From a virus, in the UHGV virus genome UHGV-1558314: a DNA stretch of 64,000 nucleotides, one strand, 5' to 3'. The notes beneath the pieces were generated by a model. It was not told the DNA's origin. It did not search any database and saw only the letters and a program-made list of their open reading frames with translations. Both the position numbers and the translations under genes were made by a program. Below are positions 1 through 64,000 of this stretch, piece after piece (positions within the stretch are counted from its first letter, which is position 1; each line of letters begins with the position of its first letter).

Positions 1-643
1 TCCACTCCCATCTACCAAGGTCAAGATGCGCCTCGATGTATGTAAAGTGTTCAGACTTACGACATTTGCTGACTTTTGCATCATCATGTCGACCCATATT
101 GTCATACCAGCAAATTTCAAGTTTTTTGCCATCTTTTGCTGTGATGACTTTGAATGACTTAGACATCACATTGACAAGTGATGCACCAAGCCCATTAGTG
201 CCAGACAATGCGCCGCGGTCAGCAACAAAATTTGAACCAGACCTCAATGAGCCAAACACCATCTGCGGTATGTACTCATTGTACTCTGGATGCATCACTA
301 CAGGAATACCACCGTTGTCCCATACTGCAAGCTTGCCTGTTTTAGGATTGACTGTGACTGATATGCGATTGACTACTTCTTGTGCATGACTTTGAATGTT
401 ACGTTGACGCTCATCAAAACTGTTATTTATGCACTCATTAAACATTGTGTTCAAGCCAATTGACTGATATGTGTCATAGACACGTCGAATCGGTCTTTCA
501 GCATCTTCATATGGACGATACAACTCACATTCTTGTTCCGCAAGAAATTCAAGCGAACCTATGTACATGCCAGGCTTCAGTAGACAATGCTCGCGCGATG
601 AAAGTTTTTTGAATTTTTCTGTCAGATTGTTTATGTCAGACAT
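1..643 (-). CDS. Type II DNA topoisomerase ATPase subunit (GyrB / T4 gp39-like), 5' complete, 3' end beyond window
   Basis: Hand translation from ATG at 641-643 (minus) gives MSDINNLTEKFKKLSSREHCLLKPGMYIGS...; GHKL motifs seen: PGMYIGS, ECINNSFDE (N box), WDNGGIPV (G1), SGTNGLGASLVNVMS (G2); frame open to position 1; not in ORF track because it runs off the edge. Confidence 0.85.
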   Translation of the reverse strand, partial: MSDINNLTEKFKKLSSREHCLLKPGMYIGSLEFLAEQECELYRPYEDAERPIRRVYDTYQSIGLNTMFNECINNSFDERQRNIQSHAQEVVNRISVTVNPKTGKLAVWDNGGIPVVMHPEYNEYIPQMVFGSLRSGSNFVADRGALSGTNGLGASLVNVMSKSFKVITAKDGKKLEICWYDNMGRHDDAKVSKCRKSEHFTYIEAHLDLGRWEW

Positions 644-673
644 ATCTGTAAATTGAGATGTTTGTATATGTAT

Positions 674-702
674 ATTGTACAACAAGAATGCAAAACTTGC
701 AC
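674..702 (-). promoter_or_regulatory. Sigma70-like promoter (GTGCAA -35 / N17 / TACAAT -10 within GTTGTACAATAT)
   Basis: Plus-strand attgtacaac at 674-683 and ttgcac about 17 nt beyond; about 30 nt upstream of topoisomerase start. Confidence 0.5.
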
Positions 703-830
703 TGAAAATATACACATTTTCACATAACAGCAAGCATAATGCCAAGCACTACTGCAAGACATATCAAACCTATGCCAAGAACAATAAAGTCCAGTATAGA
801 ATACGTGTCATTAGACTGTTTCATAAGTAG

Positions 831-1757
831 TTATCGCAATTGATTCTTTGCAATGAATGCATTGATGTGCTCTGGCTTGCATACAGCACGATAGTAGAGT
901 TCAAATACTCGTTTAGCAGATGGCAATTTGCATGCAGTCAAATCTTTATCTTGCATTACAACACCAGTAATGTACTTAATGTCATGCAGCTCAATGTCTG
1001 AACAATGATGCTTTGCTGCAAACTCAAATGCTTGCTTAACAATTTTTGAGCATTCTGCTGTAGTACATTGCTGAAATGCTGCACAAAACTCTGCATAAGT
1101 GCTGCAGTCATTTTGCAGATGTAATGTAACAGATGATTTCAACATTGCTTCTGTTAAGTACTTTGGCAGCTTGCACAAAAATTTGACATATCTGCACTTG
1201 TCATCTGTCACATGCACATAGCCAGACACTGCAAGCATTCTAACATATCGAACAAGTTCTCTATGCTGTAGCACTGTGCGCAATATGACATTGTTTTGCA
1301 GCAAAATCTCATTGTCAACTGTGCAGTTAAGTGGCAATGTATTGTATGCTACTTTAAGATATGATAGCTTCGTTAATTGTTGTAAGCCATCATAGCCAAC
1401 AAAATCTGCTGGCACAATCAGTGGCAGACTGGCAACAACTTGTCGATTATTTCTGTCAACAATTGTGATTGCTGGGTTTTGCAAGTCAAGCACAGATTTT
1501 GAGCAAAACACTTGCATTGTGTCTTGAACTATGACAAATCCGAAGTTCTTGCACAATTGCATATTGCATGTACGAGCTTCTGCTGCGCTAATTGTTGCAA
1601 TGGGCAATCGTTTGTCGCTACACACATGCATTGGAGTTGGCCATATTGGGTCTGCTCTCAATACAAACACGTGTTTATTGCGGTCATATATTGCAGCAAA
1701 ATCTGCAAGATTGCTGATGTATCTTAAAGTAGTGTTACAAATCCCATTCATATGCAT
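831..1757 (-). CDS. Hypothetical Cys-rich protein (start uncertain; ORF track extends to 1973)
   Basis: Long minus ORF; first ATG compatible with upstream gene stop at 1735 is at 1755-1757 (MHMNGICN...); no recognised motif. Confidence 0.5.
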   Translation of the reverse strand: MHMNGICNTTLRYISNLADFAAIYDRNKHVFVLRADPIWPTPMHVCSDKRLPIATISAAEARTCNMQLCKNFGFVIVQDTMQVFCSKSVLDLQNPAITIVDRNNRQVVASLPLIVPADFVGYDGLQQLTKLSYLKVAYNTLPLNCTVDNEILLQNNVILRTVLQHRELVRYVRMLAVSGYVHVTDDKCRYVKFLCKLPKYLTEAMLKSSVTLHLQNDCSTYAEFCAAFQQCTTAECSKIVKQAFEFAAKHHCSDIELHDIKYITGVVMQDKDLTACKLPSAKRVFELYYRAVCKPEHINAFIAKNQLR

Positions 1758-2568
1758 TGTCTTGTACAGGTCCGCTAATTTGAACATCGAGGCCAAAGCG
1801 CTCAAGATAGCCATCGCAGAAATCAAGCCCATATTTGTTGCACTGTCTGAATGCATACTGGAACTTATCCAAGATTGCCCATAGATAAGGCTTTGAGCCT
1901 TCTGTGGGATATCCACCCTTTCTGTAATGCCACCAGCGCATGATATCATGAAACTCCCAATCTTCTGCTTCACATTCTACTGTAAAGCAGTCATGATATT
2001 TTGCCATCTGAGGCCAGAGTTCAGTATTGATGCGTTGACGAGTTGCTGCGCAGTCATCAAGCAACTCAAGAAACTCTTCAGGCGCATCAATCATGGGCAG
2101 ATTTGCTTCATTGACATCGATTTCTGCATCATTCGACAGCAGCTTTGTGATACGACCATTGTGCTCCGCGATGTCCTCGTAGACTTTTTTGCGTGTTGCA
2201 TCCATAGTCGCAGTCCACTTCGTGCCCTCTTCAATTTTCGGAAGTTGCTTGTCTTTGTTTTCGTTCCATTCAGGTGACTGGTCGAATATCGCCTTGCGAC
2301 GAATGTCTACAAGCTCCAAAAAGAAGGGCTTCGTCAACATAACAGCGTCACCCAGAATTTCTTTTGCTTGTTCAAAGCCCTCAATTTTGATTGAGTCTGC
2401 TGCAGCACAAATCTGCTCCTGAATTTTGTCTGCAGCTTCAAGAATGATGCGAGCTTTTGTTTTGATGTCATAAGATGCAGAATGTAAGCCAAGCTGCTCT
2501 GCGATTTCTACGGAATTTTGAAGACGAGCCTGCATGGCTTCTTCATTGTTCTTCTTTCCTCGTGCCAT
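1735..2568 (-). CDS. Hypothetical protein (277 aa)
   Basis: ORF track 1735..2568, ATG start MARGKKNNEE; acidic, Cys/His-containing C-terminal half; no recognised motif. Confidence 0.6.
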   Translation of the reverse strand: MARGKKNNEEAMQARLQNSVEIAEQLGLHSASYDIKTKARIILEAADKIQEQICAAADSIKIEGFEQAKEILGDAVMLTKPFFLELVDIRRKAIFDQSPEWNENKDKQLPKIEEGTKWTATMDATRKKVYEDIAEHNGRITKLLSNDAEIDVNEANLPMIDAPEEFLELLDDCAATRQRINTELWPQMAKYHDCFTVECEAEDWEFHDIMRWWHYRKGGYPTEGSKPYLWAILDKFQYAFRQCNKYGLDFCDGYLERFGLDVQISGPVQDNAYEWDL

Positions 2569-2843
2569 AATATTGTTGTTTTGCTATATGAGACTTGTTA
2601 TGACTTCAAGCACATGTTCTTTTGAATAGCACTTATCAAACTTATGCTTGAAGTCAATTAGTGACTCAAGCTTTGTTAAGTACCATTGATTGTCATACTT
2701 GAACCAGACTCGAGCATTTGCCGAACATATTGCATGCATTGCAGCATTCTGGTCTTCTTCAGGATTACGTCACTTAGACCCAAAGTAATATTGCAATGTA
2801 ATGCCACATTTATGAATTTCGTGCAATTTCATTTTTATGCTTA

Positions 2844-3098
2844 CTAAAATGTTAACTGTAATGACTTGATATTGACGCATTCAATTTTTAACATGACAAG
2901 CTTATCATGTGCAGCCATTGCGTCATATTTGATGTTTGCAATTTCAAGCTTCTGTGCAATTTTGTATGCAGAGACGCCATCAGTAGATATGCAGATACAG
3001 TTGCCAATGACTACATTTGCTGCATCTGTTATGTTAACTTTGCATGCATTATCATTGTTATCAATGACTTCTATGCATTTGATTGAGCTAAAGTCCAT
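2844..3098 (-). CDS. Hypothetical small protein (84 aa)
   Basis: ORF track only; no motif. Confidence 0.35.
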   Translation of the reverse strand: MDFSSIKCIEVIDNNDNACKVNITDAANVVIGNCICISTDGVSAYKIAQKLEIANIKYDAMAAHDKLVMLKIECVNIKSLQLTF

Positions 3099-3111
3099 AT
3101 TGCGAATGCTT

Positions 3112-3342
3112 TTATTGTGCTGATTTTGCTACATTTGCATATACCATGCCATGACAGCATGGGCATGTCCAATATGCTTCGGGTTCTTCATATGCAGGAC
3201 CTGGTATAGGATTGCCAAGCGTCATGTGTAAATCAGAAGCTTCGATTTCTATAATAGAATTGCACATATAGCAGACCTTTCTGCCAAGTCGTTTATCTAT
3301 TTGTTGCGTAGGTGCTTTGTAGTTGTTTTCAATGATTTTCAT
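3112..3342 (-). CDS. Small zinc-ribbon-like protein (76 aa)
   Basis: CYMC ... CPCCH four-Cys pattern; preceded by AT-rich late-type promoter and AACCTCTAC leader motif. Confidence 0.5.
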   Translation of the reverse strand: MKIIENNYKAPTQQIDKRLGRKVCYMCNSIIEIEASDLHMTLGNPIPGPAYEEPEAYWTCPCCHGMVYANVAKSAQ

Positions 3343-3420
3343 AGATGTAGAGGTTTAGTATATTTGATAGTATATTATTTATAGATATATAATACTACAC
3401 ACTTGCAGATTTTGCACTTA
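3343..3420 (-). promoter_or_regulatory. Late-type AT-rich promoter (TATAAATA-like) with AACCTCTAC leader element
   Basis: Gene-sense reads ...CTATAAATAATATACTATCAAATATACTAAACCTCTACATCT-ATG. Confidence 0.35.
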
Positions 3421-3574
3421 GTTGATAAATAATTTGTAAACATTTTCACAAACTTTTAACAGCTCTTTCGCTTATGAAAACTACTCAACTCTGGTTTGAA
3501 CGCCAGCAGTCAATCGCGGGTGGGCTCTTCGTGCTCCTATCACTACTATTGATGTCAGACTGTATGACTATGAT

Positions 3575-4225
3575 ATGCCGACAAAGGCATACACGACTGG
3601 GACTCATAGCATCGTAGTATACTATGATGGCGGAATTGTTGCAAATGGCAACACACAAAATGGGCGTTGGTACTCATCTCGACTTCAGCTTCAGCAATCA
3701 AAGGGCGCAGTTATCACTATAGCATTGCAAGATGCAAGCATTAGCGGCGTTGGTTGTGCTACTGTGTCATTTTACGCAGATGATGCAAAGATACAAAATG
3801 GCACTATGCATGTCAAACTATATTGTCGTACACAATATGAGTTTGTATGGCCACAAGCATACATGACTCAGTATGTGAATGATTTAATGTATGCTGTTTA
3901 TGTAGAGCCAAGTGACGTAAGATTTAATACAAGAGCTTTTGTCAATTGTTGCGGTTGTGGTCAAGCATTGACTGACAACTTTAATGGAGAACTCTGGGAT
4001 AATGGCTATTCAATTGAAGACACTGACATTATGCAAGCTGACGCAGACGAATGGTGGCCAATGATTAGTAATGCCTATGCAGAATTTCCATACACTGTCA
4101 TAGCATCAAACATTCCGGAAGAGTCTATGGCATCTGGACTTGCAGCTTTTCTGCAAAGTGCTGGTGTTGGCAGTGTTTTCTATGTACAAGCATTGCAGCT
4201 TGGTGAACTTGTAAGTTCATTTTAG
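3575..4225 (+). CDS. Hypothetical protein (216 aa), plus-strand island
   Basis: ORF track; followed by bidirectional terminator; short upstream ORF from ATG 3474 with hydrophobic segment overlaps its start in another frame. Confidence 0.5.
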   Translation: MPTKAYTTGTHSIVVYYDGGIVANGNTQNGRWYSSRLQLQQSKGAVITIALQDASISGVGCATVSFYADDAKIQNGTMHVKLYCRTQYEFVWPQAYMTQYVNDLMYAVYVEPSDVRFNTRAFVNCCGCGQALTDNFNGELWDNGYSIEDTDIMQADADEWWPMISNAYAEFPYTVIASNIPEESMASGLAAFLQSAGVGSVFYVQALQLGELVSSF

Positions 4226-4240
4226 ACTGTAGCATGATAC

Positions 4241-4282
4241 AAAAAGAAAGCCGAACTGAATTTCAGTTCGGCTTTCTTTTTT
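4241..4282. terminator. Bidirectional rho-independent terminator
   Basis: A5 - gaaagccgaactg / cagttcggctttc stem (13 bp) - T6 between convergent genes ending 4225 (+) and 4301 (-). Confidence 0.75.
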
Positions 4283-4300
4283 GCATACGCTTATGCTATG

Positions 4301-7300
4301 TTAGAACAGAGCAATGATGTTGTCAACAAACATAAAGCACTTTTGCAGCAATTCAGCTGTCGGCGTCATCTCATATGCTTTGCCATCATACATAAATCGC
4401 ACAGTGACAATGGGTGACACTTCGTCTTTGAATGCAAGCACAGGAACATCTACACCTGCAGTCAATTGCACTTCAACATCCTTGTCAGCTGCTACATCTT
4501 TAGCAATCACTGCAATATCTTGACAACGACCAGCAGCTACTGCATATCTAACGTTTGTCAATGTAGCAGACATGTCAGCAAGAGCTTGCATGATTTGCTG
4601 TTGAGTAAATTGCTCAACCGACTTCTTTGCAGCCTTGACAGCTTCGATATCTTGCGTATTTGCAAGAATCAATGCTACCACTGCAGGGTCAGAAGTAGTC
4701 CACCAACGACCATCAATTGCAAGCCACAGTCGATTGCCATTGACGTCAATTGCATATGCATATTGAGTGTTTGGCGCCAATGTGACTTTTCGAGTGTTCT
4801 TTAAGAACTCTGCTGCATCAGGTGCTGCAACAATGTTCTTGACAAATGACGGCAGCATTTCAGCTTCAAATGTTTGTGTAGCTTCAAAGACACCGCCACG
4901 TGCATCGTCATCAATTCTGCCTGCAAAGCGTTTGCAGATTTGAATGATTGTAGCCATGCCTACTGTTGGAACGACTTGACGTTTCATTGCAGGCATTTGC
5001 AGAGGCATTGTATCTTGCGCAATGTACAATGATGTCGCATCAACAGTGTCAAGTACTCGTGCAATGTCTGCAGTATCAACAATTACAAACCAGTCGCCAT
5101 CATGGCAGACAATGAGTTGCTTGCTGTCATTTGCATATGTCAGCAATACTGCAATGTCATTTTTGATTGAGATTGCAGGAATCCATGCTTGTTGCAGAGG
5201 TAAGTCAAGATTTGGTGTGCCGCATGGATAAAGCGCAGATGGCTGCATAATTGAGCGGCAATCAAAACCTATTGAACTTACAAGCTGCAGAACTTCGCCA
5301 CGAATGCAAGCATTACTTTGATTCTGTGTCATGTCATATGCAAGCCAACTGCAAATTGCTTTGATTGATGACACTGGAAATGCTACGCCAATTGTGCTGT
5401 ATGCAATCTTGCCGTCTGCTGACAATGACTCATCAACTGCAATGCCAGCATCATTGAACAATGACATATCAATTGAACAATGGAATTCGCCACCAGGCAT
5501 TGGACCTGCAGCAATGCCATAGCCATGACCAAGTGACAGCCATTCTTTCATTGCATCTGAATTGTATGACGAGAACTTGTACAGCACATATGACTTATGC
5601 GGGTCACTAACTGACTTGCGAATCTCCATCTTGGCGCCTGCTTTCTTTGCAATTGCTTTAATGTTATCGGCATGCTTTTTTGCCTCAGACTTGTCAAATT
5701 TGCCTTCATCAAGTTGAGCAATCTTGCCAAGCGCATAAGCAGTCCATGCAATTAACAATTGATTCAGTGCACCAACTTCTGACCACGACTTTTCTGCAAA
5801 CCATGAGCCAAGACCAGATTTGTCAAGGGTTTCTTTGCGTTCAGCTTTTGTTGTGCTGTCCCACCACTTGCCAGTCGCAGGCAATACAATGTCTTTGATT
5901 TGCTCCTTACGAAGCTCATTGACACCAATTTTGCCCTCATGAACATGCGCATTTGCATGATATGCTCTAAGAGCAGCCAACGCAGCATCATATGAGTCAT
6001 AGTCTTGCGGCCAGAATTCCCCATTCTTGCCAATGATGCCCCATACACCCTTTGACTTTTCTTGGATGACAGAGTCTTTGTCACCGGCAGCTTCATTGAC
6101 AAATGCCGTGTTAAGATATGCAATGACATGCTGAAGCTCTTTGTCGTCTGCAGACTCATTGACGTTCTTAGCGTAATCACCAAGAATTGATTCAACTTTG
6201 CCACGCAAATTGCTTGGCATATCATCAAGGTCAAGATTGCCGTACTTCGTAACTTCTGGTTGAGACAATCCAAGCAATTTCAACACCTTATCGCGGTACT
6301 TATTTGCAAGCTTCTTCCAAATCCAGCGGAATGTTACAGCGCCAATCAAGAATTTGATGAGGCCCTCATCAAGTACATGTTGTTCACGCAAATATGCTGT
6401 AATGCATGAACGTTGACCATCAGTCAAGTCAACCCACATTTTATCAAGCAATATTGAATCTGGGTTGCTTGCAATGCCAGCGCCGCTGCGGTTGTACACA
6501 TTCATTCTGTCAATTGCTGGTGTTGCGTCATTGTCCCACCAAGCTTGTGCATATGAACATCCAGCAGGATTTGAGATTGCTTCATTAATGTACATGACAT
6601 TGAAGATTTCGCAAAGACGCTTGCGACATTCAGGTGACATAACTTGCCATTGTGTTGCAATTTTGTCTTCTGACCACTGCAACAGCATGTCTGCAAATTC
6701 TTTACCTGCGCATTGCTCAACTGCACCATGTTTCGAACGCCAATAATTGTCAGGCTCAATTTGTGCAATTGCATGAACAAATGAAGTCAGATTGTATGAC
6801 GCAGATTCGCAAATGCAATGCTGTTCAATGTAGCTACGAACAGCAAGTGCAGTGTCTTCCGGCAAGTTGCTATATGGTGACTCATAGATGTTTGCTTGCT
6901 GATTGAGCATATGTGGAGCAACTTCTGCAATGATTTGTTTGCGAACATTCAATGGCCATGCATTCCATGAAGATTCTACAGATTCATCAAGATGCATGCC
7001 AATTGCATCCATAACTGCATCAGCATCTTTGCCCGACAGTTCGTCAAACAATTTGTCTACTACTGCATAATCATATCGCAAATTTGGCTGAGCCTTTGCA
7101 AGAGCGTCCATCATTGCTTTGCGTTCTTGTTTTGACGCATTATTCCATGTGCCAGCATACAATTCTGCTGTCGCGCTTTCACAGACAATATCTGCAGCAG
7201 CATATGCTTGCTTCATAATGTCCATGAAGATTGACTTCATTTTTGGATGCATCACATGATACTTTTCATTGTAGATGTCAAGTACGCCATAAACATCTTT

Positions 7301-7507
7301 CAATGGTCGAATGCTTTCTGATGAGCCGAATGATGGCTTCAAAATTGAATTGCATACACGTTCAACGGTGCCACGCATAAACTTGACATCACTTCGCTTG
7401 TCACTGATAGACATAAATGCATCAATGACAGACTTGATGTTGTCATCTGCAGCTTCATTGACAAAGCCTACTGGTCGACCGCCAAACTTGTTTGTTTGTG
7501 TTGTCAT
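4301..7507 (-). CDS. Large hypothetical protein (1068 aa) with FVNE motifs; possibly a protease-processed virion protein
   Basis: Long ORF, ATG start MTTQTNKF; contains RPVGFVNEAADD near N-terminus and TAFVNEAAGD internally; no catalytic motif recognised. Confidence 0.8.
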   Translation of the reverse strand: MTTQTNKFGGRPVGFVNEAADDNIKSVIDAFMSISDKRSDVKFMRGTVERVCNSILKPSFGSSESIRPLKDVYGVLDIYNEKYHVMHPKMKSIFMDIMKQAYAAADIVCESATAELYAGTWNNASKQERKAMMDALAKAQPNLRYDYAVVDKLFDELSGKDADAVMDAIGMHLDESVESSWNAWPLNVRKQIIAEVAPHMLNQQANIYESPYSNLPEDTALAVRSYIEQHCICESASYNLTSFVHAIAQIEPDNYWRSKHGAVEQCAGKEFADMLLQWSEDKIATQWQVMSPECRKRLCEIFNVMYINEAISNPAGCSYAQAWWDNDATPAIDRMNVYNRSGAGIASNPDSILLDKMWVDLTDGQRSCITAYLREQHVLDEGLIKFLIGAVTFRWIWKKLANKYRDKVLKLLGLSQPEVTKYGNLDLDDMPSNLRGKVESILGDYAKNVNESADDKELQHVIAYLNTAFVNEAAGDKDSVIQEKSKGVWGIIGKNGEFWPQDYDSYDAALAALRAYHANAHVHEGKIGVNELRKEQIKDIVLPATGKWWDSTTKAERKETLDKSGLGSWFAEKSWSEVGALNQLLIAWTAYALGKIAQLDEGKFDKSEAKKHADNIKAIAKKAGAKMEIRKSVSDPHKSYVLYKFSSYNSDAMKEWLSLGHGYGIAAGPMPGGEFHCSIDMSLFNDAGIAVDESLSADGKIAYSTIGVAFPVSSIKAICSWLAYDMTQNQSNACIRGEVLQLVSSIGFDCRSIMQPSALYPCGTPNLDLPLQQAWIPAISIKNDIAVLLTYANDSKQLIVCHDGDWFVIVDTADIARVLDTVDATSLYIAQDTMPLQMPAMKRQVVPTVGMATIIQICKRFAGRIDDDARGGVFEATQTFEAEMLPSFVKNIVAAPDAAEFLKNTRKVTLAPNTQYAYAIDVNGNRLWLAIDGRWWTTSDPAVVALILANTQDIEAVKAAKKSVEQFTQQQIMQALADMSATLTNVRYAVAAGRCQDIAVIAKDVAADKDVEVQLTAGVDVPVLAFKDEVSPIVTVRFMYDGKAYEMTPTAELLQKCFMFVDNIIALF

Positions 7508-7567
7508 ATATCAACTATTTTGATTGTCAATCAATTGATTTGTTTGTTATATGTATGCAACAATGCA

Positions 7568-7601
7568 AAATGAACCTGCAAATTTCTTCGCAGGTTCATT
7601 T
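7568..7601 (-). terminator. Hairpin terminator downstream of RNR gene
   Basis: aaatgaacctgc / gcaggttcattt 12-bp stem, 10-nt loop. Confidence 0.6.
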
Positions 7602-7619
7602 TGAGTGTGTCATGCAACA

Positions 7620-10600
7620 TCAATTGCATGCTGAATGTCCGCAGTTGGTGCATCGAACACAGCCGTCAAACTTGACCATGTCACCACCGCATTCAGGGCA
7701 CTTTGCATACATTTTTGAGCCATCTTGAATATGCAGTTTCAATGCACGACCAATTGCTTTGCAGAATGTTCCGACAGATGCAAAGCTTTTTGCAGTTTGG
7801 TCGACAATTTCGCCAAGGTCAATACCATTGCGAAGCATCGTTGAGTATAGTCGAGTAATTGTTTGTTGCTCATCTGAACCAAGACGTTCTGATATATTGT
7901 CATAGTGCTGCAAGAATGACAAATTGTCACCAAGCTTGTAGTGCTTCTTATCAGTCTTTGTGATTGTCGTTTGTTCAATGCCTTGCAACTTGTCGAATTC
8001 ATCTTTGTCAAGTTCAAATGCAAAGATTTCATAAGGTCGACCGTCATCACAGCCTACAAGAATACACCACTTGCGCTTATACACTGACACGCAATACACT
8101 GCAGCAGGCAATACTGGTTTTCGTTTTGAGCGATGACCAGATTGCAAGATGTGCGACTTGTCTTTTGACTGCTTGTCATCTTTTACGAGAACACCTGCAC
8201 GTGAGCCGTCTCGATAAATTGTGCAGCCCTTGCAGCCAGATTTCCATGCAGTCATATAAATTTCACGAACGAGTTCTTTTGTTGCAGAGTTTGGAATGTT
8301 GACCGTTACAGAAATTGACGAGTCAATGTATTTTTGCAATGCACCTTGCAGTTTCACCTTGCCAATCCAGTCAACATCTTCAGTAGTTGCCTTGTAGTAT
8401 GGTGATTGAACAAGCAACTCATCAATGACTGCTTGTGGAGCATTTGATAGCCAAGCTTTGATACGAGACATTTCTGCTTCTGACCATTCAATGCCAGTAT
8501 CTTTGACAAGAGTAAATTTGCCATCGCCAAGCTGCAATCGTTTACAAATCCACTGCATCAATGGGTAGTGAACTACAGCATATTCAATGAACTTGTCACC
8601 AGTAGTCTCATCAATGAAGTTGATGTCAGCTTCATTATCAACTGCAGTAGGCTTGCGACGACGTTTATGCAGCGGCATAAAGACAGGTTCAATGCCAGAC
8701 GTTGTCTGAGTCATCAAAGCTGTAGTGCCTGTTGGCGCAATTGTGGTCGTGTTAATGTTTCGACGGCCAAATTGCTGATAAGTTTTGATATGCTCATCAT
8801 CAATCGGTTCAGATAGCATACGCTGTACGAACTTTGACTGCACATCTGTGTCATAGTCGAATATTGCAAATGCGCCACGAATCTTTGCTAAGTCAATCGA
8901 TGCTTCATAAGTAGCCTTTACAAGCCATTGTTGCATAGTGACTGCGAAGTCAATTGACTCTTGTGAACCATAGCGCAAGCCAAGCATTGCCATTGCATCG
9001 CCAAGTGCAAGGAAGCCCATGCCATATCTACGAGTATTTGTCAATTTGTCATAGACTTTGTGCCACAAGTCAAGTTCAGTCTTTTTGATGTCAAAGTCTT
9101 CTTTGTCTGACTGTACCTTTGCAATGATTCGTTGCACTGCTTCAATTTCAAGCTGTACAAGGTCATCCATGATGACTGCACAATCATACGTGTCTTTATA
9201 GAATGTCTCAAAGTCAAATGACGCATCAGCAGTCCAAGGATTAAGCACGTATGCAGTCAAATTGCGATGTGACAAAATGCAGCTTGCATATGCTGCAAGA
9301 GGTTGTTCACCACAATTTAATGTATTGACTACTTGCTTGTCATTGACTGCAATAAAGAAATTGTGGAAGTCTTCTACTGTACCATTGTACACATCTGCTT
9401 TGTTCATGTGACGTGTTGCAACGACTTTGACAATTGTATCACCAGTAGTGTCAATGTCTGCATATTTGCTGCAGCCACCTAATGCTGCACAAGCTTCACA
9501 GCAATATGACTGTTCACGATTGTCATAAGAGATTTCGAATTCTTTACCACAGCACTCGCATTGTTTGATAACTGTATTTCGTTCTGTTTTTACAAGCTCA
9601 TCAGTCTTCAATGCAATTGATAGCTTATCTGCGCTTGGCATATCAATTGCCCACAACGTGTCATTTGTCGCAAGGTCAATTGCATACTTGAAATCACCAT
9701 TAGCAAGTCTGAACTCATGATTTGCTGTGCAATTGATGACATGACCATCATCAAGCACAATCTGAATGATTTGTGCATTGTGTGCAGTCAATCTTGGTCG
9801 ACGCATTGTACGCACAACAAGCTTGCCATTAGCGTCAAGACAATACACTGGAATGTCTTCGCCGTTATCAGCAAGCTCTTTGAATGTCTTCAAGCCTGAG
9901 CCATCAGCAACAAGCACTTTTGTGTCACCAGTGAAGCATGGATTTGTTGAGCGCTCTTCATACATTTTGCCGTATGCTTTCGAGTTCGACTCTTCCATAA
10001 TGCGGTCCCAAAAGAATACACCAGGTTCTGCAGATGCCCATACATTATCAACAATTTTGTCAAACAATGCTTTTGCATCTGATGTCTTATGCAGCTCTTG
10101 ACCATTAGAGCCACGCCAAACATGCTCAAACTGTTGTTCTGCAAGCACTGCACGCATAAATGCATCAGTAAGCTTGATGGAAATGTTTGCGCATGTGATT
10201 TTCGTCAAGTCCTTTTTTGCATCAATGAACTTATCTGCATCAGGATGCTCAATTGACAATGACAACATCAATGCGCCACGCCTGCCATTTTGTGCAACTT
10301 CTTTTGTCGATGTTGAAAAACGTTCCATAAATGACACTACACCAGACGTCGTAACAGCACTGTTATGCACTTCTACGCCTTCTGGACGAATATGTGACAA
10401 ATCATGGCCGACACCACCACGACGTTTCATCAACTGAACTTGTTCTTCATCTATTTTGAAGATGCCGCCATATGAGTCTGCATCATTGCCTATTACATAG
10501 CAATTTGACATTGATGTGTAACCGCCAAGACCAATACCAGCCATTGGAGAACCACCAAGTACAAATCGCTTAAATGGCTCAAGCAAATATGCAAGTCGCT

Positions 10601-10841
10601 CTTTTGACAATACACGTTTGCCTGTCTGTTCTTCAAATTGTGATTCTATACGGTCAAATTCATTGACCCAGCGTTCATGCATATCAGACAATGAGTGTTC
10701 ATACAGATTGTCTTTGTCATGATGCAAGTATTTTGACATGCATATGTCAGCAGCCATTGAGTCGCCTGTAAATTCATGTGTCAGTGTAGTGTGCACTTCA
10801 GCATATTCAGGCGACCCAATTTGAATAGGACGTTTTGTCAT
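7620..10841 (-). CDS. nrdJ: Class II (adenosylcobalamin-type) ribonucleotide reductase with mini-intein and C-terminal zinc ribbon
   Basis: Motif STNP-[insert]-CGEQPL reconstitutes the NPCGEQ active-site loop; C-terminal CPECGG...CVRCTNCGH; ORF-track start at 10901 is TTG inside the promoter, true ATG (MTKRPIQ) at 10839-10841. Confidence 0.9.
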   Translation of the reverse strand: MTKRPIQIGSPEYAEVHTTLTHEFTGDSMAADICMSKYLHHDKDNLYEHSLSDMHERWVNEFDRIESQFEEQTGKRVLSKERLAYLLEPFKRFVLGGSPMAGIGLGGYTSMSNCYVIGNDADSYGGIFKIDEEQVQLMKRRGGVGHDLSHIRPEGVEVHNSAVTTSGVVSFMERFSTSTKEVAQNGRRGALMLSLSIEHPDADKFIDAKKDLTKITCANISIKLTDAFMRAVLAEQQFEHVWRGSNGQELHKTSDAKALFDKIVDNVWASAEPGVFFWDRIMEESNSKAYGKMYEERSTNPCFTGDTKVLVADGSGLKTFKELADNGEDIPVYCLDANGKLVVRTMRRPRLTAHNAQIIQIVLDDGHVINCTANHEFRLANGDFKYAIDLATNDTLWAIDMPSADKLSIALKTDELVKTERNTVIKQCECCGKEFEISYDNREQSYCCEACAALGGCSKYADIDTTGDTIVKVVATRHMNKADVYNGTVEDFHNFFIAVNDKQVVNTLNCGEQPLAAYASCILSHRNLTAYVLNPWTADASFDFETFYKDTYDCAVIMDDLVQLEIEAVQRIIAKVQSDKEDFDIKKTELDLWHKVYDKLTNTRRYGMGFLALGDAMAMLGLRYGSQESIDFAVTMQQWLVKATYEASIDLAKIRGAFAIFDYDTDVQSKFVQRMLSEPIDDEHIKTYQQFGRRNINTTTIAPTGTTALMTQTTSGIEPVFMPLHKRRRKPTAVDNEADINFIDETTGDKFIEYAVVHYPLMQWICKRLQLGDGKFTLVKDTGIEWSEAEMSRIKAWLSNAPQAVIDELLVQSPYYKATTEDVDWIGKVKLQGALQKYIDSSISVTVNIPNSATKELVREIYMTAWKSGCKGCTIYRDGSRAGVLVKDDKQSKDKSHILQSGHRSKRKPVLPAAVYCVSVYKRKWCILVGCDDGRPYEIFAFELDKDEFDKLQGIEQTTITKTDKKHYKLGDNLSFLQHYDNISERLGSDEQQTITRLYSTMLRNGIDLGEIVDQTAKSFASVGTFCKAIGRALKLHIQDGSKMYAKCPECGGDMVKFDGCVRCTNCGHSACN
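9315..9938 (-). other. Mini-intein (about 208 aa) inserted at the RNR catalytic cysteine
   Basis: Starts CFTGDTKVL, block F-like VYNGTVEDFHNFFIAVN, ends ...VVNTLN followed by +1 Cys; Cys-rich insert KQCECCGKEFEISYDNREQSYCCEAC; no LAGLIDADG domain seen. Confidence 0.7.
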
Positions 10842-10882
10842 TGTAACAGTGCATTTAAGTGTTTTAACAGTTTTATGTATAA

Positions 10883-10911
10883 ATTGTACAACAATGGGCA
10901 AAATTTTGCAT
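10883..10911 (-). promoter_or_regulatory. Sigma70-like promoter (ATGCAA-N17-TACAAT) for RNR
   Basis: Plus attgtacaac at 10883-10892, ttgcat at 10906-10911. Confidence 0.5.
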
Positions 10912-10958
10912 CAACTCAAAACAGCCAAGCAATGAATTGCTTGGCTGTTTTGAGTTGA
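10911..10958. terminator. 48-bp perfect palindrome (22-bp stem, 4-nt loop); terminator or protein-binding site
   Basis: tcaactcaaaacagccaagcaa tgaa ttgcttggctgttttgagttga. Confidence 0.65.
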
Positions 10959-10969
10959 TGCGCACCTGC

Positions 10970-11128
10970 TATTTTACTTGAACAGCTTCTGCAAGAATGA
11001 AACTGCAATCTACTACATCATCTTCTTCGCATTTAGAATTGAAGTACTGCTGAGCATCCTTGGCATTGTCAAATGCTTCATACCATCGATGGTCAATGTA
11101 GTCTACTAATACAAGATAGTGTTTCATA
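10970..11128 (-). CDS. Hypothetical small protein (52 aa)
   Basis: Hand-translated MKHYLVLVDYIDHRWYEAFDNAKDAQQYFNSKCEEDDVVDAVFILAEAVQVK; below ORF-track size cutoff. Confidence 0.3.
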
Positions 11129-11149
11129 GTTAGTTGCAGTTAGTTGTAG

Positions 11150-11605
11150 TTATTGTGCTTTGCCAGTATAATAAGTGATTGCGTCAATGTAAGGCTGTTC
11201 TTTAGACATTAGCCAATCAATGCCAAATACTGTATCTTGGCGAAATCTTCGTTGTGCAATCATTTGAACTTCTATAGGCATATCTACGTCCTTGCCAAAT
11301 CTTATTGTATTTGCAAGTTCTGTGATTGCATATCTGAGAATTTTATCAGTGCTCATTGTTAATGTACTTTCCGGCAATTGCCAGTAGCGTTCTTGGAATG
11401 CTCGATTTGCTGAGTAAGTCCAAAGTTCAAGTCTTGCATTTCTGCAATCATATGAAACAATCAGACTTAATCCTTTTGTCCAGCAATGTGCTATCTTAAT
11501 GATAGGGTTGTTGTCATTGATTGATGACATTGCTTGCAGTTTTTCGAAATCTTTAACATATCTGTTATCATTCGAAAGCTGTTCCATTATTTCACCGTAA
11601 GTCAT
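11150..11605 (-). CDS. Hypothetical protein (151 aa), late-promoter class
   Basis: ORF track; AACCTCTACTACA immediately 5' of ATG. Confidence 0.6.
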   Translation of the reverse strand: MTYGEIMEQLSNDNRYVKDFEKLQAMSSINDNNPIIKIAHCWTKGLSLIVSYDCRNARLELWTYSANRAFQERYWQLPESTLTMSTDKILRYAITELANTIRFGKDVDMPIEVQMIAQRRFRQDTVFGIDWLMSKEQPYIDAITYYTGKAQ

Positions 11606-11780
11606 TGTAGTAGAGGTTAAAATATATTAATATATAATAATTATACTACAAAGTTGCCAGATTTGCACCAGAATGTATAACAAGTTCACACAAAATTACA
11701 AACAAAAACAAGCAGACTGCAATTACAGCCTGCTTGCACCAAAACAGAAAAAGATGATAACTTAACCCAAAAACCTAACT

Positions 11781-13322
11781 TTATCTACTTACAGAATCTC
11801 GCATTGAAATCATAACTTGCTCTTGAATTGACATAGGTATGATGTTGAAGTCTGACACTTCAGCAACGTCATCAACATCAAGTGCTCTTAATGTGTCTGT
11901 GTTACAGCAAGTCACTATGATTGACTTGCGAACATACTCATCAGCAACATTCCACAACAGCTGACAAATTGCTCGATTGTCAAGACAAATTTCATTGACT
12001 GTGCGGACAAGGCTGTACCATGCAGTCACATTATTGCGCTTCAGAGTTTCAAGCATATATCGTGCAAGCCCAAAACCTGCTACATATGACCCAGTCTGCT
12101 TATTGAATGACTCAATTGCGTATGCATCAAACAATGCTTCTGTCATCAAGGGCATTGCAGCGGTCATTCGGTAGTATCGATAGTCAACACATACAATCAA
12201 CCAGTTAACATATGAATTGACTGCGTATGCATGCGCTTTGAACCCAAGGTCATTCAAGATTTTGCAGATGGCATTGTAAGTCGATTCATCAGCATTGCCA
12301 AAGTTTGCAAGCAGCTTAACTTTAAGAATGTCTTCACCAATTGCATTTCTTGTAGCAGTGAATGATGGTATGCATGCAAAGCTTCTTTTGCAGATGTCTG
12401 TGATAAGTTGCTGTGCATCATTCACAAGCTGTCTTGCAGCCTCAGCACGCTTTTCAGACTGTGCTTGATATTTTGGCCGCAACTGTGATGAGCCAGTTGC
12501 AGCACCATATCGCATAGCAGCTTGCCAGTCCTTGAGATTATTTTGCAATTCACGAACATAGTCTGCAGCGACCATTGCAGATGGAGTTCTTTGCTGTTCG
12601 ATGAGTTTGTTGATGTTTGCAAGCACATCTGATGCAAACATATCTTTTGGTTTGACTTTCGCAATTTCAGCAAGCACTGCAGGTACACGAGCAATGCCAC
12701 GAGGCTCATTTGAAACTACTACTGCATAATCTACAAGTGCCTCACATACAAGCTGTTCATCGACAAAGTACTCAGGATTCTGCACAGCGTCTTCAACAAC
12801 TGCAATCAATGTTGCTATACGATTGCCGTCAGGCTTATTGCCAAACAGCTCAATGTACAACATATCTGCTTGTTGGTCTGTCATTGAACCTGCAATGTCA
12901 ATTGACTTTGCCAGCTTATTAAGCAGTTCAGCTTGCTTACTCGACAATCTGACTTTGTATGATGACTCTACAGCTTCTTTGACTGCTTTGAGTTTTCTAT
13001 CAATGTCAAGACTACTTTCATTGACATTCATACCAACAATGCCAGCAGCGTCAGTGTTAAATTGCTCAACAGTTTCTGCTGCAGTTATTGGCGATGACAC
13101 AATAGATTGTTTTGCATTTGCTGCAAGCTGATTGAGTCGAGTGACTGCTTCAGAATCTTGCGCAACTGCAAGATATCTTACGCACAGCTCATCAATCTGT
13201 GAAAGATAACTTTGGGTCATGTTTATCGAAAAATTGTTGTTTCTTGACGAATAGCTGTTGGATGCAATTTGCAGAAACACTTCGACATTTCTAAGTTCCG
13301 ATGATGACAACAATGTTTCCAT
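11781..13322 (-). CDS. Hypothetical protein (513 aa) with one VNE site; possible virion component
   Basis: ORF track; GMNVNESSLD motif. Confidence 0.7.
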   Translation of the reverse strand: METLLSSSELRNVEVFLQIASNSYSSRNNNFSINMTQSYLSQIDELCVRYLAVAQDSEAVTRLNQLAANAKQSIVSSPITAAETVEQFNTDAAGIVGMNVNESSLDIDRKLKAVKEAVESSYKVRLSSKQAELLNKLAKSIDIAGSMTDQQADMLYIELFGNKPDGNRIATLIAVVEDAVQNPEYFVDEQLVCEALVDYAVVVSNEPRGIARVPAVLAEIAKVKPKDMFASDVLANINKLIEQQRTPSAMVAADYVRELQNNLKDWQAAMRYGAATGSSQLRPKYQAQSEKRAEAARQLVNDAQQLITDICKRSFACIPSFTATRNAIGEDILKVKLLANFGNADESTYNAICKILNDLGFKAHAYAVNSYVNWLIVCVDYRYYRMTAAMPLMTEALFDAYAIESFNKQTGSYVAGFGLARYMLETLKRNNVTAWYSLVRTVNEICLDNRAICQLLWNVADEYVRKSIIVTCCNTDTLRALDVDDVAEVSDFNIIPMSIQEQVMISMRDSVSR

Positions 13323-13334
13323 GTGATATGTATT

Positions 13335-13850
13335 TTAGCCTGCAAACTCATTGATTTTTAGGTCATTTGTCGTAACTGCAAAGCAATCAATGTGCAGCCA
13401 TGTGACGTCTTTTTCTATACGACAACGATGCGGCAATTCATCTGCATGTTCTTTAATGAGCTTTCGCATTTCTGCAGCAGTCATATCTGCAGACTGACAA
13501 TCAATTGCTGCACCATTACAATGTGCACTCAAATAAAGCTTGTTTGCAAGTGTCTTGTCTTTTGGGATTTGACAGATATTGCATCGTAAGCCACGTTGAC
13601 TCATTGTGCCGCCTTTAGCCCAATTATTGACACATAACGGCACTTTCAGCACAAATTTGCGTAATGCAAGCAGCAAGTCAAGCAGTTCTCTGTCAAGAAA
13701 CTGCCAAGAATTATCGCCAAACTTGTCATAGCAATGTTTGCATACAAGTTCTTTTATGCTGAAATATTGCTTAAGCTCTGCAATGACAGAGTCTCTTGAA
13801 GCACTTGCAATATCTGCAATGTTAGCTATGCTGTTGTTGCTGTTGTTCAT
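13335..13850 (-). CDS. Peptidase M15-type endolysin (L-alanyl-D-glutamate peptidase-like)
   Basis: Zn-ligand motifs LSAHCNGAAIDC (SxHxxGxAxD) and TWLHIDC; start set at ATG 13848-13850, overlapping holin-like ORF by 29 nt. Confidence 0.7.
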   Translation of the reverse strand: MNNSNNSIANIADIASASRDSVIAELKQYFSIKELVCKHCYDKFGDNSWQFLDRELLDLLLALRKFVLKVPLCVNNWAKGGTMSQRGLRCNICQIPKDKTLANKLYLSAHCNGAAIDCQSADMTAAEMRKLIKEHADELPHRCRIEKDVTWLHIDCFAVTTNDLKINEFAG

Positions 13851-14133
13851 GTTGTCTATCAAGTTCTTTGCATTTGCACTCATTTCGTTCACCCATGACT
13901 TTTGTAATGCCCGCAGTTGCAAACATGCCTGCGACTGCGCCAATTATGCCTGCAACTGCGCCAAGTTGCTCAGTTGTTTTGCCAGTTGCTACGACTTCCC
14001 ATATGATAGCAAAACAAACAACGAGCAATATAAAGATGCCTATAAAAGTCACAGCTACAACAAAAAATGATTTGACTGACACACCAGTGTCATTCGTCAC
14101 TAAGTTGCGCATTGTAAATTTGTTGTTATTCAT
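13822..14133 (-). CDS. Holin-like small membrane protein (2 TM helices, charged C-terminus)
   Basis: FFVVAVTFIGIFILLVVCFAIIW and LGAVAGIIGAVAGMFATAGI hydrophobic segments; directly upstream of endolysin. Confidence 0.55.
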   Translation of the reverse strand: MNNNKFTMRNLVTNDTGVSVKSFFVVAVTFIGIFILLVVCFAIIWEVVATGKTTEQLGAVAGIIGAVAGMFATAGITKVMGERNECKCKELDRQHEQQQQQHS

Positions 14134-14146
14134 ATGGATGGCGAAC

Positions 14147-14173
14147 TGTACACATTGTACACATTGTACACAC
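14147..14173. repeat. Tandem 9-bp repeat TGTACACAT x3 (three -10-like TACAAT units on minus strand)
   Basis: tgtacacat tgtacacat tgtacacac, 14-40 nt upstream of holin-like start. Confidence 0.7.
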
Positions 14174-14234
14174 TTATATTGTATGTGTTTGTATATGTAT
14201 TTTAACAGGCATTAGCAAACAATACAAAAATGCA

Positions 14235-14276
14235 AAATGAAAGTGGCTCAGATGTATATCTGAGCCACTTTCATTT
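14235..14276 (-). terminator. Hairpin terminator (19-bp perfect stem)
   Basis: aaatgaaagtggctcagat gtat atctgagccactttcattt. Confidence 0.65.
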
Positions 14277-14293
14277 GTCATATGAGTTGTCTA

Positions 14294-15949
14294 TTATGCA
14301 AGCAATGTTTGCAGCATGTAGCAGCCTTTTGCATATGCGACAATTGCTTTTGCAGGATTGTTCTTGATGTATGCAGGCAACTTGAGCCAAATCAGTGCTA
14401 CAAGAACTTTCTGTCGCAGCGTTAAATCAAGTTCATCAATGTTGTAGCCAATGACTTTTGCTCTGACATCGCCATCAACATAATCGAATTGCTGATATGC
14501 TGACTGATTGAATGCATCATAGCCAGACAAGCCATATGCAAACTTTGCAATGTCATAATCGATGTCACCAGTCATCTTGACGTCACCAAAGTAGCCTCTT
14601 GGGTCAATGAACATGCATTTTGATGAATCTGCACTGAACATTGTATTTGACGTATTCGGGTCACCATGAATGAATGACCAATTTTCGCATGCATAGTCAA
14701 TTGAATCTTCTTGTGACAAGAAGAATCTTAACTTGCTCATCAGTTCATCGAATGGCATCAATGCAATACCATTGAATGATTTGATGCCTGCTACAAGTGA
14801 CTTGACTTCAGCATATCTTGCAATAGTAGTCTCAATGTACTCTTTGCGCATTGCGTCAATCATTTGCTGTCTGCTAACTGGCCAAATCTCGTCATTGTCA
14901 AGATTACTTGCATGCAATTCATTGATTGACTGTTTGAATGTTGTCATGCAGCCACGAGCAATTGCAGCATATCTACGCTCAATATCAACTTTGTTGAGGA
15001 ACTGATGTACAGTCACTCCGTTAATTTTCGACATTTTGATGAAGTCTTCACCAGTTTCAAATATCGATGGAATGACTGTCGATTCTGCATTCATAGCATG
15101 ACGATACCATTCTTGTTCTTTCTGAATGAGTGCCAAACCACGAGCATTTGTAGCAGATTTCGTAACAATATCGCCATCAATGCTAATGCTATTGAAATAC
15201 CGCACTTCATTATCACGTGCAGCCTTGACTGCTTCACTGACAAATGCTCCGCGTTCGCCATATGAATGACAGCCAGCAATTTCATATCTGTCTACAAATG
15301 TAACGTTGGTCATTAAATCAGCAAAATCAGCATTGTTATCATTATGCTGCATATCAATGACATTGTTATGAAACGCTGCAGGTACATAATATGCGCCAAC
15401 AATGCCACTATGATATGTAGACTCATACAAATGGTCGAGCACATATGCTTCTGCATCTGCATAAGACCCTACTTTGTAGAATGCATCAGTAGGAATGAGA
15501 TGCAGTCTGCAATCAATGTCATTTGACGTGCAACAAGTTATGCAGCCATTTTTGAATTCTGCAAACGGCAATTCAATATCGCCAAGCCACACATCAGACC
15601 AATGATAGAATACATTGCAATCACCAATGTTGTTAGCAACAAACATTGCTACATCTGCGCATGCTTTTGCTGAGCCATCAGCTTTGTCATGCACAATAGT
15701 TGATAACTTGATATCTGGTGCAAATGCTGCAGCATGTTCATGAATCATTGCTACATGAGTGTCATTTGCACATGCAACAATGACTTCATCAAACTGTCGA
15801 GCATAGGATGTCAAAATCTTTGCAAGCACTGTTTGTTTGCCTGCATTTACAAGAGTTTTAGGGATGTAATTGTTGCCGGTCATTGTTGACATGCGAGTGC
15901 CCAACCCACATGCAATGATTGCTAACACATTTGGATATTGATGAGACAT
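14294..15949 (-). CDS. Bifunctional sugar-phosphate nucleotidyltransferase / APH-family kinase
   Basis: N-terminal VLAIIACGLGTRMSTMTGNNYIPKTLVNAGKQ (NTP-transferase G-loop); C-terminal FIHGDPNTSN and CMFIDPRG (APH/choline-kinase Brenner motifs); ATG at 15947-15949. Confidence 0.8.
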   Translation of the reverse strand: MSHQYPNVLAIIACGLGTRMSTMTGNNYIPKTLVNAGKQTVLAKILTSYARQFDEVIVACANDTHVAMIHEHAAAFAPDIKLSTIVHDKADGSAKACADVAMFVANNIGDCNVFYHWSDVWLGDIELPFAEFKNGCITCCTSNDIDCRLHLIPTDAFYKVGSYADAEAYVLDHLYESTYHSGIVGAYYVPAAFHNNVIDMQHNDNNADFADLMTNVTFVDRYEIAGCHSYGERGAFVSEAVKAARDNEVRYFNSISIDGDIVTKSATNARGLALIQKEQEWYRHAMNAESTVIPSIFETGEDFIKMSKINGVTVHQFLNKVDIERRYAAIARGCMTTFKQSINELHASNLDNDEIWPVSRQQMIDAMRKEYIETTIARYAEVKSLVAGIKSFNGIALMPFDELMSKLRFFLSQEDSIDYACENWSFIHGDPNTSNTMFSADSSKCMFIDPRGYFGDVKMTGDIDYDIAKFAYGLSGYDAFNQSAYQQFDYVDGDVRAKVIGYNIDELDLTLRQKVLVALIWLKLPAYIKNNPAKAIVAYAKGCYMLQTLLA

Positions 15950-15971
15950 TGTGTAGTATTGTTTATATGAA

Positions 15972-16000
15972 TATTGTACAATATGCATTGCTATTTTGCA
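15972..16000 (-). promoter_or_regulatory. Sigma70-like promoter (TTGCAA-N17-TACAAT)
   Basis: Plus attgtacaat at 15972-15981, ttgcaa at 15995-16000. Confidence 0.55.
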
Positions 16001-16248
16001 AGATGACAATGCTTACGCCATACTGCAATTTCAACATCTGTAGCAAAATCAAAGTGCAAGCCATGCAATTGTTTCATGTCATATTGACGTCTTGCAATAT
16101 ACTTATTGCCAACTCGCTCAACAACAGAACCAATTTCTACTACATTTTTAGAATGTCGTGGCTCATGTAATGGCACTCTGAATATGTATCTGCCATCTAA
16201 TGTTGACATTATGTCACCATTGTCAATTATGCCTGTTTGCCTGCTCAT
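15991..16248 (-). CDS. Hypothetical small protein (85 aa)
   Basis: ORF track only. Confidence 0.4.
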   Translation of the reverse strand: MSRQTGIIDNGDIMSTLDGRYIFRVPLHEPRHSKNVVEIGSVVERVGNKYIARRQYDMKQLHGLHFDFATDVEIAVWRKHCHLAK

Positions 16249-16263
16249 TGTTAAAGCATCAAG

Positions 16264-16938
16264 TTATTTTTGAATGTCTACAAGTTCTGCTGCAATTCTA
16301 TCATATGCTAGCATGTGCTTAATTGCGTCATCAAGCAGCTTGTTAAATTCAAGATACTGCTGCAGCACTTTGTCATTCTGCAATGACTGCTCAAGCGCAG
16401 CATAATCACCTGCAAACGGGCGATTCATTGACAGGCCAAAGTTCTTCGCACATTTAGCATAAAATGCATTGTACTCTGCAGCATCAATTGGTGTCGCGTC
16501 ATGAGCTTTAAGCGCACTTTCACTGAGCAACGGGATGGTTTGCTTTCTGCAACGAGTAAACTCGTCTTTGTCAACATACAACACAGAACAACGAACGACA
16601 TTGTCTTCTGCATTCATACCACCTGTCAACAAATCCATTTCCCAATCGAAGCAAATGTTGTAGATGTACAGCATCACAGTTCGATGCTTGTTATCAACAA
16701 ACTTCCAATATCGAGACTTTTTGCAGATAGCTTTGATATGCTGCAAGTCATGCATAAACTTATCATGCGATATCGCATCAAAGCGAGGCAATGATTTGTT
16801 GTCAATGAATGTGTTTGCTGCATCTGCACAACGTTTGAATTCTGCTTGATGCATATTCAGCTCTTCTATGCGCTTTGCTACAAGCGCTTCATATTCTGCT
16901 TTTGCAAGAGCAAGTCTTGCTTCATACAAACTTTGCAT
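16264..16938 (-). CDS. Hypothetical protein (224 aa)
   Basis: ORF track; no motif. Confidence 0.6.
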   Translation of the reverse strand: MQSLYEARLALAKAEYEALVAKRIEELNMHQAEFKRCADAANTFIDNKSLPRFDAISHDKFMHDLQHIKAICKKSRYWKFVDNKHRTVMLYIYNICFDWEMDLLTGGMNAEDNVVRCSVLYVDKDEFTRCRKQTIPLLSESALKAHDATPIDAAEYNAFYAKCAKNFGLSMNRPFAGDYAALEQSLQNDKVLQQYLEFNKLLDDAIKHMLAYDRIAAELVDIQK

Positions 16939-16963
16939 ATTTGTGTATGTTTATGAGTTTCTG

Positions 16964-17420
16964 TTAAAATTTGCCATCTGCTACTTGAAAACATTGATAG
17001 CCAAGCTCTCGCCATTTAGCGACCATGGAATCGCGGTCTTCAAGCACAAATGCAATTTGTTGCAGTTCGTCTTCAGACAATGTTTCTACAAGCAATTCAG
17101 GTTTGACAAGCGTATCATGACGTTTATCACCATCTTTTCGCATAAGAATTTGCGGATTGACGATTCTGCCATCTGTATGCTGTGCAAGCCAAACTTCTGT
17201 CATCTGTCTGCAGCTTTCACGACGACCTGTGCAGAATATGATTCTGTAGCCAACTTGCTGCAAATCGCAAAGCAAGTCAAGCACAGTCATAATAGGCTTG
17301 TCTTCATAACAGTGTGCATAAAATGCATCCCCAATCTTTGTTTGATTGTTGAAGATATTTTAGACGGTCGCCAACTTTTGAAATTGTTCCGTCAATGTCG
17401 CATATGATGATATTTGCCAT
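16964..17420 (-). CDS. HAD-superfamily phosphatase interrupted by an apparent frameshift (two ORF fragments)
   Basis: N-fragment from ATG 17418-17420: MANIIICDIDGTISKVGDRLKYLQQSNKDWG... (DxDGT motif I); C-fragment 16964-17290 has IIFCTGRRE, RKDGDKR, EDRD; frames differ, shift localises to C4 run at 17329-17332. Confidence 0.6.
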
Positions 17421-17439
17421 GATATGTATGCTTATGAAA

Positions 17440-17463
17440 GGAAGAGCTCAATTGAGCTCTTCC
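17440..17463 (-). terminator. Palindromic hairpin ggaagagctcaattgagctcttcc
   Basis: 24-nt perfect palindrome downstream of gene 17495..18367. Confidence 0.5.
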
Positions 17464-17494
17464 TGATAGTCAACTTGATAAACCTCTACGAAAA

Positions 17495-18367
17495 TCAAGC
17501 CTGACTACTTTTGTTGATTACGAGATACTTGTATCGTTCTTTGATTGTGATGTTCTTTGATTTTGCTGCCTCGAGTTCTTTACGTTCCTTGGAGGAATAG
17601 TTGAACTTGATGTAGTCGGAGAACAATTCGGGCTTATCTGCTACTTCATTGTTCTTGACTTCTTTTACAAGAGTTTGCTGAAACTCATTGATTGTAGTGA
17701 AACCAAGGAATGACTGGAACTTGTTAAGCGGAAACAACTTATCTGTGTTGTCCTCGAATGTCGGGAATTCGTCGGAATACGTAATTTCGATTTGGTCTAC
17801 GAAATATCTAAGTTTTTCCCAAGGTTCCTTGCCAATGAGGAGAATGTTCTGATGGTCAAGTTTTTCCTCGAACATTTCCAGGAGGCATTCGTATGATTTT
17901 ACGAGACGAACTCCAGGATATGTAATTGATGCAATTGAACGAGGTTTGTGAGTTGTCTTGACTTCTTTATTGTACGTTTCCTCATCAATGCAATAGATGT
18001 ATCGCTTGACCTTGTCGTATTCTTTCGGAAGATAGTTGTTGTCAAGGAATTGCTTGTCAACTACAATGAAACTGAAAGGATAGAGTTCATTGAATCGTTG
18101 ACGAAGCTGTTCTGTTGCAAGGAAGAAATGCGAGCCATCTTTTGCTGCAAATTCCATATTTGAATTGCATCCTGCATATGCAATGTATCTGTTTCGCTTC
18201 CATTTAAGGAATCGACTTACCAGATTCTTTTCGAAGATATCCTTGTATTTGAAGTTAGTGTCCCAGTACTCCTTAACAATTCCATCTTGCATTTTTCTTG
18301 ACAATTTTGAATTGTCTACCGGCCTATCAGTAAAAACTGAAGGTTTGTTTGCATTGTATAATCCCAT
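17495..18367 (-). CDS. Hypothetical Lys-rich protein (290 aa), late-promoter class
   Basis: ATG at 18365-18367 (MGLYNANKPSVF) preceded by AACCTCTACTACA; ORF-track N-terminal extension crosses the promoter. Confidence 0.7.
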   Translation of the reverse strand: MGLYNANKPSVFTDRPVDNSKLSRKMQDGIVKEYWDTNFKYKDIFEKNLVSRFLKWKRNRYIAYAGCNSNMEFAAKDGSHFFLATEQLRQRFNELYPFSFIVVDKQFLDNNYLPKEYDKVKRYIYCIDEETYNKEVKTTHKPRSIASITYPGVRLVKSYECLLEMFEEKLDHQNILLIGKEPWEKLRYFVDQIEITYSDEFPTFEDNTDKLFPLNKFQSFLGFTTINEFQQTLVKEVKNNEVADKPELFSDYIKFNYSSKERKELEAAKSKNITIKERYKYLVINKSSQA

Positions 18368-18461
18368 TGTAGTAGAGGTTTTTGTTAAATTTATTATATA
18401 TGTATATATTACAACGACAGTGCAAAATTTGCACTGTCGTAGCATAAAAGTTTACACATTT

Positions 18462-18806
18462 TTACAAATATGAGTACAGTTTGTTCATAACTCGTTCAAT
18501 TGCAAATTCAACACCATATTGCAACAACTGTTCAGTGCTAAATGTCTTTGCTGCATGTGCATGCGCAACAATATGCTTTGTCTGTGCATATAATATCCAA
18601 GTATCAGTTGGCCTGTCATAAGTTACTGTCAGTCTACATGTTTGCAACACAAACTCTTGACTAAAGTATTCTCTTCGCCAAAACTCTGGTTCTGCAATAT
18701 GCAAATCAAGCCAAGCAAACTCAAACAGAATTTGTTTAAGTTGACGTTGATGCTTACGTTCAGCACGATATGAGTTGCTGAATAGCCATTTAATGATGTT
18801 CATCAT
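18462..18806 (-). CDS. Hypothetical protein (about 114 aa)
   Basis: ATGA start/stop overlap with upstream SIS gene. Confidence 0.5.
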   Translation of the reverse strand: MMNIIKWLFSNSYRAERKHQRQLKQILFEFAWLDLHIAEPEFWRREYFSQEFVLQTCRLTVTYDRPTDTWILYAQTKHIVAHAHAAKTFSTEQLLQYGVEFAIERVMNKLYSYL

Positions 18807-19519
18807 TTGCAATCATTATGCTGAGTATGAATTGCGTTGCCCTGTGAATCCAAGCGAATCGCAGTTTGCATTGCGACTTCAGATTGTGTTTGTTCTGCTT
18901 GACGAGCTCTTTGAAGTCCACCTCCAGGGTGACATGTGTAAAATCTATCAAAGTCAGTGCCAAGCTGTTCAGCAACAGACAACATGATGTTATCACCAAT
19001 GAGCTGAGATGCTAGCAGAGAATTCGTCGGAATTCGTGGATTGCGTGAGTCCTCGTCAATTGCTGGCAATGATACAAGCAAGTCTGCCCAAGCATTCATA
19101 TCAGTGACCTTGCCACCAGCAAAGTTAATGCCGATGATTTGGCAATTCGGTGCAAGCAATTCACGATGTTCACGAAGATATGTCATTGCAGTTGCAAGTT
19201 CAGATGTGTTGCCTGTTTTGCTGAATGCTACAATAACATCATTGTTTCGAATCATACCAAAGTCACCATGCATTGCATGTACTGCATCAAAGAACGCAGC
19301 ATCAAGTGAAATTGAATAGCATGTTGCAGCAAGTTTTTCACAGCAATGCACATTTTTGCCAATGCCAGTGAACAATACTTTGCCATCAGACTTCAATGCA
19401 TTTGCAATAATGTCTGCTGCAATGCCAAGAACATCATATTGCGCATCTGAAATGTTGTTGTGCCATGCTACAAGCGACTCGACTGATGCAGCAATGCCTT
19501 TGTGTACAAGTGTTTTCAT
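18803..19519 (-). CDS. SIS-domain sugar-phosphate isomerase (arabinose-5-phosphate isomerase KpsF/GutQ-like, no CBS domains)
   Basis: GKVLFTGIGKN...KLAATCYSISLDAAFFDAVHAMHGDFGMI...DVIVAFSKTGNTSEL matches the KpsF/KdsD SIS signature. Confidence 0.8.
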   Translation of the reverse strand: MKTLVHKGIAASVESLVAWHNNISDAQYDVLGIAADIIANALKSDGKVLFTGIGKNVHCCEKLAATCYSISLDAAFFDAVHAMHGDFGMIRNNDVIVAFSKTGNTSELATAMTYLREHRELLAPNCQIIGINFAGGKVTDMNAWADLLVSLPAIDEDSRNPRIPTNSLLASQLIGDNIMLSVAEQLGTDFDRFYTCHPGGGLQRARQAEQTQSEVAMQTAIRLDSQGNAIHTQHNDCK

Positions 19520-19537
19520 TTTGTGATGTTTGAAGGT

Positions 19538-20221
19538 TCAAAGAAACTTGAGTTTTGACAGCATTTCAGTGTCTTGTTCTGTGTTGATGCCAAGCTCTTG
19601 CATGACATCAAGCAACGCAGACCATAATTGCTCATATGATTGCCCACCCCCATTCATGACAACTGCATCAACGAACAACTCGTCGATGTGCTGCTCACTT
19701 GAATGATTGATGTTTTGCATGACATCATCATTAACAATCTTTATGAGTTTGAAGCCTCTTGAGCGCAATGCGGTCGCTTCATTTGGATATCGACAGTCAC
19801 CAACACAAATGAGAGCTTCATTATGACAGTTGTCAAGTCGATACAACAAACTATTGACAAAGAAGTCTTCACCATACAGTTTCTTGAGCACATCTGAAAC
19901 ATCAAGATGCACATTGCGAATCGATGAACCTGCAAACTCTACAAAGTGTTTTTGTTTGAATGCATTGTTATGCAAGTCTTGCAAATTGTAGCCCAGTGTA
20001 CTTGCAATAAATGCTTTCAGTGGCTTTGCAAAGCACTCATATGCAAGATTGCAGCCACATGACCAGTATGGATTTGCTTCAATTTGCTGCAAAGTTGATG
20101 TGTAAATGCTATCAATTACAGTGAACTTGCATTTAGTCATGACTCGAATCATCGCCCAAGCCAAATCTTTGCCTACGCCTGCATGACCAACAAGCGCAAT
20201 TTTTGTTATGTCATCATTCAT
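19538..20221 (-). CDS. P-loop kinase, deoxynucleoside monophosphate kinase-like
   Basis: Walker A-like IALVGHAGVGKD at N-terminus; size and position resemble T4 gp1-type dNMP kinases; function tentative. Confidence 0.6.
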   Translation of the reverse strand: MNDDITKIALVGHAGVGKDLAWAMIRVMTKCKFTVIDSIYTSTLQQIEANPYWSCGCNLAYECFAKPLKAFIASTLGYNLQDLHNNAFKQKHFVEFAGSSIRNVHLDVSDVLKKLYGEDFFVNSLLYRLDNCHNEALICVGDCRYPNEATALRSRGFKLIKIVNDDVMQNINHSSEQHIDELFVDAVVMNGGGQSYEQLWSALLDVMQELGINTEQDTEMLSKLKFL

Positions 20222-20603
20222 TGCACCACTGTTTAAGAGTCACAAAATTGTTGAAGTCTGCATAAAAGTCATCGCCACCGTTAAGCATTGCGACATTCTC
20301 AAGTTCATTGAGAATGATTTGCTTATCAATGACTATTGCAAGAGCGTCAAAGTCTTCTTTTGATTGCAAATCAAGTAGCACAGGATGACCTTTGAGTCTT
20401 GTAGTTAATGTTGTTGGCAGTCTATGCACAGACTTCTTTTTCTTTGACTGCGTAGGATGTTTTGAGCGCTTTCTTGTAGCAGTCAGCTGAATATCATAGT
20501 CAATTTCAAGCAAACCTGCATCTTGCATTACAAAGTTGAGATTGACATACACAGGATGCTTTTGCTGAATGTCTATGAATTCTTGTAATTTGTCGTTTAT
20601 CAT
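20214..20603 (-). CDS. Hypothetical protein (129 aa)
   Basis: ATG at 20601-20603 (MINDKLQEF) downstream of promoter; ORF-track start crosses hairpin and promoter. Confidence 0.5.
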   Translation of the reverse strand: MINDKLQEFIDIQQKHPVYVNLNFVMQDAGLLEIDYDIQLTATRKRSKHPTQSKKKKSVHRLPTTLTTRLKGHPVLLDLQSKEDFDALAIVIDKQIILNELENVAMLNGGDDFYADFNNFVTLKQWCNE

Positions 20604-20626
20604 TTGAAATGCATTTGTATATGATA

Positions 20627-20655
20627 ATTGTACCACGTATGCATCAACTTTGCAC
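20627..20655 (-). promoter_or_regulatory. Sigma70-like promoter (-10 TACAAT)
   Basis: Plus attgtacca at 20627 and tttgcac at 20649-20655. Confidence 0.45.
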
Positions 20656-20661
20656 ACAAAA

Positions 20662-20689
20662 CAAGACCAACTCAATTGAGCTGGTCTTG
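20662..20689 (-). terminator. Hairpin with GCTCAATTGAGC-like core
   Basis: caagacca actcaattgagc tggtcttg, one mismatch. Confidence 0.5.
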
Positions 20690-20707
20690 CGGTCATATGT
20701 AGACTTC

Positions 20708-21265
20708 TTAAAATTTGGATAGACTCGTAGTTGAATCAATGCGCAAAGAATCTGCTATAGGTGCGCAATCATCAATTGGGCGACTTGCAGGCTTAACTTT
20801 GAGCATGTACATTCTGCAGTTGCCAATATCTATAAGGGAACCAGAACGTGTCATATAATCACAACCCAAAATGCCAACAACTTCATGACCAAGTGCTTTG
20901 CTAAGCTGAACTAAAATAGGCGAAATGTCGTCAATAAACATGTCCAGCTGTACAGAACCATTTGCGATAGTAATGTCTGCATCTATTGCATGAGATACTT
21001 GAAGAGCTCCTGTGACATATGATAGTCGCTTAACTGAACGCTCTTTGCCAACCATGTCATGAGTTGCAACAAATGTGCTGTCAATCAATGACAATGATGC
21101 GCCAGTGTCAAGCAAAAGCCATGTGTCGACACCATTGACATTTGCATGCACAAATGGCAGGCTCTTCAAAACAATCGGTGACTGTGATTGCTGCAATGCT
21201 TCATTACACATTGTCAGCGTCATAATCGCAAGTAGCGATATAAGAAACAATTTGAATGTTTTCAT
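20708..21265 (-). CDS. Retropepsin-like aspartic protease with signal peptide / possible lipobox
   Basis: N-terminal MKTFKLFLISLLAIMTLTMC; active-site LLDTGAS; GILGCDYM downstream. Confidence 0.75.
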   Translation of the reverse strand: MKTFKLFLISLLAIMTLTMCNEALQQSQSPIVLKSLPFVHANVNGVDTWLLLDTGASLSLIDSTFVATHDMVGKERSVKRLSYVTGALQVSHAIDADITIANGSVQLDMFIDDISPILVQLSKALGHEVVGILGCDYMTRSGSLIDIGNCRMYMLKVKPASRPIDDCAPIADSLRIDSTTSLSKF

Positions 21266-21269
21266 AAGG

Positions 21270-23222
21270 CTACTCTGCTTTTGTTGCTTGCATCAGTTCA
21301 GCAAAGCTTACAGTGTAAGCATCTTCACCAACAGTCACATATGCTGCATCAACATTGGAGTCATTGCCTGTGTATGTAACCAAGGTGCCTGCAGGAATTT
21401 CTACACCGTCAATTGTTCGCATCGAATTGACAAGCTTATATGTCTTGTTGTCTTCGAAGTTCTCATTGACATATGCGGCAGCAATCATTGTTGAACGCTT
21501 ACGAGATGCAGACTCATTGACAAAGCTTGCGCCAACAAGTTCTGACAGCTTCTTCTTTGTTGCTGCAGAACACTTGTCATATGCAATGTCAATTGCAAGG
21601 TCTACATCGCCAAGTTCCTTTGCAATGAGTTCATCAATCTGAGACAGCTTCTTGTCATCTTTGACAGCGACAAAATTCATTGCAAACTTGCGAGCGTTGT
21701 CTGACAATGATTCATCAATGTTCCACTGTTTCATCAATGTCTGCTTCAGTACCTTGTCAAGTTCCGACCAGTCCTTATCTGCAAGAGTAGTTGCATCAAA
21801 GTCTTCATTGCTGAACTGCTTCAGCACTTTGACTTTGTCATCATGTGACAATGCTGACCACTTGTTTGCAGCGTCTTCAGCAGATTCAAGCAGAGGCTTG
21901 ATTGCATCTTTGAGTTCTTGCGGCCAAGTTTCAGGCGCTTTGAGCAGCATCTCAGATGAGTTGTACTTAAGCATGTCGGTCATGATTGCAAGCTTAACAT
22001 TGTTAGCTTTCTCCTCAGGTGACAGAGCTTTGAACTTTTCAGCCCAGTCTTCAGATTCAGTCACGATTGATACTGGCTTTGCAAAACCAGCGACAAAGAC
22101 AAGCTTATACATGATGTTCGTCATGAATGAACAAACTGCATCAATATCAGACTGAGTTGCTGCAGATTGAGCATCACGAATGTTAAGCAATGCTTGACGA
22201 AGAGACATAATGCCTACAACAGGGTCAGACCATGTCAATACAACTGAACTATCGATTGTGATGCCCTTGTCAAATCGCATATTTTCTGCAATGCGGTCAG
22301 CAAGTTCAGGCAGTTCAGTGTAGTACTGCTCAAGTGCTGCATGTGTAGCAGGAATAGAAACTTTTGCAGCATCAAATGGGTTATTGATGTGCATAACATG
22401 TGCAGTTTGAATTGACTGCATCAGCATCGACACTACTGCAGATTCTATTGCAACATCATCTGCAGCAGCTTCATCAAGATTTGCAATTTTTAGCAATGCC
22501 TTTTTGTCTGCATCTGACAATCGCAGCCAAATGTATTCCCATTGACTGTTTGCATCATAGCCACGGTCAGTAGCAAACTTGGTGAGTTCTGCAGATTTCT
22601 TTGCTGCGTCATCGTCATCAAGCCAATCCAAGAATGCTTTCAGTTTGTCGTCAAATGCTTCATTGACAAATGACGCCATCGCATTTTGCAACAAATATTG
22701 ATGGTCTCGTACTGGTGACTCAACAATTTCAAAGCCTTCAAGAGACTTTGGCGAGTCAGTTGCTGAACCAGCTTCAAGACACTTCTTTGATGCATTGTCA
22801 ATGACAAACCACATCTTTTGTGCTTTGAGTGCAATGTAAGTCTTGTCTTTTGATTGCTGAACAGTCATGTTGTCAAGAGCCAATGCACTGATTGGCAAAT
22901 TCTTGACTGCTGACTTGTCAAGTGCTTCATTGACTGCTACATTGTCATCACTCATTAACTGAGTATTTGCAGCAAATGTTGCAGAATCAATGCTAAGCTC
23001 TTTGCCATCGGGCATAGCGAACTTAACTGCATCTGCAACATCAAGCACTTGCACCATGGTGCCTGCTTCGACTTTGTCGTCACCAACAGCGAACTCAGTT
23101 ACAACCTGATATGCTTTGTTAGCTTCAACAGTCTCAACAGACTCCATAATGAACTTTGCTGTGCTGCAAGAGATTTTGTGCTTTTTCATGTTCATGTATG
23201 AATTTGAGTGTTTGTTGTTCAT
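21270..23222 (-). CDS. Acidic 650-aa protein with several xVNE sites; candidate scaffold/internal head protein
   Basis: ASFVNEAFDD, ASFVNESASR, AAYVNENFED, VAVNEALDK. Confidence 0.75.
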   Translation of the reverse strand: MNNKHSNSYMNMKKHKISCSTAKFIMESVETVEANKAYQVVTEFAVGDDKVEAGTMVQVLDVADAVKFAMPDGKELSIDSATFAANTQLMSDDNVAVNEALDKSAVKNLPISALALDNMTVQQSKDKTYIALKAQKMWFVIDNASKKCLEAGSATDSPKSLEGFEIVESPVRDHQYLLQNAMASFVNEAFDDKLKAFLDWLDDDDAAKKSAELTKFATDRGYDANSQWEYIWLRLSDADKKALLKIANLDEAAADDVAIESAVVSMLMQSIQTAHVMHINNPFDAAKVSIPATHAALEQYYTELPELADRIAENMRFDKGITIDSSVVLTWSDPVVGIMSLRQALLNIRDAQSAATQSDIDAVCSFMTNIMYKLVFVAGFAKPVSIVTESEDWAEKFKALSPEEKANNVKLAIMTDMLKYNSSEMLLKAPETWPQELKDAIKPLLESAEDAANKWSALSHDDKVKVLKQFSNEDFDATTLADKDWSELDKVLKQTLMKQWNIDESLSDNARKFAMNFVAVKDDKKLSQIDELIAKELGDVDLAIDIAYDKCSAATKKKLSELVGASFVNESASRKRSTMIAAAYVNENFEDNKTYKLVNSMRTIDGVEIPAGTLVTYTGNDSNVDAAYVTVGEDAYTVSFAELMQATKAE

Positions 23223-23268
23223 ATGATATGATATATATCAAGTGCAGCAATTGAACAGATTGCAAAAA

Positions 23269-23298
23269 CAATGCTCAGACTGTAAAGTCTGAGCATTG
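23269..23298 (-). terminator. Hairpin (12-bp stem)
   Basis: caatgctcagac tgtaaa gtctgagcattg. Confidence 0.55.
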
Positions 23299-23339
23299 AA
23301 CGACTAAATTGTGCATCTTCCACAATGATATAGAATCAT

Positions 23340-23470
23340 TGTTAATATTGTATTGATATTGTACAACATGCATTGCATATTTGCAATGATACAACATGCA
23401 AAATGCGCTTGCACTTTGATGCAAAGTGCTGCGTATACAACATGCATCGCGTATTCGCATTTGATGCAAT
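23340..23470 (-). repeat. Cluster of three tandem promoter-like repeat units (TTGCAN-N17-GTTGTA[CT]AAT variants)
   Basis: attgtacaacatgcattgcatatttgcaatg / atacaacatgcaaaatgcgcttgcac / gtatacaacatgcatcgcgtattcgcatttgatgc; related copies at 24515-24590 and 48250-48360. Confidence 0.55.
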
Positions 23471-23474
23471 GTCA

Positions 23475-24494
23475 CTATTGCTTATGCCAGCCATATGATG
23501 CCTGACCAGCATCATACACTTCTACAAAACCATGGTCGTACATAAAATCTTCATTACGAGTGCCCTTGCCCCCATTAGTACCAAGAATACGGTCTGCACC
23601 ATGCATAAGCAGCATATTATTTGTGATATGTTGCTTTGTCAGCATATTGAACCAATGTTTGCTATATGACAAGCCAAGACCATCAAAGCCCAGCTTTGTG
23701 TACACGCCACCATCAAACTTGCTCAAATCACAATACGACAACACAGATTCAGGGTCATATGTCTTGATAAAGTGCTTGAATATGCGTTCGGCGCCACCTA
23801 CGACTTTTGTTGCTGCACAAAGACGCAGTAGTTCATACTGATATCGCTTATTGTATCGTGGACGACCAAATGTCATAAGCTGATGTATGACATAGCCGCC
23901 AAGCAATTCAAGTGGATGGCCTTCAATCAACGCAAGATTGATAAAATTGCCTGAGCACTTGCCTTGCAAATGATGTTCAATCAAAAATTGATTTGCAGTA
24001 TACTTGTCAATTTCAACAACTTTAAGCTTGCGAGCATATACAATCTTTGATTTGTCTACGATTTGATGCTTGATGTGATTGATAACTTTCTTGGCGTCAT
24101 CCCAATCCCACACATGAATGCAATGAAAGCCTGCAGCTTTTGCAATGTCTGTTTTCTTTGCATGAATATCACAAGGCAAATGCGAATCTTTTGCAGCATG
24201 CATAAATAGATGCTCAAATGAATGCGTGCTATTATGTGAAAATGTGGGATTGATGTTGATGACGATGTTGTCATGTCTAAAATCGAAGACTTCATCACCA
24301 ATAACAAAGTTGCGCTCAAAATCTATACCGACATGTTTGAGTAATACTTGATGCCACACATCTTTATAGGCTGATTCAAGATTGCTTAGCTCATCACAGT
24401 TTGCAATATTTTTGTAACGTTGAATAGCAGCATCAAAGTCAAGATTGACTTCAGCGTAGTCTGCATTTTTATCGTAGTGAAATTTTGAGCTCAT
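23475..24494 (-). CDS. Homing-endonuclease-like protein, family paralog 1 (Vsr/DUF559-like nuclease motif)
   Basis: IVININPTFSHNSTHSF ... GFHCIHVWDWDD and C-terminal VEVYDAGQ shared with paralogs; ATG at 24492-24494. Confidence 0.75.
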   Translation of the reverse strand: MSSKFHYDKNADYAEVNLDFDAAIQRYKNIANCDELSNLESAYKDVWHQVLLKHVGIDFERNFVIGDEVFDFRHDNIVININPTFSHNSTHSFEHLFMHAAKDSHLPCDIHAKKTDIAKAAGFHCIHVWDWDDAKKVINHIKHQIVDKSKIVYARKLKVVEIDKYTANQFLIEHHLQGKCSGNFINLALIEGHPLELLGGYVIHQLMTFGRPRYNKRYQYELLRLCAATKVVGGAERIFKHFIKTYDPESVLSYCDLSKFDGGVYTKLGFDGLGLSYSKHWFNMLTKQHITNNMLLMHGADRILGTNGGKGTRNEDFMYDHGFVEVYDAGQASYGWHKQ

Positions 24495-24515
24495 GTGTAT
24501 AATTTGTATGAGATT

Positions 24516-24544
24516 ATTGTACAACATGCAAATGCATGTTGCAT
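24516..24544 (-). promoter_or_regulatory. Sigma70-like promoter (ATGCAA-N17-TACAAT)
   Basis: Plus attgtacaac at 24516-24525, ttgcat at 24539-24544. Confidence 0.5.
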
Positions 24545-24598
24545 TTGATGCAAAGTACTGCGTACACAACATAAAGTACAAGTTTGCTTTTGACAGAC

Positions 24599-25621
24599 TT
24601 ACTTTGTATTGCTACGCGTCATTGTTAAATGACCGCAATCATACACATCAACTTCTGTTTTGCCAAGCATGCATGTATGACAATTTATTTTGAAATCTAC
24701 TGCAGTGTAGTCAGGATAGTTTAGCGGAGATTCTTTTGACAAATCAATTTCAATTGTGTCAGTAGTTTTAAGTTGTTCAGTGCCTGCAATGATATCTGCA
24801 ATGAGATTGATAACATCTTCTTGTGAATCCCAGTCAAACACAGTTATGCAACGATAGCCTGCATCAAGCGCAAGTTTTGTTTTGTTGTAATGGTATTGCG
24901 CATCAAGTGGCTCATTTTTGTCAGACAATTTTGTTGCATATCGAAACCCAAGCGTGCTGTTATGCGATACGGTAGGATTGATTTCTACAAGCAATTTATG
25001 TGTGCCATCAATATCATATGACAAATCATATGAATAACGTTGAATTCTAACTGCGTCAAGCTGCATGTCAATGTGTAAATGACGCAATATTATTGCATGC
25101 CAATGCTTGTTGATGCCCGATATTATATTTGCAGCTTCCATGCATTTTGGATGCATTACAAAATACGGCACGCCAAAGCGTTCTTGTATTGTTTTGTATG
25201 CTTTTGCATTAGAATCTTTACCATAAATGCTGCCATAACGCTTAAGCTTTGTAGCAATCAACTTGTCTATGTCACCCATAGCATTGCCAAAGCGCTCAAT
25301 CTTATGCTGTTTAATGGCATCTTTGTCGCCAAACATATGACCATATCGAGACATCTTTGTTGCTTTGACTGCATTGATGTTGCAACCTGCACCATATCGA
25401 GCATGCATAGTTTGCATGCGTTTAGCAATGTGCTCTTGTGATTGCTTAATTTGTTCGGTGCCAAATTTGCGCAAATTATTGATACGCTTAGTAACATCTT
25501 GTTTAATGACTGAATGCGTGGTTGTTCGCTTGCCAAGTCTTACACATTCTGTAGTTTTGAGCAATGTATCTCGTTCAAACTCAATTTGTGCAATTCGTGC
25601 AACAATTTCTTTAGATGTCAT
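24599..25621 (-). CDS. Homing-endonuclease-like protein, paralog 2 (tandem K/R-Y/F-G repeats + Vsr-like nuclease motif)
   Basis: Repeats ...MSRYGHMFGD...IERFGNAMGD...LKRYGSIYGKD...; LLVEINPTVSHNSTLGF ... GYRCITVFDWD ... VDVYDCGH; ATG at 25619-25621. Confidence 0.75.
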   Translation of the reverse strand: MTSKEIVARIAQIEFERDTLLKTTECVRLGKRTTTHSVIKQDVTKRINNLRKFGTEQIKQSQEHIAKRMQTMHARYGAGCNINAVKATKMSRYGHMFGDKDAIKQHKIERFGNAMGDIDKLIATKLKRYGSIYGKDSNAKAYKTIQERFGVPYFVMHPKCMEAANIISGINKHWHAIILRHLHIDMQLDAVRIQRYSYDLSYDIDGTHKLLVEINPTVSHNSTLGFRYATKLSDKNEPLDAQYHYNKTKLALDAGYRCITVFDWDSQEDVINLIADIIAGTEQLKTTDTIEIDLSKESPLNYPDYTAVDFKINCHTCMLGKTEVDVYDCGHLTMTRSNTK

Positions 25622-25640
25622 TTTTAATAGCATATTGATA

Positions 25641-25670
25641 ATTATACAACATACAAATGAGTTTTGCATT
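25641..25670 (-). promoter_or_regulatory. Sigma70-like promoter (-10 TATAAT variant)
   Basis: Plus attatacaac at 25641-25650, ttgcat at 25665-25670. Confidence 0.4.
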
Positions 25671-25700
25671 TTTGATGTAGCAATTGCTTGCACAGTTTGC

Positions 25701-25737
25701 AAAAAAGAACCGCTTGCAATCTAATTGCAAGCGGTTC
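25701..25737 (-). terminator. Rho-independent terminator (14-bp stem + U tract on minus strand)
   Basis: aaaaaa gaaccgcttgcaat cta attgcaagcggttc. Confidence 0.7.
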
Positions 25738-25966
25738 AATGAATACGTTTGTCAGAAACTGTCAATGGTGCAATCGCTTGAAGAGTTAACTGAACAACTT
25801 GTTGATGCGATTGCTGCATTGGTGACTACCAAGCAGCCCATTGAACATTGGATTCGACATCAACGTCTTTGTGGTTGTTGTTGAACTCCCCAAGCCAGCA
25901 AGTATCATTTAGCAAGTTTCCAAACTTAACGTACTTGTCGTTCCCCGGCTTGGGTGGTGCAGGTTG

Positions 25967-27682
25967 TCAAATCCAGCCGTAGTCGCTGTGGATAGCGAAG
26001 GTGAGGTAAGCCAACTCGGGATACATACCCGTCTCCGCGAGAGCGTAATCCGACTCAATCAGCAACTTTGGCGCTGCTGTTCCTTCGGCTGTTAATTCCA
26101 CACTTGATGCAAGGTCATATGGCATGAATACACATCCCTGGTTGACATTCTCTACGTCAACACCGTCAGCAGTCTTGTTCGTACGAAGAACGAGAACAGT
26201 GTTGTCGTTCAGCGGCTGCTTAGGATTGCAATAGATTTTAATGCCAGCAAGGTCACCTGCGTAATACAGGTTTTTGTTGTCCTGTACCAGCGTATTGTCA
26301 AGAGCTGCAACAAAGTTTTTCTGAGCCTTAATTGCAACCAAGGCAATCGTATTGACCACAGCAGCATCACCAGCACCGAAACGCGACAGGTTGCCAATGA
26401 TTGCCGAAGCAGCCAGGATACGCGTTGCGATACGAGCCTGACGGGTAATCTGGTTCTCAGCCGAGCTGTTCGATTCAGCGTTCGGAACCATGCCGAATTC
26501 AGCCGTACGGTCTACACCCATCTTGTCGACAAATGCAGGAGCTTGGAATTCCGAGAATGCCTTGGCAGTCGAACCAGCGTAGCCAATGTACAAGTTCAGG
26601 TTGTAGCCCTGAGCAGCCAACAGCTGAGCATGTGTCGTAACACCAAGTGCACGCATGCGCTTCAGACCATTGTCATTGATTGACTGCGTGATTTCATTCT
26701 GCATTGCATTCTTGATGATTGCAACTGCATCCAAACCGCGAGCACGGAGGTCCTTAACCTGGCGACGAGTCAGAGCGCCCCAAGTCTGGTACGTCTTAAC
26801 TTCGATAGCCTTTGAGAAGGTGCGGAGCTCCAGCATGTTCGGGTTGCCAGCCTCAGCCTCAGAACGAGACATTGGGTTGCCGTCAAGGTCATCCATTGCA
26901 GCGAAGCCGTGGATGTGTTCGTCACCAGCCGAAACCAGGTCGAACATAACCTCAGTCATACCAGTCAGCAAGTCAGTTACAGCACCTGCAGCGTCAACCG
27001 AGTAGATTTTCGATGCAGCCATTGCAACATCAGCCAACGACTTGTCAGGAGCAACAGTCATTGCGCCACCTGCGCCTACAGTGTACACGCCCTCATTGCG
27101 AACTACGAGGTAGCCTGCAACACGCGATACCTGTACAAACGTTACTTTGGCAGCAAGCTCACCAGCAGCTGAACCGCCGATGTACAGAACTTGACCCTTC
27201 TTGAGGCCACGAACCATTGTCTGCGAAGCAACATTGTACAGTTCCTTCCACTTGATGAGGAAGTAGCGAGGACCCTTGGCAACATTCAGCTTGCCGCCAC
27301 CATACACGTAGTCTACATAGTCCAGCTGAACCAGCGGGCTGTAAACAGGAATGGTCGGGAGCAGGTCGAACAGAATCGTGTTGGCTGCGATGTTCATGTT
27401 CAGAGCCAGAACATTGGCAGCTACATCGATTGAACCACGCTTACGCGACGGGTCATGGAACTGTGCTTGCGTGCCTGGGTCAGCAGGGAAAGCGACCGGA
27501 CCTACGCCATTGAGATTCTGCGAATACGTCGACTCAAACGACTCGTTCATATACTGAACGTTCTGAGCGATTGATGCGAGCAGATACTTCTTAGCGGGCG
27601 AGAGCTTGGAGTCAAACGACTCATCAAGAACAGGGCCCCACTTTTTCAGCAATGCATCAATCTGTGTACGTTTTGCGTTCAT
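25967..27682 (-). CDS. Putative major capsid protein (571 aa) with N-terminal propeptide cleavage motif
   Basis: Markedly GC-richer codon usage than neighbours; N-terminal ...NVQYMNE/SFEST matches the recurrent xNE motif; late-type promoter upstream; family assignment not verified. Confidence 0.7.
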   Translation of the reverse strand: MNAKRTQIDALLKKWGPVLDESFDSKLSPAKKYLLASIAQNVQYMNESFESTYSQNLNGVGPVAFPADPGTQAQFHDPSRKRGSIDVAANVLALNMNIAANTILFDLLPTIPVYSPLVQLDYVDYVYGGGKLNVAKGPRYFLIKWKELYNVASQTMVRGLKKGQVLYIGGSAAGELAAKVTFVQVSRVAGYLVVRNEGVYTVGAGGAMTVAPDKSLADVAMAASKIYSVDAAGAVTDLLTGMTEVMFDLVSAGDEHIHGFAAMDDLDGNPMSRSEAEAGNPNMLELRTFSKAIEVKTYQTWGALTRRQVKDLRARGLDAVAIIKNAMQNEITQSINDNGLKRMRALGVTTHAQLLAAQGYNLNLYIGYAGSTAKAFSEFQAPAFVDKMGVDRTAEFGMVPNAESNSSAENQITRQARIATRILAASAIIGNLSRFGAGDAAVVNTIALVAIKAQKNFVAALDNTLVQDNKNLYYAGDLAGIKIYCNPKQPLNDNTVLVLRTNKTADGVDVENVNQGCVFMPYDLASSVELTAEGTAAPKLLIESDYALAETGMYPELAYLTFAIHSDYGWI

Positions 27683-27770
27683 GATTGAATTTGTTTGTTA
27701 TTGAAAGTGAAACATATATTTCTGTATAATATGTATAGAACTACTGATATTGATTGAATTGTGAAAATGG

Positions 27771-29060
27771 TCATTTTTCAATCTTTTTGAGCAATGCATG
27801 ACCGCAATCATAGACTTCGACGAAGCCTGAAGCAATCAATGAGTCAACATCTATAGAAGACGTTCGTATAATATGTTCGTGTGTCTTGATATTGTATAGA
27901 TGACACTGAACCCATGTTTTGACGACTTCATAATTTGGATACAATCGAGGGTCTTCTTTTGACAAATCAAGTTCTATGACATCATCAGTTTTGAGCTGCT
28001 CAGTTTTGTTTATGACATCTCTAATGTGCAGCAACATATCATATCTACAATCCCAGTCAAATATTGTTATACATCGATAGCCATTGCGTGCTGCAACATC
28101 TGTTTTGAATTTGTGAGCATACGCAGGTTTGGCGTCATTATCAACAGAATGCCCAGTTATGTAACCAAAGCCCTTTGTTGCATTGTGTGTAACAGTTGGA
28201 TTGATTTCAATTACAACAGCATCTTTTCGCAAATCATATAACAAGTTCTCAATAGGATGCTCAGTAACAAAATCAAGATTGCAAGAATGTTTCAAATCCC
28301 ATTGCCACGACATATTGATGTTTGATGTCAACCTTGCAGATGCTTGCGGCAATTGCAATGCATGTTCTACACCATAGCGTTCACGTAATGTTGCATGAGC
28401 CCTTTGCATATTTTGCATTGCGGGACCCCAATGCTCAAATTTTGTAGCATTTATCTTTGCAATTTTGTCTGGTAGCTTATTTGTACTATCTACACCATAT
28501 TTAATAAGACAACTGATGCGAATATTGTATTGTCGTTTTATTCGAGAATGTGACGTAGCACATCTACTAAATCGTTCAAATGGTGTTGATGCAATCAATG
28601 CATCTCGTTCTGACTCAAGAGCTTTGACATGTTCAAGCACTTCTGCTGGTACATTATCATAGTCAATCACATATTGCTGACGTGGTTGCGTTACATGAGT
28701 TTTGCCGTGTGTCTTAAGCTTATTGATTTGTATGCTATACTTTCTGCGTATATGTGGATGTCTTGATGCATCAGATTGCGCAATTTCATGCTCTCGTTGC
28801 TCTTCAAGTTTAGCTATTTGCTCAACAATAGCTGGTTCAATGTCTGGTTTGTCTGATATGACTATGTTTTTAAGCTCATCAAGACGCTTGTTGAGATATT
28901 TGACACGTCTTGTATATGTTATCTTTGCAACTTGATGGTTTGTATGATGCTTGCCTACTTGCTGTTCTGGTTGATTCAGCGTGTCATCAAGGCGTTGCTT
29001 AGCGAGCTCAAATTCATTATCAAGCCATGCTTTATGCGCATCAAATTCATCTTGTGTCAT
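27771..29060 (-). CDS. Homing-endonuclease-like protein, paralog 3
   Basis: VVIEINPTVTHNATKGFGY ... GYRCITIFDWDCRYD ... VEVYDCGHALL. Confidence 0.75.
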   Translation of the reverse strand: MTQDEFDAHKAWLDNEFELAKQRLDDTLNQPEQQVGKHHTNHQVAKITYTRRVKYLNKRLDELKNIVISDKPDIEPAIVEQIAKLEEQREHEIAQSDASRHPHIRRKYSIQINKLKTHGKTHVTQPRQQYVIDYDNVPAEVLEHVKALESERDALIASTPFERFSRCATSHSRIKRQYNIRISCLIKYGVDSTNKLPDKIAKINATKFEHWGPAMQNMQRAHATLRERYGVEHALQLPQASARLTSNINMSWQWDLKHSCNLDFVTEHPIENLLYDLRKDAVVIEINPTVTHNATKGFGYITGHSVDNDAKPAYAHKFKTDVAARNGYRCITIFDWDCRYDMLLHIRDVINKTEQLKTDDVIELDLSKEDPRLYPNYEVVKTWVQCHLYNIKTHEHIIRTSSIDVDSLIASGFVEVYDCGHALLKKIEK

Positions 29061-29125
29061 ATGTGTGTGTAGTGCTTGTTAATCATGTTATATATCATAT
29101 GACAAATTACTACTTTGCATATAAC

Positions 29126-29159
29126 AAAAAAGAAGCCAAGTCGTTTTGACTTGGCTTCA
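29126..29159 (-). terminator. Rho-independent terminator
   Basis: aaaaaa gaagccaagt cgttttg acttggcttc. Confidence 0.6.
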
Positions 29160-29189
29160 AATTATTCTAACTTATTGATAGTTAATAAG

Positions 29190-29765
29190 TTAAAATTGAG
29201 AACCTACGACACGTGGCACTGCAAGTTCGCTGGTAAGAACGGCTTGACAAGTGTAAATGTCGTCACTATTCTTGTCATGTGAATCGACTGCGCTGATAGG
29301 ACCCTTAGGGAATCCATTCTTGTACGACGTTACTCTCCAGGCTGTTCCAACCTGATTATTTTCAACGAGAATCCAAGAACCCACATAGTTTTTCTTGAGA
29401 CCCATGGCTCCCGTGAGAGGATTCCTGCGTTTCGCATTCCAACTTTGGAATGCATTGTAAATCACAGGGTCATTGGTGTCTGGTCCATGCAAGTTCAGAT
29501 TCATTGTGATAGTCAGGTTGTGAATGTTGCTGACTGTCAATGCTGAGAACTGACGAGACTGATTTTGCGCAACTTTTTGTGAAACCACATCAGGCGCATT
29601 GTCAAGTGTGCCCAAACCTGAAATTGACTGAATTTGCTCATCAATTGTATCTGGAATCACAACGCCTGCAGGTGGCATAAGTGTGAGCTCGAACAATGAA
29701 CTGAACACGGGTTCAGCATATTCGGCAGTCACTTCGCTGTTTTTGATATGCGGTAACTTCGGCAT
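29190..29765 (-). CDS. Hypothetical protein (191 aa); possible tail tube protein
   Basis: Size and position near sheath-like gene; weak FELTLMPPAGVV resemblance to gp19-type tubes; tentative. Confidence 0.55.
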   Translation of the reverse strand: MPKLPHIKNSEVTAEYAEPVFSSLFELTLMPPAGVVIPDTIDEQIQSISGLGTLDNAPDVVSQKVAQNQSRQFSALTVSNIHNLTITMNLNLHGPDTNDPVIYNAFQSWNAKRRNPLTGAMGLKKNYVGSWILVENNQVGTAWRVTSYKNGFPKGPISAVDSHDKNSDDIYTCQAVLTSELAVPRVVGSQF

Positions 29766-29806
29766 GATTGTAATGTGTTATTAAATTGTTCTTGTTTTGT
29801 TATGCG

Positions 29807-30556
29807 TCATCGTACAGTGAATGACTTATCATCATCTTCTGTAGTAGTCGGGTCATCAATTACATCGTGGCCAATGCCTGACTCTGGTTCTGGTTCTGGT
29901 TCCGGTTCCGGTTCCGGTTCTGGTTCTGGTTCCGGTTCTGGTTCCGGTTCTGGTTCCGGTTCTGGTTCCGGTTCTGGTTCCGGTTCTGGTTCAGGTTCTG
30001 GTTCCGGTTCCGGTTCTGGTTCTGGTTCCGGTTCTGGTTCCGGCTTGGGCTCTGGCTTGGGCTCTGGCTTGGGCTTCGATGAATAATCAAACATCTTATG
30101 AATCCATTTGCACCACCATTTGCGACATACATGTGTGCCATCATGATAATACGCTTGCAGCTCCATTGGAATTGCATGATATGCTTTGTCATGTGACATA
30201 CCTTTGAATACTCGCAAGTACACATAGCACAAGCAATATGCAATGTAGTACATAAGCGGTGATGCAAGCAGCCACCACCAGCTAAGCACATTGCATGCTG
30301 CAAGCACAATAAGTACAAGCAACGTCGCAAGTGTTACGAAGATGAATTGCTTTGCATGCACAGCTTCATGCTTCAATGTCTCAGAATATCTACTAAGTGT
30401 GTCATCATATGACTTATCACTTCTTATGAAGCACATTGCACACAACGACATTGCATAATAATGTGAAAATGGAATGTATGGCTGGTCGATGACAAGCATT
30501 GGTCCAGCAAACCACAGTCGCCACTGAGATTTCTTTGGCAGTGTTGCAGTTTTCAT
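29807..30556 (-). CDS. HExxH-motif membrane protein with C-terminal (KPEP)/(PE)n repeat tract
   Basis: [10 protein letters not shown] followed by hydrophobic helices; C-terminal about 60-aa PE repeat encoded by the hexanucleotide SSR. Confidence 0.7.
29884..30074. repeat. Hexanucleotide microsatellite (GGTTCY)n about 30 units plus (GGCTTGGGCTCT)n
   Basis: Direct reading of ggttctggttccggttcc...; encodes (PE)n on minus strand. Confidence 0.9.
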
Positions 30557-30619
30557 AAAATGATGTTTATTGTTGATGATGAAGACTGAAGAGCTTTGGC
30601 TCTTCAGTCTATCAATTTG

Positions 30620-33457
30620 CTACTCTGCAGATGCGCCTTGCAGTGACAATGTTGTACGATGTACACCAATTCGAATGCCTTGAGCATTGATAATTTCAGT
30701 GTCAAGTACAATGAATCCGCGAGCAATCGTTTCATCATCATTGTTGCTGCTATCACAGACATTCGTGTACGAAACTGCGCCACCGGCTGCAACGATGCCA
30801 TCCATGAAATTGTCTGCTTTAGTCTTAACCTGCAAACGAACATTTGCAGTGTTTCGCTTGTACTGGGCAGACTTCAAGTATGGCTCGATGTTGTCAGCGA
30901 CGTAGATGAGCAACTCGAGATTTTCGATGTAGCTGAATGCGCTGGTGTAAGCTACTTGTGCAGAACGAGATGTCAGCATTGTGATGACGCCTTGGTCTGA
31001 ACGAGCAAGCATATTCCAACCTGCAGGTTCAAGGTCATCCATATCAGACCCTTCACCTTGTGAGACAATCATGTCAATGTCGGTTACGCCAACACCAGAC
31101 AGTGGCCACTCATCACCAGCAACGACGTCAAAGACATGCTTGCCTGCTTCTATATGCTTTCTCATGAAGACATTCGACAAGATACCTGTTGCAGGAATCG
31201 TCATATCATCAATGCCATCATTGTAGCGAACATTGGCTACATATGTGATGAACGGTGCGCCATCAGTTTGACCTGCGAAGCTGAACAACTTGCTGTATGG
31301 TTTATCGGTGTTACCACCTGCAGCACAGTACTTAGACTCAATTGGGTCACCTGCATTGTCCTTGAAGTACGGGTCAGTTGAGCGGAACAAGTCATACTTG
31401 GTTGGCAGAGCAGAGAATGCGATTGCACGTTTTGAATCATTGCAAATCTTTGCAAACTCGTACTTTTGATTTGCTGCAATGTATGTCTTGAATGGGTCAA
31501 CTACGTAACGCCATTGACATTGATTGTGGTCCATCAAGCTACGATAAACGCCGCCTGAAATGAGAGCTTGCAGTACTTCTGTCTGACGTGCAGATGTGCC
31601 ATCAACAAATTGAGTTGCACGAAGAGCTACGCCATGCAGATATGCGCCCTTGAAGAACTTAACTTGGTCAACAAGCTTCGTCAATGACCAAACAGACGCC
31701 TGCGAGGCGTACTTCATCATTGAGCCATCTGCAAGTTCAAATTCGCCTTCAGCACCCGCAGCTTTGTATGCCAATGCACCAGTGAATTGATATTCAATCA
31801 ACACTTTGTTTTCTGCAAATGCATCGTAGACATTCTTCTTCTCAAGTGGCGACAAATCAGCTTCAGTGATTGTGATTGGCATGCCACCATACTTGAGCGG
31901 CTTATCCAACGGCAGACCATTAGAATCATATTCAACAAGGTCACCACCATATGAAATTGTCTCACCTGCAGCTCTTGCTTTACGAGCTTTCGTTGATGAA
32001 GTTTCTACATCTGCAGACTCTTCGCCGCCAATTGTGACTGTTGAGCCTTGCGGATAGATGAAGTTGCCCTTTGCATCCTGAGGGAATGCAACCTTTGCAC
32101 CTGATTCGTCAATGTACATTGGAATGCCGTCTTCCTTGCCAATGACAGGAACTGCGCGATATTCAGCTACAACTGCGCGACTTGTGCAGCGTACTGGTGA
32201 ACCATCAGCGCCAATGAAGATGTCGCCAAGTGAAATTGGCAACACTGGTGCAACAAATGAAGTCTTTGAAGCTTCACCTGGCTGCACAAATGGAACCATC
32301 ACATTAACAAACTCAGATGACACGAAGTCCTTGAGCTGTTCTTTTGTGATTGCGACATCTGTTGCTGTTGGCGTGCAGTCAATCTTTTCAGGATTGATGT
32401 CAGTTGACGGACGAGCCATGCCAAGATATTGATGTGTAGCATCATCAGCAAACAATGGACCCGCAGCTTCATCTACAGAAATGTAGTTCGAACCAAAGAT
32501 GTCCACTGCACGTTGGAAACGAGCGTCTTCAATGTCATTTGAATTGTAGAACTCGTCAACCTTGTCAGGGTCAATCTTACACATGATACCTGTCGTGTCT
32601 GACACTGCATTCACAGCAGTTTCCAATGACAGTTTGTTGCCATTGATATCAAGCAAGTCAGGAATCAATGAGCCAGATACACGACCCATGTAGCCAGATG
32701 CTGCAAGCTTTGACAGTGCCTCAGGACCATACATGCCATCAACTTGTGCACGGATGCCATCCTTTGTGAAGTACTTGCCATATACAGTCGAACCTGCAAG
32801 TGATTCATAGTTCGTCAGTTTTTCAGAGAAAAACCAAACATCAACCATATAGTCTGACACAAGGTCATTGCAGTTCACGCCGGGTACATACATTGATGGG
32901 AAGCGGTCTTGAACTGACTTGATGTCATAATCATAGCCAGTCAATGTTGTCGGCGTAATGAAGATTGTTGCAGACTTGTTTGTAAGTGTTGAGAAGTTGA
33001 GCAGCTGTACGGGGTCAGCGCCAACAGCATTGAGCAGATTCAATGGCTCAGCTTTCCAGAAGTTTGATGTATCATAGACATCCTTAAATGGAACGTCTAC
33101 AGGTGAGCCATCTTCTCCTGAGCTGTTTGCAGCAAAAGTCACTCGTGACAACACATCGCTATCATTGAATGAGCGCAAGTTCAACACAAGAATTGGGCTT
33201 GTTGCAAGCATTTGCTCTGCAATGAGACCAGCGAAACAGCCGGCACGCTCCAAACGCTTGTCACGTTGACCGAAAATTTCATGCAGCTGGTCTGCATCTT
33301 CAACAAGCACGGCGCGATTGACCGGACCGTTCTTCCACTGGCCTGGCAGCAATCGAAGTGTTTGAGCGGGCAGTGAGTCAAGGTGACTTGCGTCAATGAA
33401 CAGACGATATGTCCCGACTGACTTGAACCGTTCAAATAAAGAAGTGTTATTTGCCAT
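30620..33457 (-). CDS. Putative tail sheath protein (946 aa)
   Basis: N-terminal GQWKNGPVNRAVLVEDADQLHEIFG resembles sheath motif; ATG at 33455-33457 (MANNTSLF); late-type promoter; tentative. Confidence 0.65.
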   Translation of the reverse strand: MANNTSLFERFKSVGTYRLFIDASHLDSLPAQTLRLLPGQWKNGPVNRAVLVEDADQLHEIFGQRDKRLERAGCFAGLIAEQMLATSPILVLNLRSFNDSDVLSRVTFAANSSGEDGSPVDVPFKDVYDTSNFWKAEPLNLLNAVGADPVQLLNFSTLTNKSATIFITPTTLTGYDYDIKSVQDRFPSMYVPGVNCNDLVSDYMVDVWFFSEKLTNYESLAGSTVYGKYFTKDGIRAQVDGMYGPEALSKLAASGYMGRVSGSLIPDLLDINGNKLSLETAVNAVSDTTGIMCKIDPDKVDEFYNSNDIEDARFQRAVDIFGSNYISVDEAAGPLFADDATHQYLGMARPSTDINPEKIDCTPTATDVAITKEQLKDFVSSEFVNVMVPFVQPGEASKTSFVAPVLPISLGDIFIGADGSPVRCTSRAVVAEYRAVPVIGKEDGIPMYIDESGAKVAFPQDAKGNFIYPQGSTVTIGGEESADVETSSTKARKARAAGETISYGGDLVEYDSNGLPLDKPLKYGGMPITITEADLSPLEKKNVYDAFAENKVLIEYQFTGALAYKAAGAEGEFELADGSMMKYASQASVWSLTKLVDQVKFFKGAYLHGVALRATQFVDGTSARQTEVLQALISGGVYRSLMDHNQCQWRYVVDPFKTYIAANQKYEFAKICNDSKRAIAFSALPTKYDLFRSTDPYFKDNAGDPIESKYCAAGGNTDKPYSKLFSFAGQTDGAPFITYVANVRYNDGIDDMTIPATGILSNVFMRKHIEAGKHVFDVVAGDEWPLSGVGVTDIDMIVSQGEGSDMDDLEPAGWNMLARSDQGVITMLTSRSAQVAYTSAFSYIENLELLIYVADNIEPYLKSAQYKRNTANVRLQVKTKADNFMDGIVAAGGAVSYTNVCDSSNNDDETIARGFIVLDTEIINAQGIRIGVHRTTLSLQGASAE

Positions 33458-33560
33458 GTTCGTTATCGTATTTGTAAATTGTGAAATGTTGCTTTGTTTG
33501 ATTATAACTTGATATATGTATGTATATGATGACATCAAACATGTTGTTGACCAAAATCAA

Positions 33561-33588
33561 AAAGACCAGCTCAATTGAGCTGGTCTTT
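33561..33588 (-). terminator. Palindromic hairpin aaagaccagctcaattgagctggtcttt
   Basis: 28-nt perfect palindrome with GCTCAATTGAGC core. Confidence 0.6.
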
Positions 33589-33611
33589 CAAATGCTGTTT
33601 AACTATCATCA

Positions 33612-36600
33612 TTAGCCACGAATCAAGTCAACCAAGCGTTGCTGTTCAGGAGTCAATGACGACTTTCCACTGCCATCAACGTTTTCGTTAACGAAACCGA
33701 CTGGCTGCTTAGTCGAATATGACTTGATTGCAGCCCAGTTACGTGAACGATAGAATGCTGCGACATCTGACTCATTTACGAAAGTGCGAACTGCTGCCTG
33801 AGTAGCAATCAATGACTTCTGTTCAGGAGTCAAGCTTTCATAAATGTACTTGTATGCTGTTGGCATGTGCTTCAGATACAATGGCGTATGGTCAATTGGC
33901 TGCAGATTCTCATCCAAGACTGCCACACCTGCAGCATCATAGCGAGTTGCAAGCTGCTTTGTTTGACGACGCAATGCAGCAATTTCATGCTTGATGTTTG
34001 TCAAGCATTCATCTGTTGCTTGCGCGCCAAGATATGTGCGAAGCATATCAGACAGCATCTTCTGATTTGCGTCAGTCAAATCACCTGCGACTTCGATGCC
34101 AGTCAGCTGGTCATCCTTACTGATGACTACAGAAATTGTAGAGCCATCACGCTCAACTGTGCGGAAGTCAAAGTCATCATATGACTTATCCTTAAGAACA
34201 GCTTCACGAATATTGTCATCTACGCCTTCATTGACCATGCTCATGCATTCCTCAACATCTACGTCAAGTCCAAGCTCTTCTGCAGTTTCAGCAATCTTTT
34301 CTGCAAGTTGAGCTTTGTTTTCAACTTTGTCGAGGTCTGCTGCATCTGATACAGCATCGACAAGTTCATCTGCCTGTGCACGAGTAATCGTTGAAGCATC
34401 AACAAGGCCATCAATGATTTGCTCTACATCTGCAGGCGTCGGCTTATTGTCTTCTGTAGCTTCATTGATAAACTTAGCAGTCTTTGGCTTGTAGCTAAGC
34501 TTGCCCTCATTAACCATCTCATCCTGCAATTGTGCAGCGATGTATGCAATCAGCAATGACTTGTTGGCTTCAAGTTCATCGACTGCTTCAGCAGACTTTT
34601 GAGCTTTGATGAGTTCATCGTAAGCTGCTGCAACTTTGTCATCCATCGTAGACTTGTCAGGGTCAATGTTTTTGATGCATGTCTTGACAATGTCATCCTG
34701 ATAGAACTTGTCAATGATTGACTTGTCAGTGTCAGAGTACGTTGCATACAGCTTGTCAGCAACAATTGACTCATTGACAATCTTGCCAGGCTCAGATGCA
34801 GGAACAAGAGTCCACTTACCATCAACTTCTGCAACAATGCCTGATGTCGATTCACCATAAGTGACTGTCAGACGAGTACCAGCTTCATTGTTATCAATTG
34901 TGTTGACGACTGCTTCGAATTCATTGCCATCTGCATCATAGATTTTGATGTTGTCACCGACAGCAGCTTCATCTACTGGTGCTTCGAAGAACTCTTTGAC
35001 AAAGTTCTGAACATCAACGGGCAGACTGTCATATGGCTGTGATGCATAGTACTCTGAGTCAGCGTCAAGGTAGTTCTTTGACAGCAGCCAAGTTTTTCGA
35101 GCAGCAACATCTGCAGCATTCCAAGCATCGACTGACTCATCGCAGTCATCAACAAGTGCAAGATACTCAGGGTCTTTCTTGTCATCAAAACGAAGAGTAA
35201 ACTTTTGCTCGGGCTTGCCAGCAGGCCAAACTTCGACTTCAATTTTTGTAGTGCCTGCAACATTTTTGACTGCGCCTACAACAATCTTGTCGCCTTTGTT
35301 GATGCCATTAGACATGTCGTATGGTGCTTCAATAGATTCATCTGTCGACTGTGCTCGAATTGCAGCTGCAATAGCGTTACGAGATTCATTGTCAAACATC
35401 TCCCATGTAGCATTTGCAGCATCTTCTACGCCAATCTTGTCTTTGCCAATCTGCTCAATTAACTGATTGCGGTCAGCTACTGAAGCATTGTACCACCAGT
35501 CTGCTGCAGGGTCAGAAGCTTCATCAAGCGCTTTGACAGTTTCATATCGACCGTCATACAGCATGTACTTATCACCTTCTTTGATGGCTACAGACTCCTT
35601 GCCATTGTACTTGAATGACACTTTGTCTTCATTGAAGCCAGTCAATTCAGCTGTGATTTTGTCACCGTTCTTGTCATAAACTTCGACAGTTTGTGCTTCA
35701 TCAATGTTCAAGTGCTTCTTGAGTGCATCTACAAGTTCTTTGCCAAGTGCATCTTCATTGTCATGAGCATGTTGGAAGCAATCTTCATCTGACTTATCAG
35801 GCTGAACAGCTTTCAATGCTGTGGCACGATTGAGCATTGACATTGTGCCCCAGATTGATACGAAGCTTTTGCCCTCATTGTCTTGTGCTTTGGCTTCGTC
35901 AATTGCATCAATGTCTTTCTCAAGCATTGCATGATGAGCAATGTCGATGCCAGCCCATTTCGTCTTTGCATTATATGGCAAACCAATATGCTTCGACAAA
36001 ATTGACTGACGCTGGTCATCTGTGAATGAATCCCAAGCTTCGCCAAGTGTTGCATGCTTTGCTTCATCAGCAGCAAATTCAGCTTCAATCTTGAGTTTGT
36101 GGTCCTTGTCAATCAGTTGCCACTTGGCATTTGGACGATAAAACTCAGACAATGACAGCTTGTCAAGAATGACTTTGCGTTCGTCATCTGACAATTCGTC
36201 CCACTTGTTGTCAGCAGATTCATCGATGTTGACGAGTTCTTTCTCAATGAGATTCTTGTCAAGCATTGCATCAATGATTGGCTGCTGGGCTTCTGCTGGA
36301 ATGTCTTTGAACGACTTAATTGCAATGACAGCGTCTTTGTCATCAACTTTAGCAGCTTCAACAATTTCTGTCTTCACTTCATCAGTCAAAGCGCCCCAAG
36401 CAGCATCGAGATAATCAAAGTTGAGAGCTTCATCACATTCAACAATGCCATACTGCTTTGCAATGTCATTGTGCTTGTCAAGATTGCTGTCGAGTTCAGC
36501 TTCAATTGCTGCTTTGATGTCATCAATTGACTTATCTTCAACTTCAAACTCAAGAGCTTTTGCAAATTCAGTCAATGCTGCATCATCAAGCTTGCTAATG

Positions 36601-37562
36601 TCATAAGGCTTAGCATCTTCATTTGTGAAGTCAATGCCAAGCAAAGACATTGCTTGTTTTTTGTTTTCTTCTGAGAGTGCATCGAATGCAGTTGCAAGAC
36701 CGACATCGGTATAGTCACACCCAACTTCGTCAAGCAATGCTTCGACTTTCTGGATGTTTTCTACACCAACTTCATTAGCATCAGCATTGTTGTATGCCTC
36801 AATAAAACGTGATTGGTTTGTCATGGTAGTGAAATCTTCTATTGATTCGTTTATGAGTTGCTGTTTGAGTGCATCCAATGATGCTGAGCCAATCAATGCA
36901 TCAGGGAATAGCTTCTGCAACATGCCTGTACGTGCAAGCTCAATCAATTGGAGCATCAATGAGTTTGGCGAGTCTTCGTCATCTACAGATTCACAAATGA
37001 GAGTGTCTTTTGATTCATTAACTGAACCGACAAGATTGAACTCTGCTTCAGGAAATGACGGCTCGCATACTAAATCGTATGTAATCAACTTTAGTAGAGT
37101 CGTTGCACCTGTAGTAGGATTAACTATACCAAGAGCTCGACTTGATACAAACAATGGTGAGCCTGCAGCCACAACTGCCCATGCAATACGACCTGCTGGC
37201 GTATCAAGAATAGTAATCCAGCCTTCAAATCGTTGCTTATCAGGATTCCATTCAATACTGTCAATGCGGTGTGATACATTCCCATACTTCACAGTACGTC
37301 GCTTAACATGCTCAAGCTCGCCAAATAGACGCTTAGCTTTGATTGCTGATTGCAATGTTTGTACTTGCGCAAAATAATTTTCGAAATTGTATGTTCGACC
37401 ATTACGATTACGCTCGCCAATAGTTGCATATGTACCGAACAATCTACCAAGCGCGCCACTTGGCACATGTTCATCTACAGCTTCAGCAACAAATTGACAA
37501 TCCTGGCGGCTTTCTATAATAAGCTGCGCAGGCTTGCCTTTGTATGTTATTGGTTTTGCCAT
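33612..37562 (-). CDS. Prohead protease (T4 gp21 / S77-like) fused to a long acidic scaffold/internal-protein-like region (1316 aa)
   Basis: N-terminal NGRTYNFENY ... LFGELEHVKRR ... SHRIDSIEW ... ILDTPAGRIAWAVVAAGSPLFVSSRALG ... YDLVCEPSFP; downstream GSVNE, LINESIED, MSMVNEG, KFINEA, KIVNES, TFVNES, GFVNEN. Confidence 0.8.
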   Translation of the reverse strand: MAKPITYKGKPAQLIIESRQDCQFVAEAVDEHVPSGALGRLFGTYATIGERNRNGRTYNFENYFAQVQTLQSAIKAKRLFGELEHVKRRTVKYGNVSHRIDSIEWNPDKQRFEGWITILDTPAGRIAWAVVAAGSPLFVSSRALGIVNPTTGATTLLKLITYDLVCEPSFPEAEFNLVGSVNESKDTLICESVDDEDSPNSLMLQLIELARTGMLQKLFPDALIGSASLDALKQQLINESIEDFTTMTNQSRFIEAYNNADANEVGVENIQKVEALLDEVGCDYTDVGLATAFDALSEENKKQAMSLLGIDFTNEDAKPYDISKLDDAALTEFAKALEFEVEDKSIDDIKAAIEAELDSNLDKHNDIAKQYGIVECDEALNFDYLDAAWGALTDEVKTEIVEAAKVDDKDAVIAIKSFKDIPAEAQQPIIDAMLDKNLIEKELVNIDESADNKWDELSDDERKVILDKLSLSEFYRPNAKWQLIDKDHKLKIEAEFAADEAKHATLGEAWDSFTDDQRQSILSKHIGLPYNAKTKWAGIDIAHHAMLEKDIDAIDEAKAQDNEGKSFVSIWGTMSMLNRATALKAVQPDKSDEDCFQHAHDNEDALGKELVDALKKHLNIDEAQTVEVYDKNGDKITAELTGFNEDKVSFKYNGKESVAIKEGDKYMLYDGRYETVKALDEASDPAADWWYNASVADRNQLIEQIGKDKIGVEDAANATWEMFDNESRNAIAAAIRAQSTDESIEAPYDMSNGINKGDKIVVGAVKNVAGTTKIEVEVWPAGKPEQKFTLRFDDKKDPEYLALVDDCDESVDAWNAADVAARKTWLLSKNYLDADSEYYASQPYDSLPVDVQNFVKEFFEAPVDEAAVGDNIKIYDADGNEFEAVVNTIDNNEAGTRLTVTYGESTSGIVAEVDGKWTLVPASEPGKIVNESIVADKLYATYSDTDKSIIDKFYQDDIVKTCIKNIDPDKSTMDDKVAAAYDELIKAQKSAEAVDELEANKSLLIAYIAAQLQDEMVNEGKLSYKPKTAKFINEATEDNKPTPADVEQIIDGLVDASTITRAQADELVDAVSDAADLDKVENKAQLAEKIAETAEELGLDVDVEECMSMVNEGVDDNIREAVLKDKSYDDFDFRTVERDGSTISVVISKDDQLTGIEVAGDLTDANQKMLSDMLRTYLGAQATDECLTNIKHEIAALRRQTKQLATRYDAAGVAVLDENLQPIDHTPLYLKHMPTAYKYIYESLTPEQKSLIATQAAVRTFVNESDVAAFYRSRNWAAIKSYSTKQPVGFVNENVDGSGKSSLTPEQQRLVDLIRG

Positions 37563-37707
37563 ATTGTTAAATGTGTTATTTGAAAGTTTGCAACATTTTT
37601 GTTGTTATTGATTATATATGCAAGGCAGACTTGTGTGTTGAAAAATTGCAAATTTTCAGTAATTTGTACATACATAAAATACAAAACCATCCAAATCAAT
37701 TCATTGT
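37563..37707. promoter_or_regulatory. Divergent promoter region between minus protease gene and plus RuvC-like gene
   Basis: AT-rich, contains atatatgcaagg (late-like, minus) and taatttgtacatacataaaat (plus). Confidence 0.35.
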
Positions 37708-38376
37708 ATGTCAACAAACAATCATGGCAAGCTCAGATTACTTGAGCTCAAAGAAGCACAGCCATATGATACACTCAAAATTGGCATCGACGTATCAGTA
37801 GATGCTACTGGCATGTGCATGATATTTGGCAAGACTGTCGCATTGTTCAAATTTACACCACATTTGCCGCCAGAAGATGACAGTTCAGATGATGTGAACT
37901 TTGTGCAGTTCAACAAAATCTATCTGCAAACATCATCTTCTGCAAGAGAACGCTCAAAAATGCATACTCGACATACGCTTGCAAATAAGATTGTTGATGC
38001 TATTGACATGTTCATGCAGGAAATCTGGCCGAACAGTCCAGCAAACATTCAAATTGTCACAGAAGGGTCTGCATATGGCTATGCTGCGCATAACTCTAAC
38101 AGCTTAGTTGAACTTGCTGAATTTAGAAGCGTGATTTTAGAAAGAGTCTATCATCGTTGGCCTCTTGGTACACATCTAAGTCTTGATGTCATTGCGCCAA
38201 AATCATTGAAGAAACACGCGACTGGTGATGGCAAAGCAGACAAACTAAAGATGATTGAAGCTGCAATCGCTAAGTTGACACGCATTCATTGGGCAGGCAA
38301 AATTGACGATGAATGTGACGCATTGCATCTTTGTATGTATGAGCCATTAAGCAATCCTGAACCACGACTTTGGTGA
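37708..38376 (+). CDS. RuvC-like Holliday junction resolvase
   Basis: LKIGIDVSVDATGM (first Asp), VTEGSAYGY (Glu), DDECDALHLCMYE (Asp/His). Confidence 0.8.
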   Translation: MSTNNHGKLRLLELKEAQPYDTLKIGIDVSVDATGMCMIFGKTVALFKFTPHLPPEDDSSDDVNFVQFNKIYLQTSSSARERSKMHTRHTLANKIVDAIDMFMQEIWPNSPANIQIVTEGSAYGYAAHNSNSLVELAEFRSVILERVYHRWPLGTHLSLDVIAPKSLKKHATGDGKADKLKMIEAAIAKLTRIHWAGKIDDECDALHLCMYEPLSNPEPRLW

Positions 38377-38497
38377 CATTACATCATACAACATAAGTTT
38401 CATTTCAAAAACTCAATTCATATGCAAATCCCTCGTAACTGGGGGAGGGGCACAACAAGCCCTCCAAAGCAAGTCAAAGATTCTTGCAAAAGTTGAC

Positions 38498-38773
38498 GTG
38501 TATTTAATGCCAAGCGCAAACATTGACACGCTTATCAAACAAGGCTTTAAGTACATTGTGTATCGCAACACTAATACAATGTCAGCGTATCAATACACGA
38601 ATAGAATGTTTGCTGATTCGTCAACAATGGCAATGCTAACATTGACAGACGTTGAAATTGGCGACATGCATTCGTTTGGCTTGCATAACACAACAAATAA
38701 TACAACAAAGCCTATGCAAATGCGTCAAGTAACAATTACACCAACCTCCACTGTTGTAACTGTGCAATGGTGA
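38498..38773 (+). CDS. Hypothetical small protein (91 aa)
   Basis: ORF track; followed by hairpin terminator. Confidence 0.4.
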   Translation: MYLMPSANIDTLIKQGFKYIVYRNTNTMSAYQYTNRMFADSSTMAMLTLTDVEIGDMHSFGLHNTTNNTTKPMQMRQVTITPTSTVVTVQW

Positions 38774-38794
38774 GCGCTCATTAGCATATGCATC

Positions 38795-38829
38795 AAAAAA
38801 ACTCCGACAGAATTGTTCTGTCGGAGTTT
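38795..38829 (+). terminator. Hairpin terminator ending the plus-strand island
   Basis: aaactccgacag aattgtt ctgtcggagttt. Confidence 0.6.
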
Positions 38830-39111
38830 GCTGTTGTTATAAACAGTTATCTTAACAACACTGTTATCTCAAAATGTTTTGCAATCTACTGCATGATTCA
38901 ATTTTGTGTGGCACTGTCATCAGATGTTGCAAAGTCAACTTCACCAGTAGACTTTACTGCAGACTTAAATGCATTCAAGCCGCATGTAACAATGCAGATA
39001 ACTACAATTTTTAATGCCAAACAGCTTATAAACTGTTACGACACCATTGTCAATCTTGCGGTTATACGTAATTATTTTCTTAAAAAGTGCATGCTTCGTT
39101 TTCATATGTCA

Positions 39112-40908
39112 TTAGCTTTGTGATGTTTTGGCAGGTTCATCATCAATAGGCTCATCATCAACTGACTCATCATCACCTGTATCAATGCCAGAAGCCGCAG
39201 CAAGTGAAACATCATTAGCGACGCCTTGCTGTTCAAGTTGTTGTTGAGCTTGTTTTGTTTGAATTGCGACAAGTCTTGCAGCTTCCATTGCAAGCTTAAG
39301 ATTCTCTTGAAGTTCGATATCAAGCTGTTCAGCATTAGCTTGCATGTCTTCTTTGCTTAAGCCAAGGTACTTGTTGATAAGCCAATTGCTCGAGAAGAAC
39401 GGGCGTTCAGTGTCAGACATGTTAAGTGAACGAACAAGTGAACTGCGAATATCTTCGATTGTATGTATACGCTTCTGAAGCAATGTGAGCTCCATTTGCG
39501 TTTGGAAGTGATTGTATCGATTGAACTTAAGTTTTAGTGCATTCAACACATCATTGTCACCAATGTAGTTATTGTTTTTGATGCACATCAAAACATACAC
39601 AGGCTTCAATATGATTGCAACGCCAAATCTACGCATCAAAGCTGAAATGAAGATAGCAAAGCGCCGCTCATCACGTTGAATTGACTCTTCAGAAACATTC
39701 CACATGCCACCGCCGTCATCGAATCTGCTTAGAGGCAGCTTTGACAAGCGTTGCAAGTTATTGCGGAAATATGTGACTGCTGAAGTGTCAGATAAGTCAG
39801 GCATGCCTGTGCCAATTGTTTGAATGTTGGGTTTGCCTGCATTAGTATCAGCCAGCCAAAATTCGCTATTGAAGGGCACAGATGCTTCACCGTTAACTTG
39901 GAGTTCGCCGGTTTGATTGTCGAATTCAATTTTTTCGTGGTACTTATTCATTGCTTTACGCAATGTTTCCTGTGCAGCAGCTTTCAGTTTACCGCCAGTA
40001 GGAATTGTGATAAGTGAACGAAAACGAGCAGCTGTCGTAGCATATGCAATGCGGCTTCGCTCCAAAATTCTAAGTAAGTTAAACGCACGAACAAGACGCT
40101 CAAAGTATGACATAGACCCAACCATGTCATCATTCCACTGCAAATATGCTACTTGCGAATCAAGCAAGTTGATTTTTTCTGAATTATTAGACACAAATGC
40201 TGGTGCTTTAACATCAAACATTGTATGTGTCTTAAACATATCTTGTTGAGACTTATCATACTGCCAGAAGAACATGTCGCCCTTCTTCATAGGTGTCAAT
40301 GCAAACGCGTTCAACTTTCTGATGCCAACAACATCAGTTGGCTCATCTGCATTATCAAACACAATCTCATAGCCAAGTCTACCTCGTACAAGATATTCAC
40401 GCAACAATGCTTTGACATCTTGTTTACGAGGTTCTGAGTTCAACCCATTGAATGCATACATCAAATAGACTTGCTTGAATGCATCCATAAAGTCATCTTT
40501 GATTGTCTGCTTTGTTGCGTCATCTATCTCAAGTTTATCGATGTCGCAAAAATCAGGCTCGCAAAAGAAATTGCTATCAGAATTGAACACGATGCACTCA
40601 TCAATCATGCGGTCAAGAATGTCATCGAGTTCCGGTTCTGCACTTAAGATGTCATATTTTTTGGCTCGAAGATAACTTGTCAATCCAAAAAGATTCTTTT
40701 TAGGTGACTCTTTCTGATTGAACACGTCATCAGTAGACAACACAACAACTTCTTGGTCATTGATGTTATGCTCACCTGTATATGCTGCTTTCTCCAAATC
40801 TGCATCAGACCCAGACTTGTGCACGTTCAATTGCTGCAATGGGCTGTCTTTTGGAATTGAGCGCAATGCATCAGTCCCCAGATATGTTCGTTTGGTCTTT
40901 TTAGCCAT
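39112..40908 (-). CDS. Hypothetical protein (598 aa) with acidic C-terminus; possible portal protein
   Basis: Size and acidic C-terminal tail DDESVDDEPIDDEP; no Walker A, so not terminase; function tentative. Confidence 0.65.
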   Translation of the reverse strand: MAKKTKRTYLGTDALRSIPKDSPLQQLNVHKSGSDADLEKAAYTGEHNINDQEVVVLSTDDVFNQKESPKKNLFGLTSYLRAKKYDILSAEPELDDILDRMIDECIVFNSDSNFFCEPDFCDIDKLEIDDATKQTIKDDFMDAFKQVYLMYAFNGLNSEPRKQDVKALLREYLVRGRLGYEIVFDNADEPTDVVGIRKLNAFALTPMKKGDMFFWQYDKSQQDMFKTHTMFDVKAPAFVSNNSEKINLLDSQVAYLQWNDDMVGSMSYFERLVRAFNLLRILERSRIAYATTAARFRSLITIPTGGKLKAAAQETLRKAMNKYHEKIEFDNQTGELQVNGEASVPFNSEFWLADTNAGKPNIQTIGTGMPDLSDTSAVTYFRNNLQRLSKLPLSRFDDGGGMWNVSEESIQRDERRFAIFISALMRRFGVAIILKPVYVLMCIKNNNYIGDNDVLNALKLKFNRYNHFQTQMELTLLQKRIHTIEDIRSSLVRSLNMSDTERPFFSSNWLINKYLGLSKEDMQANAEQLDIELQENLKLAMEAARLVAIQTKQAQQQLEQQGVANDVSLAAASGIDTGDDESVDDEPIDDEPAKTSQS

Positions 40909-41053
40909 TTTTGTATTGCTTTGAATATCTATACACGTCTTGTCAATTTGACATGACCGCAGTCATCTGCAATTATTTAGTAGTGTGTATATGCGTAATT
41001 TGCGTTGCAATTTGTAGTCAAATCACGAACTTCATATGTTGTAGCAGACTCAT

Positions 41054-42172
41054 TCATAGTAATGATGCTTGTAAAATGTCTATAATGTGCTCATCAGTTT
41101 CACATAAATCTGTATCACTTATTATGCAATATGCAGACAATTCAGTAGATGCATTAACATATGCAGTCATTGCAGCAGCTTTTGCTATGACTATATCATC
41201 ATGCAGCCATTTAGCAGGCTTTATTTCAACAACAATTTGCGCGTTATTAAAATGCACAACAAAATCCGCGATATATACATGTGTAGCACTATTGAACACA
41301 TACTTACACCTTGCAGTTTCTATTGAATAGTGTAACTTATTGCGTTCACAAAAGTGTATAAATTTGCGTTCATTGTTTGAACGAAACGACGCTTTAGCTG
41401 ATAAACAGTATTTTGCAGTTTGAACATAGCCTCTCATGCAGTTCATAAATGGCTGCAATGACATTATGTCTCGACCATTTAACAATGCTCTATGCTGTGC
41501 TTCTGCACGTCTACGTTTAACTTCTGGTTTAGCATCTGTAATTTTGCGAGTAGCACGTATACGTTCTTTAACACCAGGTCGAGCCATGATTGCTTTTGCA
41601 GAAGCACTTCGATGCGCATGTGTTTCAGGCCTTGCGTTAGCAATTAGCATCCCATGCAATTGAGTGTCTTTAACTTCTTGACGCTGCATTGCTATTCGAG
41701 TGCTCTGTGAAATCTTTTGCCTAACTGCAGGATTTGACATTGCACGTTTTGCGCGTTCTGACGCCTTTACACGTAGTTCTGTATTATTTGCATACATGGC
41801 ACGTTGAGTATTACTAATTTTGGTGCCAATGCGTTGTTTATATTCTGCATCTGCAAAGTATTTTGCATTTCTGCATGCATGACTGCAAACATCGCCGTCA
41901 CCATAGCCACGTGTTACACACCACCATGTTAATTGCTTGCCACATATAGAACATGTTGGGATATCTGAGTCATCTTTAATTTCACATAGATATTTGTCAT
42001 ACCATTGCTTCAATGAATAGCCTACAATAGGTTCAGCCTTTCTACTAAAATACGTGCTAAATATCCATGTATCAAGTTCAGGCACGTATAACTGAAACTT
42101 TGTACGTGTTATTTGCTTAACAAATTTGTCCCAATTCTTAGCGGCATTGCGCTTAGCGTCTTCAGCAGTCAT
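41054..42172 (-). CDS. Zinc-finger / tandem-repeat DNA-binding protein with C-terminal PD-(D/E)xK nuclease domain (homing-endonuclease-like)
   Basis: CSICGK...CSHAC; four to five about 17-aa repeats (KISNTQRAM, KASERAKRAM, KISQSTRIAM, SASAKAIMA); YIADFVV...QIVVEIKP. Confidence 0.7.
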   Translation of the reverse strand: MTAEDAKRNAAKNWDKFVKQITRTKFQLYVPELDTWIFSTYFSRKAEPIVGYSLKQWYDKYLCEIKDDSDIPTCSICGKQLTWWCVTRGYGDGDVCSHACRNAKYFADAEYKQRIGTKISNTQRAMYANNTELRVKASERAKRAMSNPAVRQKISQSTRIAMQRQEVKDTQLHGMLIANARPETHAHRSASAKAIMARPGVKERIRATRKITDAKPEVKRRRAEAQHRALLNGRDIMSLQPFMNCMRGYVQTAKYCLSAKASFRSNNERKFIHFCERNKLHYSIETARCKYVFNSATHVYIADFVVHFNNAQIVVEIKPAKWLHDDIVIAKAAAMTAYVNASTELSAYCIISDTDLCETDEHIIDILQASLL

Positions 42173-42179
42173 TAGAGCA

Positions 42180-42926
42180 TCAAATCATTCTGTTATCACT
42201 AACTGCAAAGTTGATATTGTTGTCTTTCAGATATTGCATGTACATTGCAAATACTTGTTCTGCTGTCATTTTGTTGTACTTTGATGATGGTATGAAAATT
42301 GCTTTCGACCAGTTCTCATAAGTTATTTCAATCAAACCTGTAATGCGTTCTGGAATGTATTCACGAAATGCAAACGCGCCGCCATATGGCTGTACAATTG
42401 GCGCGATTTTGTGCCAATCAACAAACACAGGTGTTTGTTCTGTTCTATAAAGCTCGCCTTTATATTTTGATGCAAATGCTCTAAAAATTGCTTCTGCAAT
42501 CACAAAGCGAACTTCAAGTGGCACAAAGTGTAAGCTTAAGCCAACAGAACGCCATTCACCAGATTGTGTGTAAAAGCCGCCCATACAAAAACATAGGGGC
42601 GTTTCGTCCCACACTGCAAGCCAATCTTTTGTTTTAGGGTCACTGTATACAAACATATACAGCTTCCCAGGCTCCATGTACTTTCTGCGAATCTGCACAT
42701 CAGGATTCGTAGCATATGATTTGAACCATGCAGCAGCTTCTCTACCACCGTTTGGCATTTTGTACCACGGATTGCTTCGAATTTCTTTGCCAAGGTCATA
42801 TTGACCAGACTTTACCAAACGATTGAATAATCGTTGTGCTGCAGTCAATATTGAACGTCCTACTGACTTCGCTTTGTCAATAAAAGACGTTTTTGCTTGT
42901 GTATCTAATGAATTAAACTTTGCCAT
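42180..42926 (-). CDS. Hypothetical protein (248 aa)
   Basis: ORF track; no motif. Confidence 0.65.
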   Translation of the reverse strand: MAKFNSLDTQAKTSFIDKAKSVGRSILTAAQRLFNRLVKSGQYDLGKEIRSNPWYKMPNGGREAAAWFKSYATNPDVQIRRKYMEPGKLYMFVYSDPKTKDWLAVWDETPLCFCMGGFYTQSGEWRSVGLSLHFVPLEVRFVIAEAIFRAFASKYKGELYRTEQTPVFVDWHKIAPIVQPYGGAFAFREYIPERITGLIEITYENWSKAIFIPSSKYNKMTAEQVFAMYMQYLKDNNINFAVSDNRMI

Positions 42927-43073
42927 ATCATCATCGTTTCGGCTTTGTGACTACGTGCCAAGCATTGCATTCTTGACACCACACAGCTCTCTTTGTTTGT
43001 TTAGCATTTAGCACTGCTTGCTTAGCTACTTCTGCATTTGCAGCAATCTTATCATAGCATTTCTTTGTGCAAC

Positions 43074-43523
43074 TCATTTGAAGAATCGTTCAGTTATGAT
43101 TTTGAACTTAACATTTTGTTGTTTGCAATATGCAATTGCGGCATTCCACTTTGCGACATTTTTGCAATATGTTTCTTTCGCATAATTTGACGCAGACCGA
43201 CTTGGGCATTGCGTTTCATGCCATGGTTTCACCTCAACGACATATGTAGAATCTGCGGTTTTGAACAAAAAGTCGGGCCAATATGTGTGCGTTACGCCAT
43301 CAAGCTCATATGCAATTGGCAGTGTCTCAGATGACCAAGCAAGAACCTTTGAACTCATATCGCAAAGCTTGCAAAATCTGAATTCAAGTGAACTGCGGTA
43401 TATGATTGTCTTGTCTGTCGCGTCTTTGCCTTTGTACTTATCTGGGTTCATGCATCTGTAGTAGCCTTGCTTGTAGGGCCCTGATTTGTTTGGCTTAAGT
43501 TGCTTAATGTTCATTGCAGTCAC
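43074..43523 (-). CDS. PD-(D/E)xK-family nuclease (149 aa)
   Basis: YWPDFLF ... YVVEVKP (PD ... ExK) core. Confidence 0.7.
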   Translation of the reverse strand: MTAMNIKQLKPNKSGPYKQGYYRCMNPDKYKGKDATDKTIIYRSSLEFRFCKLCDMSSKVLAWSSETLPIAYELDGVTHTYWPDFLFKTADSTYVVEVKPWHETQCPSRSASNYAKETYCKNVAKWNAAIAYCKQQNVKFKIITERFFK

Positions 43524-43765
43524 TCATTGTCAGGTTTGACGTCTTTGCAGCCAAACTTATGCACAGCGTATTCAAGACCAAGTTGTTGCAATTCTGCAAA
43601 TGTCTTATCTTGCACATATTCTTTTGGAAATCTGCCATGCCATTTACCTATCATAGGCGCACATTCTGAACACATTCGAGGCATATTCTGTAAACGTGCA
43701 GACCAATAATAGCCAAGCGCAGTGTTTTCAATTGCGCCACACTTTTCACATACAAATAAAGGCAT
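43520..43765 (-). CDS. Small zinc-ribbon protein
   Basis: CEKCG ... CSECAP; ATG at 43763-43765 just downstream of upstream gene stop. Confidence 0.5.
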   Translation of the reverse strand: MPLFVCEKCGAIENTALGYYWSARLQNMPRMCSECAPMIGKWHGRFPKEYVQDKTFAELQQLGLEYAVHKFGCKDVKPDNE

Positions 43766-43769
43766 AATA

Positions 43770-45149
43770 TTAGCTATTAACTTCCCACATATTGTCAATA
43801 TCAAGTACAGGCCACATTCTACGTTGAAGCTCAACTGTTTGTGACAGTTTGCCTGACTTTGTGTAGTTCCATTTCAATGCAGTGCTTATGTATTTGCCGC
43901 TCAATCGCAAATTCTTTGCATTTTGAGATACACTTGGCTGTCGCTTTGGCGAATCTGTAGCCTTTTCATCAGGTTTTGTTGGCTCTTCAAGCTTGTTCTT
44001 GATTGACCATATCTCAACGTTTAGTGTTTTGAATGCATATAGCTGGTTCAGTGTTCGTTGTAATGTGCATGACAAAATTACTCTATCAAGCATGCCTTGA
44101 GACCAATCATACATTGCAGCAGCTTCATAAAAATGCTCATGCACATTTGAGTGGTCTGGGTCTCGTTTAGCAAGTTGAATTGCAGTTTGCTCTGTATAAT
44201 CTGCAAAAGTGTCCCAAATCTTATCTGTAGATTCTTGTTTGATGACAGGCTGAGACGTCTGCACATTTATGCTTTGTTCACCCAAATTATGCTGCATTGA
44301 CACAACATTGACTGCCGATGGCCTACGCATAGACGCTGAATTGTATGTCATGCCATATTTTGTGAATCTTGACATCCAATTTTCACCATTGACATTGTTA
44401 TTCAAGATGAGCTTTTGCGGCTTTGGCAATTCTTTGCCATCAATGTTGTCAATTGTTATTGTGTCATCAAGCGGAGTCTCTTCCATTTCTGCAAACACAT
44501 CAACAATCGTCAAACGATACCAAGGGTCAATGAATGCTTTGACAACTTTGTTTTTGCCAAGCCACATATGTCGTAATACATGACGCCTAATGAAGCTTAG
44601 ATATGTTTCATTGCATTGCAGCCATGTCATTTTGTCATCTGTGCCATCGATATTTGTGACAAGGCCAAGACCTGTATCTTCGCAAATCTTCTTGATGACA
44701 TCAATGCTTGTCATGTCATCAAATGATTGAACCATTGTTTGCTTCAATGCATCATCAACAAACAAATGCGCAGAAATTCGAATGTTGCCATTGTCTTGTT
44801 CTGCATTATCAATCAAAAAGTCAGCTTTGATGACCTTGAATTCTGTGTCAGCAGTATTGCCAATGTAAAGTGTTGCAATGTCGTGTACAAGTGGAAAGTC
44901 ATTGAACATAAAGTTTGCATTGTCATTAAATGACAACTCAAATTGTGGCAAAAAGTCCTTGCCATATGACAGCTCAAAGTACTGAATTGACCCAAAGGGC
45001 ACATTCGTGTTGCACACATACACAAGTGGCACAAGTTTACCTGCAGACTTCAGCACAGATTTTGTCGAGTCTTCATTGACAGGGTCATAATTGACCATTA
45101 TGTCTCGCACTTCATCAATCAAAGTGCCCTTCAGAACTTCTTTGAGCAT
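43770..45149 (-). CDS. Hypothetical protein (459 aa), possibly structural
   Basis: ORF track; no motif. Confidence 0.7.
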   Translation of the reverse strand: MLKEVLKGTLIDEVRDIMVNYDPVNEDSTKSVLKSAGKLVPLVYVCNTNVPFGSIQYFELSYGKDFLPQFELSFNDNANFMFNDFPLVHDIATLYIGNTADTEFKVIKADFLIDNAEQDNGNIRISAHLFVDDALKQTMVQSFDDMTSIDVIKKICEDTGLGLVTNIDGTDDKMTWLQCNETYLSFIRRHVLRHMWLGKNKVVKAFIDPWYRLTIVDVFAEMEETPLDDTITIDNIDGKELPKPQKLILNNNVNGENWMSRFTKYGMTYNSASMRRPSAVNVVSMQHNLGEQSINVQTSQPVIKQESTDKIWDTFADYTEQTAIQLAKRDPDHSNVHEHFYEAAAMYDWSQGMLDRVILSCTLQRTLNQLYAFKTLNVEIWSIKNKLEEPTKPDEKATDSPKRQPSVSQNAKNLRLSGKYISTALKWNYTKSGKLSQTVELQRRMWPVLDIDNMWEVNS

Positions 45150-45150
45150 A

Positions 45151-45639
45151 TCAAAAGATGATTTTGCCTGCTTGCTGATTGATAATTACATGTGATGTGC
45201 TTCGCCTGTTTGCAACAATTGATGCATTTGACGCTTGTGCTTCAACTTTATCAGTTGTAGTTTTGTTGACTGTTTGCGGAACCGTTTTTGCATCTGCATT
45301 CTGCTTGTATGTCAGCACTGTTATGGCATCATATACAGAAGTCTCAGGCACAAGTAAGATGTCATCAGGCTCAAAATCAAAGGGCGATTTGCGATTATTG
45401 AATGTCATCAATTGCTCAATGCCACGTTTATGCGCATACACATATTCAGATAAGCCAATGGGATTTGCTGCATACACAGGATGCACAAGAGCAACGCCAC
45501 CAACGCCTACTGTGTCAAATTGTCTTGATTGTGTAGCTGTTATGCGTTCATCTGAGTGCAATGTAACATTGTCAAGCAATGGCATTGCAATATCATCATA
45601 ATTATCTGTGACCATTGTTGTGATGATGTTTATGTTCAA
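45151..45639 (-). CDS. Hypothetical protein (about 150-162 aa; start uncertain)
   Basis: ORF track; N-terminus overlaps lipoprotein gene end. Confidence 0.55.
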   Translation of the reverse strand: MNINIITTMVTDNYDDIAMPLLDNVTLHSDERITATQSRQFDTVGVGGVALVHPVYAANPIGLSEYVYAHKRGIEQLMTFNNRKSPFDFEPDDILLVPETSVYDAITVLTYKQNADAKTVPQTVNKTTTDKVEAQASNASIVANRRSTSHVIINQQAGKIIF

Positions 45640-45850
45640 TCAAAATGAGTGTGCCTGCTTGCAATTTGAACAACTCTTGCATAACATGCATTTGCAAACC
45701 ATATTGAGTATGATGTTGTCTGTTTGCTTCAATGTCTTTTGCAAGCCATGCTTCTGATTCAGAACTTGTTGTCAAGTAGCATGACAGCGTCATTGTACTG
45801 CAGCCAATGCAACATAGTACACACATAAATGCAACAATGAGCTTTGCCAT
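45602..45850 (-). CDS. Small putative lipoprotein (82 aa)
   Basis: MAKLIVAFMCVLCCIGCS signal/lipobox-like N-terminus; His-rich C-terminus. Confidence 0.5.
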   Translation of the reverse strand: MAKLIVAFMCVLCCIGCSTMTLSCYLTTSSESEAWLAKDIEANRQHHTQYGLQMHVMQELFKLQAGTLILIEHKHHHNNGHR

Positions 45851-45856
45851 GACAAT

Positions 45857-46480
45857 TTACGCTTTGTTGATTTCAGATGGCATTCTGAACTTGATGTCAT
45901 TGTACACAAATGTCAATGTGAATGTCATCACGTTCTGGTCTACACGAGTTTTGTCATATGTGAGTTCAGAAATTGCAGAAAACACGACATCAATGAAGTC
46001 GATGCCAAACAATGGTTTCTTTGCACCACCATATGTTGCTACAAATCTGCAAGGCTGAAAGTAGATAGTTTCACGTTTATCATTAGCGTACACAAACAGC
46101 GACTCCAAGCAACAAAAATAATTGAGCCCACCATTCGTCAATCTGCATGTCACTTGGATTCGCTTATCAAGTGCTTGATGAATTGTTTTGCTGCCCTTAT
46201 GAAACTGTGTAATCGACTTCTTCATGCCGCTGTCATCAAGAACTTTATTGACATTTTGAGTGACAATGGGCATTGATATGCCCATCAATGACACAGACTG
46301 AATTGAATCATGCAACAAGTCATTGATGTCATAAATGATTTGTGTTGGTTGTTGCACAAACACTTTATTGTATGTCTCAGCAATGTCTTGCGGAATCAAA
46401 TCAATTGGCAAGTCAAAGCGAAACTGGTCAGAACGTGTATCGAGAATGAGCATATTTTTGATAATTTGTTTATGTACCAT
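45857..46480 (-). CDS. Hypothetical protein (207 aa)
   Basis: ORF track; no motif. Confidence 0.65.
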   Translation of the reverse strand: MVHKQIIKNMLILDTRSDQFRFDLPIDLIPQDIAETYNKVFVQQPTQIIYDINDLLHDSIQSVSLMGISMPIVTQNVNKVLDDSGMKKSITQFHKGSKTIHQALDKRIQVTCRLTNGGLNYFCCLESLFVYANDKRETIYFQPCRFVATYGGAKKPLFGIDFIDVVFSAISELTYDKTRVDQNVMTFTLTFVYNDIKFRMPSEINKA

Positions 46481-47736
46481 TAACTGTCATACGACCAGTG
46501 ACCACAGTCATACACTGGCACAAATCCAGTGTCAAGCATTTCTTGCTCATTAAAGTCATCATCAAGCAAGTGTTCACCCGATTTTGTATTAACCCAGTGC
46601 TTCTTAATTGTGCATTCATCAACCGCAAAGGGATTAAGTACATTGTCAGTACAGTCAATGAACGCATCATTCAAATGCGCTTCAATGATATGAAGCACAA
46701 TTTCTTGGTCGTGCCAATCAAATATCATGAGTGGCGTGTAGCCACATGCAATTGCAAGTTGTTGCTTCCACCAATGATAGTTTGGCTATTTTGCTTCTGC
46801 AGCATTTCGTTTAAAGCCATACACGCTATTATGAGTATGCGTCGGGTTAACGTCAATTAGCAGATTGCCATAATACAGGTCATATGACGTTATGCCAACA
46901 CCATGTTCAAACTCAAAATGCACACCAAGATGTTCTTCAATGTATGATTGCCACCATCTGTTTGGCGCAGATATGATTTGCCCATTTGCTTGCATACATT
47001 TATTTGTCATGCAAAACCATGGCACACCGTAACGTTCCATACAGGTTTTTGAAATTGCAGCAAGCCATTCATCTTTGTCTCTATGCGGCCATGCATAACC
47101 ATAACGCAGACGGCATGTTTGTTGAGCTTTAGCAACGATTGGCGCTAAACGTTCACCGTATATTTCACGTTTAGTTGCGATGGCTTTGCGTGGATTAGTC
47201 CATCCAGCATCACCCCATCGCTCAAGCTTCGTTTGCTGAGATTTTTCAACAATCAGTTCAAGATTCTCACCATATTTTTGACGACGAGTTTGCATTGCTG
47301 CAACATAATCTGTAATGCATCTATGGCCATACAAACGTTCTTTTGTCGCACATTGAACATCTACTGGACCTTGTGGATAGCCATAGCGTTCCATATTCGT
47401 TTGACGAATATGTGCTTTATCGCCATATGAACTGCCGTAGCGTGCAACTTTAGTGGCAATTGTTTGCTTGATGTTGCCTGCTTTAGAACCATAACGAGCT
47501 TCTTTAGTTGCTACGCATTTTTGTTTGACTTCTGCTCTGTTCCAATTATGCTCAACGCCATGTTTACGAAGATGGCCAATTTTCATGTTGTACACGTTTT
47601 TGATATGACCATGAGATGTCTTACGTGGTGCATATCGTACAAATGGTGTTTCTGCAAGCAACTTATCTCGTTCAGCTTCAAGCTCTTTAATTCGAGCTTC
47701 AAGAGCTTCACCAGTCAAAGGCTCTACATGTTTCAT
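46480..47736 (-). pseudogene. Homing-endonuclease-like paralog 4 interrupted by a single in-frame TAG (46786-46788)
   Basis: ORFs 46786..47736 and 46480..46728 are in the same frame; intervening codons read *PNYHWWKQQLAIACGYTPLMIFDW and align with intact paralogs. Confidence 0.7.
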
Positions 47737-48233
47737 TCGTGTTTGCCAGTTTGAAATAACGAATCAATTGGGATGTGAATACCAGGTTTGGATTGAATGT
47801 TCCATCCGCGCGCCAAACCATTAAGTACGCAGCTCGTAAGGTAAGAAAACGCGTTTTGAGTTACTGTTGGGTCAAACATTTGCCACTTTGACGCCAAAAT
47901 TAGCATGGCTTCTGCTGCGACATCTGCTTGCAAGTCTTTGTCTCTGTAGTATAAACGTCTCTGCACATGTTTGATAAGCAACTCAAACATGTGTATAAGT
48001 TTATCTGACAGCTGCCCAGATACTTTGCATGCGCATATTTCTGCACAAAGTTCTTTGTTGTTAATGTAATAGTTTGATGGCTGACCACGTTTCTTTGTGT
48101 TTGCTGCTTCTTCACGAAGTTGGTCTTCAAGCTGTGTCAACATGTCATCATCTGACACATATTGAATATGCTTATCTTCTGGCAGTTTAGATTCTATTGG
48201 TTGTAAGTTTTGCAGTGGCATAACAGTGAGCAT
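47733..48233 (-). CDS. Late-transcription sigma factor, T4 gp55-like
   Basis: PSNYYINNKEL matches T4 gp55 N-terminal KYNYVNNKEL; QNAFSYLTSCVLNGLARG region similar; ATG at 48231-48233. Confidence 0.7.
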   Translation of the reverse strand: MLTVMPLQNLQPIESKLPEDKHIQYVSDDDMLTQLEDQLREEAANTKKRGQPSNYYINNKELCAEICACKVSGQLSDKLIHMFELLIKHVQRRLYYRDKDLQADVAAEAMLILASKWQMFDPTVTQNAFSYLTSCVLNGLARGWNIQSKPGIHIPIDSLFQTGKHE

Positions 48234-48249
48234 TAAAATTCCTATATAA

Positions 48250-48360
48250 ATTGTACAACATGCAAAATGTTTTTGCACCATTTTGATACAACATGCATTG
48301 CATATTTGCAATGATGCAAAGTACGATGTACACAACATGCATTGCATATTTGCAATCATA
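48250..48360 (-). repeat. Three tandem promoter-like repeat units (about 35-40 bp each)
   Basis: attgtacaacatgcaaaatgtttttgcacc / gatacaacatgcattgcatatttgcaatg / gtacacaacatgcattgcatatttgcaatc. Confidence 0.55.
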
Positions 48361-48390
48361 AAAAAGCTCAGCCAATTACGGCTGAGCTTT
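48357..48390 (-). terminator. Rho-independent terminator
   Basis: aaaaa agctcagcc aattac ggctgagcttt. Confidence 0.6.
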
Positions 48391-48437
48391 CATTGAGATG
48401 CAACTTTTACGTTGACAGCAAACCTAACTATGTTCGG

Positions 48438-49727
48438 TTATTCTTTTGGCAGAAGTTCAGCAATGCGTGACTGCAATTGCTCTTTCTGCTTCAAATAGCT
48501 GTCAAGAATTTGCTGATGAGCTGCATAGCCCTCTGATGTTGGGTCCATACTCTGCATTGTGACTTGAACTGCAGCAATGTCTGATTCGACATTGTTGAGC
48601 ACTGTCTGATATGCGTCGACTTGTGCAGATGCACGAATTGCAGCTTTCATTGCAGTGTCATAATGTTCGCGCCACATTGACTTGATGCATTCGATTTCTG
48701 GTGTGCTTACAGAAATTGACTGCAATGCTGCAATGAGTGCAACAATGCCGCCGTATACTGTAATGACGCCAGACTGAGTGTCAAGCATGTTGAAGTGATT
48801 GCCATCAACTGCGTATACAATGATAGGCGCAGATTGCAGCTTGACTGAATTGTCGAGAACTGCAAGCTTTGTGAACTGCTGCGCTACTGTAATGACTGCA
48901 TTGCAAATTGCCTCTGCAGTCTCAAATTCGCCTGCAACTTGCATGCTAACTTGATTGAGTTGCATATAAGTCTTGACTTTCTCAGCGAATTCAAGTGCAG
49001 TCATAACTTGCGAATCAAGCTCAACTGCATCTTGGCCAACAATGCGAACATGGCCGACAATTGTGTCAGCAAAGAATGCTTCAGTCTTTGGACAATACTG
49101 AACAAGAGACATCGCATCCATCAATGCAACAGATTCTGCAGATGGCTCAGATGCTGTAGCATACAGCAAATTACCATCAGATACAGTGAACCACTTGCCA
49201 ACTACAGGCAGACCCATGATGTCGCCTTCAATAATTGCAAGCACATGCTGGCAATCACCTGTAGCAATGATGTGCTCAGGATTTGCTGCATAGTAGATGT
49301 CTTTTGCCTGCTTAATGAGCGACTTCACCTCAGGGTACATGTCATAATTGTCAAGCACGCCATCAACTGCAATTGCTCGAATGATTGGCTCATCAGTTGA
49401 TGCAACATCTACTGCATCTTCGATTGCTGACGCAGCCCTTTGCATATTTGCAGAGCCATCACTCATCAAATCTTCCATGACAAGTGACGCCTTGAAACCA
49501 AAGCCATCTGCGCCAATTGCTGCTTTCTGTGATTTTGCAAATGCGCGTACAGCAGCATCTTTGCTATTTGCAGCGCTTTCCAAAATCATTGCAGCTTTTC
49601 GAAGAGTCAGACCAGACTTTTTGATTTGTGCAAGTGACTCATTGACAAAGTTTGCACCGCCAAAAGTCAATGCTTTGATGCCTTTGATACCTTGAACAAA
49701 TGCATCAACGTTTACAGTATGTTTCAT
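48438..49727 (-). CDS. Hypothetical protein (429 aa) with N-terminal FVNE site; candidate processed virion protein
   Basis: GGANFVNESLAQ about 27 aa from N-terminus. Confidence 0.75.
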   Translation of the reverse strand: MKHTVNVDAFVQGIKGIKALTFGGANFVNESLAQIKKSGLTLRKAAMILESAANSKDAAVRAFAKSQKAAIGADGFGFKASLVMEDLMSDGSANMQRAASAIEDAVDVASTDEPIIRAIAVDGVLDNYDMYPEVKSLIKQAKDIYYAANPEHIIATGDCQHVLAIIEGDIMGLPVVGKWFTVSDGNLLYATASEPSAESVALMDAMSLVQYCPKTEAFFADTIVGHVRIVGQDAVELDSQVMTALEFAEKVKTYMQLNQVSMQVAGEFETAEAICNAVITVAQQFTKLAVLDNSVKLQSAPIIVYAVDGNHFNMLDTQSGVITVYGGIVALIAALQSISVSTPEIECIKSMWREHYDTAMKAAIRASAQVDAYQTVLNNVESDIAAVQVTMQSMDPTSEGYAAHQQILDSYLKQKEQLQSRIAELLPKE

Positions 49728-49734
49728 AGTCTAC

Positions 49735-51225
49735 TTATGCCTTTTTAGATTTACGCTTTGCAGCAACTACGACTTCTGCTACGATAGCTTCTACAGTAGC
49801 TTCAGTTACAACAGACTTGTCTGCAACTTTTACAAGAGCTGCATGCAACTTGTAGTTGCCGACTTTGCTGAAAATGCACTTGAATTCTGTTGTTGCATTG
49901 TATTCTGCAGGTACTGCAAAACCACTGTCAGGACCCCATACACCACTATCTTCGAATGTCCAAGGCTGACCCTGTGAATCTGTTGCAGTGAATGTCACAT
50001 GACCATCTTCAGGTGCTTCTACAATTTCATATTGCAGCTGAACGCCATCAACACCAGCTGTGCCAACTACTTCAGTTGCAAGTGTTGCATTGATTGCAAC
50101 TTCTGTTGCAGGCTGAATGCTTGCAGGGACATCTACAGAAATCTTGTATTCTGATACTTCAGGCTGAACTGGCTCAGCAACAACTACTGTAGACTCTGTT
50201 TCAACAACTACACTGTCATCAGCAACCTTGGCAAGAACTGCATGCAATTTGTATGTGCCTGCCTTGCTAAAGATTACAGTGAACTTTGTAGTTGCATTGT
50301 ATTCTGCTGGAATGTCAAAGCCTACTGCAGGACCCCATGTGCCATTGTCGACAAACGTGTATTCCTCGCCAGTTGTGTCAGTAGCCTTGAATGTCACATG
50401 GCCATCTTCAGGTGCTTCGTCTACACCATAGCGGAACTGAACTTTGTCAACACCGACATCACCAACAGTCTTCGTTTTGAATGTTGCATCAAGCTCAACT
50501 TCAGTGTTTTCGATGATTGTTTCAGGCGCAGACATTTCAAACTCATACTCAGATACTGTTTGCACAGCTTGTTCAAGTTTGATGTTCTTTGTCTTGTTTG
50601 AAATCATAGTTTCACGACCAGCCTGGCTAACGTAGCCCTCTTTAGACACTTCCCAGACAATTTCTTCGCCTGACAAAACAGTCAACGAATTGCGAACTTC
50701 ACCATTCATCTTGACAACTGCATCTGCAGGTTCTACATTGATTGTCAGTGTAGCTTTGCTGAGCTCAACAAGCTCCACTACTTGAATGACATCATGGTTT
50801 GTGAGCGTGATTGTGCCCTCCTGAGATTCATAGCCCTCTTTCGACACTTCCCACTTAATTGGAATGCCTGCAGGCACATTCTCAAGCATCTTTGTAGCCT
50901 CACCATTGATTTCTACGTGAGCATCTTCAGGCACAGGCTGAATTGTGATGCTGAACTTATCTTTGCCAGGTTCAGGGTCTGGTCCTGGTCCTGGGTCATC
51001 ACCAGTAATTGCAGGGATGATAGTGTTTTCGATGACTTTCTGAGCTTCTGCAGTTGTGCCATAGAATTTGAGCGTTTTCTTGGCTTCTTCTACAGACATT
51101 TTCTCAAGATTGTCTGCAAGATATGTCAGACCAGTGACTGCAGCAATTTTCTGCCGCATTTCTGGGCTAATGACTACACCAGTAGATTTGACTACTGGAG
51201 CAGCTTGTTTTTGTTTCTTTGCCAT
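49735..51225 (-). CDS. Ig-like-repeat protein (about 496 aa); possible capsid decoration protein
   Basis: Two about 110-aa repeats (VSEYEFEMSAPETI...YKLHAVLAKVAD and VSEYKISVDVPASI...YKLHAALVKVAD) plus two shorter repeats; ATG at 51223-51225 (MAKKQKQ). Confidence 0.7.
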   Translation of the reverse strand: MAKKQKQAAPVVKSTGVVISPEMRQKIAAVTGLTYLADNLEKMSVEEAKKTLKFYGTTAEAQKVIENTIIPAITGDDPGPGPDPEPGKDKFSITIQPVPEDAHVEINGEATKMLENVPAGIPIKWEVSKEGYESQEGTITLTNHDVIQVVELVELSKATLTINVEPADAVVKMNGEVRNSLTVLSGEEIVWEVSKEGYVSQAGRETMISNKTKNIKLEQAVQTVSEYEFEMSAPETIIENTEVELDATFKTKTVGDVGVDKVQFRYGVDEAPEDGHVTFKATDTTGEEYTFVDNGTWGPAVGFDIPAEYNATTKFTVIFSKAGTYKLHAVLAKVADDSVVVETESTVVVAEPVQPEVSEYKISVDVPASIQPATEVAINATLATEVVGTAGVDGVQLQYEIVEAPEDGHVTFTATDSQGQPWTFEDSGVWGPDSGFAVPAEYNATTEFKCIFSKVGNYKLHAALVKVADKSVVTEATVEAIVAEVVVAAKRKSKKA

Positions 51226-51315
51226 AAGATATTGTGAATTTGGTTGTTTATTCTTAACAAAATATGTACATACAGATGCAACAGATGATATGTCAGATAC
51301 ACAAAGCTGCATAAA

Positions 51316-51355
51316 ATGACCAGACTTGCAAATAAATTTAAGCAAGTCTGGTCAT
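51316..51355 (-). terminator. Hairpin terminator downstream of polymerase C-part
   Basis: atgaccagacttgc aaataaatttaa gcaagtctggtcat. Confidence 0.6.
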
Positions 51356-51369
51356 CAGTTTTGATTGCA

Positions 51370-52662
51370 CTACAACAATGACGGCACTCGTTGAGTTTCA
51401 AGTGGGTCGCTGACATTGATGCCTGTGTATGCAACAAGTCGTTGTATTGGGCCAAGTACGAGTTTTTCGAACATGAGTCGTTTGTTCATTGGCGGCACAT
51501 CTGGCATATACTTCGGTGTCGGCATTTCGCCTGGTGCAAAGCCAAATGCATCGCAATATTGACGAGAGCCAATTGGGATATTTGACAAATCTGACTTTGC
51601 TCTGTCAACAAAGTAGTAGAACACTCGACCGCCTTCAATCAATGGGTATCGTGTTTCCAATCCATGAGCTTTTACAAGACGATTATGCCAACAACATGCC
51701 CTGTACTGAGGCAGTACACCTTTTGCTAACTGCCATTCGCCATCATAGCTTAACACATAGTCATGATACTTGTTTGCATTGACATATGCACAAAGTTTTT
51801 CCAAGTCTTGCTCAGCTTCAAAGCGTTTCCATAATTTCTGTATGAGCTTTGGATATGTCGCAGAAGTCAATTCACCTCTGAACATTTTTTTGAATGCATA
51901 ATCAAGCATTTGCCTAACAAGCATTGATGAGCCTGTTTGAATAAGTTCGATGCCCTTACCTTGAATATGCTCAGTAGGGTCTTCAAATACTCGACCATCT
52001 ACATATATTTGAGACTTCAAATACTTTTTCTTTTGGGCAAATAATGCAGTATCAGAAATCGTCTCAAGGTCGAACATTAGCACAGAATCTCCATGACGCT
52101 TTGCAAGGTCATTTGCATATGACCTATTGAACAGTTCTTCCATACGATATTTGAATATCGCAAGAATCAAGTCATACCAATTTTTGCCTGTGTAACCAAT
52201 TGACTTAACTGTCGGCTCAAAGTGAATGTACAAAGAGTCTGTGTCAATATACAGCACTTTGTCTTCATAGGGTTCTTGCTTTGGCGACACAGACAAATCA
52301 AAATTGCCTTTCAATTTGGGGTCATTGCGCAGCTTTTCATGCAATTCATAATCACACCACCATTTATTGTTGAGATAGTCATTTGCTACTCGTTCGCCAA
52401 AGTGAATGAAGTTACGCCCTTCTGCAGTAATTGATTCTGCAACTGCCATATTGAAGAAGTGATAGAATCGATTACTTGTCGCACCATAAATACTGTTCCT
52501 TAGTGTTTTGAACGTCACCTGCAATGACGCATGTTTAAGCGACTCTTGTATTGCAAAGCCACGTAATTCAAATAGACGCTCAGTAGACAACTGACTCAAA
52601 TCGCCAGTTAAATCTACTCCATCTATTTCAATTTTTGACATGTCTATCTGAGCTTCTGCCAT
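51370..52662 (-). CDS. Family-B DNA polymerase, C-terminal part (motifs B and C)
   Basis: FKTLRNSIYGA (KxxxNSxYG) and LYIDTDSLYI (DTDS). Confidence 0.9.
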   Translation of the reverse strand: MAEAQIDMSKIEIDGVDLTGDLSQLSTERLFELRGFAIQESLKHASLQVTFKTLRNSIYGATSNRFYHFFNMAVAESITAEGRNFIHFGERVANDYLNNKWWCDYELHEKLRNDPKLKGNFDLSVSPKQEPYEDKVLYIDTDSLYIHFEPTVKSIGYTGKNWYDLILAIFKYRMEELFNRSYANDLAKRHGDSVLMFDLETISDTALFAQKKKYLKSQIYVDGRVFEDPTEHIQGKGIELIQTGSSMLVRQMLDYAFKKMFRGELTSATYPKLIQKLWKRFEAEQDLEKLCAYVNANKYHDYVLSYDGEWQLAKGVLPQYRACCWHNRLVKAHGLETRYPLIEGGRVFYYFVDRAKSDLSNIPIGSRQYCDAFGFAPGEMPTPKYMPDVPPMNKRLMFEKLVLGPIQRLVAYTGINVSDPLETQRVPSLL

Positions 52663-52683
52663 AAGGTATCTTATTTAATTATT

Positions 52684-52712
52684 ATTGTACAACACACATT
52701 GCAATTTTGCAA
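52684..52712 (-). promoter_or_regulatory. Sigma70-like promoter (TTGCAA-N17-TACAAT)
   Basis: Plus attgtacaac at 52684-52693, ttgcaa at 52707-52712. Confidence 0.55.
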
Positions 52713-52726
52713 TATGTGTGTTAAAC

Positions 52727-52762
52727 AAAAATGCAGCAGCAGAACATCTGCTGCTGCATCGG
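52727..52762 (-). terminator. Rho-independent terminator
   Basis: aaacaaaa atgcagcagcag aacat ctgctgctgcat. Confidence 0.6.
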
Positions 52763-52801
52763 CAGGTATCTTCACATGTATTTGAGTTGATTACGATGTG
52801 A

Positions 52802-53629
52802 TTAGAATGGCAGGTCACCATCGTCACCTGCAGCGCCAAATTCAGCTGCAATGTCATATACCAACGTCATTGCGATTCGCAAATCGCGCTTCTTAGACTT
52901 CAGGCGCATGATATCATGACCAGAATTGTTTGTGATGACTGAACATTCAAACTCTTCATTGCCATCAATAAATGACAACATTGATTTGTGAATTGTGATT
53001 GGCGATAAATCAGATGGGTAATTTGCATCAATCACATATTCAAAGTTGTTGTTCTTGGCAATTAGTCCTCGTTCAGTCGTACGAATCTCAATGCCGGGCA
53101 ATTCCTTATCACCAGTATTCAATGAGCCATACGATGACATGATGCCAAAGTGATTTGACGTCAAATCGAGTTTTCTTAGATTTGTTGTGCTGTCAAACAA
53201 CATTGACATATCATTGTCAGACAGCTCAAAGTAGCCAAGTGATGGCATTGAACAAACCTGATTGATTTTGAGCTGATTGTTTGAGATTACAATGAGCTCT
53301 GCAATTGTATCTGTGCCAATTTGTTTGACATAGATTTCAATCATTGCAGATGAGCCAAATGCAGCAAGTACTCGATTGTTAAACTGTGTGCCGTTGTAAA
53401 TGAGCGCCTTGACTGTGACATCTTTGAGCGTCGACTCATAATGCTCACAAATATCAAGAACATTGAGCGTCTGTGATTTTACAAAGCTGCTGTTGCCAGC
53501 ATCAGTTCTGATTCGCTGGTCATTAAGTGAAAAGCTAAGCTTGCCATCGCACTTTAATGATGATGCAAACAATGCTCGCAGCATATCAATGTTTGCATTG
53601 CGTAACGTAATTTTGTTCAAAGTTTCCAT
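52802..53629 (-). CDS. Hypothetical protein (275 aa) with SSB-like acidic C-terminal tail
   Basis: C-terminus ...GAAGDDGDLPF resembles the DDDIPF SSB tail; body not recognisably OB-fold; function unknown. Confidence 0.65.
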   Translation of the reverse strand: METLNKITLRNANIDMLRALFASSLKCDGKLSFSLNDQRIRTDAGNSSFVKSQTLNVLDICEHYESTLKDVTVKALIYNGTQFNNRVLAAFGSSAMIEIYVKQIGTDTIAELIVISNNQLKINQVCSMPSLGYFELSDNDMSMLFDSTTNLRKLDLTSNHFGIMSSYGSLNTGDKELPGIEIRTTERGLIAKNNNFEYVIDANYPSDLSPITIHKSMLSFIDGNEEFECSVITNNSGHDIMRLKSKKRDLRIAMTLVYDIAAEFGAAGDDGDLPF

Positions 53630-53697
53630 CTTGTATCTATGTTGTTGATTTTCAATTTAATATATTGAACAACATTTGTTGACATTTTGCAACATTG

Positions 53698-54072
53698 TCA
53701 TCGATTGTCGCCTGACCCATGCAGTACGCCTCGTAATTTTCGAGACTGTAGTTTCTGAATGTTAAGCTGACAAATGTCAGTTAAGCTGTAGCCCAAATCA
53801 TGTGCAAGAGTTGCAGCATACCACATGACATCGCTAAGCTCTTTTGCGATTTCCTTGCGAATGTCTTCATTGTCAAAATCACCATTCTTGTCTCGAATGA
53901 CTTTTTTGACTTTGTCTGCAACTTCGCCTGCTTCACCCGTCAAGCCAAGCGTTGGATAGACAATTGCAGCTGATTTAGGATACACTGCGCTATCAAGTGC
54001 AGCAGTCTGATATTCATCAATGGTTGAAATACAAGTGTGGTCAATTACACCATGTTCATCTCGTTTAAGCAT
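53698..54072 (-). CDS. mazG: MazG-like nucleotide pyrophosphohydrolase
   Basis: LTGEAGEVADKVKK ... KELSDVMWYAATLAHDLGYSL. Confidence 0.75.
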   Translation of the reverse strand: MLKRDEHGVIDHTCISTIDEYQTAALDSAVYPKSAAIVYPTLGLTGEAGEVADKVKKVIRDKNGDFDNEDIRKEIAKELSDVMWYAATLAHDLGYSLTDICQLNIQKLQSRKLRGVLHGSGDNR

Positions 54073-54073
54073 A

Positions 54074-54565
54074 TCATTTACGTTTTTGTTTGACTCTTAA
54101 TCGTTTTTGCATAAATGCTCTTGTAGCTTCACCAAAAGCCATCTCGTCTCGTTCGCCACCACAAAGCTTTGCAAGCTTATTGAATGTGTCTTGGTCAATC
54201 ATTGTGTACGTTGAGTTGTTGACCACATGCAATGCAAACTGAATCAGCGGTGCGCCTGGCTGCAAGCAGAACGGCTCTTTGCCCGCATTGTACACTGCAA
54301 GATGAATCTCGCCATGATAGTCTGAATCTACAAACTCACTTGTTTTGATGATAAGATGATTTCGTGAAATGCCCGACTTATTGTAGGCAATCAATGCATG
54401 ACAGGCAGGCACAAGTGCTTTGATGCCAGATGGAATTGCAATGCCCTCACCAGGTTGCAGCATTGTTTGCACAAAATCATTGGGTATGCAAAAGTCCCAT
54501 GCGCCAGATTCTGCTGTTGACTTAAAAGGACTTTCTACATTTCTGCATTTTGCAAAGAATAACAT
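54074..54565 (-). CDS. dUTPase / dCTP deaminase superfamily protein
   Basis: GAWDFC (motif 1-like), IAIPSGIKAL, VDSDYHGEI (motif 3), PGAPLIQFAL (motif 4-like). Confidence 0.75.
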   Translation of the reverse strand: MLFFAKCRNVESPFKSTAESGAWDFCIPNDFVQTMLQPGEGIAIPSGIKALVPACHALIAYNKSGISRNHLIIKTSEFVDSDYHGEIHLAVYNAGKEPFCLQPGAPLIQFALHVVNNSTYTMIDQDTFNKLAKLCGGERDEMAFGEATRAFMQKRLRVKQKRK

Positions 54566-54588
54566 ATTAAGTATGTGTTTGTATGTTG

Positions 54589-54939
54589 TTAGTACATTTC
54601 TCGTTTAACAAGAGCTTTGCGTTTTGAGCGTAACCCTGCCCTATTACGTAATTCTACTGACCAATCACGAATCATTTGCCATGCAATCCCACCACGTTGA
54701 ATACCACCGTGCTTGAACATTTCATTGCAAATACCTTGAATAAACACCGCATCAGACTTTGTCAATGCGTCAACAATTTGACCATGGTTGTCTTCTGTCT
54801 TGACATCATTACAGAGCTTAAGTTCATCTACTGAAAGTTCGCCAAGCAGCTCATAGTAGTATATGAGAGCTTTGCGTGCGGCAATTGCTTTTCTTGAATT
54901 GCCAGAATAAGACAAAGTTACATGTTTGCTCATATTCAA
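54589..54939 (-). CDS. Hypothetical protein (116 aa)
   Basis: ORF track; no motif. Confidence 0.55.
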   Translation of the reverse strand: MNMSKHVTLSYSGNSRKAIAARKALIYYYELLGELSVDELKLCNDVKTEDNHGQIVDALTKSDAVFIQGICNEMFKHGGIQRGGIAWQMIRDWSVELRNRAGLRSKRKALVKREMY

Positions 54940-54959
54940 TTATTGTTATTATATGTTGA

Positions 54960-54988
54960 TATTGTACAACATGTGTTAACTTTTTGCA
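54960..54988 (-). promoter_or_regulatory. Sigma70-like promoter (ATGCAA-N17-TACAAT)
   Basis: Plus attgtacaac at 54960-54969, ttgcat at 54983-54988. Confidence 0.5.
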
Positions 54989-56175
54989 TGACCACAATCA
55001 TACACCGCAACATAGCCAGCATCAATCATCTCTTGCTCATCTTGTCCGCAATCTTCAATATGTTCTTTTGTCTTCAAATGACACCAGTGTTTGCGAATTG
55101 TTGACTTGTCATCTGACAATTGCGGATTGAGTGCGAAGTCAGTTGAGTCTACTGGTTCACCTGCAAGATGCTTTCTAATGACATCAATGACAACATCAAA
55201 TGGCATCCAGTCAAACACTGTAATGCAAGTGTAGCTGTGTTTGATAGCAAGTTGTGTTTTGTTAAAATGGTTGTCATATGGTCGTTGCCAATTATGATTT
55301 GCATTGAACACAATATTTGCAAAACTACGCGTGCTATTATGAGAAATAGTTGGGTTAAGTTCAATTAGCAACTTATGCGATTTGCAAACAATGTCATATG
55401 ACAATGACGTGTTCTCAAATGTAAATTCTTGCTCAAAATGCACATCAAGGTTATCAAATAGCATGTTAAGCCTTGTGCATATTTTTGTATTGTGTGCAGA
55501 CTTTGCTTTAGATTTTGCTCTGCATTGAGGCAATTGGCATGGCCACACTACACCATGACGTGACAATGTTGTTGCACGAATTGCGTCAAGATTCGTTGAT
55601 GGATTGCCATATCGAGCTATTCGAGTTTGCCTTGCTTTGTCTATATTGCCTGGGCCTGCATTGCCCCATCGCTGCAACTTTGTTTGTCGAGCTTGTTCAT
55701 GATTGCTGTAATATGGGTCTCCATATCGTTCAAGCTTTGTTTGCTTTAACTTACTCATGTCGCCAAGCCCATTGCCATACTTAGCACGCTTTGTTTCTAT
55801 GCCTTTCTTTAGATTGCCTCGTTTGTTGCCATATTTTGCAATGTTGTGTGCATTACGTTTTTCAATGTCACCAAACCCATTGCCATATCGTGCAAATTTT
55901 GTTGCTTGCGCTTTTTCAAAATTGACTGCTAATGTGCCATAACGAGCATACTTAGTTGCTTTGCCCTTATCAACGACTTCTTTACGATGCAATGCAGCTT
56001 CAACACCATATTTTCGCAAATTTGTAATTTTTGCATTGTATCGTCGTCTAATTGTTGCATGAGTGTTGTTACGAGACCCTGTTCTGACATATTCAGTTGC
56101 AGCAAGTTCAGCATCACGTAACTGCTCAAGTTCTGCAATTCGTTGTTCAAGTTCAGCGCCTACAAGTGGTTTCAT
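54976..56175 (-). CDS. Homing-endonuclease-like protein, paralog 5, between the two polymerase ORFs
   Basis: Seven about 17-aa repeats with (K/R)YG core; LLIELNPTISHNSTRSF ... SYTCITVFDW ... VAVYDCGH. Confidence 0.75.
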   Translation of the reverse strand: MKPLVGAELEQRIAELEQLRDAELAATEYVRTGSRNNTHATIRRRYNAKITNLRKYGVEAALHRKEVVDKGKATKYARYGTLAVNFEKAQATKFARYGNGFGDIEKRNAHNIAKYGNKRGNLKKGIETKRAKYGNGLGDMSKLKQTKLERYGDPYYSNHEQARQTKLQRWGNAGPGNIDKARQTRIARYGNPSTNLDAIRATTLSRHGVVWPCQLPQCRAKSKAKSAHNTKICTRLNMLFDNLDVHFEQEFTFENTSLSYDIVCKSHKLLIELNPTISHNSTRSFANIVFNANHNWQRPYDNHFNKTQLAIKHSYTCITVFDWMPFDVVIDVIRKHLAGEPVDSTDFALNPQLSDDKSTIRKHWCHLKTKEHIEDCGQDEQEMIDAGYVAVYDCGHAKS

Positions 56176-56183
56176 GTGTTGTT

Positions 56184-57689
56184 TTACAATTTGATTGCGC
56201 CTCTACGAGCAAGCTCTTCTTCAATCAATCGAACATGATTGTTAGAATACCAGAACTGAATTTTTTTGTGATAATTACGCTTGTCTCCAAGTTCTTCCTG
56301 TACTGCTTTGTACATGCTTTTTTCATGATTGTCATACAAGCAGTCATTAACGGACACAAAGTACTCTGGCAATGACTTGTAATGCGCAATTTCATCAGGA
56401 TTTGTCAGACGTCTGATAAAGTTATCCGGTGATACATTGCATGATTTCATTGAACTTGGATAGAGTGAATTTGCATCAACACAAACAACTTTATGAGCCC
56501 AATGGTTAAATGGTTGCTTCACAAAGCCACCTTCAAATGCATGCACAACATTTTCTGGACCGCCTTGAGCACATACGACTTTGCCACCATATTTGTTGTA
56601 CAAATATGTCATCATGACGCCCTCAGATTGCTTAACTGGGCCTTGACAGTGGTTCATATCAATGTTTGACACATTTGACAAGCCCATCACATTTGATATC
56701 AAGTCAGTTTTTGCAGCAATCATCGCATTGACCATCGTATCGACAGCATTATATGCAATGAACGTGCATGGATGATACAAATACAGCTCTTTAAGTGTAC
56801 AATCATAGGGCAGCTTACCTACACCGAACATACGATGTGCAATATAGTCAAGTCGCAATGACTCTTTTTGCCACACTGAATAGTCGTATGTGTCCATGAG
56901 CTGCATGTAGTCATCAATGTACTTGTGATATGGCATACCATTGCCCCAGACAGTTCTGCCAACTGGAGATGCCAATGCTAAATCAATATTGTGCATTGCG
57001 CATCGATTTTTGACATAGATGTTGTCGAAGCCATTGATGTTCCAGCCTGTCAATGCAGGAATGTTTTTGAAGAGCTTAGTCACCCAAAAATGCAACAATT
57101 CATGCTCATTTGCATGTTGAAAGATTTTGACAGTTGGATGTTCTTTCAAATACGCAGCAAAGCAATGTTGACCCATGTACTCTTGAATGATGCCATTGAC
57201 AAACTCAAATGCATCATCCAGTGTTGGGTTTTGTTTGCCACAGCTTTTGCGCAAATCATCATCATTCAACAAGTCAACAGTAGTCTGAATGACACAATTG
57301 CATTGTTCATCGCATGTACTTATTGCATTAATGGGCATTTCAGCTTTGTCAGGCTTTGGAAAGCCATTGCCAATTTCAGTCTCAATATCGTAAAAGTATA
57401 ACTTTGGTCTACGATAAGCAAACAATTCAACTTTGTCAGCTTCAGGCAATTCAAATAAGAATTGCAGCAAGTCAAATTGATTGAATCGTTTTGCTGTGAC
57501 TCGAGTCACAGGCAATTTGCGCCAATCTTGAATATCTGCATATTGCGGCTCTACATGGTCTGATATTTGCCATACTGGAAATTGATATGGCTGTTCACAG
57601 ACTGGGTATGTTTTGATGTCAATGCCACCTTGCTCATTAACGTATGAAACTTCAATGCCATGTGACAAATATGCTACGTCGACAATCAT
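56184..57689 (-). CDS. Family-B DNA polymerase, N-terminal part (3'-5' exonuclease motifs + polymerase motif A)
   Basis: LYFYDIETE (Exo I), NINGFDNIYV (Exo II), YNAVDTMV (Exo III), VCVDANSLYPSS (motif A); ATG at 57687-57689. Confidence 0.9.
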   Translation of the reverse strand: MIVDVAYLSHGIEVSYVNEQGGIDIKTYPVCEQPYQFPVWQISDHVEPQYADIQDWRKLPVTRVTAKRFNQFDLLQFLFELPEADKVELFAYRRPKLYFYDIETEIGNGFPKPDKAEMPINAISTCDEQCNCVIQTTVDLLNDDDLRKSCGKQNPTLDDAFEFVNGIIQEYMGQHCFAAYLKEHPTVKIFQHANEHELLHFWVTKLFKNIPALTGWNINGFDNIYVKNRCAMHNIDLALASPVGRTVWGNGMPYHKYIDDYMQLMDTYDYSVWQKESLRLDYIAHRMFGVGKLPYDCTLKELYLYHPCTFIAYNAVDTMVNAMIAAKTDLISNVMGLSNVSNIDMNHCQGPVKQSEGVMMTYLYNKYGGKVVCAQGGPENVVHAFEGGFVKQPFNHWAHKVVCVDANSLYPSSMKSCNVSPDNFIRRLTNPDEIAHYKSLPEYFVSVNDCLYDNHEKSMYKAVQEELGDKRNYHKKIQFWYSNNHVRLIEEELARRGAIKL

Positions 57690-57700
57690 ATTATTATCTT

Positions 57701-58111
57701 TTAGAATAGAGATATTGTACAACAATTTGATTCAGGTTGCCATTCTACAATATGCGCATCAAAGTGTTTGTTAAGCCAATGTGCAAGTATGTGTCTATGA
57801 CAAAATGCAGATGGTCTGCACCAACATAACAATACAATGTCTCGTTCGCCTGCAAAAATCTTTATGCGATGCAGCATCAAACTTATCTGTGACAATGCAG
57901 CGTCAAGTTTTGCTGCATATTGCTCTGCATATTGTGCATTGTCAAGCAAGCCTGCTTTATGCAAACGAACAAGTGACATGTAATCAGGCATGACGTCAGT
58001 CCATGTAAAATCTGCTATGAAGCCCTTAGGCTTTGTTGCAGACACTTGAACAAGAAATGCGTTATCAGGCAGATGCCTGCATGCATAATATGAAGTCAAG
58101 ATTCTTGTCAT
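57701..58111 (-). CDS. Hypothetical protein (136 aa), DUF488-like
   Basis: DIVLLCWCRPSAFCHRHILAHWL resembles the conserved DUF488 core; tentative. Confidence 0.55.
   Translation of the reverse strand: MTRILTSYYACRHLPDNAFLVQVSATKPKGFIADFTWTDVMPDYMSLVRLHKAGLLDNAQYAEQYAAKLDAALSQISLMLHRIKIFAGERDIVLLCWCRPSAFCHRHILAHWLNKHFDAHIVEWQPESNCCTISLF
57714..57742 (-). promoter_or_regulatory. Sigma70-like promoter (-10 TACAAT) for polymerase N-part
   Basis: Plus attgtacaac at 57714-57723; -35-like ttgcca at 57737-57742. Confidence 0.45.
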
Positions 58112-59031
58112 TCTACAGTAATTGTTGCAAGTTTGTTAATTGGCTGTATGAACACATCAAAGCTTTTAACAGTGCCAAACGCATTTCGTTTAACTGCATA
58201 TAACATTGTAGTGTTCACATCATGCTTTGCATAGCGAGTTTCAATGACTTGACTGATGTAGCCTTTTGAATCTCGAATGTATTCTATGCTTGTAGCAATT
58301 TTGTTTGCTTTGATAGAGTTTACTGTAATCAATGCGCCATTCTGACCATATGCATATTGCATTGTTGCTGTAGATGGCTTTGCAGCATTCACACTTAACT
58401 GCTGAATGACTTGCATTTTGCGACCATGCGAATCATAGTAATATGTGAATGTGCATGGAAACTTGCCAACCAAACTGTTCAAATGACGCAACTGCTCATA
58501 ATGATAGCTGAACTGCACTACACTACTATTAGATTCACAAATGCTGCTTGGTCTGTAGTAGCCATTGAAGCACCCATACTGAATTGTGTATGTTTCAAAA
58601 TGACCTCTACGATACAAACTAAGCAAACTAAGCATAGTCGTAGCCTCATCAACATGCAAGAACTTAATGTCTGCGCATGCATTGCTCTTGGCATAATCAG
58701 CTGCATTCCACTTATCAACGACTTTCCAAGAGTAGCATTTGATGCTTTGATTGCGCTCATTGACAAAGTGTATGCCATTTGACTGCACCTTTACAATGTC
58801 ATAGCAATTCAAATGACCATTACTGTCAATGAATTTTTGCAGCCAGTTTAAGGCCATAATATTTGTTGCAAATGTCTGTGCAAATGCAATTTGACCATCT
58901 GCAAATGCTGCTGTGTATGTCTTGTTCTTATCGTAGATTGGCAATGTTGCATCTGCATATGATGCTGCTACAAACGCATAGCCAATCACATTATTCTCAG
59001 AACTTAAATTAGAATGTCTCAACTGTTCCAT
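58108..59031 (-). CDS. Hypothetical protein (307 aa)
   Basis: ORF track; no motif. Confidence 0.65.
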   Translation of the reverse strand: MEQLRHSNLSSENNVIGYAFVAASYADATLPIYDKNKTYTAAFADGQIAFAQTFATNIMALNWLQKFIDSNGHLNCYDIVKVQSNGIHFVNERNQSIKCYSWKVVDKWNAADYAKSNACADIKFLHVDEATTMLSLLSLYRRGHFETYTIQYGCFNGYYRPSSICESNSSVVQFSYHYEQLRHLNSLVGKFPCTFTYYYDSHGRKMQVIQQLSVNAAKPSTATMQYAYGQNGALITVNSIKANKIATSIEYIRDSKGYISQVIETRYAKHDVNTTMLYAVKRNAFGTVKSFDVFIQPINKLATITVE

Positions 59032-59240
59032 GTGCCATTACGCTTACGACGTTCAATTTCTGCCTCAACGTCATCAATGTCATGATTTATTTGAGCAAGA
59101 CGAATGTCATTGTCATACTCTTTAAGTAGCTGTTCAAACAAATCTTCTTTGAACTGCTTCAAACGTTCATTTGAAAATGCTCTTACGTTCATATCAAAGT
59201 CTACATTCTTTTTCAAGTTTCTTGTCATTGATGACAACAT
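59019..59240 (-). CDS. Hypothetical small protein (73 aa)
   Basis: ORF track only. Confidence 0.4.
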   Translation of the reverse strand: MLSSMTRNLKKNVDFDMNVRAFSNERLKQFKEDLFEQLLKEYDNDIRLAQINHDIDDVEAEIERRKRNGTWNS

Positions 59241-59763
59241 TCAACAAATAGTTGACATGTTTGCATGAATGACGATACATAAAGCCTGGGCAATCACAAT
59301 ACGCTTGCATTGATTCAGGATATAACACAAGTACATGTGAATTGCCTCGTGAGCCAAAGACTTTGTACTTGACCGGTACTGTCGGCAAGCCAATCAAATT
59401 ATTGACGTCTTGTGAATGTCTGATGTTATGCAGCTGTTTAAGTGAAACCCAGTGTTCTGCGGCTTCAGTAGCAGACATCAAATTAATGCCAAATGCTTGT
59501 TTATATTGCTGTTTGCAAAACAACTGCCATTTGTGTGCATATACAGAGTTCTTTTGCAGTATCTCTTTATGCAACAAATACTCTTCAATATATCTTGGTT
59601 GCCAACGAGTCGACCATGACGCAAATTCAGGCACAAACTGAATGTCTTCAAGAGTTGTGCCTGCTGGTACAGAATGCCAAGCATCACCTGTACATGCATA
59701 AGTGCCTGTTGTTGTTACAATTATTGCCGGATTACATTTGCCAATGATTTGAATCTTGTCCAT
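59194..59763 (-). CDS. SWIM zinc-finger protein (189 aa)
   Basis: CDCPGFMYRHSCKHV (CxC...CxH). Confidence 0.65.
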   Translation of the reverse strand: MDKIQIIGKCNPAIIVTTTGTYACTGDAWHSVPAGTTLEDIQFVPEFASWSTRWQPRYIEEYLLHKEILQKNSVYAHKWQLFCKQQYKQAFGINLMSATEAAEHWVSLKQLHNIRHSQDVNNLIGLPTVPVKYKVFGSRGNSHVLVLYPESMQAYCDCPGFMYRHSCKHVNYLLNVVINDKKLEKECRL

Positions 59764-59806
59764 CTTATTTATGATTTGATGTCTTGTATTTATATTATAT
59801 GTTGAT

Positions 59807-59834
59807 ATTGTACAACGCTAAGTGTCATTTTGCA
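59807..59834 (-). promoter_or_regulatory. Sigma70-like promoter (GTGCAA-N16-TACAAT)
   Basis: Plus attgtacaac at 59807-59816, ttgcac at 59829-59834. Confidence 0.5.
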
Positions 59835-59975
59835 CTGTCGTCACCAATTGTTATTGATGGTGTTGCAAACAATGCAAGCAAACACCAACCACTTTTAGTA
59901 ACTGCACAAGCAACTGCTATTGCAGCAAAGAAGCTTGCATAAATGATTGCTGCAGCAAGCCAACTTGTTTTATCG

Positions 59976-60266
59976 CTATATTTGTTGTTCGATGAGTTCT
60001 CCATTGATAATGTCTTTTCTGATGTAAACGCCCTTTAATGTTGGATGCTGCTGTACAAACGTCATGTGACCAATAACATGCACTTTGTGATTTTTAGGCA
60101 GTACAATGCCATGCTCAAATATAGCATGAGTATCTGTAAATTGCAACAGTTTCACCGGTGCTGTAATACAATTGACAAAGTACAACTTGCCAACTTGCGC
60201 ATCTGCTGCTTTGATTTTGTCTTTCATTGTTATGCAATTTGAGTACTGGCGTATTTTACAAGCCAT
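59976..60266 (-). CDS. Hypothetical protein (96 aa)
   Basis: ORF track. Confidence 0.5.
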   Translation of the reverse strand: MACKIRQYSNCITMKDKIKAADAQVGKLYFVNCITAPVKLLQFTDTHAIFEHGIVLPKNHKVHVIGHMTFVQQHPTLKGVYIRKDIINGELIEQQI

Positions 60267-60508
60267 GCATACACATCATAGTGAAAAATCTTCACATAAT
60301 GCGGCATGCTAAAGCATTCACCACAACTGCAATGCGCATCAATGTTGCCTGTAATAACGTTGTATGTTAGCCGAACAATTTCATATGACTCAGAGCCCAT
60401 TTGACAATGCTGCTTAATGTCAATTGTTCTGCCAAATCGTTTGCGAAACCATATAACAAGTTGTGCATACAAATCATCAATGTTTGATGTCATTGAGCAG
60501 TCTTTCAT
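60230..60508 (-). CDS. Hypothetical protein (92 aa), Cys/His-containing
   Basis: ORF track; HCSCGEC motif. Confidence 0.45.
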   Translation of the reverse strand: MKDCSMTSNIDDLYAQLVIWFRKRFGRTIDIKQHCQMGSESYEIVRLTYNVITGNIDAHCSCGECFSMPHYVKIFHYDVYAWLVKYASTQIA

Positions 60509-60532
60509 ATGCGTAAGGATAGTCGGGATTTG

Positions 60533-60979
60533 TCAGCAAACGCTTAATAAACTGTTGAGCTCAAATTTGCTGTCAAATGATTGAACTGCAGGCCTGCCAA
60601 CAAATTTGAGATATTTGATTGCTTCTTTAGCAAATTTGCCTGCAGAATTACTGTCAAGCATTATGTATGATGTCAAAGTGTCAATCATAAAAATGCTTCG
60701 CCAACTTGGTGCGCCACAAATGACTTCTACTGCATTCCTGTTAGGAATGCGTCGTACACGTACATTAAGAATGGTCATCAAGTCATTCCAAGATGCGTCT
60801 CTGCATGTACATGGCTGCAAATTCCACTGACGTGTCATATGACACCAATATAGAATTGTGTTTGCAGGCAATTCTGCTCGTTCAGCTTTGCTAAGCTTAT
60901 GGCCATCTGCTGCATAGACAGCTTGTCTGCTAATCTGAACAGAGCTAAGCTTGCCTCGTTTGTGTGTAACTGCTACCAT
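60533..60979 (-). CDS. Hypothetical protein (148 aa)
   Basis: ORF track. Confidence 0.55.
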   Translation of the reverse strand: MVAVTHKRGKLSSVQISRQAVYAADGHKLSKAERAELPANTILYWCHMTRQWNLQPCTCRDASWNDLMTILNVRVRRIPNRNAVEVICGAPSWRSIFMIDTLTSYIMLDSNSAGKFAKEAIKYLKFVGRPAVQSFDSKFELNSLLSVC

Positions 60980-61371
60980 GTCTTTGCATAGTTAATGAGC
61001 TGCTTAACATCAAAGAATGCAGGATTGTCGTACGTAGACTTGCTGTAGTCAAAGATGACACAAATGTTGTTGCCAAGCAATCTGCAGTTGCCATAGATTT
61101 TTGCAATCTTTGTGTTACGTTTCTTGTCAACGCAAATATTGATTGCTTGTACTTTCATGACATCAAGCCACTGACCAGTGTATTCATTCTGAACTGCAGA
61201 TGGTTCACAAGTTGGCAATGCAAGCACATATGTCTTACCACTGTCAAGTCGTTCAATGACTTCACCATGATATTGAGGTTCAAGAATGTTGACGCCATTG
61301 ACATCAGGATTTGCTGTTCGTAATGCAACTTTCAATTCTTCTGTAGTTGCGTTGTAATTTATTCTGTACAT
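60973..61371 (-). CDS. Hypothetical protein (about 132 aa)
   Basis: ATG at 61369-61371 (MYRINYNATTEELK); ORF-track extension overlaps upstream membrane protein gene. Confidence 0.5.
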   Translation of the reverse strand: MYRINYNATTEELKVALRTANPDVNGVNILEPQYHGEVIERLDSGKTYVLALPTCEPSAVQNEYTGQWLDVMKVQAINICVDKKRNTKIAKIYGNCRLLGNNICVIFDYSKSTYDNPAFFDVKQLINYAKTW

Positions 61372-61387
61372 ATCTATTGATATTTTG

Positions 61388-61618
61388 TTATTCGAAATCC
61401 GTGTCATCTGCATTTTCATTAGGGTCATAGATAAGCCATACAAATGCTGCACAGCCAAGTATGAATAAGCCTCCGCCAATGATTGTAGTGAAGATTGAGC
61501 CAATGTAGTGTTTTACAATATCGCCAAGCGGATTCAGTGTTTCGTAACCCATCATAAATGCGACAAATACAACTATTATTGCTGCTATTGCTTTGTTTGT
61601 CGTGTTTCGTTTTATCAT
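61388..61618 (-). CDS. Small membrane protein (2 TM helices)
   Basis: AIAAIIVVFVAFMMG and IIGGGLFILGCAAFVWLI; ATG at 61616-61618 preceded by AAAACCTCTACAA. Confidence 0.5.
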   Translation of the reverse strand: MIKRNTTNKAIAAIIVVFVAFMMGYETLNPLGDIVKHYIGSIFTTIIGGGLFILGCAAFVWLIYDPNENADDTDFE

Positions 61619-61741
61619 TATTGTAGAGGTTTTAGTGTTCTGTATATTATGTTCGAATATATGGGGGCATATATTATATATAGATATATTACAACACACA
61701 AATCATTTTTGCACACTTTTATAAACCAAAATTTCACAAAA

Positions 61742-62050
61742 ATGCAAACACAAGAAGTTTTAACGGATGTCATTGACATGTCACAATCAGCTCGCAATTA
61801 TGCGCTTGGCACTGTATGTGACGCAGAAGAGCATGAAGATGCTGTTGACGCAGTTATCGAAGATTACATGCAAGGCGCAAGAGAAATGTACGTCAAGTTG
61901 ACTACATTTGTCAATGTCAATGATGCAGTGCCTACAAATAACTACCCAGTCATTGCAAAGCTTGCAAATGATTCATATGCAATTGCAACATTTGAAAATG
62001 ACATGTGGTCAGTTGACCATATTGTTGCGTGGCGCAAGTTGCACATTTAA
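61742..62050 (+). CDS. Hypothetical acidic protein (102 aa), plus-strand island
   Basis: ATG at 61742 (MQTQEVLTDVIDMSQ); followed by bidirectional terminator. Confidence 0.45.
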   Translation: MQTQEVLTDVIDMSQSARNYALGTVCDAEEHEDAVDAVIEDYMQGAREMYVKLTTFVNVNDAVPTNNYPVIAKLANDSYAIATFENDMWSVDHIVAWRKLHI

Positions 62051-62064
62051 GATTACAGCACAAC

Positions 62065-62095
62065 AAAAAAGTCCGAGCAATGCTCGGACTTTTTT
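62065..62095. terminator. Bidirectional rho-independent terminator
   Basis: aaaaaagtccgagc aat gctcggactttttt. Confidence 0.75.
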
Positions 62096-62111
62096 GTTGT
62101 GCACTGATTGT

Positions 62112-63995
62112 CTATCGAACAATCGATGTAATTGATGCTACTGGTATCGTACCAATGATTGATGTAGTTGAGCGGAAGTCTGCATAGACTTTAATGTCAA
62201 ATGTGAACTCCTTGCCACCAATGTAGCATATGAAATTCATTGTTTTTGTGTATGACAACTTGTTTTGTTGAGTATTGCTGTCAATGTCAGATGAACCAAC
62301 TGCATCAGTCATACGAGCCTGGAACAACAATGGTATCAGCAATGCATTGTTTTCACCAGGCTTAACTACATAAGCTGCAGAATCAGTACTATTCGAAACT
62401 TGCATTTGATTGACTGTTGTCGGATTCAACAGCAAGAATGCGCCACGACTATTTGCGCCGACTGCATAGACGTCGTTGTCTGTGAATGCGCATTTAGGTG
62501 CGTTTTCTGCAGTAAGTTCAAGTGGCAGAATCTGCTGATACTTTGACTTAATAACAGAATTGAACTTAGCAAGTTCTGCAAATGCAGCAGTCAATGCTGC
62601 TTTTGTTTGTTCATTCTTATTTGCTGAGTATGCAATCCATGCAGGATGCTGAACAGACAGCAGATTATATGCGTCTGGTGATACTGTCGACTTCAATGCA
62701 ATCGCTTCATAATCATCGTCATTCTTATGAACAAATTTGCGATTTGCTGCTTGTGCAGAAGTGTCAATGTTTTGTGTTTCTACAGTAGACGATGATGGTG
62801 TTTCTGCAGCAATGTACAGCTTTTCTGTGCCTGTTACGTTTTTCAAACCAGCATACAATGCTTGTCCCATGTATTGACGAGTGCCATACGGCGCCAAGAT
62901 GTCATTGCTGTCATATGCATCGCTGTTAAGCACTACAGGCACATCATAGACATCTGCAAAATCTTGTAGCTTGTCTGTAATATGCTGTGACAAGTCACCA
63001 TGATATCGTGGGTACAATGAAATGTTTTCTGCACCAATGTTGTAGAACTTCAGCCAATATTGTCGAGTAAGCACTTTACCATAGTTGTCTGCTGAAGTGA
63101 TGTCAAACTTATCTGCATAAGTGCCAGCAAACAAAACATTGCTTGAGCCATTCAGAATTTCTGTTTGATTGCCTTCGTCATCTATGATTGCAACTCGAAG
63201 CATCGAGCCTTGATTCAGAATGATGTCTTTGAGCTGCGCGACTTCATTGCTAAGTGACAACAGTTTTTCGTATGTCGTCACTTTTGCAAGCTCTGATGTA
63301 AAGAAGCCTGATGCGATGTTTTGAGCATTGTGAGCATAGTAGATGTTGTTTTCTGAGAATGCATCTGCAATATGCTTGATAAGACCTTTGTTCTCAAGCA
63401 TATTTTCAAGAGCTACATTTTGCTTATCAATTGCAAGTTCATCTTTAAGTGTGACAAACATTGCAGAAGCTGCAAGACTTTCTGGGAATTGAATGCTAAC
63501 AATATTCGACCACTCAGATTCATTGAGTACATTTGGATAGCCTGCTTCGCCAATCGCTTTAACACGGAACTGAACAATCTCATTAGCAGAAATTGGAATT
63601 TCAAGCTGATTGCATGAGATTGCATCAATGGATTCTGAATTGATTGGTTCCCATTGAATGCTACCATCGACAATGATTTTGCGACGAAGTGGCGTAAATA
63701 CTTCATTCCATGTGCTAAATGCTGCTGTCGTAATTGTGCCTGCTGCGTTTTCGATGTCAAATGTGTCTGCCTTTGCTACTGTGCCATTCAATGATGCATA
63801 TCTGTACTGCACCTTGAATTGCACAATGTTTTGTGCTGCAGTAAACCTACTGATTGCAGGGTCTTGTACCGGTAAGAAGCCTCGAACTCTGAACTTTGGA
63901 TTGTACAATGCGTCATATGCAGCACCATTGATATTCAGCATCTCATCAATGATATTTGTGAGTGTTTGCAGTCGTTCTGCTCTTTGCTGAGTCAA
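62112..63995 (-). CDS. Hypothetical large protein (627 aa), probably structural
   Basis: Long ORF with ATG start MTQQRAERLQ; no catalytic motif; NVLNESEW motif. Confidence 0.8.
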   Translation of the reverse strand: MTQQRAERLQTLTNIIDEMLNINGAAYDALYNPKFRVRGFLPVQDPAISRFTAAQNIVQFKVQYRYASLNGTVAKADTFDIENAAGTITTAAFSTWNEVFTPLRRKIIVDGSIQWEPINSESIDAISCNQLEIPISANEIVQFRVKAIGEAGYPNVLNESEWSNIVSIQFPESLAASAMFVTLKDELAIDKQNVALENMLENKGLIKHIADAFSENNIYYAHNAQNIASGFFTSELAKVTTYEKLLSLSNEVAQLKDIILNQGSMLRVAIIDDEGNQTEILNGSSNVLFAGTYADKFDITSADNYGKVLTRQYWLKFYNIGAENISLYPRYHGDLSQHITDKLQDFADVYDVPVVLNSDAYDSNDILAPYGTRQYMGQALYAGLKNVTGTEKLYIAAETPSSSTVETQNIDTSAQAANRKFVHKNDDDYEAIALKSTVSPDAYNLLSVQHPAWIAYSANKNEQTKAALTAAFAELAKFNSVIKSKYQQILPLELTAENAPKCAFTDNDVYAVGANSRGAFLLLNPTTVNQMQVSNSTDSAAYVVKPGENNALLIPLLFQARMTDAVGSSDIDSNTQQNKLSYTKTMNFICYIGGKEFTFDIKVYADFRSTTSIIGTIPVASITSIVR

Positions 63996-64000
63996 TGTAA

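What the first reader, a model, noticed from the sequence alone, without database searches (positions are those of the whole stretch)
14294..20221. Candidate nucleotide-sugar biosynthesis module (SIS isomerase + HAD phosphatase + fused nucleotidyltransferase/kinase) next to a dNMP-kinase-like gene
Four enzyme activities sufficient to turn a pentose/heptose phosphate into an NDP-sugar are encoded within about 6 kb: a KpsF/KdsD-like SIS-domain isomerase (18803..19519), an HAD phosphatase (16964..17420), and a fused NTP-transferase + APH-family kinase (14294..15949). Unknowns interleaved with them (16264..16938, 17495..18367, 20214..20603) are candidate glycosyltransferases. A P-loop dNMP-kinase-like gene follows, and dUTPase-like and MazG-like genes lie elsewhere in the window. 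Phage DNA glycosylation is well known (T4 glucosyl-hmC; arabinosyl-hmC has been reported for the T4-like phage RB69), so this may be a hypermodification precursor pathway; host surface modification is an alternative. The gene combination is my inference and I cannot name a described homologous system.
Basis: partly seen in the sequence, partly recalled or inferred. Interest (0 to 1): 0.85.

Follow-up and report, generated by a model that had tools for sequence, protein, structure and literature searches.

The report
Phage UDP-arabinose-type DNA-sugar module
This phage gene cluster is a distant relative of the recently described phage pathway that makes UDP-arabinose to sugar-coat cytosines in viral DNA, but here it sits in a different phage lineage and is paired with a T4-type hydroxymethylcytosine enzyme, so the final DNA modification may differ from the known one.

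Summary
The genes are real and sit at the stated coordinates. The core is an arabinose-5-phosphate isomerase (18803..19519) and a fused nucleotidyltransferase plus kinase (14294..15949). They are homologous to RB69 gp55 and gp52:53, the counterparts of the tested enzyme AfhE of phage HY126, which make UDP-arabinofuranose for DNA cytosine glycosylation. So a described homologous system exists (2018 proposal, 2025-26 biochemistry).

Three sub-claims fail or weaken:
- The 'unknown' 17495..18367 has a DHFR fold, not a glycosyltransferase fold. The other unknowns give no glycosyltransferase signal.
- The HAD gene is of the polynucleotide-kinase-phosphatase type, unrelated to RB69 gp51, and carries a one-G frameshift that a 95%-identical relative lacks.
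- The glycosyltransferases and the base-modifying enzyme lie outside the window.

I recovered the 175.6-kb source contig. About 15-29 kb beyond the window it encodes:
- four GT-B-like candidates;
- a KdsC-like phosphatase domain;
- a nucleotide kinase and a dCMP deaminase;
- a canonical ThyA;
- a second ThyA homolog with the T4 gp42 (dCMP hydroxymethylase) fingerprint, not the D169N 5-hydroxycytosine fingerprint of all known arabinosylating phages.

Verdict: a new variant of a known kind, of moderate interest.

The parts
14294..15949 (-). Bifunctional sugar-1-phosphate nucleotidyltransferase (N-terminal) plus APH/choline-kinase-fold sugar kinase (C-terminal). Homolog of RB69 gp53:52, the counterpart of HY126 AfhE.
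   Evidence: Pfam NTP_transferase 4.7e-5, APH 0.04. phrog_4098 2.7e-76, full length. blastp to RB69 gp52 1e-30 and gp53 5e-7. tblastn finds 372 phage records at 28-31% identity over the full length. Catalytic motifs are invariant in alignment A6. dN/dS 0.08 against the relative.
15991..16248 (-). 85-aa ORF of unknown function inside the unit.
   Evidence: No family hit. Conserved at 99% in relative L026, dN/dS 0.13.
16264..16938 (-). 224-aa ORF of unknown function. No glycosyltransferase signal.
   Evidence: No Pfam, PHROG or NCBIfam hit. Found only in close relatives. dN/dS 0.12.
16964..17420 (-). HAD phosphatase of the polynucleotide-kinase-phosphatase (PNKP) type, interrupted by a one-base frameshift.
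   Evidence: Pfam HAD_PNKP 1.9e-23 for the C-terminal part and 2e-30 for the intact allele of the relative. PDB Pnkp1 4xrp 5.9e-15 and T4 Pnk 1ltq 2.5e-8. Two reading frames. No similarity to RB69 gp51.
17329..17332 (-). G4 run (CCCC on the + strand) that causes the HAD frameshift. The relative has G3.
   Evidence: Identical in the JGI, ENA and Logan assemblies, which are 100% identical over 8.7 kb, so their independence is not established.
17495..18367 (-). 290-aa DHFR-fold protein of unknown activity, conserved near the fusion gene across the lineage. Not a glycosyltransferase.
18462..18812 (-). 116-aa ORF of unknown function.
   Evidence: No significant hit. 86% identical in L026, dN/dS 0.18.
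18803..19519 (-). Single-domain SIS arabinose-5-phosphate isomerase (KdsD/GutQ/KpsF type, no CBS domains).
   Evidence: blastp to RB69 gp55 3e-17. 38% identical to the MA9V-2 KpsF/GutQ gene.
19538..20221 (-). T4 gp1-like deoxynucleoside monophosphate kinase (P-loop GHAGVGKD).
   Evidence: phrog_139 4.3e-25. Pfam DNMK 1.9e-5, below the curated cutoff.
20214..20603 (-). First ORF of the unit (130 aa from the internal ATG), function unknown.
   Evidence: The 160-aa reading would start inside the hairpin at 20690..20661, so the shorter start is more likely. No family hit.
20661..20690 (-). Terminator-like hairpin closing the upstream aspartyl-protease gene. It marks the 5' limit of the unit.
   Evidence: 13-bp stem, 6 GC pairs, T-rich tail.
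14235..14276 (-). Strong terminator-like hairpin 18 nt after the fusion gene's stop. It marks the 3' limit of the unit.
   Evidence: 19-bp stem followed by a T-run.
53698..54072 (-). MazG-type nucleotide pyrophosphohydrolase, a candidate dCTPase. It lies between the two halves of the split DNA polymerase.
   Evidence: Pfam MazG 8.1e-9. Only generic MazG relatives among phages.
54074..54565 (-). dUTPase / dCTP-deaminase-like protein.
   Evidence: Pfam dUTPase 3.5e-10, DCD 1.3e-6.

Best explanation
The unit 20603..14294 (minus strand) is the sugar-donor half of a phage DNA-cytosine glycosylation system.

Proposed mechanism:
1. The SIS enzyme isomerises host ribulose-5-phosphate to D-arabinose-5-phosphate.
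2. The C-terminal kinase domain of the fusion protein phosphorylates C1, giving arabinose-1,5-bisphosphate.
3. A HAD phosphatase removes the 5-phosphate. Which one does this is unresolved. It could be the PNKP-type HAD in the unit, which is frameshifted in this genome, or the KdsC-like domain protein encoded next to the hydroxymethylase gene outside the window.
4. The N-terminal nucleotidyltransferase domain condenses arabinose-1-phosphate with UTP to give UDP-arabinofuranose.
5. The adjacent gp1-like dNMP kinase phosphorylates the modified dCMP towards the triphosphate.
6. Outside the window, a gp42-like ThyA homolog makes the modified dCMP, predicted to be 5-hydroxymethyl-dCMP.
7. After replication, up to four GT-B transferases attach the sugar or sugars to the modified cytosine in DNA. 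This shields the genome from restriction and CRISPR nucleases.

Shown here: homology, domain architecture, catalytic motifs, gene neighbourhood and selection.
Inferred: the substrates, the nucleotide used, the sugar identity, the base identity and the DNA target.
For: - Fusion protein homologous to RB69 gp52 and gp53, and SIS protein to RB69 gp55. It is also homologous to the AfhE-like gene of Dhakavirus IME341 (1e-40).
- The literature assigns these proteins to Ru5P -> Ara5P -> Ara1,5P2 -> Ara1P -> UDP-Araf, with AfhE and AfhF of HY126 tested biochemically (PMC13326640).
- The SIS protein is of the API type, not the GmhA type.
- Both catalytic motif sets of the fusion protein are invariant.
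- 905-aa HAD-SIS-nucleotidyltransferase-kinase fusions in metagenomic and genomic database proteins of unknown organism link the four activities.
- Hairpins bracket the unit and selection is purifying.
- The same genome encodes:
  - a second ThyA homolog with the T4 gp42 fingerprint (D143, T147, M165, N168, D169, D177);
  - a canonical ThyA;
  - a dCMP deaminase and a nucleotide kinase;
  - MazG and dUTPase/DCD.
- GT-B candidates:
  - phrog 'beta-glucosyltransferase' 1.2e-7;
  - Pfam Exostosin_GT47 and Glyco_trans_1_2 at about 1e-4;
  - two paralogous pairs.
- The cultured phage MA9V-2 shares the DHFR-like, API and fusion genes, the gp42-like ThyA homolog, the kinase and the KdsC-like gene.
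Against: - Identity to the characterised enzymes is only 28-31%, so sugar and nucleotide specificity could have shifted.
- No homolog of the AfhF/RB69 gp51 phosphatase was found.
- The in-unit HAD is of the DNA/RNA-end phosphatase type, is frameshifted here, and elsewhere travels with dUTPase.
- The metagenomic relatives L003 and L005 carry the fusion and DHFR-like genes without a nearby SIS or HAD gene.
- The unit lies between capsid and lysis genes, not in a replication cluster as in RB69.
- The glycosyltransferase model has low confidence (pLDDT 59), and the candidates show no sequence similarity to the RB69 transferases.
- No chemistry was measured.
Confidence: 0.6

Rival explanations
1. 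The module makes an activated sugar for a non-DNA acceptor. The acceptor could be virion proteins, which would fit the position between capsid and lysis genes, or host LPS or capsule as in superinfection exclusion or seroconversion. The DNA chemistry would then stop at plain or glucosylated hmC.
For: - The unit sits between the Gp23-like capsid gene region and the endolysin.
- The closest non-phage homologs of the fusion protein, some named from Lachnospiraceae, Akkermansiaceae and Butyrivibrio metagenome bins, have no link to DNA modification.
- The GT-B top hits also include sucrose-phosphate synthase, BshA and PimA.
- A KdsC-like domain and an API recall the Kdo/LPS pathway.
Against: - The fusion protein is closer to the phage AfhE family (E about 1e-38 to 1e-55) than to the non-phage database homologs (about 1e-22).
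- The unit includes a dNMP kinase.
- The genome carries a full T4-like set for replacing dC.
- One GT candidate matches the phage beta-glucosyltransferase PHROG and the T4 DNA glucosyltransferase structures.
- No KdsA or KdsB gene was seen in the roughly 125 kb of the contig that I read.
Confidence: 0.15
2. The fusion protein activates something other than arabinose. It could be another pentose or hexose, or a LicA/LicC-like choline kinase plus cytidylyltransferase. In that case the SIS enzyme feeds a different pathway.
For: - The kinase domain belongs to the APH/choline-kinase fold, and JGI names some homologs 'choline kinase'.
- L003 and L005 lack a nearby API gene.
- Identity to the tested enzyme family is only about 29%.
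Against: - Homology to RB69 gp53:52 runs over the full length, with both domains in the same order.
- An API-type isomerase lies in the same transcription unit, as it does in MA9V-2, in RB69 and in the 905-aa fusions.
- A Gram-negative host could supply Ara5P through its own KdsD where the phage has no API. This last point is established knowledge of the Kdo pathway, not a tool result.
Confidence: 0.12
3. The adjacency is partly coincidental. The unit would be a mixed nucleotide-metabolism cassette (dNMP kinase, DHFR-fold protein, PNKP-type phosphatase) into which two sugar genes happen to be inserted. In this particular genome the pathway would be decaying, as the HAD pseudogene suggests.
For: - The frameshift in the HAD gene.
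- The HAD homolog lies next to dUTPase in L028.
- The DHFR-fold protein could simply partner the canonical ThyA.
- Shared synteny among related phages does not prove functional coupling.
Against: - All module genes that could be compared, including the HAD C-terminal part, have dN/dS of 0.18 or less against the relative.
- The relative has an intact HAD gene, so the frameshift is recent or an assembly error.
- API and the fusion gene remain linked at 27% capsid identity in MA9V-2.
- MA9V-2 has a separate annotated DHFR next to its DHFR-like gene.
Confidence: 0.1

Closest known systems
Phage arabinosyl-5-hydroxycytosine system (HY126 Afh genes; RB69 gp45-gp55 plus gp3; Acinetobacter phage DLP3 gp76-83; Serratia, Shewanella Thanatos and other Straboviridae)
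   Same: - API-type SIS isomerase and a fused nucleotidyltransferase plus kinase, homologous to RB69 gp55 and gp52:53.
- The genome also has a ThyA-superfamily dCMP-modifying enzyme, an extra nucleotide kinase, a MazG-type pyrophosphatase and several GT-B transferases, so the pathway logic is the same.
   Different: - The ThyA homolog keeps Asp169 and matches T4 gp42. RB69 and IME341 have Asn169.
- No homolog of the gp51/AfhF phosphatase. A PNKP-type HAD (frameshifted) and a KdsC-like domain are present instead.
- The GT candidates show no sequence similarity to RB69 gp3 or gp46:47.
- A DHFR-fold protein is conserved near the fusion gene.
- The sugar genes lie 60-75 kb from the base-modifying and transferase genes instead of in one cluster.
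- The host lineage is a non-Straboviridae myovirus group with only 27%-identical Gp23-like capsids.
T4 hydroxymethylcytosine glucosylation (gp42, gp1, gp56, cd, alpha-gt/beta-gt)
   Same: - gp42-like active-site fingerprint.
- gp1-like dNMP kinase.
- dCMP deaminase.
- A pyrophosphatase candidate.
- A GT-B candidate hitting the beta-glucosyltransferase PHROG and the T4 glucosyltransferase structures.
   Different: - T4 uses host UDP-glucose and encodes no sugar-nucleotide pathway. This phage encodes an API and an AfhE-like enzyme.
- The ThyA homolog is overall closer to ViI/M6-type hydroxymethylases (31-33%) than to gp42.
Bacterial nucleotide-heptose pathway (GmhA isomerase, HldE/HddA kinase, GmhB phosphatase, HldE/HddC nucleotidyltransferase)
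   Same: The same four-step logic: sugar-phosphate isomerase, anomeric kinase giving a bisphosphate, HAD phosphatase, then nucleotidyltransferase. HldE is likewise a kinase-nucleotidyltransferase fusion. This comparison rests on established knowledge.
   Different: - The SIS enzyme is of the KdsD/GutQ type, not the GmhA type (NCBIfam 3e-19 against 0.0026).
- The kinase has the APH/choline-kinase fold, not the ribokinase or GHMP fold.
- The substrate is a pentose, not a heptose.
LicA/LicC phosphocholine activation
   Different: - LicA and LicC are separate proteins, and no isomerase is involved.
- The window protein aligns over its full length with the phage AfhE family.
Dihydrofolate reductase / RibD C-terminal reductase fold (for 17495..18367)
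   Different: - No significant sequence or profile match to E. coli DHFR or to Pfam.
- By eye, the folate-binding acid and the Gly-rich NADPH motif are not conserved in family alignment A2.
- It carries extra N- and C-terminal extensions.
- MA9V-2 carries it in addition to an annotated DHFR.

Membership tests
Afh-type phage arabinosyl-5-hydroxycytosine DNA modification system | Arabinose-5-phosphate isomerase (single SIS domain, KdsD/GutQ type) | tested here: met
   18803..19519: phrog_5670 2e-28. RB69 gp55 3e-17. KpsF, GutQ and KdsD at 1e-19 to 1e-21. PDB 5uqi, 3etn and 2xhz, with the HPGG motif.
Afh-type phage arabinosyl-5-hydroxycytosine DNA modification system | Bifunctional AfhE-like enzyme: N-terminal sugar-1-P nucleotidyltransferase fused to a C-terminal Ara5P kinase | tested here: met
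   14294..15949: RB69 gp52 1e-30 and gp53 5e-7. IME341 homolog 1e-40. phrog_4098 2.7e-76. Motifs invariant. Homology and architecture only; activity was not tested.
Afh-type phage arabinosyl-5-hydroxycytosine DNA modification system | AfhF / RB69 gp51-type HAD phosphatase | tested here: not met
   No BLAST similarity between RB69 gp51 and the window or the read parts of the contig. The HAD present is of the PNKP type and is frameshifted. The only link is a weak phrog_1238 hit at 8e-4.
Afh-type phage arabinosyl-5-hydroxycytosine DNA modification system | ThyA homolog with the D169N signature (5-hydroxy-dCMP synthase) | tested here: not met
   The 293-aa homolog (contig 111048-111929, outside the window) has D169 with N168, M165, T147 and D177, as T4 gp42 does. 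RB69 gp48 and IME341 have Q168/N169. The signature is taken from PMC13326640.
Afh-type phage arabinosyl-5-hydroxycytosine DNA modification system | GT-B DNA arabinosyltransferases | tested here: inconclusive
   Four GT-B-like candidates outside the window. None is similar in sequence to RB69 gp3 or gp46:47. The structural model has pLDDT 59.
Afh-type phage arabinosyl-5-hydroxycytosine DNA modification system | UDP-arabinofuranose produced; arabinosylated cytosine in virion DNA | not testable with these tools
   Needs enzymology and LC-MS/NMR of nucleosides.
T4-type 5-hydroxymethylcytosine pathway | dCMP hydroxymethylase (gp42) active-site pattern: L143D, N177D, D169 retained | tested here: met
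   The same pattern occurs in MA9V2_146. This is a prediction from residues; the product was not measured.
T4-type 5-hydroxymethylcytosine pathway | gp1-type dNMP kinase | tested here: met
   19538..20221: phrog_139 4.3e-25. Pfam DNMK 24.8 bits, below the 27.1 cutoff.
T4-type 5-hydroxymethylcytosine pathway | dCTPase (gp56-like) that removes dCTP | tested here: inconclusive
   MazG domain 8.1e-9, but its phage relatives are generic MazG proteins. Specificity unknown.
T4-type 5-hydroxymethylcytosine pathway | Reliance on host UDP-glucose (no phage sugar-nucleotide pathway) | tested here: not met
   The phage encodes an API and an AfhE-like enzyme.
Nucleotide-heptose pathway (GmhA/HldE/GmhB) | GmhA-type sedoheptulose-7-P isomerase | tested here: not met
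   NCBIfam GmhA E = 0.0026 with no passing stretch, against KdsD 3e-19.
Dihydrofolate reductase (for 17495..18367) | DHFR fold plus a conserved folate-binding acid and NADPH motif | tested here: inconclusive
   The fold is met. The profile comparison with E. coli DHFR is not significant. The motifs are not visibly conserved in A2, but no structure-based residue mapping was available.

The most novel reading that the evidence does not exclude
This lineage attaches arabinofuranose (or another pentose) to 5-hydroxyMETHYLcytosine rather than to 5-hydroxycytosine. The lineage comprises 175-kb phages from metagenomes, probably human-gut, plus the cultured Chryseobacterium phages MA9V-1 and MA9V-2. 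This would be the 'ara-hmC' structure first assigned to RB69 and later revised away. The sugar may be extended to an oligosaccharide by two paralogous pairs of GT-B enzymes. A conserved DHFR-fold protein and a KdsC-like phosphatase would be previously unrecognised pathway components.
Probability: 0.3. Interest if true: 0.7.

Novelty: new variant of a known kind. Interest (0 to 1): 0.5.

Why it matters
According to the 2026 NAR paper, every arabinosylating phage described so far belongs to or is close to the Straboviridae. All of them attach the sugar to 5-hydroxycytosine made by a flavin-dependent D169N ThyA homolog.

This window shows the same UDP-arabinose-type donor genes in a very different myovirus lineage. 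There they are combined with a T4 gp42-type (folate-dependent, hydroxymethylating) fingerprint and unrelated GT-B enzymes.

If this is confirmed, donor-sugar modules and base-activation modules are mixed and matched between phages, and a new glycosylated cytosine would be predicted. That bears on which restriction, type IV and CRISPR defences such phages escape. It also bears on sequencing and cloning of gut-phage DNA.

A cultured relative, MA9V-2, makes the prediction directly testable.

Tried and rejected
- Megablast of the 6.4-kb region against 50,697 phage records found no match.
- BLAST of RB69 gp45, gp46:47, gp48, gp49, gp50, gp51 and gp3 against the window and the read parts of the contig found nothing significant. 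The RB69-type transferases, phosphatase and synthase are therefore absent at the sequence level.
- The glycosyltransferase hypothesis for 17495..18367 is rejected by structure.
- A profile comparison of that family with E. coli DHFR was not significant, so the DHFR assignment rests on fold only.
- phmmer of the fusion protein against PDB found no hit.
- Pfam, PHROG and NCBIfam gave nothing for the 85-, 116-, 130/160- and 224-aa ORFs.
- The sigma-70 promoter scan was not above shuffled expectation (46 found against 37.6 +/- 7.8), so I draw no promoter conclusion.
- I tried to show that the HAD frameshift is real using three assemblies. They are 100% identical over 8.7 kb and may derive from the same reads, so this is inconclusive.
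- The 94%-identical contig L025 ends before the frameshift site.
- The MA9V-2 annotation 'Kdo8P phosphatase' had no Pfam support, but PDB phmmer did support it.
- dN/dS for the dNMP kinase and the aspartyl protease failed because of indels.
- About 50 kb of the contig (1-5,632 and 130,884-175,564) was not read.

Full report
OBSERVATION. The window is a stretch of a large phage genome in which most genes, including all those from 4 to 37 kb, run on the minus strand.

- The 551-aa product of 14294..15949 has an N-terminal NTP_transferase domain (Pfam 4.7e-5) and a weak C-terminal APH-type kinase signal. It matches phrog_4098 over its whole length (2.7e-76).
- In an alignment with eleven homologs the nucleotidyltransferase loop (G15, G17, R19, P30, K31) is invariant. 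So are the kinase motifs (H428-G-D430...N435 and D449-P-R-G452).
- The 238-aa product of 18803..19519 is a single SIS domain of the arabinose-5-phosphate-isomerase type. It hits phrog_5670 at 2e-28 and NCBIfam KpsF, GutQ and KdsD at 1e-19 to 1e-21, against 0.0026 for the heptose isomerase GmhA. Its PDB relatives are 5uqi, 3etn and 2xhz, and the GIGK and HPGG motifs are present.
- 19538..20221 is a gp1-like dNMP kinase (phrog_139 4e-25).
- MazG and dUTPase/DCD-like genes lie at 53698..54565.

THE HAD GENE.
- The DxDxT start (MANIIICDIDGT...) and the 108-aa C-terminal ORF are in different frames.
- A 174.6-kb relative from the same metagenome, IMGVR_UViG_3300045988_152288, has an intact 151-aa ORF. 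Its protein is 95% identical, with GGG where this genome has GGGG at 17329..17332.
- The frameshift is also present in an ENA and a Logan assembly. All three are 100% identical over 8.7 kb, so they may not be independent.
- The protein is a polynucleotide-kinase-phosphatase-type HAD: Pfam HAD_PNKP 2e-30, Pnkp1 4xrp 5.9e-15, T4 Pnk 1ltq 2.5e-8.
- It shows no detectable similarity to RB69 gp51.
- In another viral contig its 48%-identical homolog lies beside a dUTPase-like gene, not beside sugar genes.

WHAT THE MODULE IS RELATED TO. tblastn of the fusion protein finds 372 phage records, nearly all matching over the full length at 28-31% identity.
- The best are Chryseobacterium phages MA9V-2 and MA9V-1. 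After them come T4-like phages such as JS98, IME281/341 and Klebsiella F48, and by organism count phages of Acinetobacter and Serratia.
- Direct BLAST gives RB69 gp52 at 1e-30 and gp53 at 5e-7 for the fusion protein, and RB69 gp55 at 3e-17 for the SIS protein.
- Thomas et al. 2018 (PMC6024577) proposed these RB69 genes as the UDP-arabinose module.
- Lee et al. 2026 (PMC13326640) set out the pathway, citing He et al. and Mahler et al. 2025. API converts Ru5P to Ara5P. The AfhE C-terminal domain makes Ara-1,5-P2. The HAD phosphatase AfhF gives Ara1P. The AfhE N-terminal domain makes UDP-Araf. GT-B enzymes then arabinosylate 5-hydroxycytosine, which a D169N ThyA homolog produces.
- Independent support comes from 905-aa database proteins of unknown organism. 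They fuse HAD, SIS, nucleotidyltransferase and kinase in one chain (P0020, P0022-24, P0092).

THE 'UNKNOWNS'.
- The 290-aa product of 17495..18367 belongs to a small family: 9 clusters in the word-indexed search and 14 representatives in the exhaustive one.
- A profile comparison with E. coli DHFR is not significant. The usual DHFR motifs are not visibly conserved in the family alignment, so its activity is unknown.
- This gene stays close to the fusion gene in two metagenomic relatives: immediately upstream in L003 at 47% identity, and about 1 kb upstream in L005 at 44%.
- It also lies about 2.4 kb from the fusion gene in MA9V-2 at 27% identity, although the capsid proteins of MA9V-2 and this phage are only 27% identical.
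- The 85-, 116-, 130/160- and 224-aa ORFs have no family hits and occur only in close relatives. They are nevertheless under purifying selection (dN/dS 0.12-0.18).

TRANSCRIPTION UNIT. On the minus strand a terminator-like hairpin at 20690..20661 follows the upstream aspartyl-protease gene. A 19-bp hairpin with a T-run at 14276..14235 follows the fusion gene. The nine genes between them overlap or are separated by at most 94 nt. Promoter-like matches are not above chance.

THE REST OF THE GENOME.
- An exact 42-mer placed the window on IMGVR_UViG_3300045988_149023, which is JGI contig Ga0495776_186596 of 175,564 bp. The window is contig positions 32,001-96,000.
- Walking along the contig recovered positions 5,633-130,883.
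- The window itself has no ThyA homolog or recognisable glycosyltransferase.
- The contig has two ThyA homologs. One (352 aa) is a canonical thymidylate synthase: 41% identical to E. coli ThyA, with C146, D169 and N177.
- The other (293 aa, contig 111,048-111,929) carries L143D, H147T, Q165M, C168N, D169 and N177D. That is the pattern of T4-type gp42 dCMP hydroxymethylase (RB18 gp42).
- RB69 gp48 and the Dhakavirus IME341 homolog, both from AfhE-carrying phages, have Q168/N169 instead.
- MA9V-2's ThyA homolog is 44% identical to the 293-aa protein and has the same gp42-like pattern.
- Next to the 293-aa gene lies a 364-aa protein whose N-terminal 150 residues resemble KdsC/YrbI sugar-phosphate phosphatases (2p9j 5e-5, 3ij5 3.6e-4). 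It has a homolog in MA9V-2.
- Between 6 and 13 kb further on lie two paralogous pairs of GT-B-like genes: 376 with 391 aa, and 518 with 410 aa.
  - The 391-aa protein hits the phage 'beta-glucosyltransferase' PHROG at 1.2e-7.
  - The 410- and 518-aa proteins give weak Exostosin_GT47 and Glyco_trans_1_2 hits.
- The same region also holds a nucleotide kinase 35% identical to MA9V-2's 'thymidylate kinase', a dCMP deaminase and a thioredoxin.

MOST LIKELY MECHANISM. The window unit supplies the activated sugar and one nucleotide kinase. The genes outside the window supply the modified base and the transferases.
- I consider it likely (0.6) that the product is UDP-arabinofuranose or a close pentose analogue, used to glycosylate modified cytosines in phage DNA.
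- The phosphatase step is unresolved. The in-unit PNKP-type HAD is one candidate. It is intact in the relative, frameshifted here, and in the covered 114 of 218 kb of MA9V-2 no homolog was found.
- The KdsC-like domain protein is the other candidate. It is the one conserved in MA9V-2.
- From residue signatures alone, the base is predicted to be 5-hydroxymethylcytosine rather than 5-hydroxycytosine.
- None of the substrates, products or the DNA target was measured.

RIVALS.
- A non-DNA acceptor, such as virion or cell-surface glycan. This fits the position of the unit between capsid and lysis genes and the non-phage relatives of the fusion protein. It does not fit the dNMP kinase in the unit, the T4-like dC-replacement gene set, or the DNA-glucosyltransferase-like hits.
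- A different activated molecule, for example phosphocholine. This fits the kinase fold and the absence of an API gene near the fusion gene in L003 and L005. It does not fit the full-length homology to the AfhE family or the conserved API linkage.
- A partly coincidental or decaying cassette. This fits the frameshift and the nucleotide-type HAD. It does not fit the strong purifying selection or the retention of the API-fusion linkage in MA9V-2.

COMPARISON AND NOVELTY.
- The unit works like the Afh/RB69 UDP-arabinose module and shares its two core enzymes by homology.
- Two defining features of that system were tested and not met: the AfhF-type phosphatase and the D169N synthase. The transferases are also not homologous in sequence. 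I therefore do not file it as a member, but as a new variant of a known kind.
- The pathway logic also parallels the bacterial nucleotide-heptose route, but the isomerase and kinase families differ.
- It does extend the module to a distinct phage lineage, probably from the human gut. A 94%-identical fragment comes from a sample labelled ZELL14, and the best phage hit of the ThyA homolog is a human faecal phage contig. The lineage has a cultured relative on Chryseobacterium.
- It also predicts a different base-sugar combination.

I score interest at 0.5. The most novel reading not excluded is a true arabinosyl-hydroxymethylcytosine, possibly oligoglycosylated. I give it a probability of about 0.3.

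Noticed in passing
window 51370..52662 and 56184..57725 (minus strand): The family-B DNA polymerase is split into two genes: an exonuclease/N-terminal part and a polymerase C-terminal part. They are 3.5 kb apart. Between them lie a DUF7487 gene, a 116-aa ORF, dUTPase, MazG and a 275-aa ORF. MA9V-2 has the same split, with a TnpB gene between the halves.
   Followed up: partly
window 23475..24581, 24599..25702, 27771..29060, 46786..47736 (plus fragment 46480..46728), 54976..56175: Five paralogs (26-38% identical) of a DUF7487-containing protein family. They are scattered around the capsid gene and inside the split polymerase locus. The pattern looks like a selfish or homing-type gene family.
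   Followed up: partly
window 7620..10901: The ribonucleotide reductase large subunit carries an intein (precomputed Pfam Ribonuc_red_lgC plus Intein_splicing). The relative L005 has an intein with an HNH domain in the homologous gene.
   Followed up: no
window 20708..21265: A retropepsin-like aspartyl protease (Pfam Asp_protease_2 1.3e-6) with a hydrophobic N-terminus. It is conserved directly downstream of a large structural-region protein in the relatives L003 and L005. This is an unusual protease type for a tailed phage.
   Followed up: no
window 14146..14171 (minus strand): A threefold tandem GTGTACAAT repeat lies between the strong terminator after the fusion gene and the next gene (start at 14133). 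ATATACA-like motifs recur 10-40 nt upstream of several start codons. This may be a phage promoter or regulatory element.
   Followed up: no
window about 18440 and about 17455 (minus strand): Additional perfect hairpins lie upstream of the DHFR-like gene (GACAGTGCAAATTTTGCACTGTC) and upstream of the HAD gene (GGAAGAGCTCAATTGAGCTCTTCC). They could subdivide the unit or act as RNA processing sites.
   Followed up: no
proteins P0020, P0022-P0024, P0092 (database hits, not in the window): Proteins of 905-926 aa fusing HAD, SIS, NTP-transferase and kinase domains in one chain. This is a Rosetta-stone link for the four-step pathway. The source organisms were not named in the collection.
   Followed up: partly
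window 41054..42172 and 43074..43523: Two genes with TnsA-like / endonuclease-I-like nuclease N-terminal domains (Pfam 9e-5 and 2e-18).
   Followed up: no
contig 28,486-28,986 (L008 15583..16083), left of the window: A third HAD-family gene (Pfam HAD_SAK_2, phrog_1818 1.2e-21) lies near the topoisomerase genes. It is another possible phosphatase for the pathway.
   Followed up: no
L003 and L005 (metagenomic relatives): These relatives (capsid 74-76% identical) keep the DHFR-like and fusion genes, but the SIS, HAD and dNMP-kinase genes of the window unit are replaced by other small genes (DUF488-N3a, Sequestin). The unit is therefore modular within the lineage.
   Followed up: partly

What the first reader, a model, noticed from the sequence alone, without database searches (positions are those of the whole stretch)
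17290..17420. HAD phosphatase split by a frameshift at a C4 homopolymer
The DxDGT motif lies in a 37-codon ORF starting at 17420; the remaining HAD motifs are in ORF 16964..17290 in another frame, both reading frames being open across 17305-17360. A one-base shift at cccc (17329-17332) fuses them. It could be a homopolymer sequencing error, a pseudogene or a programmed shift, and the gene belongs to the candidate sugar module.
Basis: seen in the sequence. Interest (0 to 1): 0.45.

Follow-up and report, generated by a model that had tools for sequence, protein, structure and literature searches.

The report
Naturally frameshifted phage phosphatase gene
A small phosphatase gene in this large gut phage is broken by one extra G; the break looks real rather than a sequencing error, and it is one of several independent natural knock-outs of the same gene in related strains, so the gene is ordinary and dispensable.

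Summary
On the minus strand, a 38-codon ORF (17304-17420, DIDGT motif) and a 108-codon ORF (16964-17290) overlap in two frames. Removing one G from GGGG (17329-17332) gives a 151-aa protein that matches Pfam HAD_PNKP end to end (E 9e-31).

A random sequencing error is unlikely. The same G4 occurs in three 100%-identical assemblies (window, ENA, Logan) and in an independent strain about 5% diverged (Logan ERR13912692). At least 12 other strains carry G3 and an intact gene.

A programmed frameshift is unlikely. Most strains need no shift, and no stimulatory signal was found.

Other strains of the same phage species carry different lesions in this gene:
- a +A/-T compensated double frameshift,
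- a W136 stop,
- an 18-nt deletion that removes the catalytic lysine,
- missense changes at family-invariant residues.

All neighbouring genes but one stay intact in every strain. One strain has also lost the start of the isomerase gene.

Best reading: a recent, real null allele of a conditionally dispensable PNKP-type 3'-phosphatase gene.

The neighbours do resemble the published NDP-arabinose DNA-modification module. However, the phosphatase is not an AfhF/gp51 relative, and its closest homologues lie in non-sugar contexts. Interest is low to moderate.

The parts
16964..17420 (-). Whole frameshifted HAD_PNKP-type phosphatase gene. It would be 151 codons if the G run were GGG.
   Evidence: the corrected translation matches PF25109 positions 2-143/143 and the phosphatase domains of Pnkp1 (4xrp) and T4 Pnk (1ltq, 5uj0) end to end.
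17304..17420 (-). N-terminal fragment ORF, 38 codons plus TGA. It carries HAD motif I (D8-I-D10-G-T12) and R19. The last 8 residues (GCILCTLL) are out of frame.
   Evidence: the invariant residues come from alignment A3.
17329..17332 (-). GGGG run (cccc on the + strand), the site of the +1 insertion. Intact orthologues have GGG, reading TGG GAT (W30 D31).
   Evidence: G4 in window, L003, L004 and L005. G3 in L001, L007-L016, L019 and L023-L025.
16964..17290 (-). C-terminal fragment ORF, 108 codons starting at the internal Met44. It carries motifs II-IV (T64-G-R66, K106, E127-D128) but no nucleophile.
17439..17464 (.). Perfect 13+13-nt palindrome between the upstream gene and the phosphatase start, conserved in all strains. 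It is probably a hairpin that ends the upstream transcript, or a binding site.
   Evidence: inverted repeat I2, 100% complementary, no spacer; conserved in alignment A1. The function is an inference.
18803..19519 (-). Context: SIS-domain arabinose-5-phosphate isomerase (KpsF/GutQ/KdsD type).
   Evidence: (phrog_5670, E 2e-28).
14294..16009 (-). Context: AfhE-like fusion of a nucleotidyltransferase (N-terminal) and a kinase-like domain (C-terminal). The likely real start is the ATG at 15949, giving 551 aa.
   Evidence: phrog_4098, E 3e-76; homologues in RB69-like, JS10-like and Chryseobacterium phages.
19538..20221 (-). Context: deoxynucleoside monophosphate kinase.
   Evidence: phrog_139, E 4e-25.
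17495..18367 (-). Context: 290-aa protein of unknown function immediately upstream. It is very conserved among strains and has a homologue beside the isomerase/AfhE-like genes of Chryseobacterium phage MA9V-2.
   Evidence: (27% over 259 aa, E 5e-22, to L017 1567-2313).

Best explanation
The window carries a real, evolutionarily recent loss-of-function allele of a small stand-alone phosphatase gene. The gene belongs to the HAD family, of the type that forms the 3'-phosphatase domain of polynucleotide kinase-phosphatases.

One extra G in a GGG run (TGG GAT became TGG GGA T) shifts the frame after Trp30. Translation then yields a 38-residue peptide that holds only the catalytic Asp motif. At best, re-initiation at Met44 adds a 108-residue fragment that lacks the nucleophile. 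Little or no active enzyme should therefore be made. This last step is inferred.

The phage is a roughly 175-kb PAU/MA9V-like myovirus from human gut metagenomes. It evidently tolerates loss of this gene. Across wild strains of the same species the gene has been hit repeatedly and independently by frameshifts, a nonsense codon, an in-frame deletion of the catalytic lysine, and missense changes at invariant residues. The surrounding genes stay intact. Each lesion looks young.

The overall pattern is a conditionally useful accessory gene. It is kept by purifying selection over long times (dN/dS about 0.1-0.15) and lost often in individual populations.
For: Shown:
1. The anatomy and the family match are given.
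2. G4 is reproducible. The window is 100% identical over 6.27 kb to an ENA MEGAHIT contig (ERZ27260853, 175 kb) and to a Logan contig (ERR1136818), both with G4. An independent strain from ERR13912692 (L003, 94.6% identical over 4.4 kb) also has G4.
3. Most strains have G3 and an intact 151-aa gene.
4. G4 arose or toggled at least twice. The window allele differs from the intact L007 allele at 7 nt, but from the other G4 allele (L003) at 24 nt.
5. Further independent lesions sit on different haplotypes. L019 has A4->A5 at 17361 plus T4->T3 at 17323, which replaces residues 22-33. L023/L024 have TGG->TGA at W136. L025 has an 18-nt deletion that removes invariant K106-P107.
6. All other indels that are not multiples of three in about 6.3 kb are intergenic. 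The flanking genes u290, u224, u85, AfhE-like and the dNMP kinase are intact in every strain tested.
7. Ten of 19 species-level alleles carry a disruption or a change at a residue that is invariant in 32 homologues.
8. Pairwise dN/dS in the corrected frame is 0.10-0.15. L003-specific changes are 8 synonymous to 5 non-synonymous, and no secondary lesions are present, so the frameshifts are young.
Against: No reads were available. The within-sample frequency of G4 is therefore unknown, and a systematic artefact cannot be excluded formally. The three 100%-identical G4 assemblies may come from one sample or one read set, so truly independent support for G4 rests on a single further strain (L003). 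The DNA loci were partly chosen because their proteins looked odd (P0002, P0003, P0005, P0126), so lesion frequencies are biased. Only 15 of the 45 members of the main protein cluster were visible. Loss of activity is inferred from motif positions and was not measured. GGA is a rare codon in this phage, so some full-length protein could arise by spontaneous +1 slippage.
Confidence: 0.75

Rival explanations
1. Adaptive on/off switching, resembling a contingency locus. Loss of the phosphatase is positively selected in some hosts, for example because it stops DNA arabinosylation and so evades a defence that depends on the modification. Short homopolymers in codons 21-34 supply frequent frameshifts that can be reversed or compensated.
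For: There were at least two independent +G events at the same G3 run. A +A event was followed by a compensating -T. All of these lie within 40 nt. The gene lies between an arabinose-5-P isomerase and an AfhE-like enzyme. A HAD phosphatase is one step of the published UDP-arabinofuranose pathway (PMC13326640). Strain L025 has lesions in both the phosphatase and the isomerase start. There is a precedent: frameshifts in a simple-sequence repeat of T2 agt toggle DNA glucosylation and evade TgvAB (bioRxiv 10.1101/2025.10.21.683753).
Against: The runs are only 3-4 nt long, while the contingency-locus paper used repeats of at least 6 and an A9 tract. The other lesions (nonsense, deletion, missense) need no hypermutable tract and fit simple relaxed selection equally well. 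No true reversion was observed. The phosphatase is PNKP-type, shows no pairwise similarity to RB69 gp51, and has its closest homologues in non-sugar contexts. No thymidylate-synthase-like gene or glycosyltransferase was recognised in the window.
Confidence: 0.13
2. Sequencing or assembly error at a homopolymer. The real genome has GGG and an intact gene.
For: The lesion sits in a homopolymer, and all data are metagenome assemblies. The three identical G4 contigs could share one read set.
Against: G4 appears in assemblies made by different pipelines (MEGAHIT k119, Logan). It also appears in a separate sample and a diverged strain. Most assemblies of the same species give G3, so there is no systematic bias at this site. 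Neighbouring genes show no frameshifts in any strain, so these contigs are not generally prone to indel errors.
Confidence: 0.06
3. Programmed or fortuitous +1 ribosomal frameshift at UGG GGA U. The ribosome pauses on the rare GGA codon, the peptidyl-tRNA-Trp slips to GGG, GAU is read next, and full-length enzyme is made from the G4 allele.
For: The shift needed is +1. GGA is rare in this phage (2.1 per 1000 codons, against GGC at 28 per 1000), and the +1-frame codon GAU is abundant (38.8 per 1000). Both frames are open across the site. Neither G4 strain has a secondary lesion.
Against: Most strains encode the protein in a single frame, so the shift is not a conserved feature. The rare codon is an automatic result of adding a G in a genome depleted in GG. 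After slipping, tRNA-Trp would mispair at the first codon position (inference). No significant RNA structure was found (z = -1.0). The 0-frame stop lies 8 codons downstream rather than at the shift site. Other strains carry nonsense and deletion lesions that no frameshift could rescue.
Confidence: 0.05

Closest known systems
Phosphatase domain of polynucleotide kinase-phosphatases: T4 PseT/Pnk (PDB 1ltq, 5uj0), Capnocytophaga Pnkp1 (PDB 4xrp), Pfam PF25109 HAD_PNKP
   Same: The sequence matches end to end. The DxDGT nucleophile motif, T-G-R, the motif III lysine and the motif IV acidic pair are all present and invariant in the family. From my own knowledge, the residues that align with T4 Pnk D165, D167, R176, R213, D254, K258 and D277 are conserved here.
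   Different: This is a stand-alone 151-aa domain with no P-loop kinase domain. In this window the gene is split by a frameshift. The substrate is unknown.
AfhF of phage HY126, RB69 gp51 and DLP3 gp81: the HAD phosphatase of the UDP-arabinofuranose pathway for glycosylated 5-hydroxycytosine DNA (PMC13326640)
   Same: It is a small HAD-superfamily phosphatase encoded among an arabinose-5-P isomerase, an AfhE-like nucleotidyltransferase-kinase and a dNMP kinase.
   Different: There is no pairwise similarity to RB69 gp51. Only a weak profile hit links it to phrog_1238 (E 8e-4); I take phrog_1238 to be the gp51 family only because both carry the label 'phosphoheptose isomerase', and gp51 was not scanned against it. 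The gene order differs. The nearest homologues outside the species are not next to sugar genes.
Phage contingency loci, for example T2 agt (bioRxiv 10.1101/2025.10.21.683753)
   Same: Frameshift null alleles arise in homopolymers of a phage accessory gene that may be tied to DNA glycosylation. The same tract was hit more than once.
   Different: The tracts are 3-4 nt rather than 6-9 or more. No reversion and no within-population heterogeneity was shown. Many lesions in the same gene do not involve a repeat.
+1 programmed frameshifting at hungry codons (prfB, Ty1), from my own knowledge
   Same: A +1 shift is needed, the A-site codon is rare, and the +1-frame codon is abundant.
   Different: The shift is not conserved among orthologues. 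There is no stop codon or Shine-Dalgarno stimulator. Re-pairing of the P-site tRNA would be poor.

Membership tests
HAD_PNKP (PF25109), PNKP-type HAD phosphatase | Full-length profile match above the Pfam gathering score | tested here: met
   107.3 bits against 27.6, profile positions 2-143/143, but only after one G is removed. The two fragments match positions 2-23 and 35-143 separately.
HAD_PNKP (PF25109), PNKP-type HAD phosphatase | HAD catalytic motifs I-IV (DxDGT, T/S, K, acidic pair) | tested here: met
   D8, D10, G11, T12, T64, K106 and E127-D128 are invariant in 32 homologues and align with T4 Pnk and Pnkp1.
HAD_PNKP (PF25109), PNKP-type HAD phosphatase | A single uninterrupted reading frame that encodes all motifs | tested here: not met
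   motif I and motifs II-IV lie in different frames in the window. The window copy is a disrupted member of the family.
Bifunctional polynucleotide kinase-phosphatase (T4 PseT type) | P-loop 5'-kinase domain fused to the phosphatase | tested here: not met
   The gene encodes only 151 aa. Matches cover 1ltq residues 162-301 and 4xrp residues 179-312 only, and phrog_505 positions 162-295/295.
AfhF / RB69 gp51 sugar-bisphosphate phosphatase | Sequence relationship to gp51/AfhF | tested here: not met
   BLASTP against RB69p051 found no alignment. There is only a weak hit to phrog_1238 (E 8e-4). The link between phrog_1238 and gp51 rests on their shared annotation label and was not tested.
AfhF / RB69 gp51 sugar-bisphosphate phosphatase | Encoded together with an arabinose-5-P isomerase and an AfhE-like bifunctional enzyme | tested here: met
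   The isomerase lies 1.4 kb upstream and the AfhE-like gene about 1 kb downstream. The linkage is not kept in homologues at 61-65% identity.
AfhF / RB69 gp51 sugar-bisphosphate phosphatase | Mg2+-dependent dephosphorylation of arabinofuranose 1,5-bisphosphate | not testable with these tools
   This needs an enzyme assay.
Contingency locus (repeat-mediated phase variation) | A hypermutable simple-sequence repeat (at least 6 nt in the phage study) | tested here: not met
   The runs are G3/G4, A4/A5 and T4/T3.
Contingency locus (repeat-mediated phase variation) | Recurrent, reversible indels at the same tract | tested here: inconclusive
   There are two independent G4 alleles and one compensated pair. 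No reversion was demonstrated and no read-level data were available.
Programmed +1 ribosomal frameshift | The frameshift requirement is conserved among orthologues | tested here: not met
   At least 12 strains and all distant homologues are in a single frame.
Programmed +1 ribosomal frameshift | Slow-to-decode A-site codon at the shift site | tested here: met
   GGA occurs at 2.1 per 1000 codons. This follows automatically from adding a G in a genome depleted in GG.

The most novel reading that the evidence does not exclude
The phosphatase is the missing sugar-bisphosphate phosphatase of an arabinose-type DNA-hypermodification pathway in a gut Bacteroidota phage. Wild populations repeatedly switch the gene off, and sometimes back on through compensating indels. 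The switching would use short homopolymers clustered in codons 21-34. It would let the phage toggle DNA glycosylation against host defences that depend on the modification. This would be a natural, metagenome-scale counterpart of the T2 agt contingency locus, working with much shorter repeats.
Probability: 0.1. Interest if true: 0.6.

Novelty: new member of a known kind. Interest (0 to 1): 0.27.

Why it matters
The main value is for annotation. The two ORFs should be annotated as one disrupted gene, not as two proteins and not as a programmed frameshift. The split should not be silently corrected as a sequencing error.

The population pattern is mildly informative. Many independent young lesions sit in one gene while the neighbours stay intact, which marks the gene as a conditionally dispensable accessory gene in an uncultured gut phage of about 175 kb.

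If the phosphatase really feeds the adjacent arabinose-nucleotide module, these natural knock-outs would be ready-made material. They could be used to ask whether gut phages vary their DNA glycosylation between hosts.

Tried and rejected
- Nucleotide searches of the INPHARED phage collection found nothing, both for the gene (blastn) and for 20 kb around it (megablast). Protein-level relatives in that collection are all below 40% identical.
- IMG/VR holds only one related contig, which has G3.
- A scan of JGI metagenome contigs with the conserved gene start found nothing.
- The 38-aa N fragment is not on record as a called gene.
- I first took the ORF upstream of the AfhE-like gene in phage JS10 for the gp51 analogue. 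It has no similarity and no HAD domain. The true RB69 gp51 and its JS10 counterpart have no Pfam hit and no similarity to the window protein.
- Pfam and PHROG scans of about 35 other window ORFs found no thymidylate-synthase-like gene and no glycosyltransferase.
- RNA folding around the shift site gave no significant structure.
- The promoter/terminator scan was at background.
- There are no tRNA genes in the window.
- I did not run structure prediction, because the sequence alignments to solved PNKP phosphatase domains already span the junction.

Full report
**1. Observation**

All genes in this part of the window run on the minus strand. Read on that strand, an ATG at 17420 opens MANIIICDIDGTISKVGDRLKYLQQSNKDWGCILCTLL*, which is 38 codons with a stop at 17304-17306. 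A second ORF, 16964..17290, encodes 108 residues in another frame. The GGGG run (cccc on the + strand) lies at 17329-17332.

Removing one G gives a 151-aa ORF. This protein matches Pfam HAD_PNKP over the whole profile, positions 2-143/143, at E 9.4e-31. The two fragments match positions 2-23 and 35-143. PHROGs gives phrog_415 and phrog_505, both labelled 'polynucleotide kinase'. The protein also aligns end to end, across the junction, with the phosphatase domains of Capnocytophaga Pnkp1 (4xrp, E 7e-15) and T4 Pnk (5uj0, 1ltq). The only slip is 38 codons rather than 37.

**2. Is the extra G real?**

The INPHARED collection has no close phage. The large protein collection, however, holds a species-level group of 91-95% identical proteins.

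- The exact 108-aa fragment is recorded in three contigs. Two were retrievable: an ENA MEGAHIT contig of 175 kb (ERZ27260853) and a Logan contig (ERR1136818).
- Both are 100% identical to the window over 6.27 kb, and both have GGGG. They may share a sample with the window, so I count them as one strain seen by different assemblers.
- A further contig from a different run (L003, ERR13912692) is only 94.6% identical to the window over 4.4 kb, and it also has GGGG.
- L001 (IMG/VR, 174.6 kb), L007-L016, L019 and L023-L025 have GGG.
- The listed cluster members are mostly intact 151-aa proteins.
- Across about 6.3 kb and 12 comparison loci, every other indel that is not a multiple of three lies in an intergenic spacer. 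The flanking genes show no frameshift or stop in any strain.

A random homopolymer error is therefore very unlikely. Reads were not available, so this stays an inference from reproducibility.

**3. One lesion among many**

In the corrected frame, the window allele differs at 7 nt from the intact allele of L007. It differs at 24 nt from the other G4 allele, L003. So the +G arose twice, or toggled. Other strains carry different lesions on different haplotypes:

- L019 (ENA, Zeller cohort sample SAMEA2467027) has A4->A5 at window 17361 and T4->T3 at 17323. This compensated double frameshift rewrites residues 22-33.
- L023/L024 (SRR27381123/4) have TGG->TGA at W136, plus R19H.
- L025 (ENA, COST17-2) has an 18-nt in-frame deletion that removes K106-P107.

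An alignment of 32 homologues at 54-65% identity has 37 invariant positions. They include D8, D10, G11, T12, R19, W30, D31, F33, Y34, T64, G65, R66, K106, D128 and W136. Every one of the lesions above removes invariant residues.

Several full-length alleles also carry substitutions at invariant positions: G17D, W30L, G65S, D98N and R100C. In all, 10 of the 19 alleles I could see are disrupted or altered at an invariant site. Within-species variable sites hit invariant positions about as often as chance predicts, 6 observed against 7.6 expected.

The main haplotypes nevertheless differ with dN/dS of about 0.10-0.15. L003-specific changes are 8 synonymous to 5 non-synonymous, and no lesion-bearing allele has gathered a second disruption in the gene. 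The lesions are therefore young. The gene is maintained over the long term but is often lost locally.

One caveat applies to these frequencies. I chose P0002, P0003, P0005 and P0126 because they looked odd, and only 15 of the 45 cluster members were visible. The frequencies are rough.

**4. Consequence for the protein (inferred)**

The 38-aa product keeps only motif I. A product re-initiated at Met44, 13 nt after the stop, would keep motifs II-IV but would lack the nucleophile. Neither should be active alone.

A +1 ribosomal shift at UGG GGA U could in principle restore the frame. GGA is rare here (2.1 per 1000 codons, against 28 for GGC), and GAU is common. But GGA is the most depleted trinucleotide of the genome, so the rare codon is an automatic result of the insertion. 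Most strains need no shift. No RNA structure stands out (z = -1.0). Nonsense and deletion alleles occur in other strains. I rate a programmed shift at about 5%. A trace of full-length product by spontaneous slippage cannot be excluded.

**5. What the gene does, and the 'sugar module'**

The window belongs to a large myovirus with a tail sheath, portal, DNA end protector and ribonucleotide reductase. Its capsid protein is 33-37% identical to those of Chryseobacterium phage MA9V-2, Sphingomonas phage PAU and Tenacibaculum phage PTm1. Related contigs are about 175 kb long and come from human gut metagenomes.

Around the phosphatase lie:
- a KpsF/GutQ-type arabinose-5-phosphate isomerase, 18803-19519;
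- a dNMP kinase, 19538-20221;
- a 551-aa nucleotidyltransferase-kinase fusion, 14294-15949. Its homologues are the RB69 gp52:53 / JS10 gp042 / 'GlmU' proteins of T4-like and Chryseobacterium phages.

A 2026 paper assigns exactly this enzyme set to the synthesis of UDP-arabinofuranose for glycosylated 5-hydroxycytosine DNA: an isomerase, the bifunctional AfhE and the HAD phosphatase AfhF/gp51 (PMC13326640).

The phosphatase itself does not fit as neatly.
- It is PNKP-type and shows no pairwise similarity to RB69 gp51.
- Its only link to that group is a weak hit to phrog_1238 (E 8e-4). I take phrog_1238 to be the gp51 family only because both carry the label 'phosphoheptose isomerase'; gp51 was not scanned against it.
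- Its nearest relatives outside the species (61-65% identical) lie in unrelated phage contexts without sugar genes.
- The MA9V-2 cluster has no such gene within 5 kb.

One hint of linkage exists. Strain L025, with the lysine deletion, has also lost the isomerase start codon and has a stop at codon 5.

I estimate about 55% that the enzyme is a nucleotide or polynucleotide 3'-phosphatase. I estimate about 30% that it serves as a non-orthologous substitute for AfhF.

**6. Comparison with known things, and novelty**

The gene is a disrupted member of a well-known family. Natural pseudogene alleles of accessory genes are ordinary.

The nearest interesting parallel is the report that homopolymer frameshifts in T2 agt act as a contingency locus that toggles DNA glucosylation (bioRxiv 10.1101/2025.10.21.683753). 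Three features here resemble it: recurrence at the G run, a compensated +A/-T pair within 40 nt, and a possible tie to DNA glycosylation. Against it, the runs are only 3-4 nt, no reversion or within-sample heterogeneity is shown, and lesions that do not involve a repeat are at least as common. I give this reading about 10-13%.

**7. Verdict**

The feature is real. It is very probably not an artefact and very probably not programmed. It is a recent natural null allele of a dispensable PNKP-type HAD phosphatase gene, and one of several independent lesions of that gene in this phage species. Interest is low to moderate (0.27). In novelty terms it is a new member of a known kind.

Noticed in passing
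window 14294-20221 (-): The gene set resembles the published UDP-arabinofuranose / hypermodified-cytosine module: an arabinose-5-P isomerase, an AfhE-like nucleotidyltransferase-kinase and a dNMP kinase. It sits in an uncultured gut phage of about 175 kb related to the PAU and MA9V phages. No thymidylate-synthase-like gene or glycosyltransferase was recognised in the window. Several unknown ORFs lie between these genes: 290, 224, 116 and 85 aa.
   Followed up: partly
L019 1174-1629 (window equivalents 17361 and 17323): A wild strain carries a +A and a -T 38 nt apart in the same gene. This compensated double frameshift rewrites 12 residues, including invariant W30, D31 and F33.
   Followed up: yes
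L025 900-1616 and 3001-3438: One strain combines an 18-nt deletion of the phosphatase's catalytic lysine with loss of the start codon and a stop at codon 5 in the arabinose-5-P isomerase gene. This may indicate joint decay of one pathway.
   Followed up: partly
window 17439-17464: A perfect 26-nt palindrome (AGGAAGAGCTCAA/TTGAGCTCTTCCT) lies just upstream of the phosphatase start and is conserved in all strains. It is either a hairpin terminator of the upstream gene or a protein-binding site.
   Followed up: no
whole window, coding (minus) strand: GG and CC dinucleotides are strongly depleted (0.62 and 0.47 of expectation). GGA is the most depleted trinucleotide (0.55). The Gly codons GGA and GGG are each about 2 per 1000, against 28 for GGC. 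Only 4 G4 and 16 C4 runs occur on the + strand in 64 kb. The cause is unknown; possibilities include avoidance of a restriction or defence motif, or the host tRNA pool.
   Followed up: partly
window 20708-21265 (-): A 185-aa ORF matches retropepsin-like aspartyl protease domains (Asp_protease_2, E 1e-6; RVP, E 3e-4), which is unusual in a phage.
   Followed up: no
L010/L011 versus window 18803-19608: One strain (ERR1136811 and ERR1999775) has a diverged isomerase (85% identical) and an extra 328-aa gene inserted between the isomerase and the next gene. This is a mosaic replacement inside the module.
   Followed up: no
window 23475-24581 (-) and 46786-47736 (-): Two ORFs resemble homing or HNH endonucleases (phrog_3339 and phrog_559). 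One lies next to the capsid gene region.
   Followed up: no

What the first reader, a model, noticed from the sequence alone, without database searches (positions are those of the whole stretch)
23269..23470. Terminator-promoter cassettes and tandemly repeated promoter units (PeSL-like elements)
Most minus-strand genes are preceded by a hairpin followed by TTGCAA-N17-TACAAT, with the -10 inside the palindrome GTTGTACAAT. At 23340-23470, 24515-24590 and 48250-48360 the promoter unit is repeated two to three times with near-identical sequence. Dispersed repeats of this kind resemble the promoter-early stem-loop cassettes proposed to drive modular shuffling in T4-type genomes, and could mediate recombination between homing-endonuclease-associated loci.
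Basis: partly seen in the sequence, partly recalled or inferred. Interest (0 to 1): 0.5.

Follow-up and report, generated by a model that had tools for sequence, protein, structure and literature searches.

The report
Repeated early-promoter units beside homing-endonuclease genes
The flagged stretch is a real stack of three copies of this gut phage's own early-gene promoter (only the last looks intact), followed by a short hairpin-terminated transcript; the copy number changes between strains, which makes it a new example of the promoter/terminator cassettes already described in T4-type phages rather than a new kind of element.

Summary
The window comes from an uncultivated ~175-kb T4-like phage found in human-gut metagenomes. 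It carries a strand-specific motif, nTGCAA-N17-TAnnAT (usually ...CATGTTGTACAAT). The motif occurs at 17 loci, about a quarter of genes rather than "most". It lies 16-46 nt upstream of replication and nucleotide-metabolism genes, the gp55-like sigma gene and homing-endonuclease-like genes (HEGs). It is absent upstream of capsid, portal, protease and sheath genes. Six of the 17 loci sit directly behind a strong intrinsic-terminator hairpin, the PeSL-like layout.

At 23358-23460, 24516-24572 and 48250-48355 the unit is stacked. The stacks share a 20-nt linker found nowhere else in the window. Most upstream copies have a broken -10.

At the flagged locus the 13-bp hairpin lies downstream of the promoters, so they drive only a ~90-nt terminated RNA.

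Strains differ in copy number: 1-3 units at the flagged locus, 3 vs 1 at 48.3 kb, 1 vs 2 at 15.98 kb. One HEG comes and goes together with its 3' promoter.

Gene-level indels look like HEG insertions, not recombination between two flanking units. Transcription and mini-circles are untested.

Verdict: new member of a known kind, of moderate interest.

The parts
23475..24494 (-). Free-standing homing-endonuclease-like gene (HEG2, 339 aa), directly upstream of the flagged array
   Evidence: phrog_3339 'homing endonuclease' 1.5e-42 and phrog_559 'HNH endonuclease' 4.5e-36. It is a paralogue of four other HEG-like genes in the window.
23432..23460 (-). Unit A of the array: degenerate promoter copy (ATGCGA-N17-TATACG, lacks the final T of the -10)
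   Evidence: (22.7 bits). It is absent in strain L026.
23417..23436 (-). 20-nt linker ATACGCAGCACTTTGCATCA joining units A and B
   Evidence: It occurs only in the three arrays of the window (3 matches, 0 expected).
23386..23414 (-). Unit B: GTGCAA-N17-TATCAT, a possibly functional second promoter
   Evidence: (26.7 bits). The B-C junction block of 45 nt recurs at another locus in relative R.
23358..23386 (-). Unit C: intact promoter TTGCAA-N17-TACAAT, the best-scoring site in the window
   Evidence: 45.1 bits.
23322..23342 (-). 8-bp hairpin SL1 in the short transcribed segment; overlaps an 11-codon mini-ORF at 23304-23339
   Evidence: (fold, z -4.68). An A-to-G change in L026 keeps pairing as U.G.
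23264..23298 (-). Intrinsic-terminator-like hairpin (13 bp, 6 GC, loop TTAC) plus T5. It would end transcripts from the array after about 90 nt.
   Evidence: The stems are conserved in all strains, and the loop is inverted to GTAA in L024.
23220..23241 (-). Late-type promoter-like TTGATATATAT and the ATG (23222) of the 650-aa DUF5856 gene 21270-23222
   Evidence: The late-promoter assignment is an inference from similar ATATATAA-like motifs upstream of the structural genes.
24516..24572 (-). Second array: partial relic plus linker (24546-24572), then an intact promoter ATGCAA-N17-TACAAT (24516-24544), 21 nt before the HEG2 start
   Evidence: It is conserved in strains L024 and L026. Together with the downstream array it forms a direct repeat of about 60 nt around HEG2.
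24599..25621 (-). HEG-like gene HEG1 (340 aa), of the same paralogous family
   Evidence: BLASTP 2e-51 to the 54976-56175 protein. Its N-terminal 700 nt is replaced in relative R, starting just after the 25641-25669 promoter.
48250..48391 (-). Third array: terminator hairpin (48360-48391), unit 1 (48327-48355, -10 broken), linker (48312-48331), unit 2 (48283-48311, TATCAA), and unit 3 (48250-48278, intact), 16 nt before the gp55-like gene
   Evidence: There are three units in 4 strain variants and a single unit in relative R.
47733..48233 (-). gp55-like late sigma factor gene (166 aa) driven by the third array
   Evidence: phrog_234 'late sigma transcription factor' 1.3e-8 and Pfam Sigma70_r2 (weak). 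The start codon was corrected.
54961..56175 (-). HEG (54976-56175, 399 aa, DUF7487) with a promoter fused to its 3' end (54961-54989; the -35 ATGCAA lies in the last codons CGHAKS*)
   Evidence: The whole segment 54950-56180, promoter included, is absent from R, L010 and L014. Their empty site has no promoter.
52684..52760 (-). Terminator (52730-52760, 14 bp) plus promoter (52684-52712) cassette before the C-terminal DNA polymerase gene
   Evidence: Strains L010 and L014 have a 320-aa HEG inserted between the terminator and the promoter.
25641..25737 (-). Terminator (25707-25737, 14 bp) plus promoter (25641-25669) cassette downstream of the capsid gene
20627..20690 (-). Terminator (20661-20690) plus promoter (20627-20655) cassette before the dNMP-kinase operon
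11640..11737 (-). Terminator (11708-11737) plus promoter (11640-11668, GTGCAA-N17-TATAAT) cassette
10883..10960 (-). 24-bp hairpin (10909-10960) overlapping the promoter (10883-10911) before the ribonucleotide reductase large-subunit gene
15973..16001 (-). Single promoter unit that is duplicated (28-nt insertion) in other strains
   Evidence: One unit in 6 alleles; two units in R, L024, L027 and L028.
674..702 (-). Further single promoter unit. Other single units lie at 3389-3417, 18406-18434, 53664-53692, 57714-57742, 59807-59835 and 61686-61714.
   Evidence: Positions and hexamers are conserved in strains while spacers vary.

Best explanation
The segment is an intergenic control region of a T4-like gut phage.

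Reading the coding (minus) strand from 23460 to 23220, it contains:
1. three stacked copies of the phage's early/middle-class promoter (nTGCAA, 17 nt, TAnnAT), of which only the last is fully intact and one more is plausible;
2. a transcribed stretch of about 90 nt with an 8-bp hairpin;
3. a strong intrinsic terminator that stops this early transcription before the next gene;
4. a separate late-type promoter for that gene.

The same promoter unit is used genome-wide for replication, nucleotide-metabolism, late-sigma and homing-endonuclease genes. At about a third of its loci it sits directly behind a terminator, which is the layout called PeSL in T4-type phages.

The stacks are not built for extra promoter strength. 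They are by-products of recombination between short promoter repeats: slippage or unequal exchange within a locus, and gene conversion between loci. Much of this is linked to the turnover of homing-endonuclease cassettes, which often carry or abut a promoter at their 3' end.

Shown: the motif statistics, the anatomy, the strain polymorphism and the co-insertion of one HEG with its promoter.

Inferred: that the units initiate transcription, which RNA polymerase/sigma reads them, and the recombination route.
For: Motif reality:
- 9 exact GTTGTACAAT, all on the coding strand, against 0.41 expected.
- 21 units at >=15 bits on the coding strand against 0 on the other.
- The spacer is 17 nt at all 17 loci, and the units lie 16-46 nt from the ATG.

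Gene class:
- Downstream genes are the RNR large subunit, both halves of DNA polymerase B, the dNMP-kinase operon, the gp55-like sigma and HEGs.
- Capsid, portal, protease and sheath genes lack the motif.

Constraint:
- Across strains TGCAA and TAnnAT stay fixed while spacers change at 4-8 of 17 positions.
- The 75%-identity clade has TTGCAA-N17-TATAAT/TACAAT at equivalent places.

Terminator link:
- 6 of 12 strong coding-strand hairpins are followed by a unit within 60 nt.

Relic nature of the stacks:
- Upstream copies read TATACG, TGTACG, TGTACA and TATCAA.
- All three arrays share a linker found nowhere else.

Dynamics:
- The flagged array has 1 unit in L026, at least 2 in L025, 3 in the window and R, and 3 in a different arrangement in L024.
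- The 48.3-kb array has 3 units against 1 in R.
- The 15.98-kb site has 1 unit against 2, a 28-nt indel between GCAATGCAT repeats.

Exchange between loci:
- The 45-nt B-C junction of the flagged array recurs with one mismatch at the 15.98-kb locus of R.
- 42 nt at the 3' flank of the site-B HEG in L010 match units 2-3 of the 48.3-kb array.

HEG link:
- The HEG at 54976-56175 is present or absent together with its 3' promoter, and the empty site has none.
- The site-B HEG adds a relic unit.
- HEG2 is bracketed by a direct repeat of about 60 nt.

Short transcript:
- Two hairpins, -29.1 kcal/mol, z -4.68.
- The stems are conserved in all strains.
- Only 1 mismatch in 179 nt against R, where flanks are about 95.7% identical.
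Against: - No transcript data exist. Promoter function rests on sequence logic only.
- The host is unknown. Genes lack Shine-Dalgarno sequences (1 of 55) and have A-rich -12 to -14 positions. That is typical of Bacteroidota, whose main sigma factor reads TTTG/TAnnTTTG rather than TTGACA/TATAAT. A Chryseobacterium phage relative does show TAtaTTTG motifs, and this window does not. So who reads the motif is open.
- TGCA-containing words are very common in this genome (TTGCAA 136 times), which weakens the -35 match taken alone.
- Only about half of the structural differences from relative R lie near a unit.
- Not every HEG has a 3' promoter (site D).
- No strain lacking HEG2 was found, so recombination between its two flanking arrays is not demonstrated.
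Confidence: 0.62

Rival explanations
1. The stacks are selected tandem promoters that raise early expression, as with the three A promoters of T7. They would not be recombination by-products.
For: Three units are kept in 4 of 5 strain variants upstream of the gp55-like gene. Unit B at the flagged locus has a usable -10, TATCAT.
Against: - Four of five upstream copies lack the essential second or sixth base of the -10.
- Copy number ranges from 1 to 3 between otherwise near-identical strains.
- The flagged array drives only a ~90-nt terminated RNA.
- The shared linker shows the copies were moved as blocks rather than evolved in place.
Confidence: 0.15
2. The units are binding sites (operators or iterons) for a phage DNA-binding protein that recognises TGCAAA/TTTGCA half-sites. 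The arrays would then act as regulatory or replication-origin elements.
For: - Many units contain an inverted TGCAAA...TTTGCA pair, for example TGCAAAAACATTTTGCA at 48250-48278 and GTGCAAATTTTGCAC at 18406-18434.
- The arrays have a period of about 45 nt with a conserved linker.
- A similar TTGCAAAAAcATTTTCA element recurs upstream of genes in Chryseobacterium phage MA9V-2.
Against: - The half-site spacing varies from 0 to 7 nt, and several strong sites have no second half-site.
- TGCA-rich words are common genome-wide and are explained by trinucleotide usage.
- The only invariant features are the two hexamers at a fixed 17-nt distance, which is a promoter signature.
- There is no GC-skew turn or AT-rich unwinding region at the arrays.
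Confidence: 0.1
3. The real product of the flagged locus is a small RNA or an 11-residue peptide (MILYHCGRCTI) expressed from the array.
For: - A strong promoter is followed by two hairpins and a terminator; the fold has z -4.68.
- The segment is more conserved against R than its flanks.
- The mini-ORF stays open at the same length in four alleles, including a TAG-to-TAA change.
Against: - There is no Rfam match.
- The segment between the hairpins is the most variable part.
- Nothing comparable is present at this position in the 75%-identity clade.
- A terminator shielding a late gene from an adjacent early promoter explains the same anatomy.
Confidence: 0.12
4. The pattern is a compositional artefact of a TGCA-rich, AT-rich genome.
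For: TTGCAA occurs 136 times against about 20 expected from base composition. A generic sigma-70 scan is not enriched.
Against: - Dinucleotide-preserving shuffles never reach the observed counts.
- Strand specificity is total.
- Spacing is fixed.
- Placement is intergenic and the hexamers are conserved across strains.
Confidence: 0.01

Closest known systems
PeSLs (promoter-early stem-loops) of T4-type phages RB49/phi1, T4/PST and KVP40/nt-1 (Arbiol et al. 2010, PMC2839356; Comeau et al. 2014, PMC4122927)
   Same: - They are dispersed, conserved cassettes made of a terminator stem-loop directly followed by a sigma-70-like -35/N17/-10 promoter and a nearby start codon.
- They sit in a T4-like genome next to variable genes.
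- The 2014 paper (Fig. 5 legend) also reports degraded versions with multiple weak copies of -35/-10 boxes, attributed to recombinational slippage.
   Different: - Only 6 of 17 promoter loci have the upstream stem-loop, and the flagged locus does not.
- There is no Shine-Dalgarno element.
- The consensus differs (nTGCAA ... GTTG-TAcAAT).
- The arrays share a specific 20-nt linker.
- The gene indels seen here are HEG insertions, not exchanges between two flanking cassettes.
- Mini-circles are untested.
- The phage is only distantly related (capsid protein about 37% identical to its nearest isolates, which are not classical T4-likes).
Free-standing homing endonuclease genes of T4 (mobE between nrdA and nrdB, seg genes; Edgell et al. 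2010, PMC2988022)
   Same: - The endonuclease genes are intergenic and are present or absent between close relatives.
- They are weakly expressed by read-through.
[quoted passage not shown] This matches the promoter at the 3' end of the 54976-56175 HEG.
   Different: - Here the promoter is physically part of the inserted segment, with its -35 inside the last codons of the HEG.
- Relic copies accumulate as arrays.
- The endonuclease family (DUF7487 / phrog_3339) has no recognisable solved relative.
T4 middle promoters / PmSLs (MotA box TGCTT at -30 plus a -10)
   Same: The upstream element begins with TGC, and the downstream genes are of the replication/middle type.
   Different: TGCAAA sits at -34 to -29 with a 16-nt gap to the -10, about 3 nt further upstream than a MotA box. 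No MotA or AsiA homologue was looked for outside the window.
Tandem early promoters of T7 (A1, A2, A3)
   Same: Three closely spaced promoter copies ahead of early genes.
   Different: In T7 all three are active. Here most upstream copies have lost key -10 bases, and the number varies between strains.

Membership tests
PeSL (promoter-early stem-loop cassette) | Stem-loop (terminator) immediately upstream of the promoter | tested here: inconclusive
   Met at 6 of 17 promoter loci (10.9, 11.7, 20.7, 25.7, 48.4 and 52.7 kb). Not met at the flagged locus, where the hairpin 23269-23298 is downstream of the units.
PeSL (promoter-early stem-loop cassette) | Sigma-70-like -35 / 17-nt spacer / -10 | tested here: met
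   nTGCAA-N17-TAnnAT at all 17 loci. This is tested at sequence level only.
PeSL (promoter-early stem-loop cassette) | Shine-Dalgarno sequence and start codon at the 3' end of the element | tested here: not met
   A start codon follows at 16-46 nt, but only 1 of 55 genes has a GGAG/GAGG/AGGA core upstream.
PeSL (promoter-early stem-loop cassette) | Many dispersed copies with conserved sequence | tested here: met
   21 units at 17 loci in 64 kb, with blocks of 25-45 nt identical between loci.
PeSL (promoter-early stem-loop cassette) | Association with insertions, deletions and replacements between closely related phages | tested here: inconclusive
   About 6 of 20 structural differences from relative R lie within 50 nt of a unit, against about 1 expected from the fraction of sequence covered. 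Against a null of gene junctions only, the enrichment is modest. Several indels have no unit nearby.
PeSL (promoter-early stem-loop cassette) | Gene excision or insertion by recombination between two flanking cassettes (mini-circles) | not testable with these tools
   HEG2 is flanked by a direct repeat of about 60 nt, but no HEG2-less allele was found. Sites A and B have a unit on one side only. The test needs inverse PCR.
Intrinsic (rho-independent) terminator | GC-rich stem, short loop, then a run of T on the transcribed strand | tested here: met
   23264-23298: 13 bp, 6 GC, loop of 4, T5. The stems are conserved in all strains. Termination itself was not measured.
Free-standing homing endonuclease gene | Presence/absence polymorphism at an intergenic site in otherwise collinear genomes | tested here: met
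   Three sites (polN|114-aa gene, 275-aa gene|polC, gp55|next gene) are occupied in some strains and empty in others.
Free-standing homing endonuclease gene | Recognisable nuclease catalytic domain | tested here: inconclusive
   There are PHROG matches to families annotated as homing/HNH endonuclease and to Pfam DUF7487. No solved relative was found by sequence, and the catalytic motif was not identified.
T4 MotA-dependent middle promoter | MotA box (TGCTT) centred at -30, 11-13 nt from the -10 | tested here: not met
   The upstream element is TGCAAA, 16 nt from the -10.
Bacteroidota primary-sigma promoter | -33 TTTG and -7 TAnnTTTG | tested here: not met
   TAnnTTTG is not enriched on the coding strand (25 against 42 on the other strand) and is absent from the units. 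Relative MA9V-2 does carry TAtaTTTG motifs.

The most novel reading that the evidence does not exclude
The homing-endonuclease cassettes of this phage lineage carry a portable promoter fused to their 3' end. The -35 lies in the conserved C-terminal codons ...CGHAK. Each insertion therefore delivers a new transcription start to the gene downstream, and each loss or replacement leaves a promoter relic. On this reading the arrays at 23.4, 24.5 and 48.3 kb are scars of repeated endonuclease turnover. Homing would then be a mechanism that spreads and homogenises promoters across the genome, and not only genes.
Probability: 0.3. Interest if true: 0.5.

Novelty: new member of a known kind. Interest (0 to 1): 0.35.

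Why it matters
- It extends promoter/terminator cassettes, so far described in T4-type phages of Proteobacteria, to an uncultivated and widespread human-gut lineage only distantly related to T4.
- It adds something the original studies lacked: several natural strain variants that show promoter-unit copy number changing at the same locus.
- It gives a ready map of 17 candidate early promoters, 12 terminators and at least three polymorphic endonuclease sites for anyone who isolates this phage.
- It raises a concrete question. The genes look as if they are translated in a host without Shine-Dalgarno sequences (Bacteroidota-like), yet the promoter resembles the classical sigma-70 type rather than the Bacteroidota type.

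Tried and rejected
- A near-identity DNA search of isolate phage genomes found nothing.
- Rfam found nothing in the whole window at gathering thresholds, and only chance-level hits in the flagged region. There are no tRNAs.
- A generic sigma-70 scan showed no enrichment, so a specific weight matrix was built instead.
- Exact-protein look-ups failed for the gp55-like gene until its start codon was corrected, and then returned only the same strain.
- Look-ups with the 185-aa and 160-aa proteins returned only near-identical contigs.
- Members of the capsid cluster with long contigs could not be looked up.
- A scan of viral contigs for the array linker found only relative R.
- The 399-aa endonuclease-like protein has no solved relative by sequence.
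- The idea that TGCA over-representation is a special tetranucleotide signal was rejected. It follows from trinucleotide usage (observed/expected 1.07).
- The idea that every HEG carries a 3' promoter was rejected (site D).
- An origin-of-replication reading was considered and dropped, because there is no skew turn or unwinding element.

Full report
**What the window is.**
- Nearly all genes lie on the minus strand.
- The capsid protein (25967-27682) is a gp23-type protein. It is about 37% identical to those of Chryseobacterium phage MA9V-2, Sphingomonas phage PAU and Tenacibaculum phages.
- The window also encodes a portal, a prohead protease, a tail sheath, a gp55-like late sigma factor, a split family-B DNA polymerase, an RNR large subunit and a dNMP kinase.
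- There is no near DNA match among isolate phages.
- The same sequence occurs in a 175,395-bp metagenome contig.
- A relative about 92-97% identical ('R', IMG/VR 3300045988_152288, 174.6 kb) and a clade with 75% capsid identity from human-gut metagenomes were retrieved.
- Genes lack Shine-Dalgarno sequences (1 of 55) and are A-rich at -12 to -14. This matches what is described for Bacteroidota (PMC6847099, abstract). The host assignment is an inference only.

**Is the motif real?** Yes.
- GTTGTACAAT occurs 9 times exactly, always on the coding strand, against 0.41 expected. After a coding hexanucleotide repeat, it is the most over-represented 10-mer.
- A 40-column matrix built from 18 sites finds 21 units at >=15 bits on the coding strand and none on the other.
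- These fall at 17 loci. Every one has exactly 17 nt between nTGCAA and TAnnAT, and where a start codon can be assigned it lies 16-46 nt downstream.
- The conserved part is TGCAA(A), then (CA)TGTTG, then TAcAAT.
- The inner TTGTACAA is palindromic, but variants such as TATAAT, TAATAT and TATTAT break the palindrome and keep TAnnAT. The -10 reading therefore explains the conservation better than a palindrome does.
- TTGCAA-type words are common in this genome because of trinucleotide usage. The -35 match alone would be weak, but the fixed distance is not.

**Which genes carry it.**
- The motif precedes the RNR large subunit, both DNA polymerase halves, the dNMP-kinase operon, the gp55-like gene and several endonuclease-like genes.
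- It is absent before the capsid, portal, protease and sheath genes. Those have ATATATAA-like motifs reminiscent of T4 late promoters.
- This points to an early or middle promoter class.
- Between strains the two hexamers stay fixed while spacers change. The 75% clade has TTGCAA-N17-TATAAT/TACAAT at matching places.

**Terminators.** Twelve strong hairpins with T-runs lie on the coding strand. Six are followed by a unit within 60 nt. This is the PeSL layout (PMC4122927). The other six precede late-type or no recognisable promoters.

**The flagged locus.** On the coding strand the order is as follows:

| Coordinates | Feature |
|---|---|
| 23475 | Stop of an endonuclease-like gene (HEG2, 23475-24494; phrog_3339 1.5e-42) |
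| 23432-23460 | Unit A (-10 TATACG) |
| 23417-23436 | 20-nt linker |
| 23386-23414 | Unit B (TATCAT) |
| 23358-23386 | Unit C (TTGCAA-N17-TACAAT; 45.1 bits, the best site in the window) |
| 23322-23342 | 8-bp hairpin SL1 |
| 23264-23298 | 13-bp hairpin with T5 |
| 23220-23241 | TTGATATATAT and the ATG of a 650-aa DUF5856 gene |

The array would produce only a ~90-nt RNA (fold -29.1 kcal/mol, z -4.68).
- This stretch differs from R at 1 of 179 positions, where the flanks are about 95.7% identical.
- It has no Rfam match.

**The arrays are related to each other.**
- The linker (GTACGCAGTACTTTGCATCA and variants) occurs only in the three arrays (3 matches, 0 expected). In R it occurs only at the two sites flanking HEG2.
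- Upstream copies mostly have broken -10 elements (TATACG, TGTACG, TGTACA, TATCAA).
- The core ATTGCAAATATGCAATGCATGTTGT is identical at 23.4 and 48.3 kb.
- The 45-nt B-C junction recurs, with one mismatch, at the 15.98-kb locus of R and of three other strains.

**Strain variation.**
- At the flagged locus the array has three units in the window, L023 and R. L024 has three units in a different arrangement (two linkers). L025 has at least two. L026 has one. The two downstream hairpins are kept in all.
- At 48.3 kb four variants have three units and R has one.
- At 15.98 kb six alleles have one unit and four have two, a 28-nt indel between GCAATGCAT repeats.
- These are the signatures of slippage or unequal exchange.

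**Link with endonuclease genes.**
- The window holds five paralogous endonuclease-like genes: 54976-56175, 27771-29060, 24599-25621, 23475-24494 and a disrupted copy at 46480-47736. It also holds a different endonuclease and a remnant near 41 kb.
- Three intergenic sites are occupied in some strains and empty in others.
- At site A the inserted segment (54950-56180) contains the gene and a promoter whose -35 lies in the last codons. Empty alleles have no promoter there.
- At site B the endonuclease sits between a terminator and the resident promoter. It brings a relic unit, and its 3' flank matches 42 nt of the 48.3-kb array.
- At site D the endonuclease has no promoter.
- T4 offers a precedent: a middle promoter lies between mobE and nrdB (PMC2988022).

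**Comparison with PeSLs.**
- Shared: a terminator followed by a sigma-70-like promoter, dispersed conserved copies, neighbourhood of variable genes, and degraded multi-copy versions ascribed to slippage (PMC4122927, Fig. 5 legend).
- Not shared or untested: the stem-loop is missing at most loci, including the flagged one, and there is no Shine-Dalgarno element. The gene-sized indels I could inspect have a unit on one side only, several indels have none, and mini-circles (PMC2839356) cannot be tested here.

**Open point.** The motif is sigma-70-like, while translation signals look Bacteroidota-like and TAnnTTTG is not enriched. A Chryseobacterium phage relative does carry TAtaTTTG motifs. Which polymerase or sigma reads the units is therefore unknown.

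**Verdict.** This is a real, well-delimited regulatory repeat with demonstrable population dynamics. It is best filed as a new member of the known promoter/terminator-cassette kind, with an endonuclease-linked twist that deserves a broader strain survey.

Noticed in passing
whole window: GATC does not occur at all in 64 kb, and CTAG occurs only twice (16308, 19012). The 75%-identity clade also avoids both. This suggests strong restriction avoidance.
   Followed up: partly
window 29896-30045 (-), in gene 29807-30556: About 25 tandem copies of GAACCR encode a (Pro-Glu)n run. The length differs from relative R and slightly from the otherwise identical contig L008.
   Followed up: partly
window 56184-57689 and 51370-52662 (-): Family-B DNA polymerase is split into an N-terminal (exonuclease) gene and a C-terminal gene about 3.5 kb apart, with dUTPase, MazG and other genes between them. 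The split is present in all strains, with or without endonuclease genes. The Chryseobacterium phage relative has a TnpB gene next to its polymerase gene.
   Followed up: no
window 40930-41060 (-); L006 18800-20060: The window keeps only the first ~26 codons and the last few codons of an endonuclease gene that is intact in relative R. R's copy carries a 30-nt tandem duplication near its end. The window has a different endonuclease (41054-42172, phrog_15427) just upstream.
   Followed up: partly
window 46480-47736 (-): This endonuclease-like gene is broken into 316-aa and 82-aa ORFs in the window but is an intact 399-aa gene in relative R.
   Followed up: partly
window 23282-23285 (-); L024 about 1775: The loop of the 13-bp terminator reads TTAC in the window and its reverse complement GTAA in strain L024, with identical stems, as if the hairpin had flipped. 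The loop of the 48.4-kb terminator also differs between strains.
   Followed up: no
window 33560-33589 and 20661-20690 (-): Two terminator hairpins 13 kb apart are nearly identical (GAAAGACCAGCTCAATTGAGCTGGTCTTTT and GCAAGACCAGCTCAATTGAGTTGGTCTTGT).
   Followed up: no
window 3355, 11618, 18380, 61631 (-): A subclass of the promoters (-10 TATTAT/TATAAT/TAATAT preceded by GTAG or GTTG) is followed by AT-rich ATATA runs, in one case TATAAATA. These share a leader containing AACCTCTAC, which at 3355, 11618 and 18380 ends just before the start codon and at 61631 lies about 55 nt downstream of the -10 of the 61686-61714 promoter, and an upstream TTGTGAAAAT-like element.
   Followed up: no
all minus-strand gene starts: There are no Shine-Dalgarno sequences (1 of 55 genes). 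Upstream regions are G-poor and A-rich, with A peaking at -13/-14. This is a Bacteroidota-like pattern although the promoters are not of the Bacteroidota type.
   Followed up: partly
L020 (Chryseobacterium phage MA9V-2, OR513085.1 150845-192533): There is a recurring intergenic element, TTGCAAAAAcATTTTCATATGTC, about 12 nt, then TTATATATTTGTAT (a TAnnTTTG-type -7 box). Its first part resembles the -35 region of the window's promoters. This phage also has an endonuclease-like gene directly after its capsid gene.
   Followed up: no
window 7620-10841 (-): The RNR large-subunit gene is unusually long (1073 aa) and has a weak Intein_splicing Pfam hit in the precomputed annotation.
   Followed up: no
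window 3104-3345 and 45635-45852 (-): Two small genes (76 aa and 82 aa) are absent from relative R. The first lies immediately after a promoter unit. The second has no unit nearby.
   Followed up: partly
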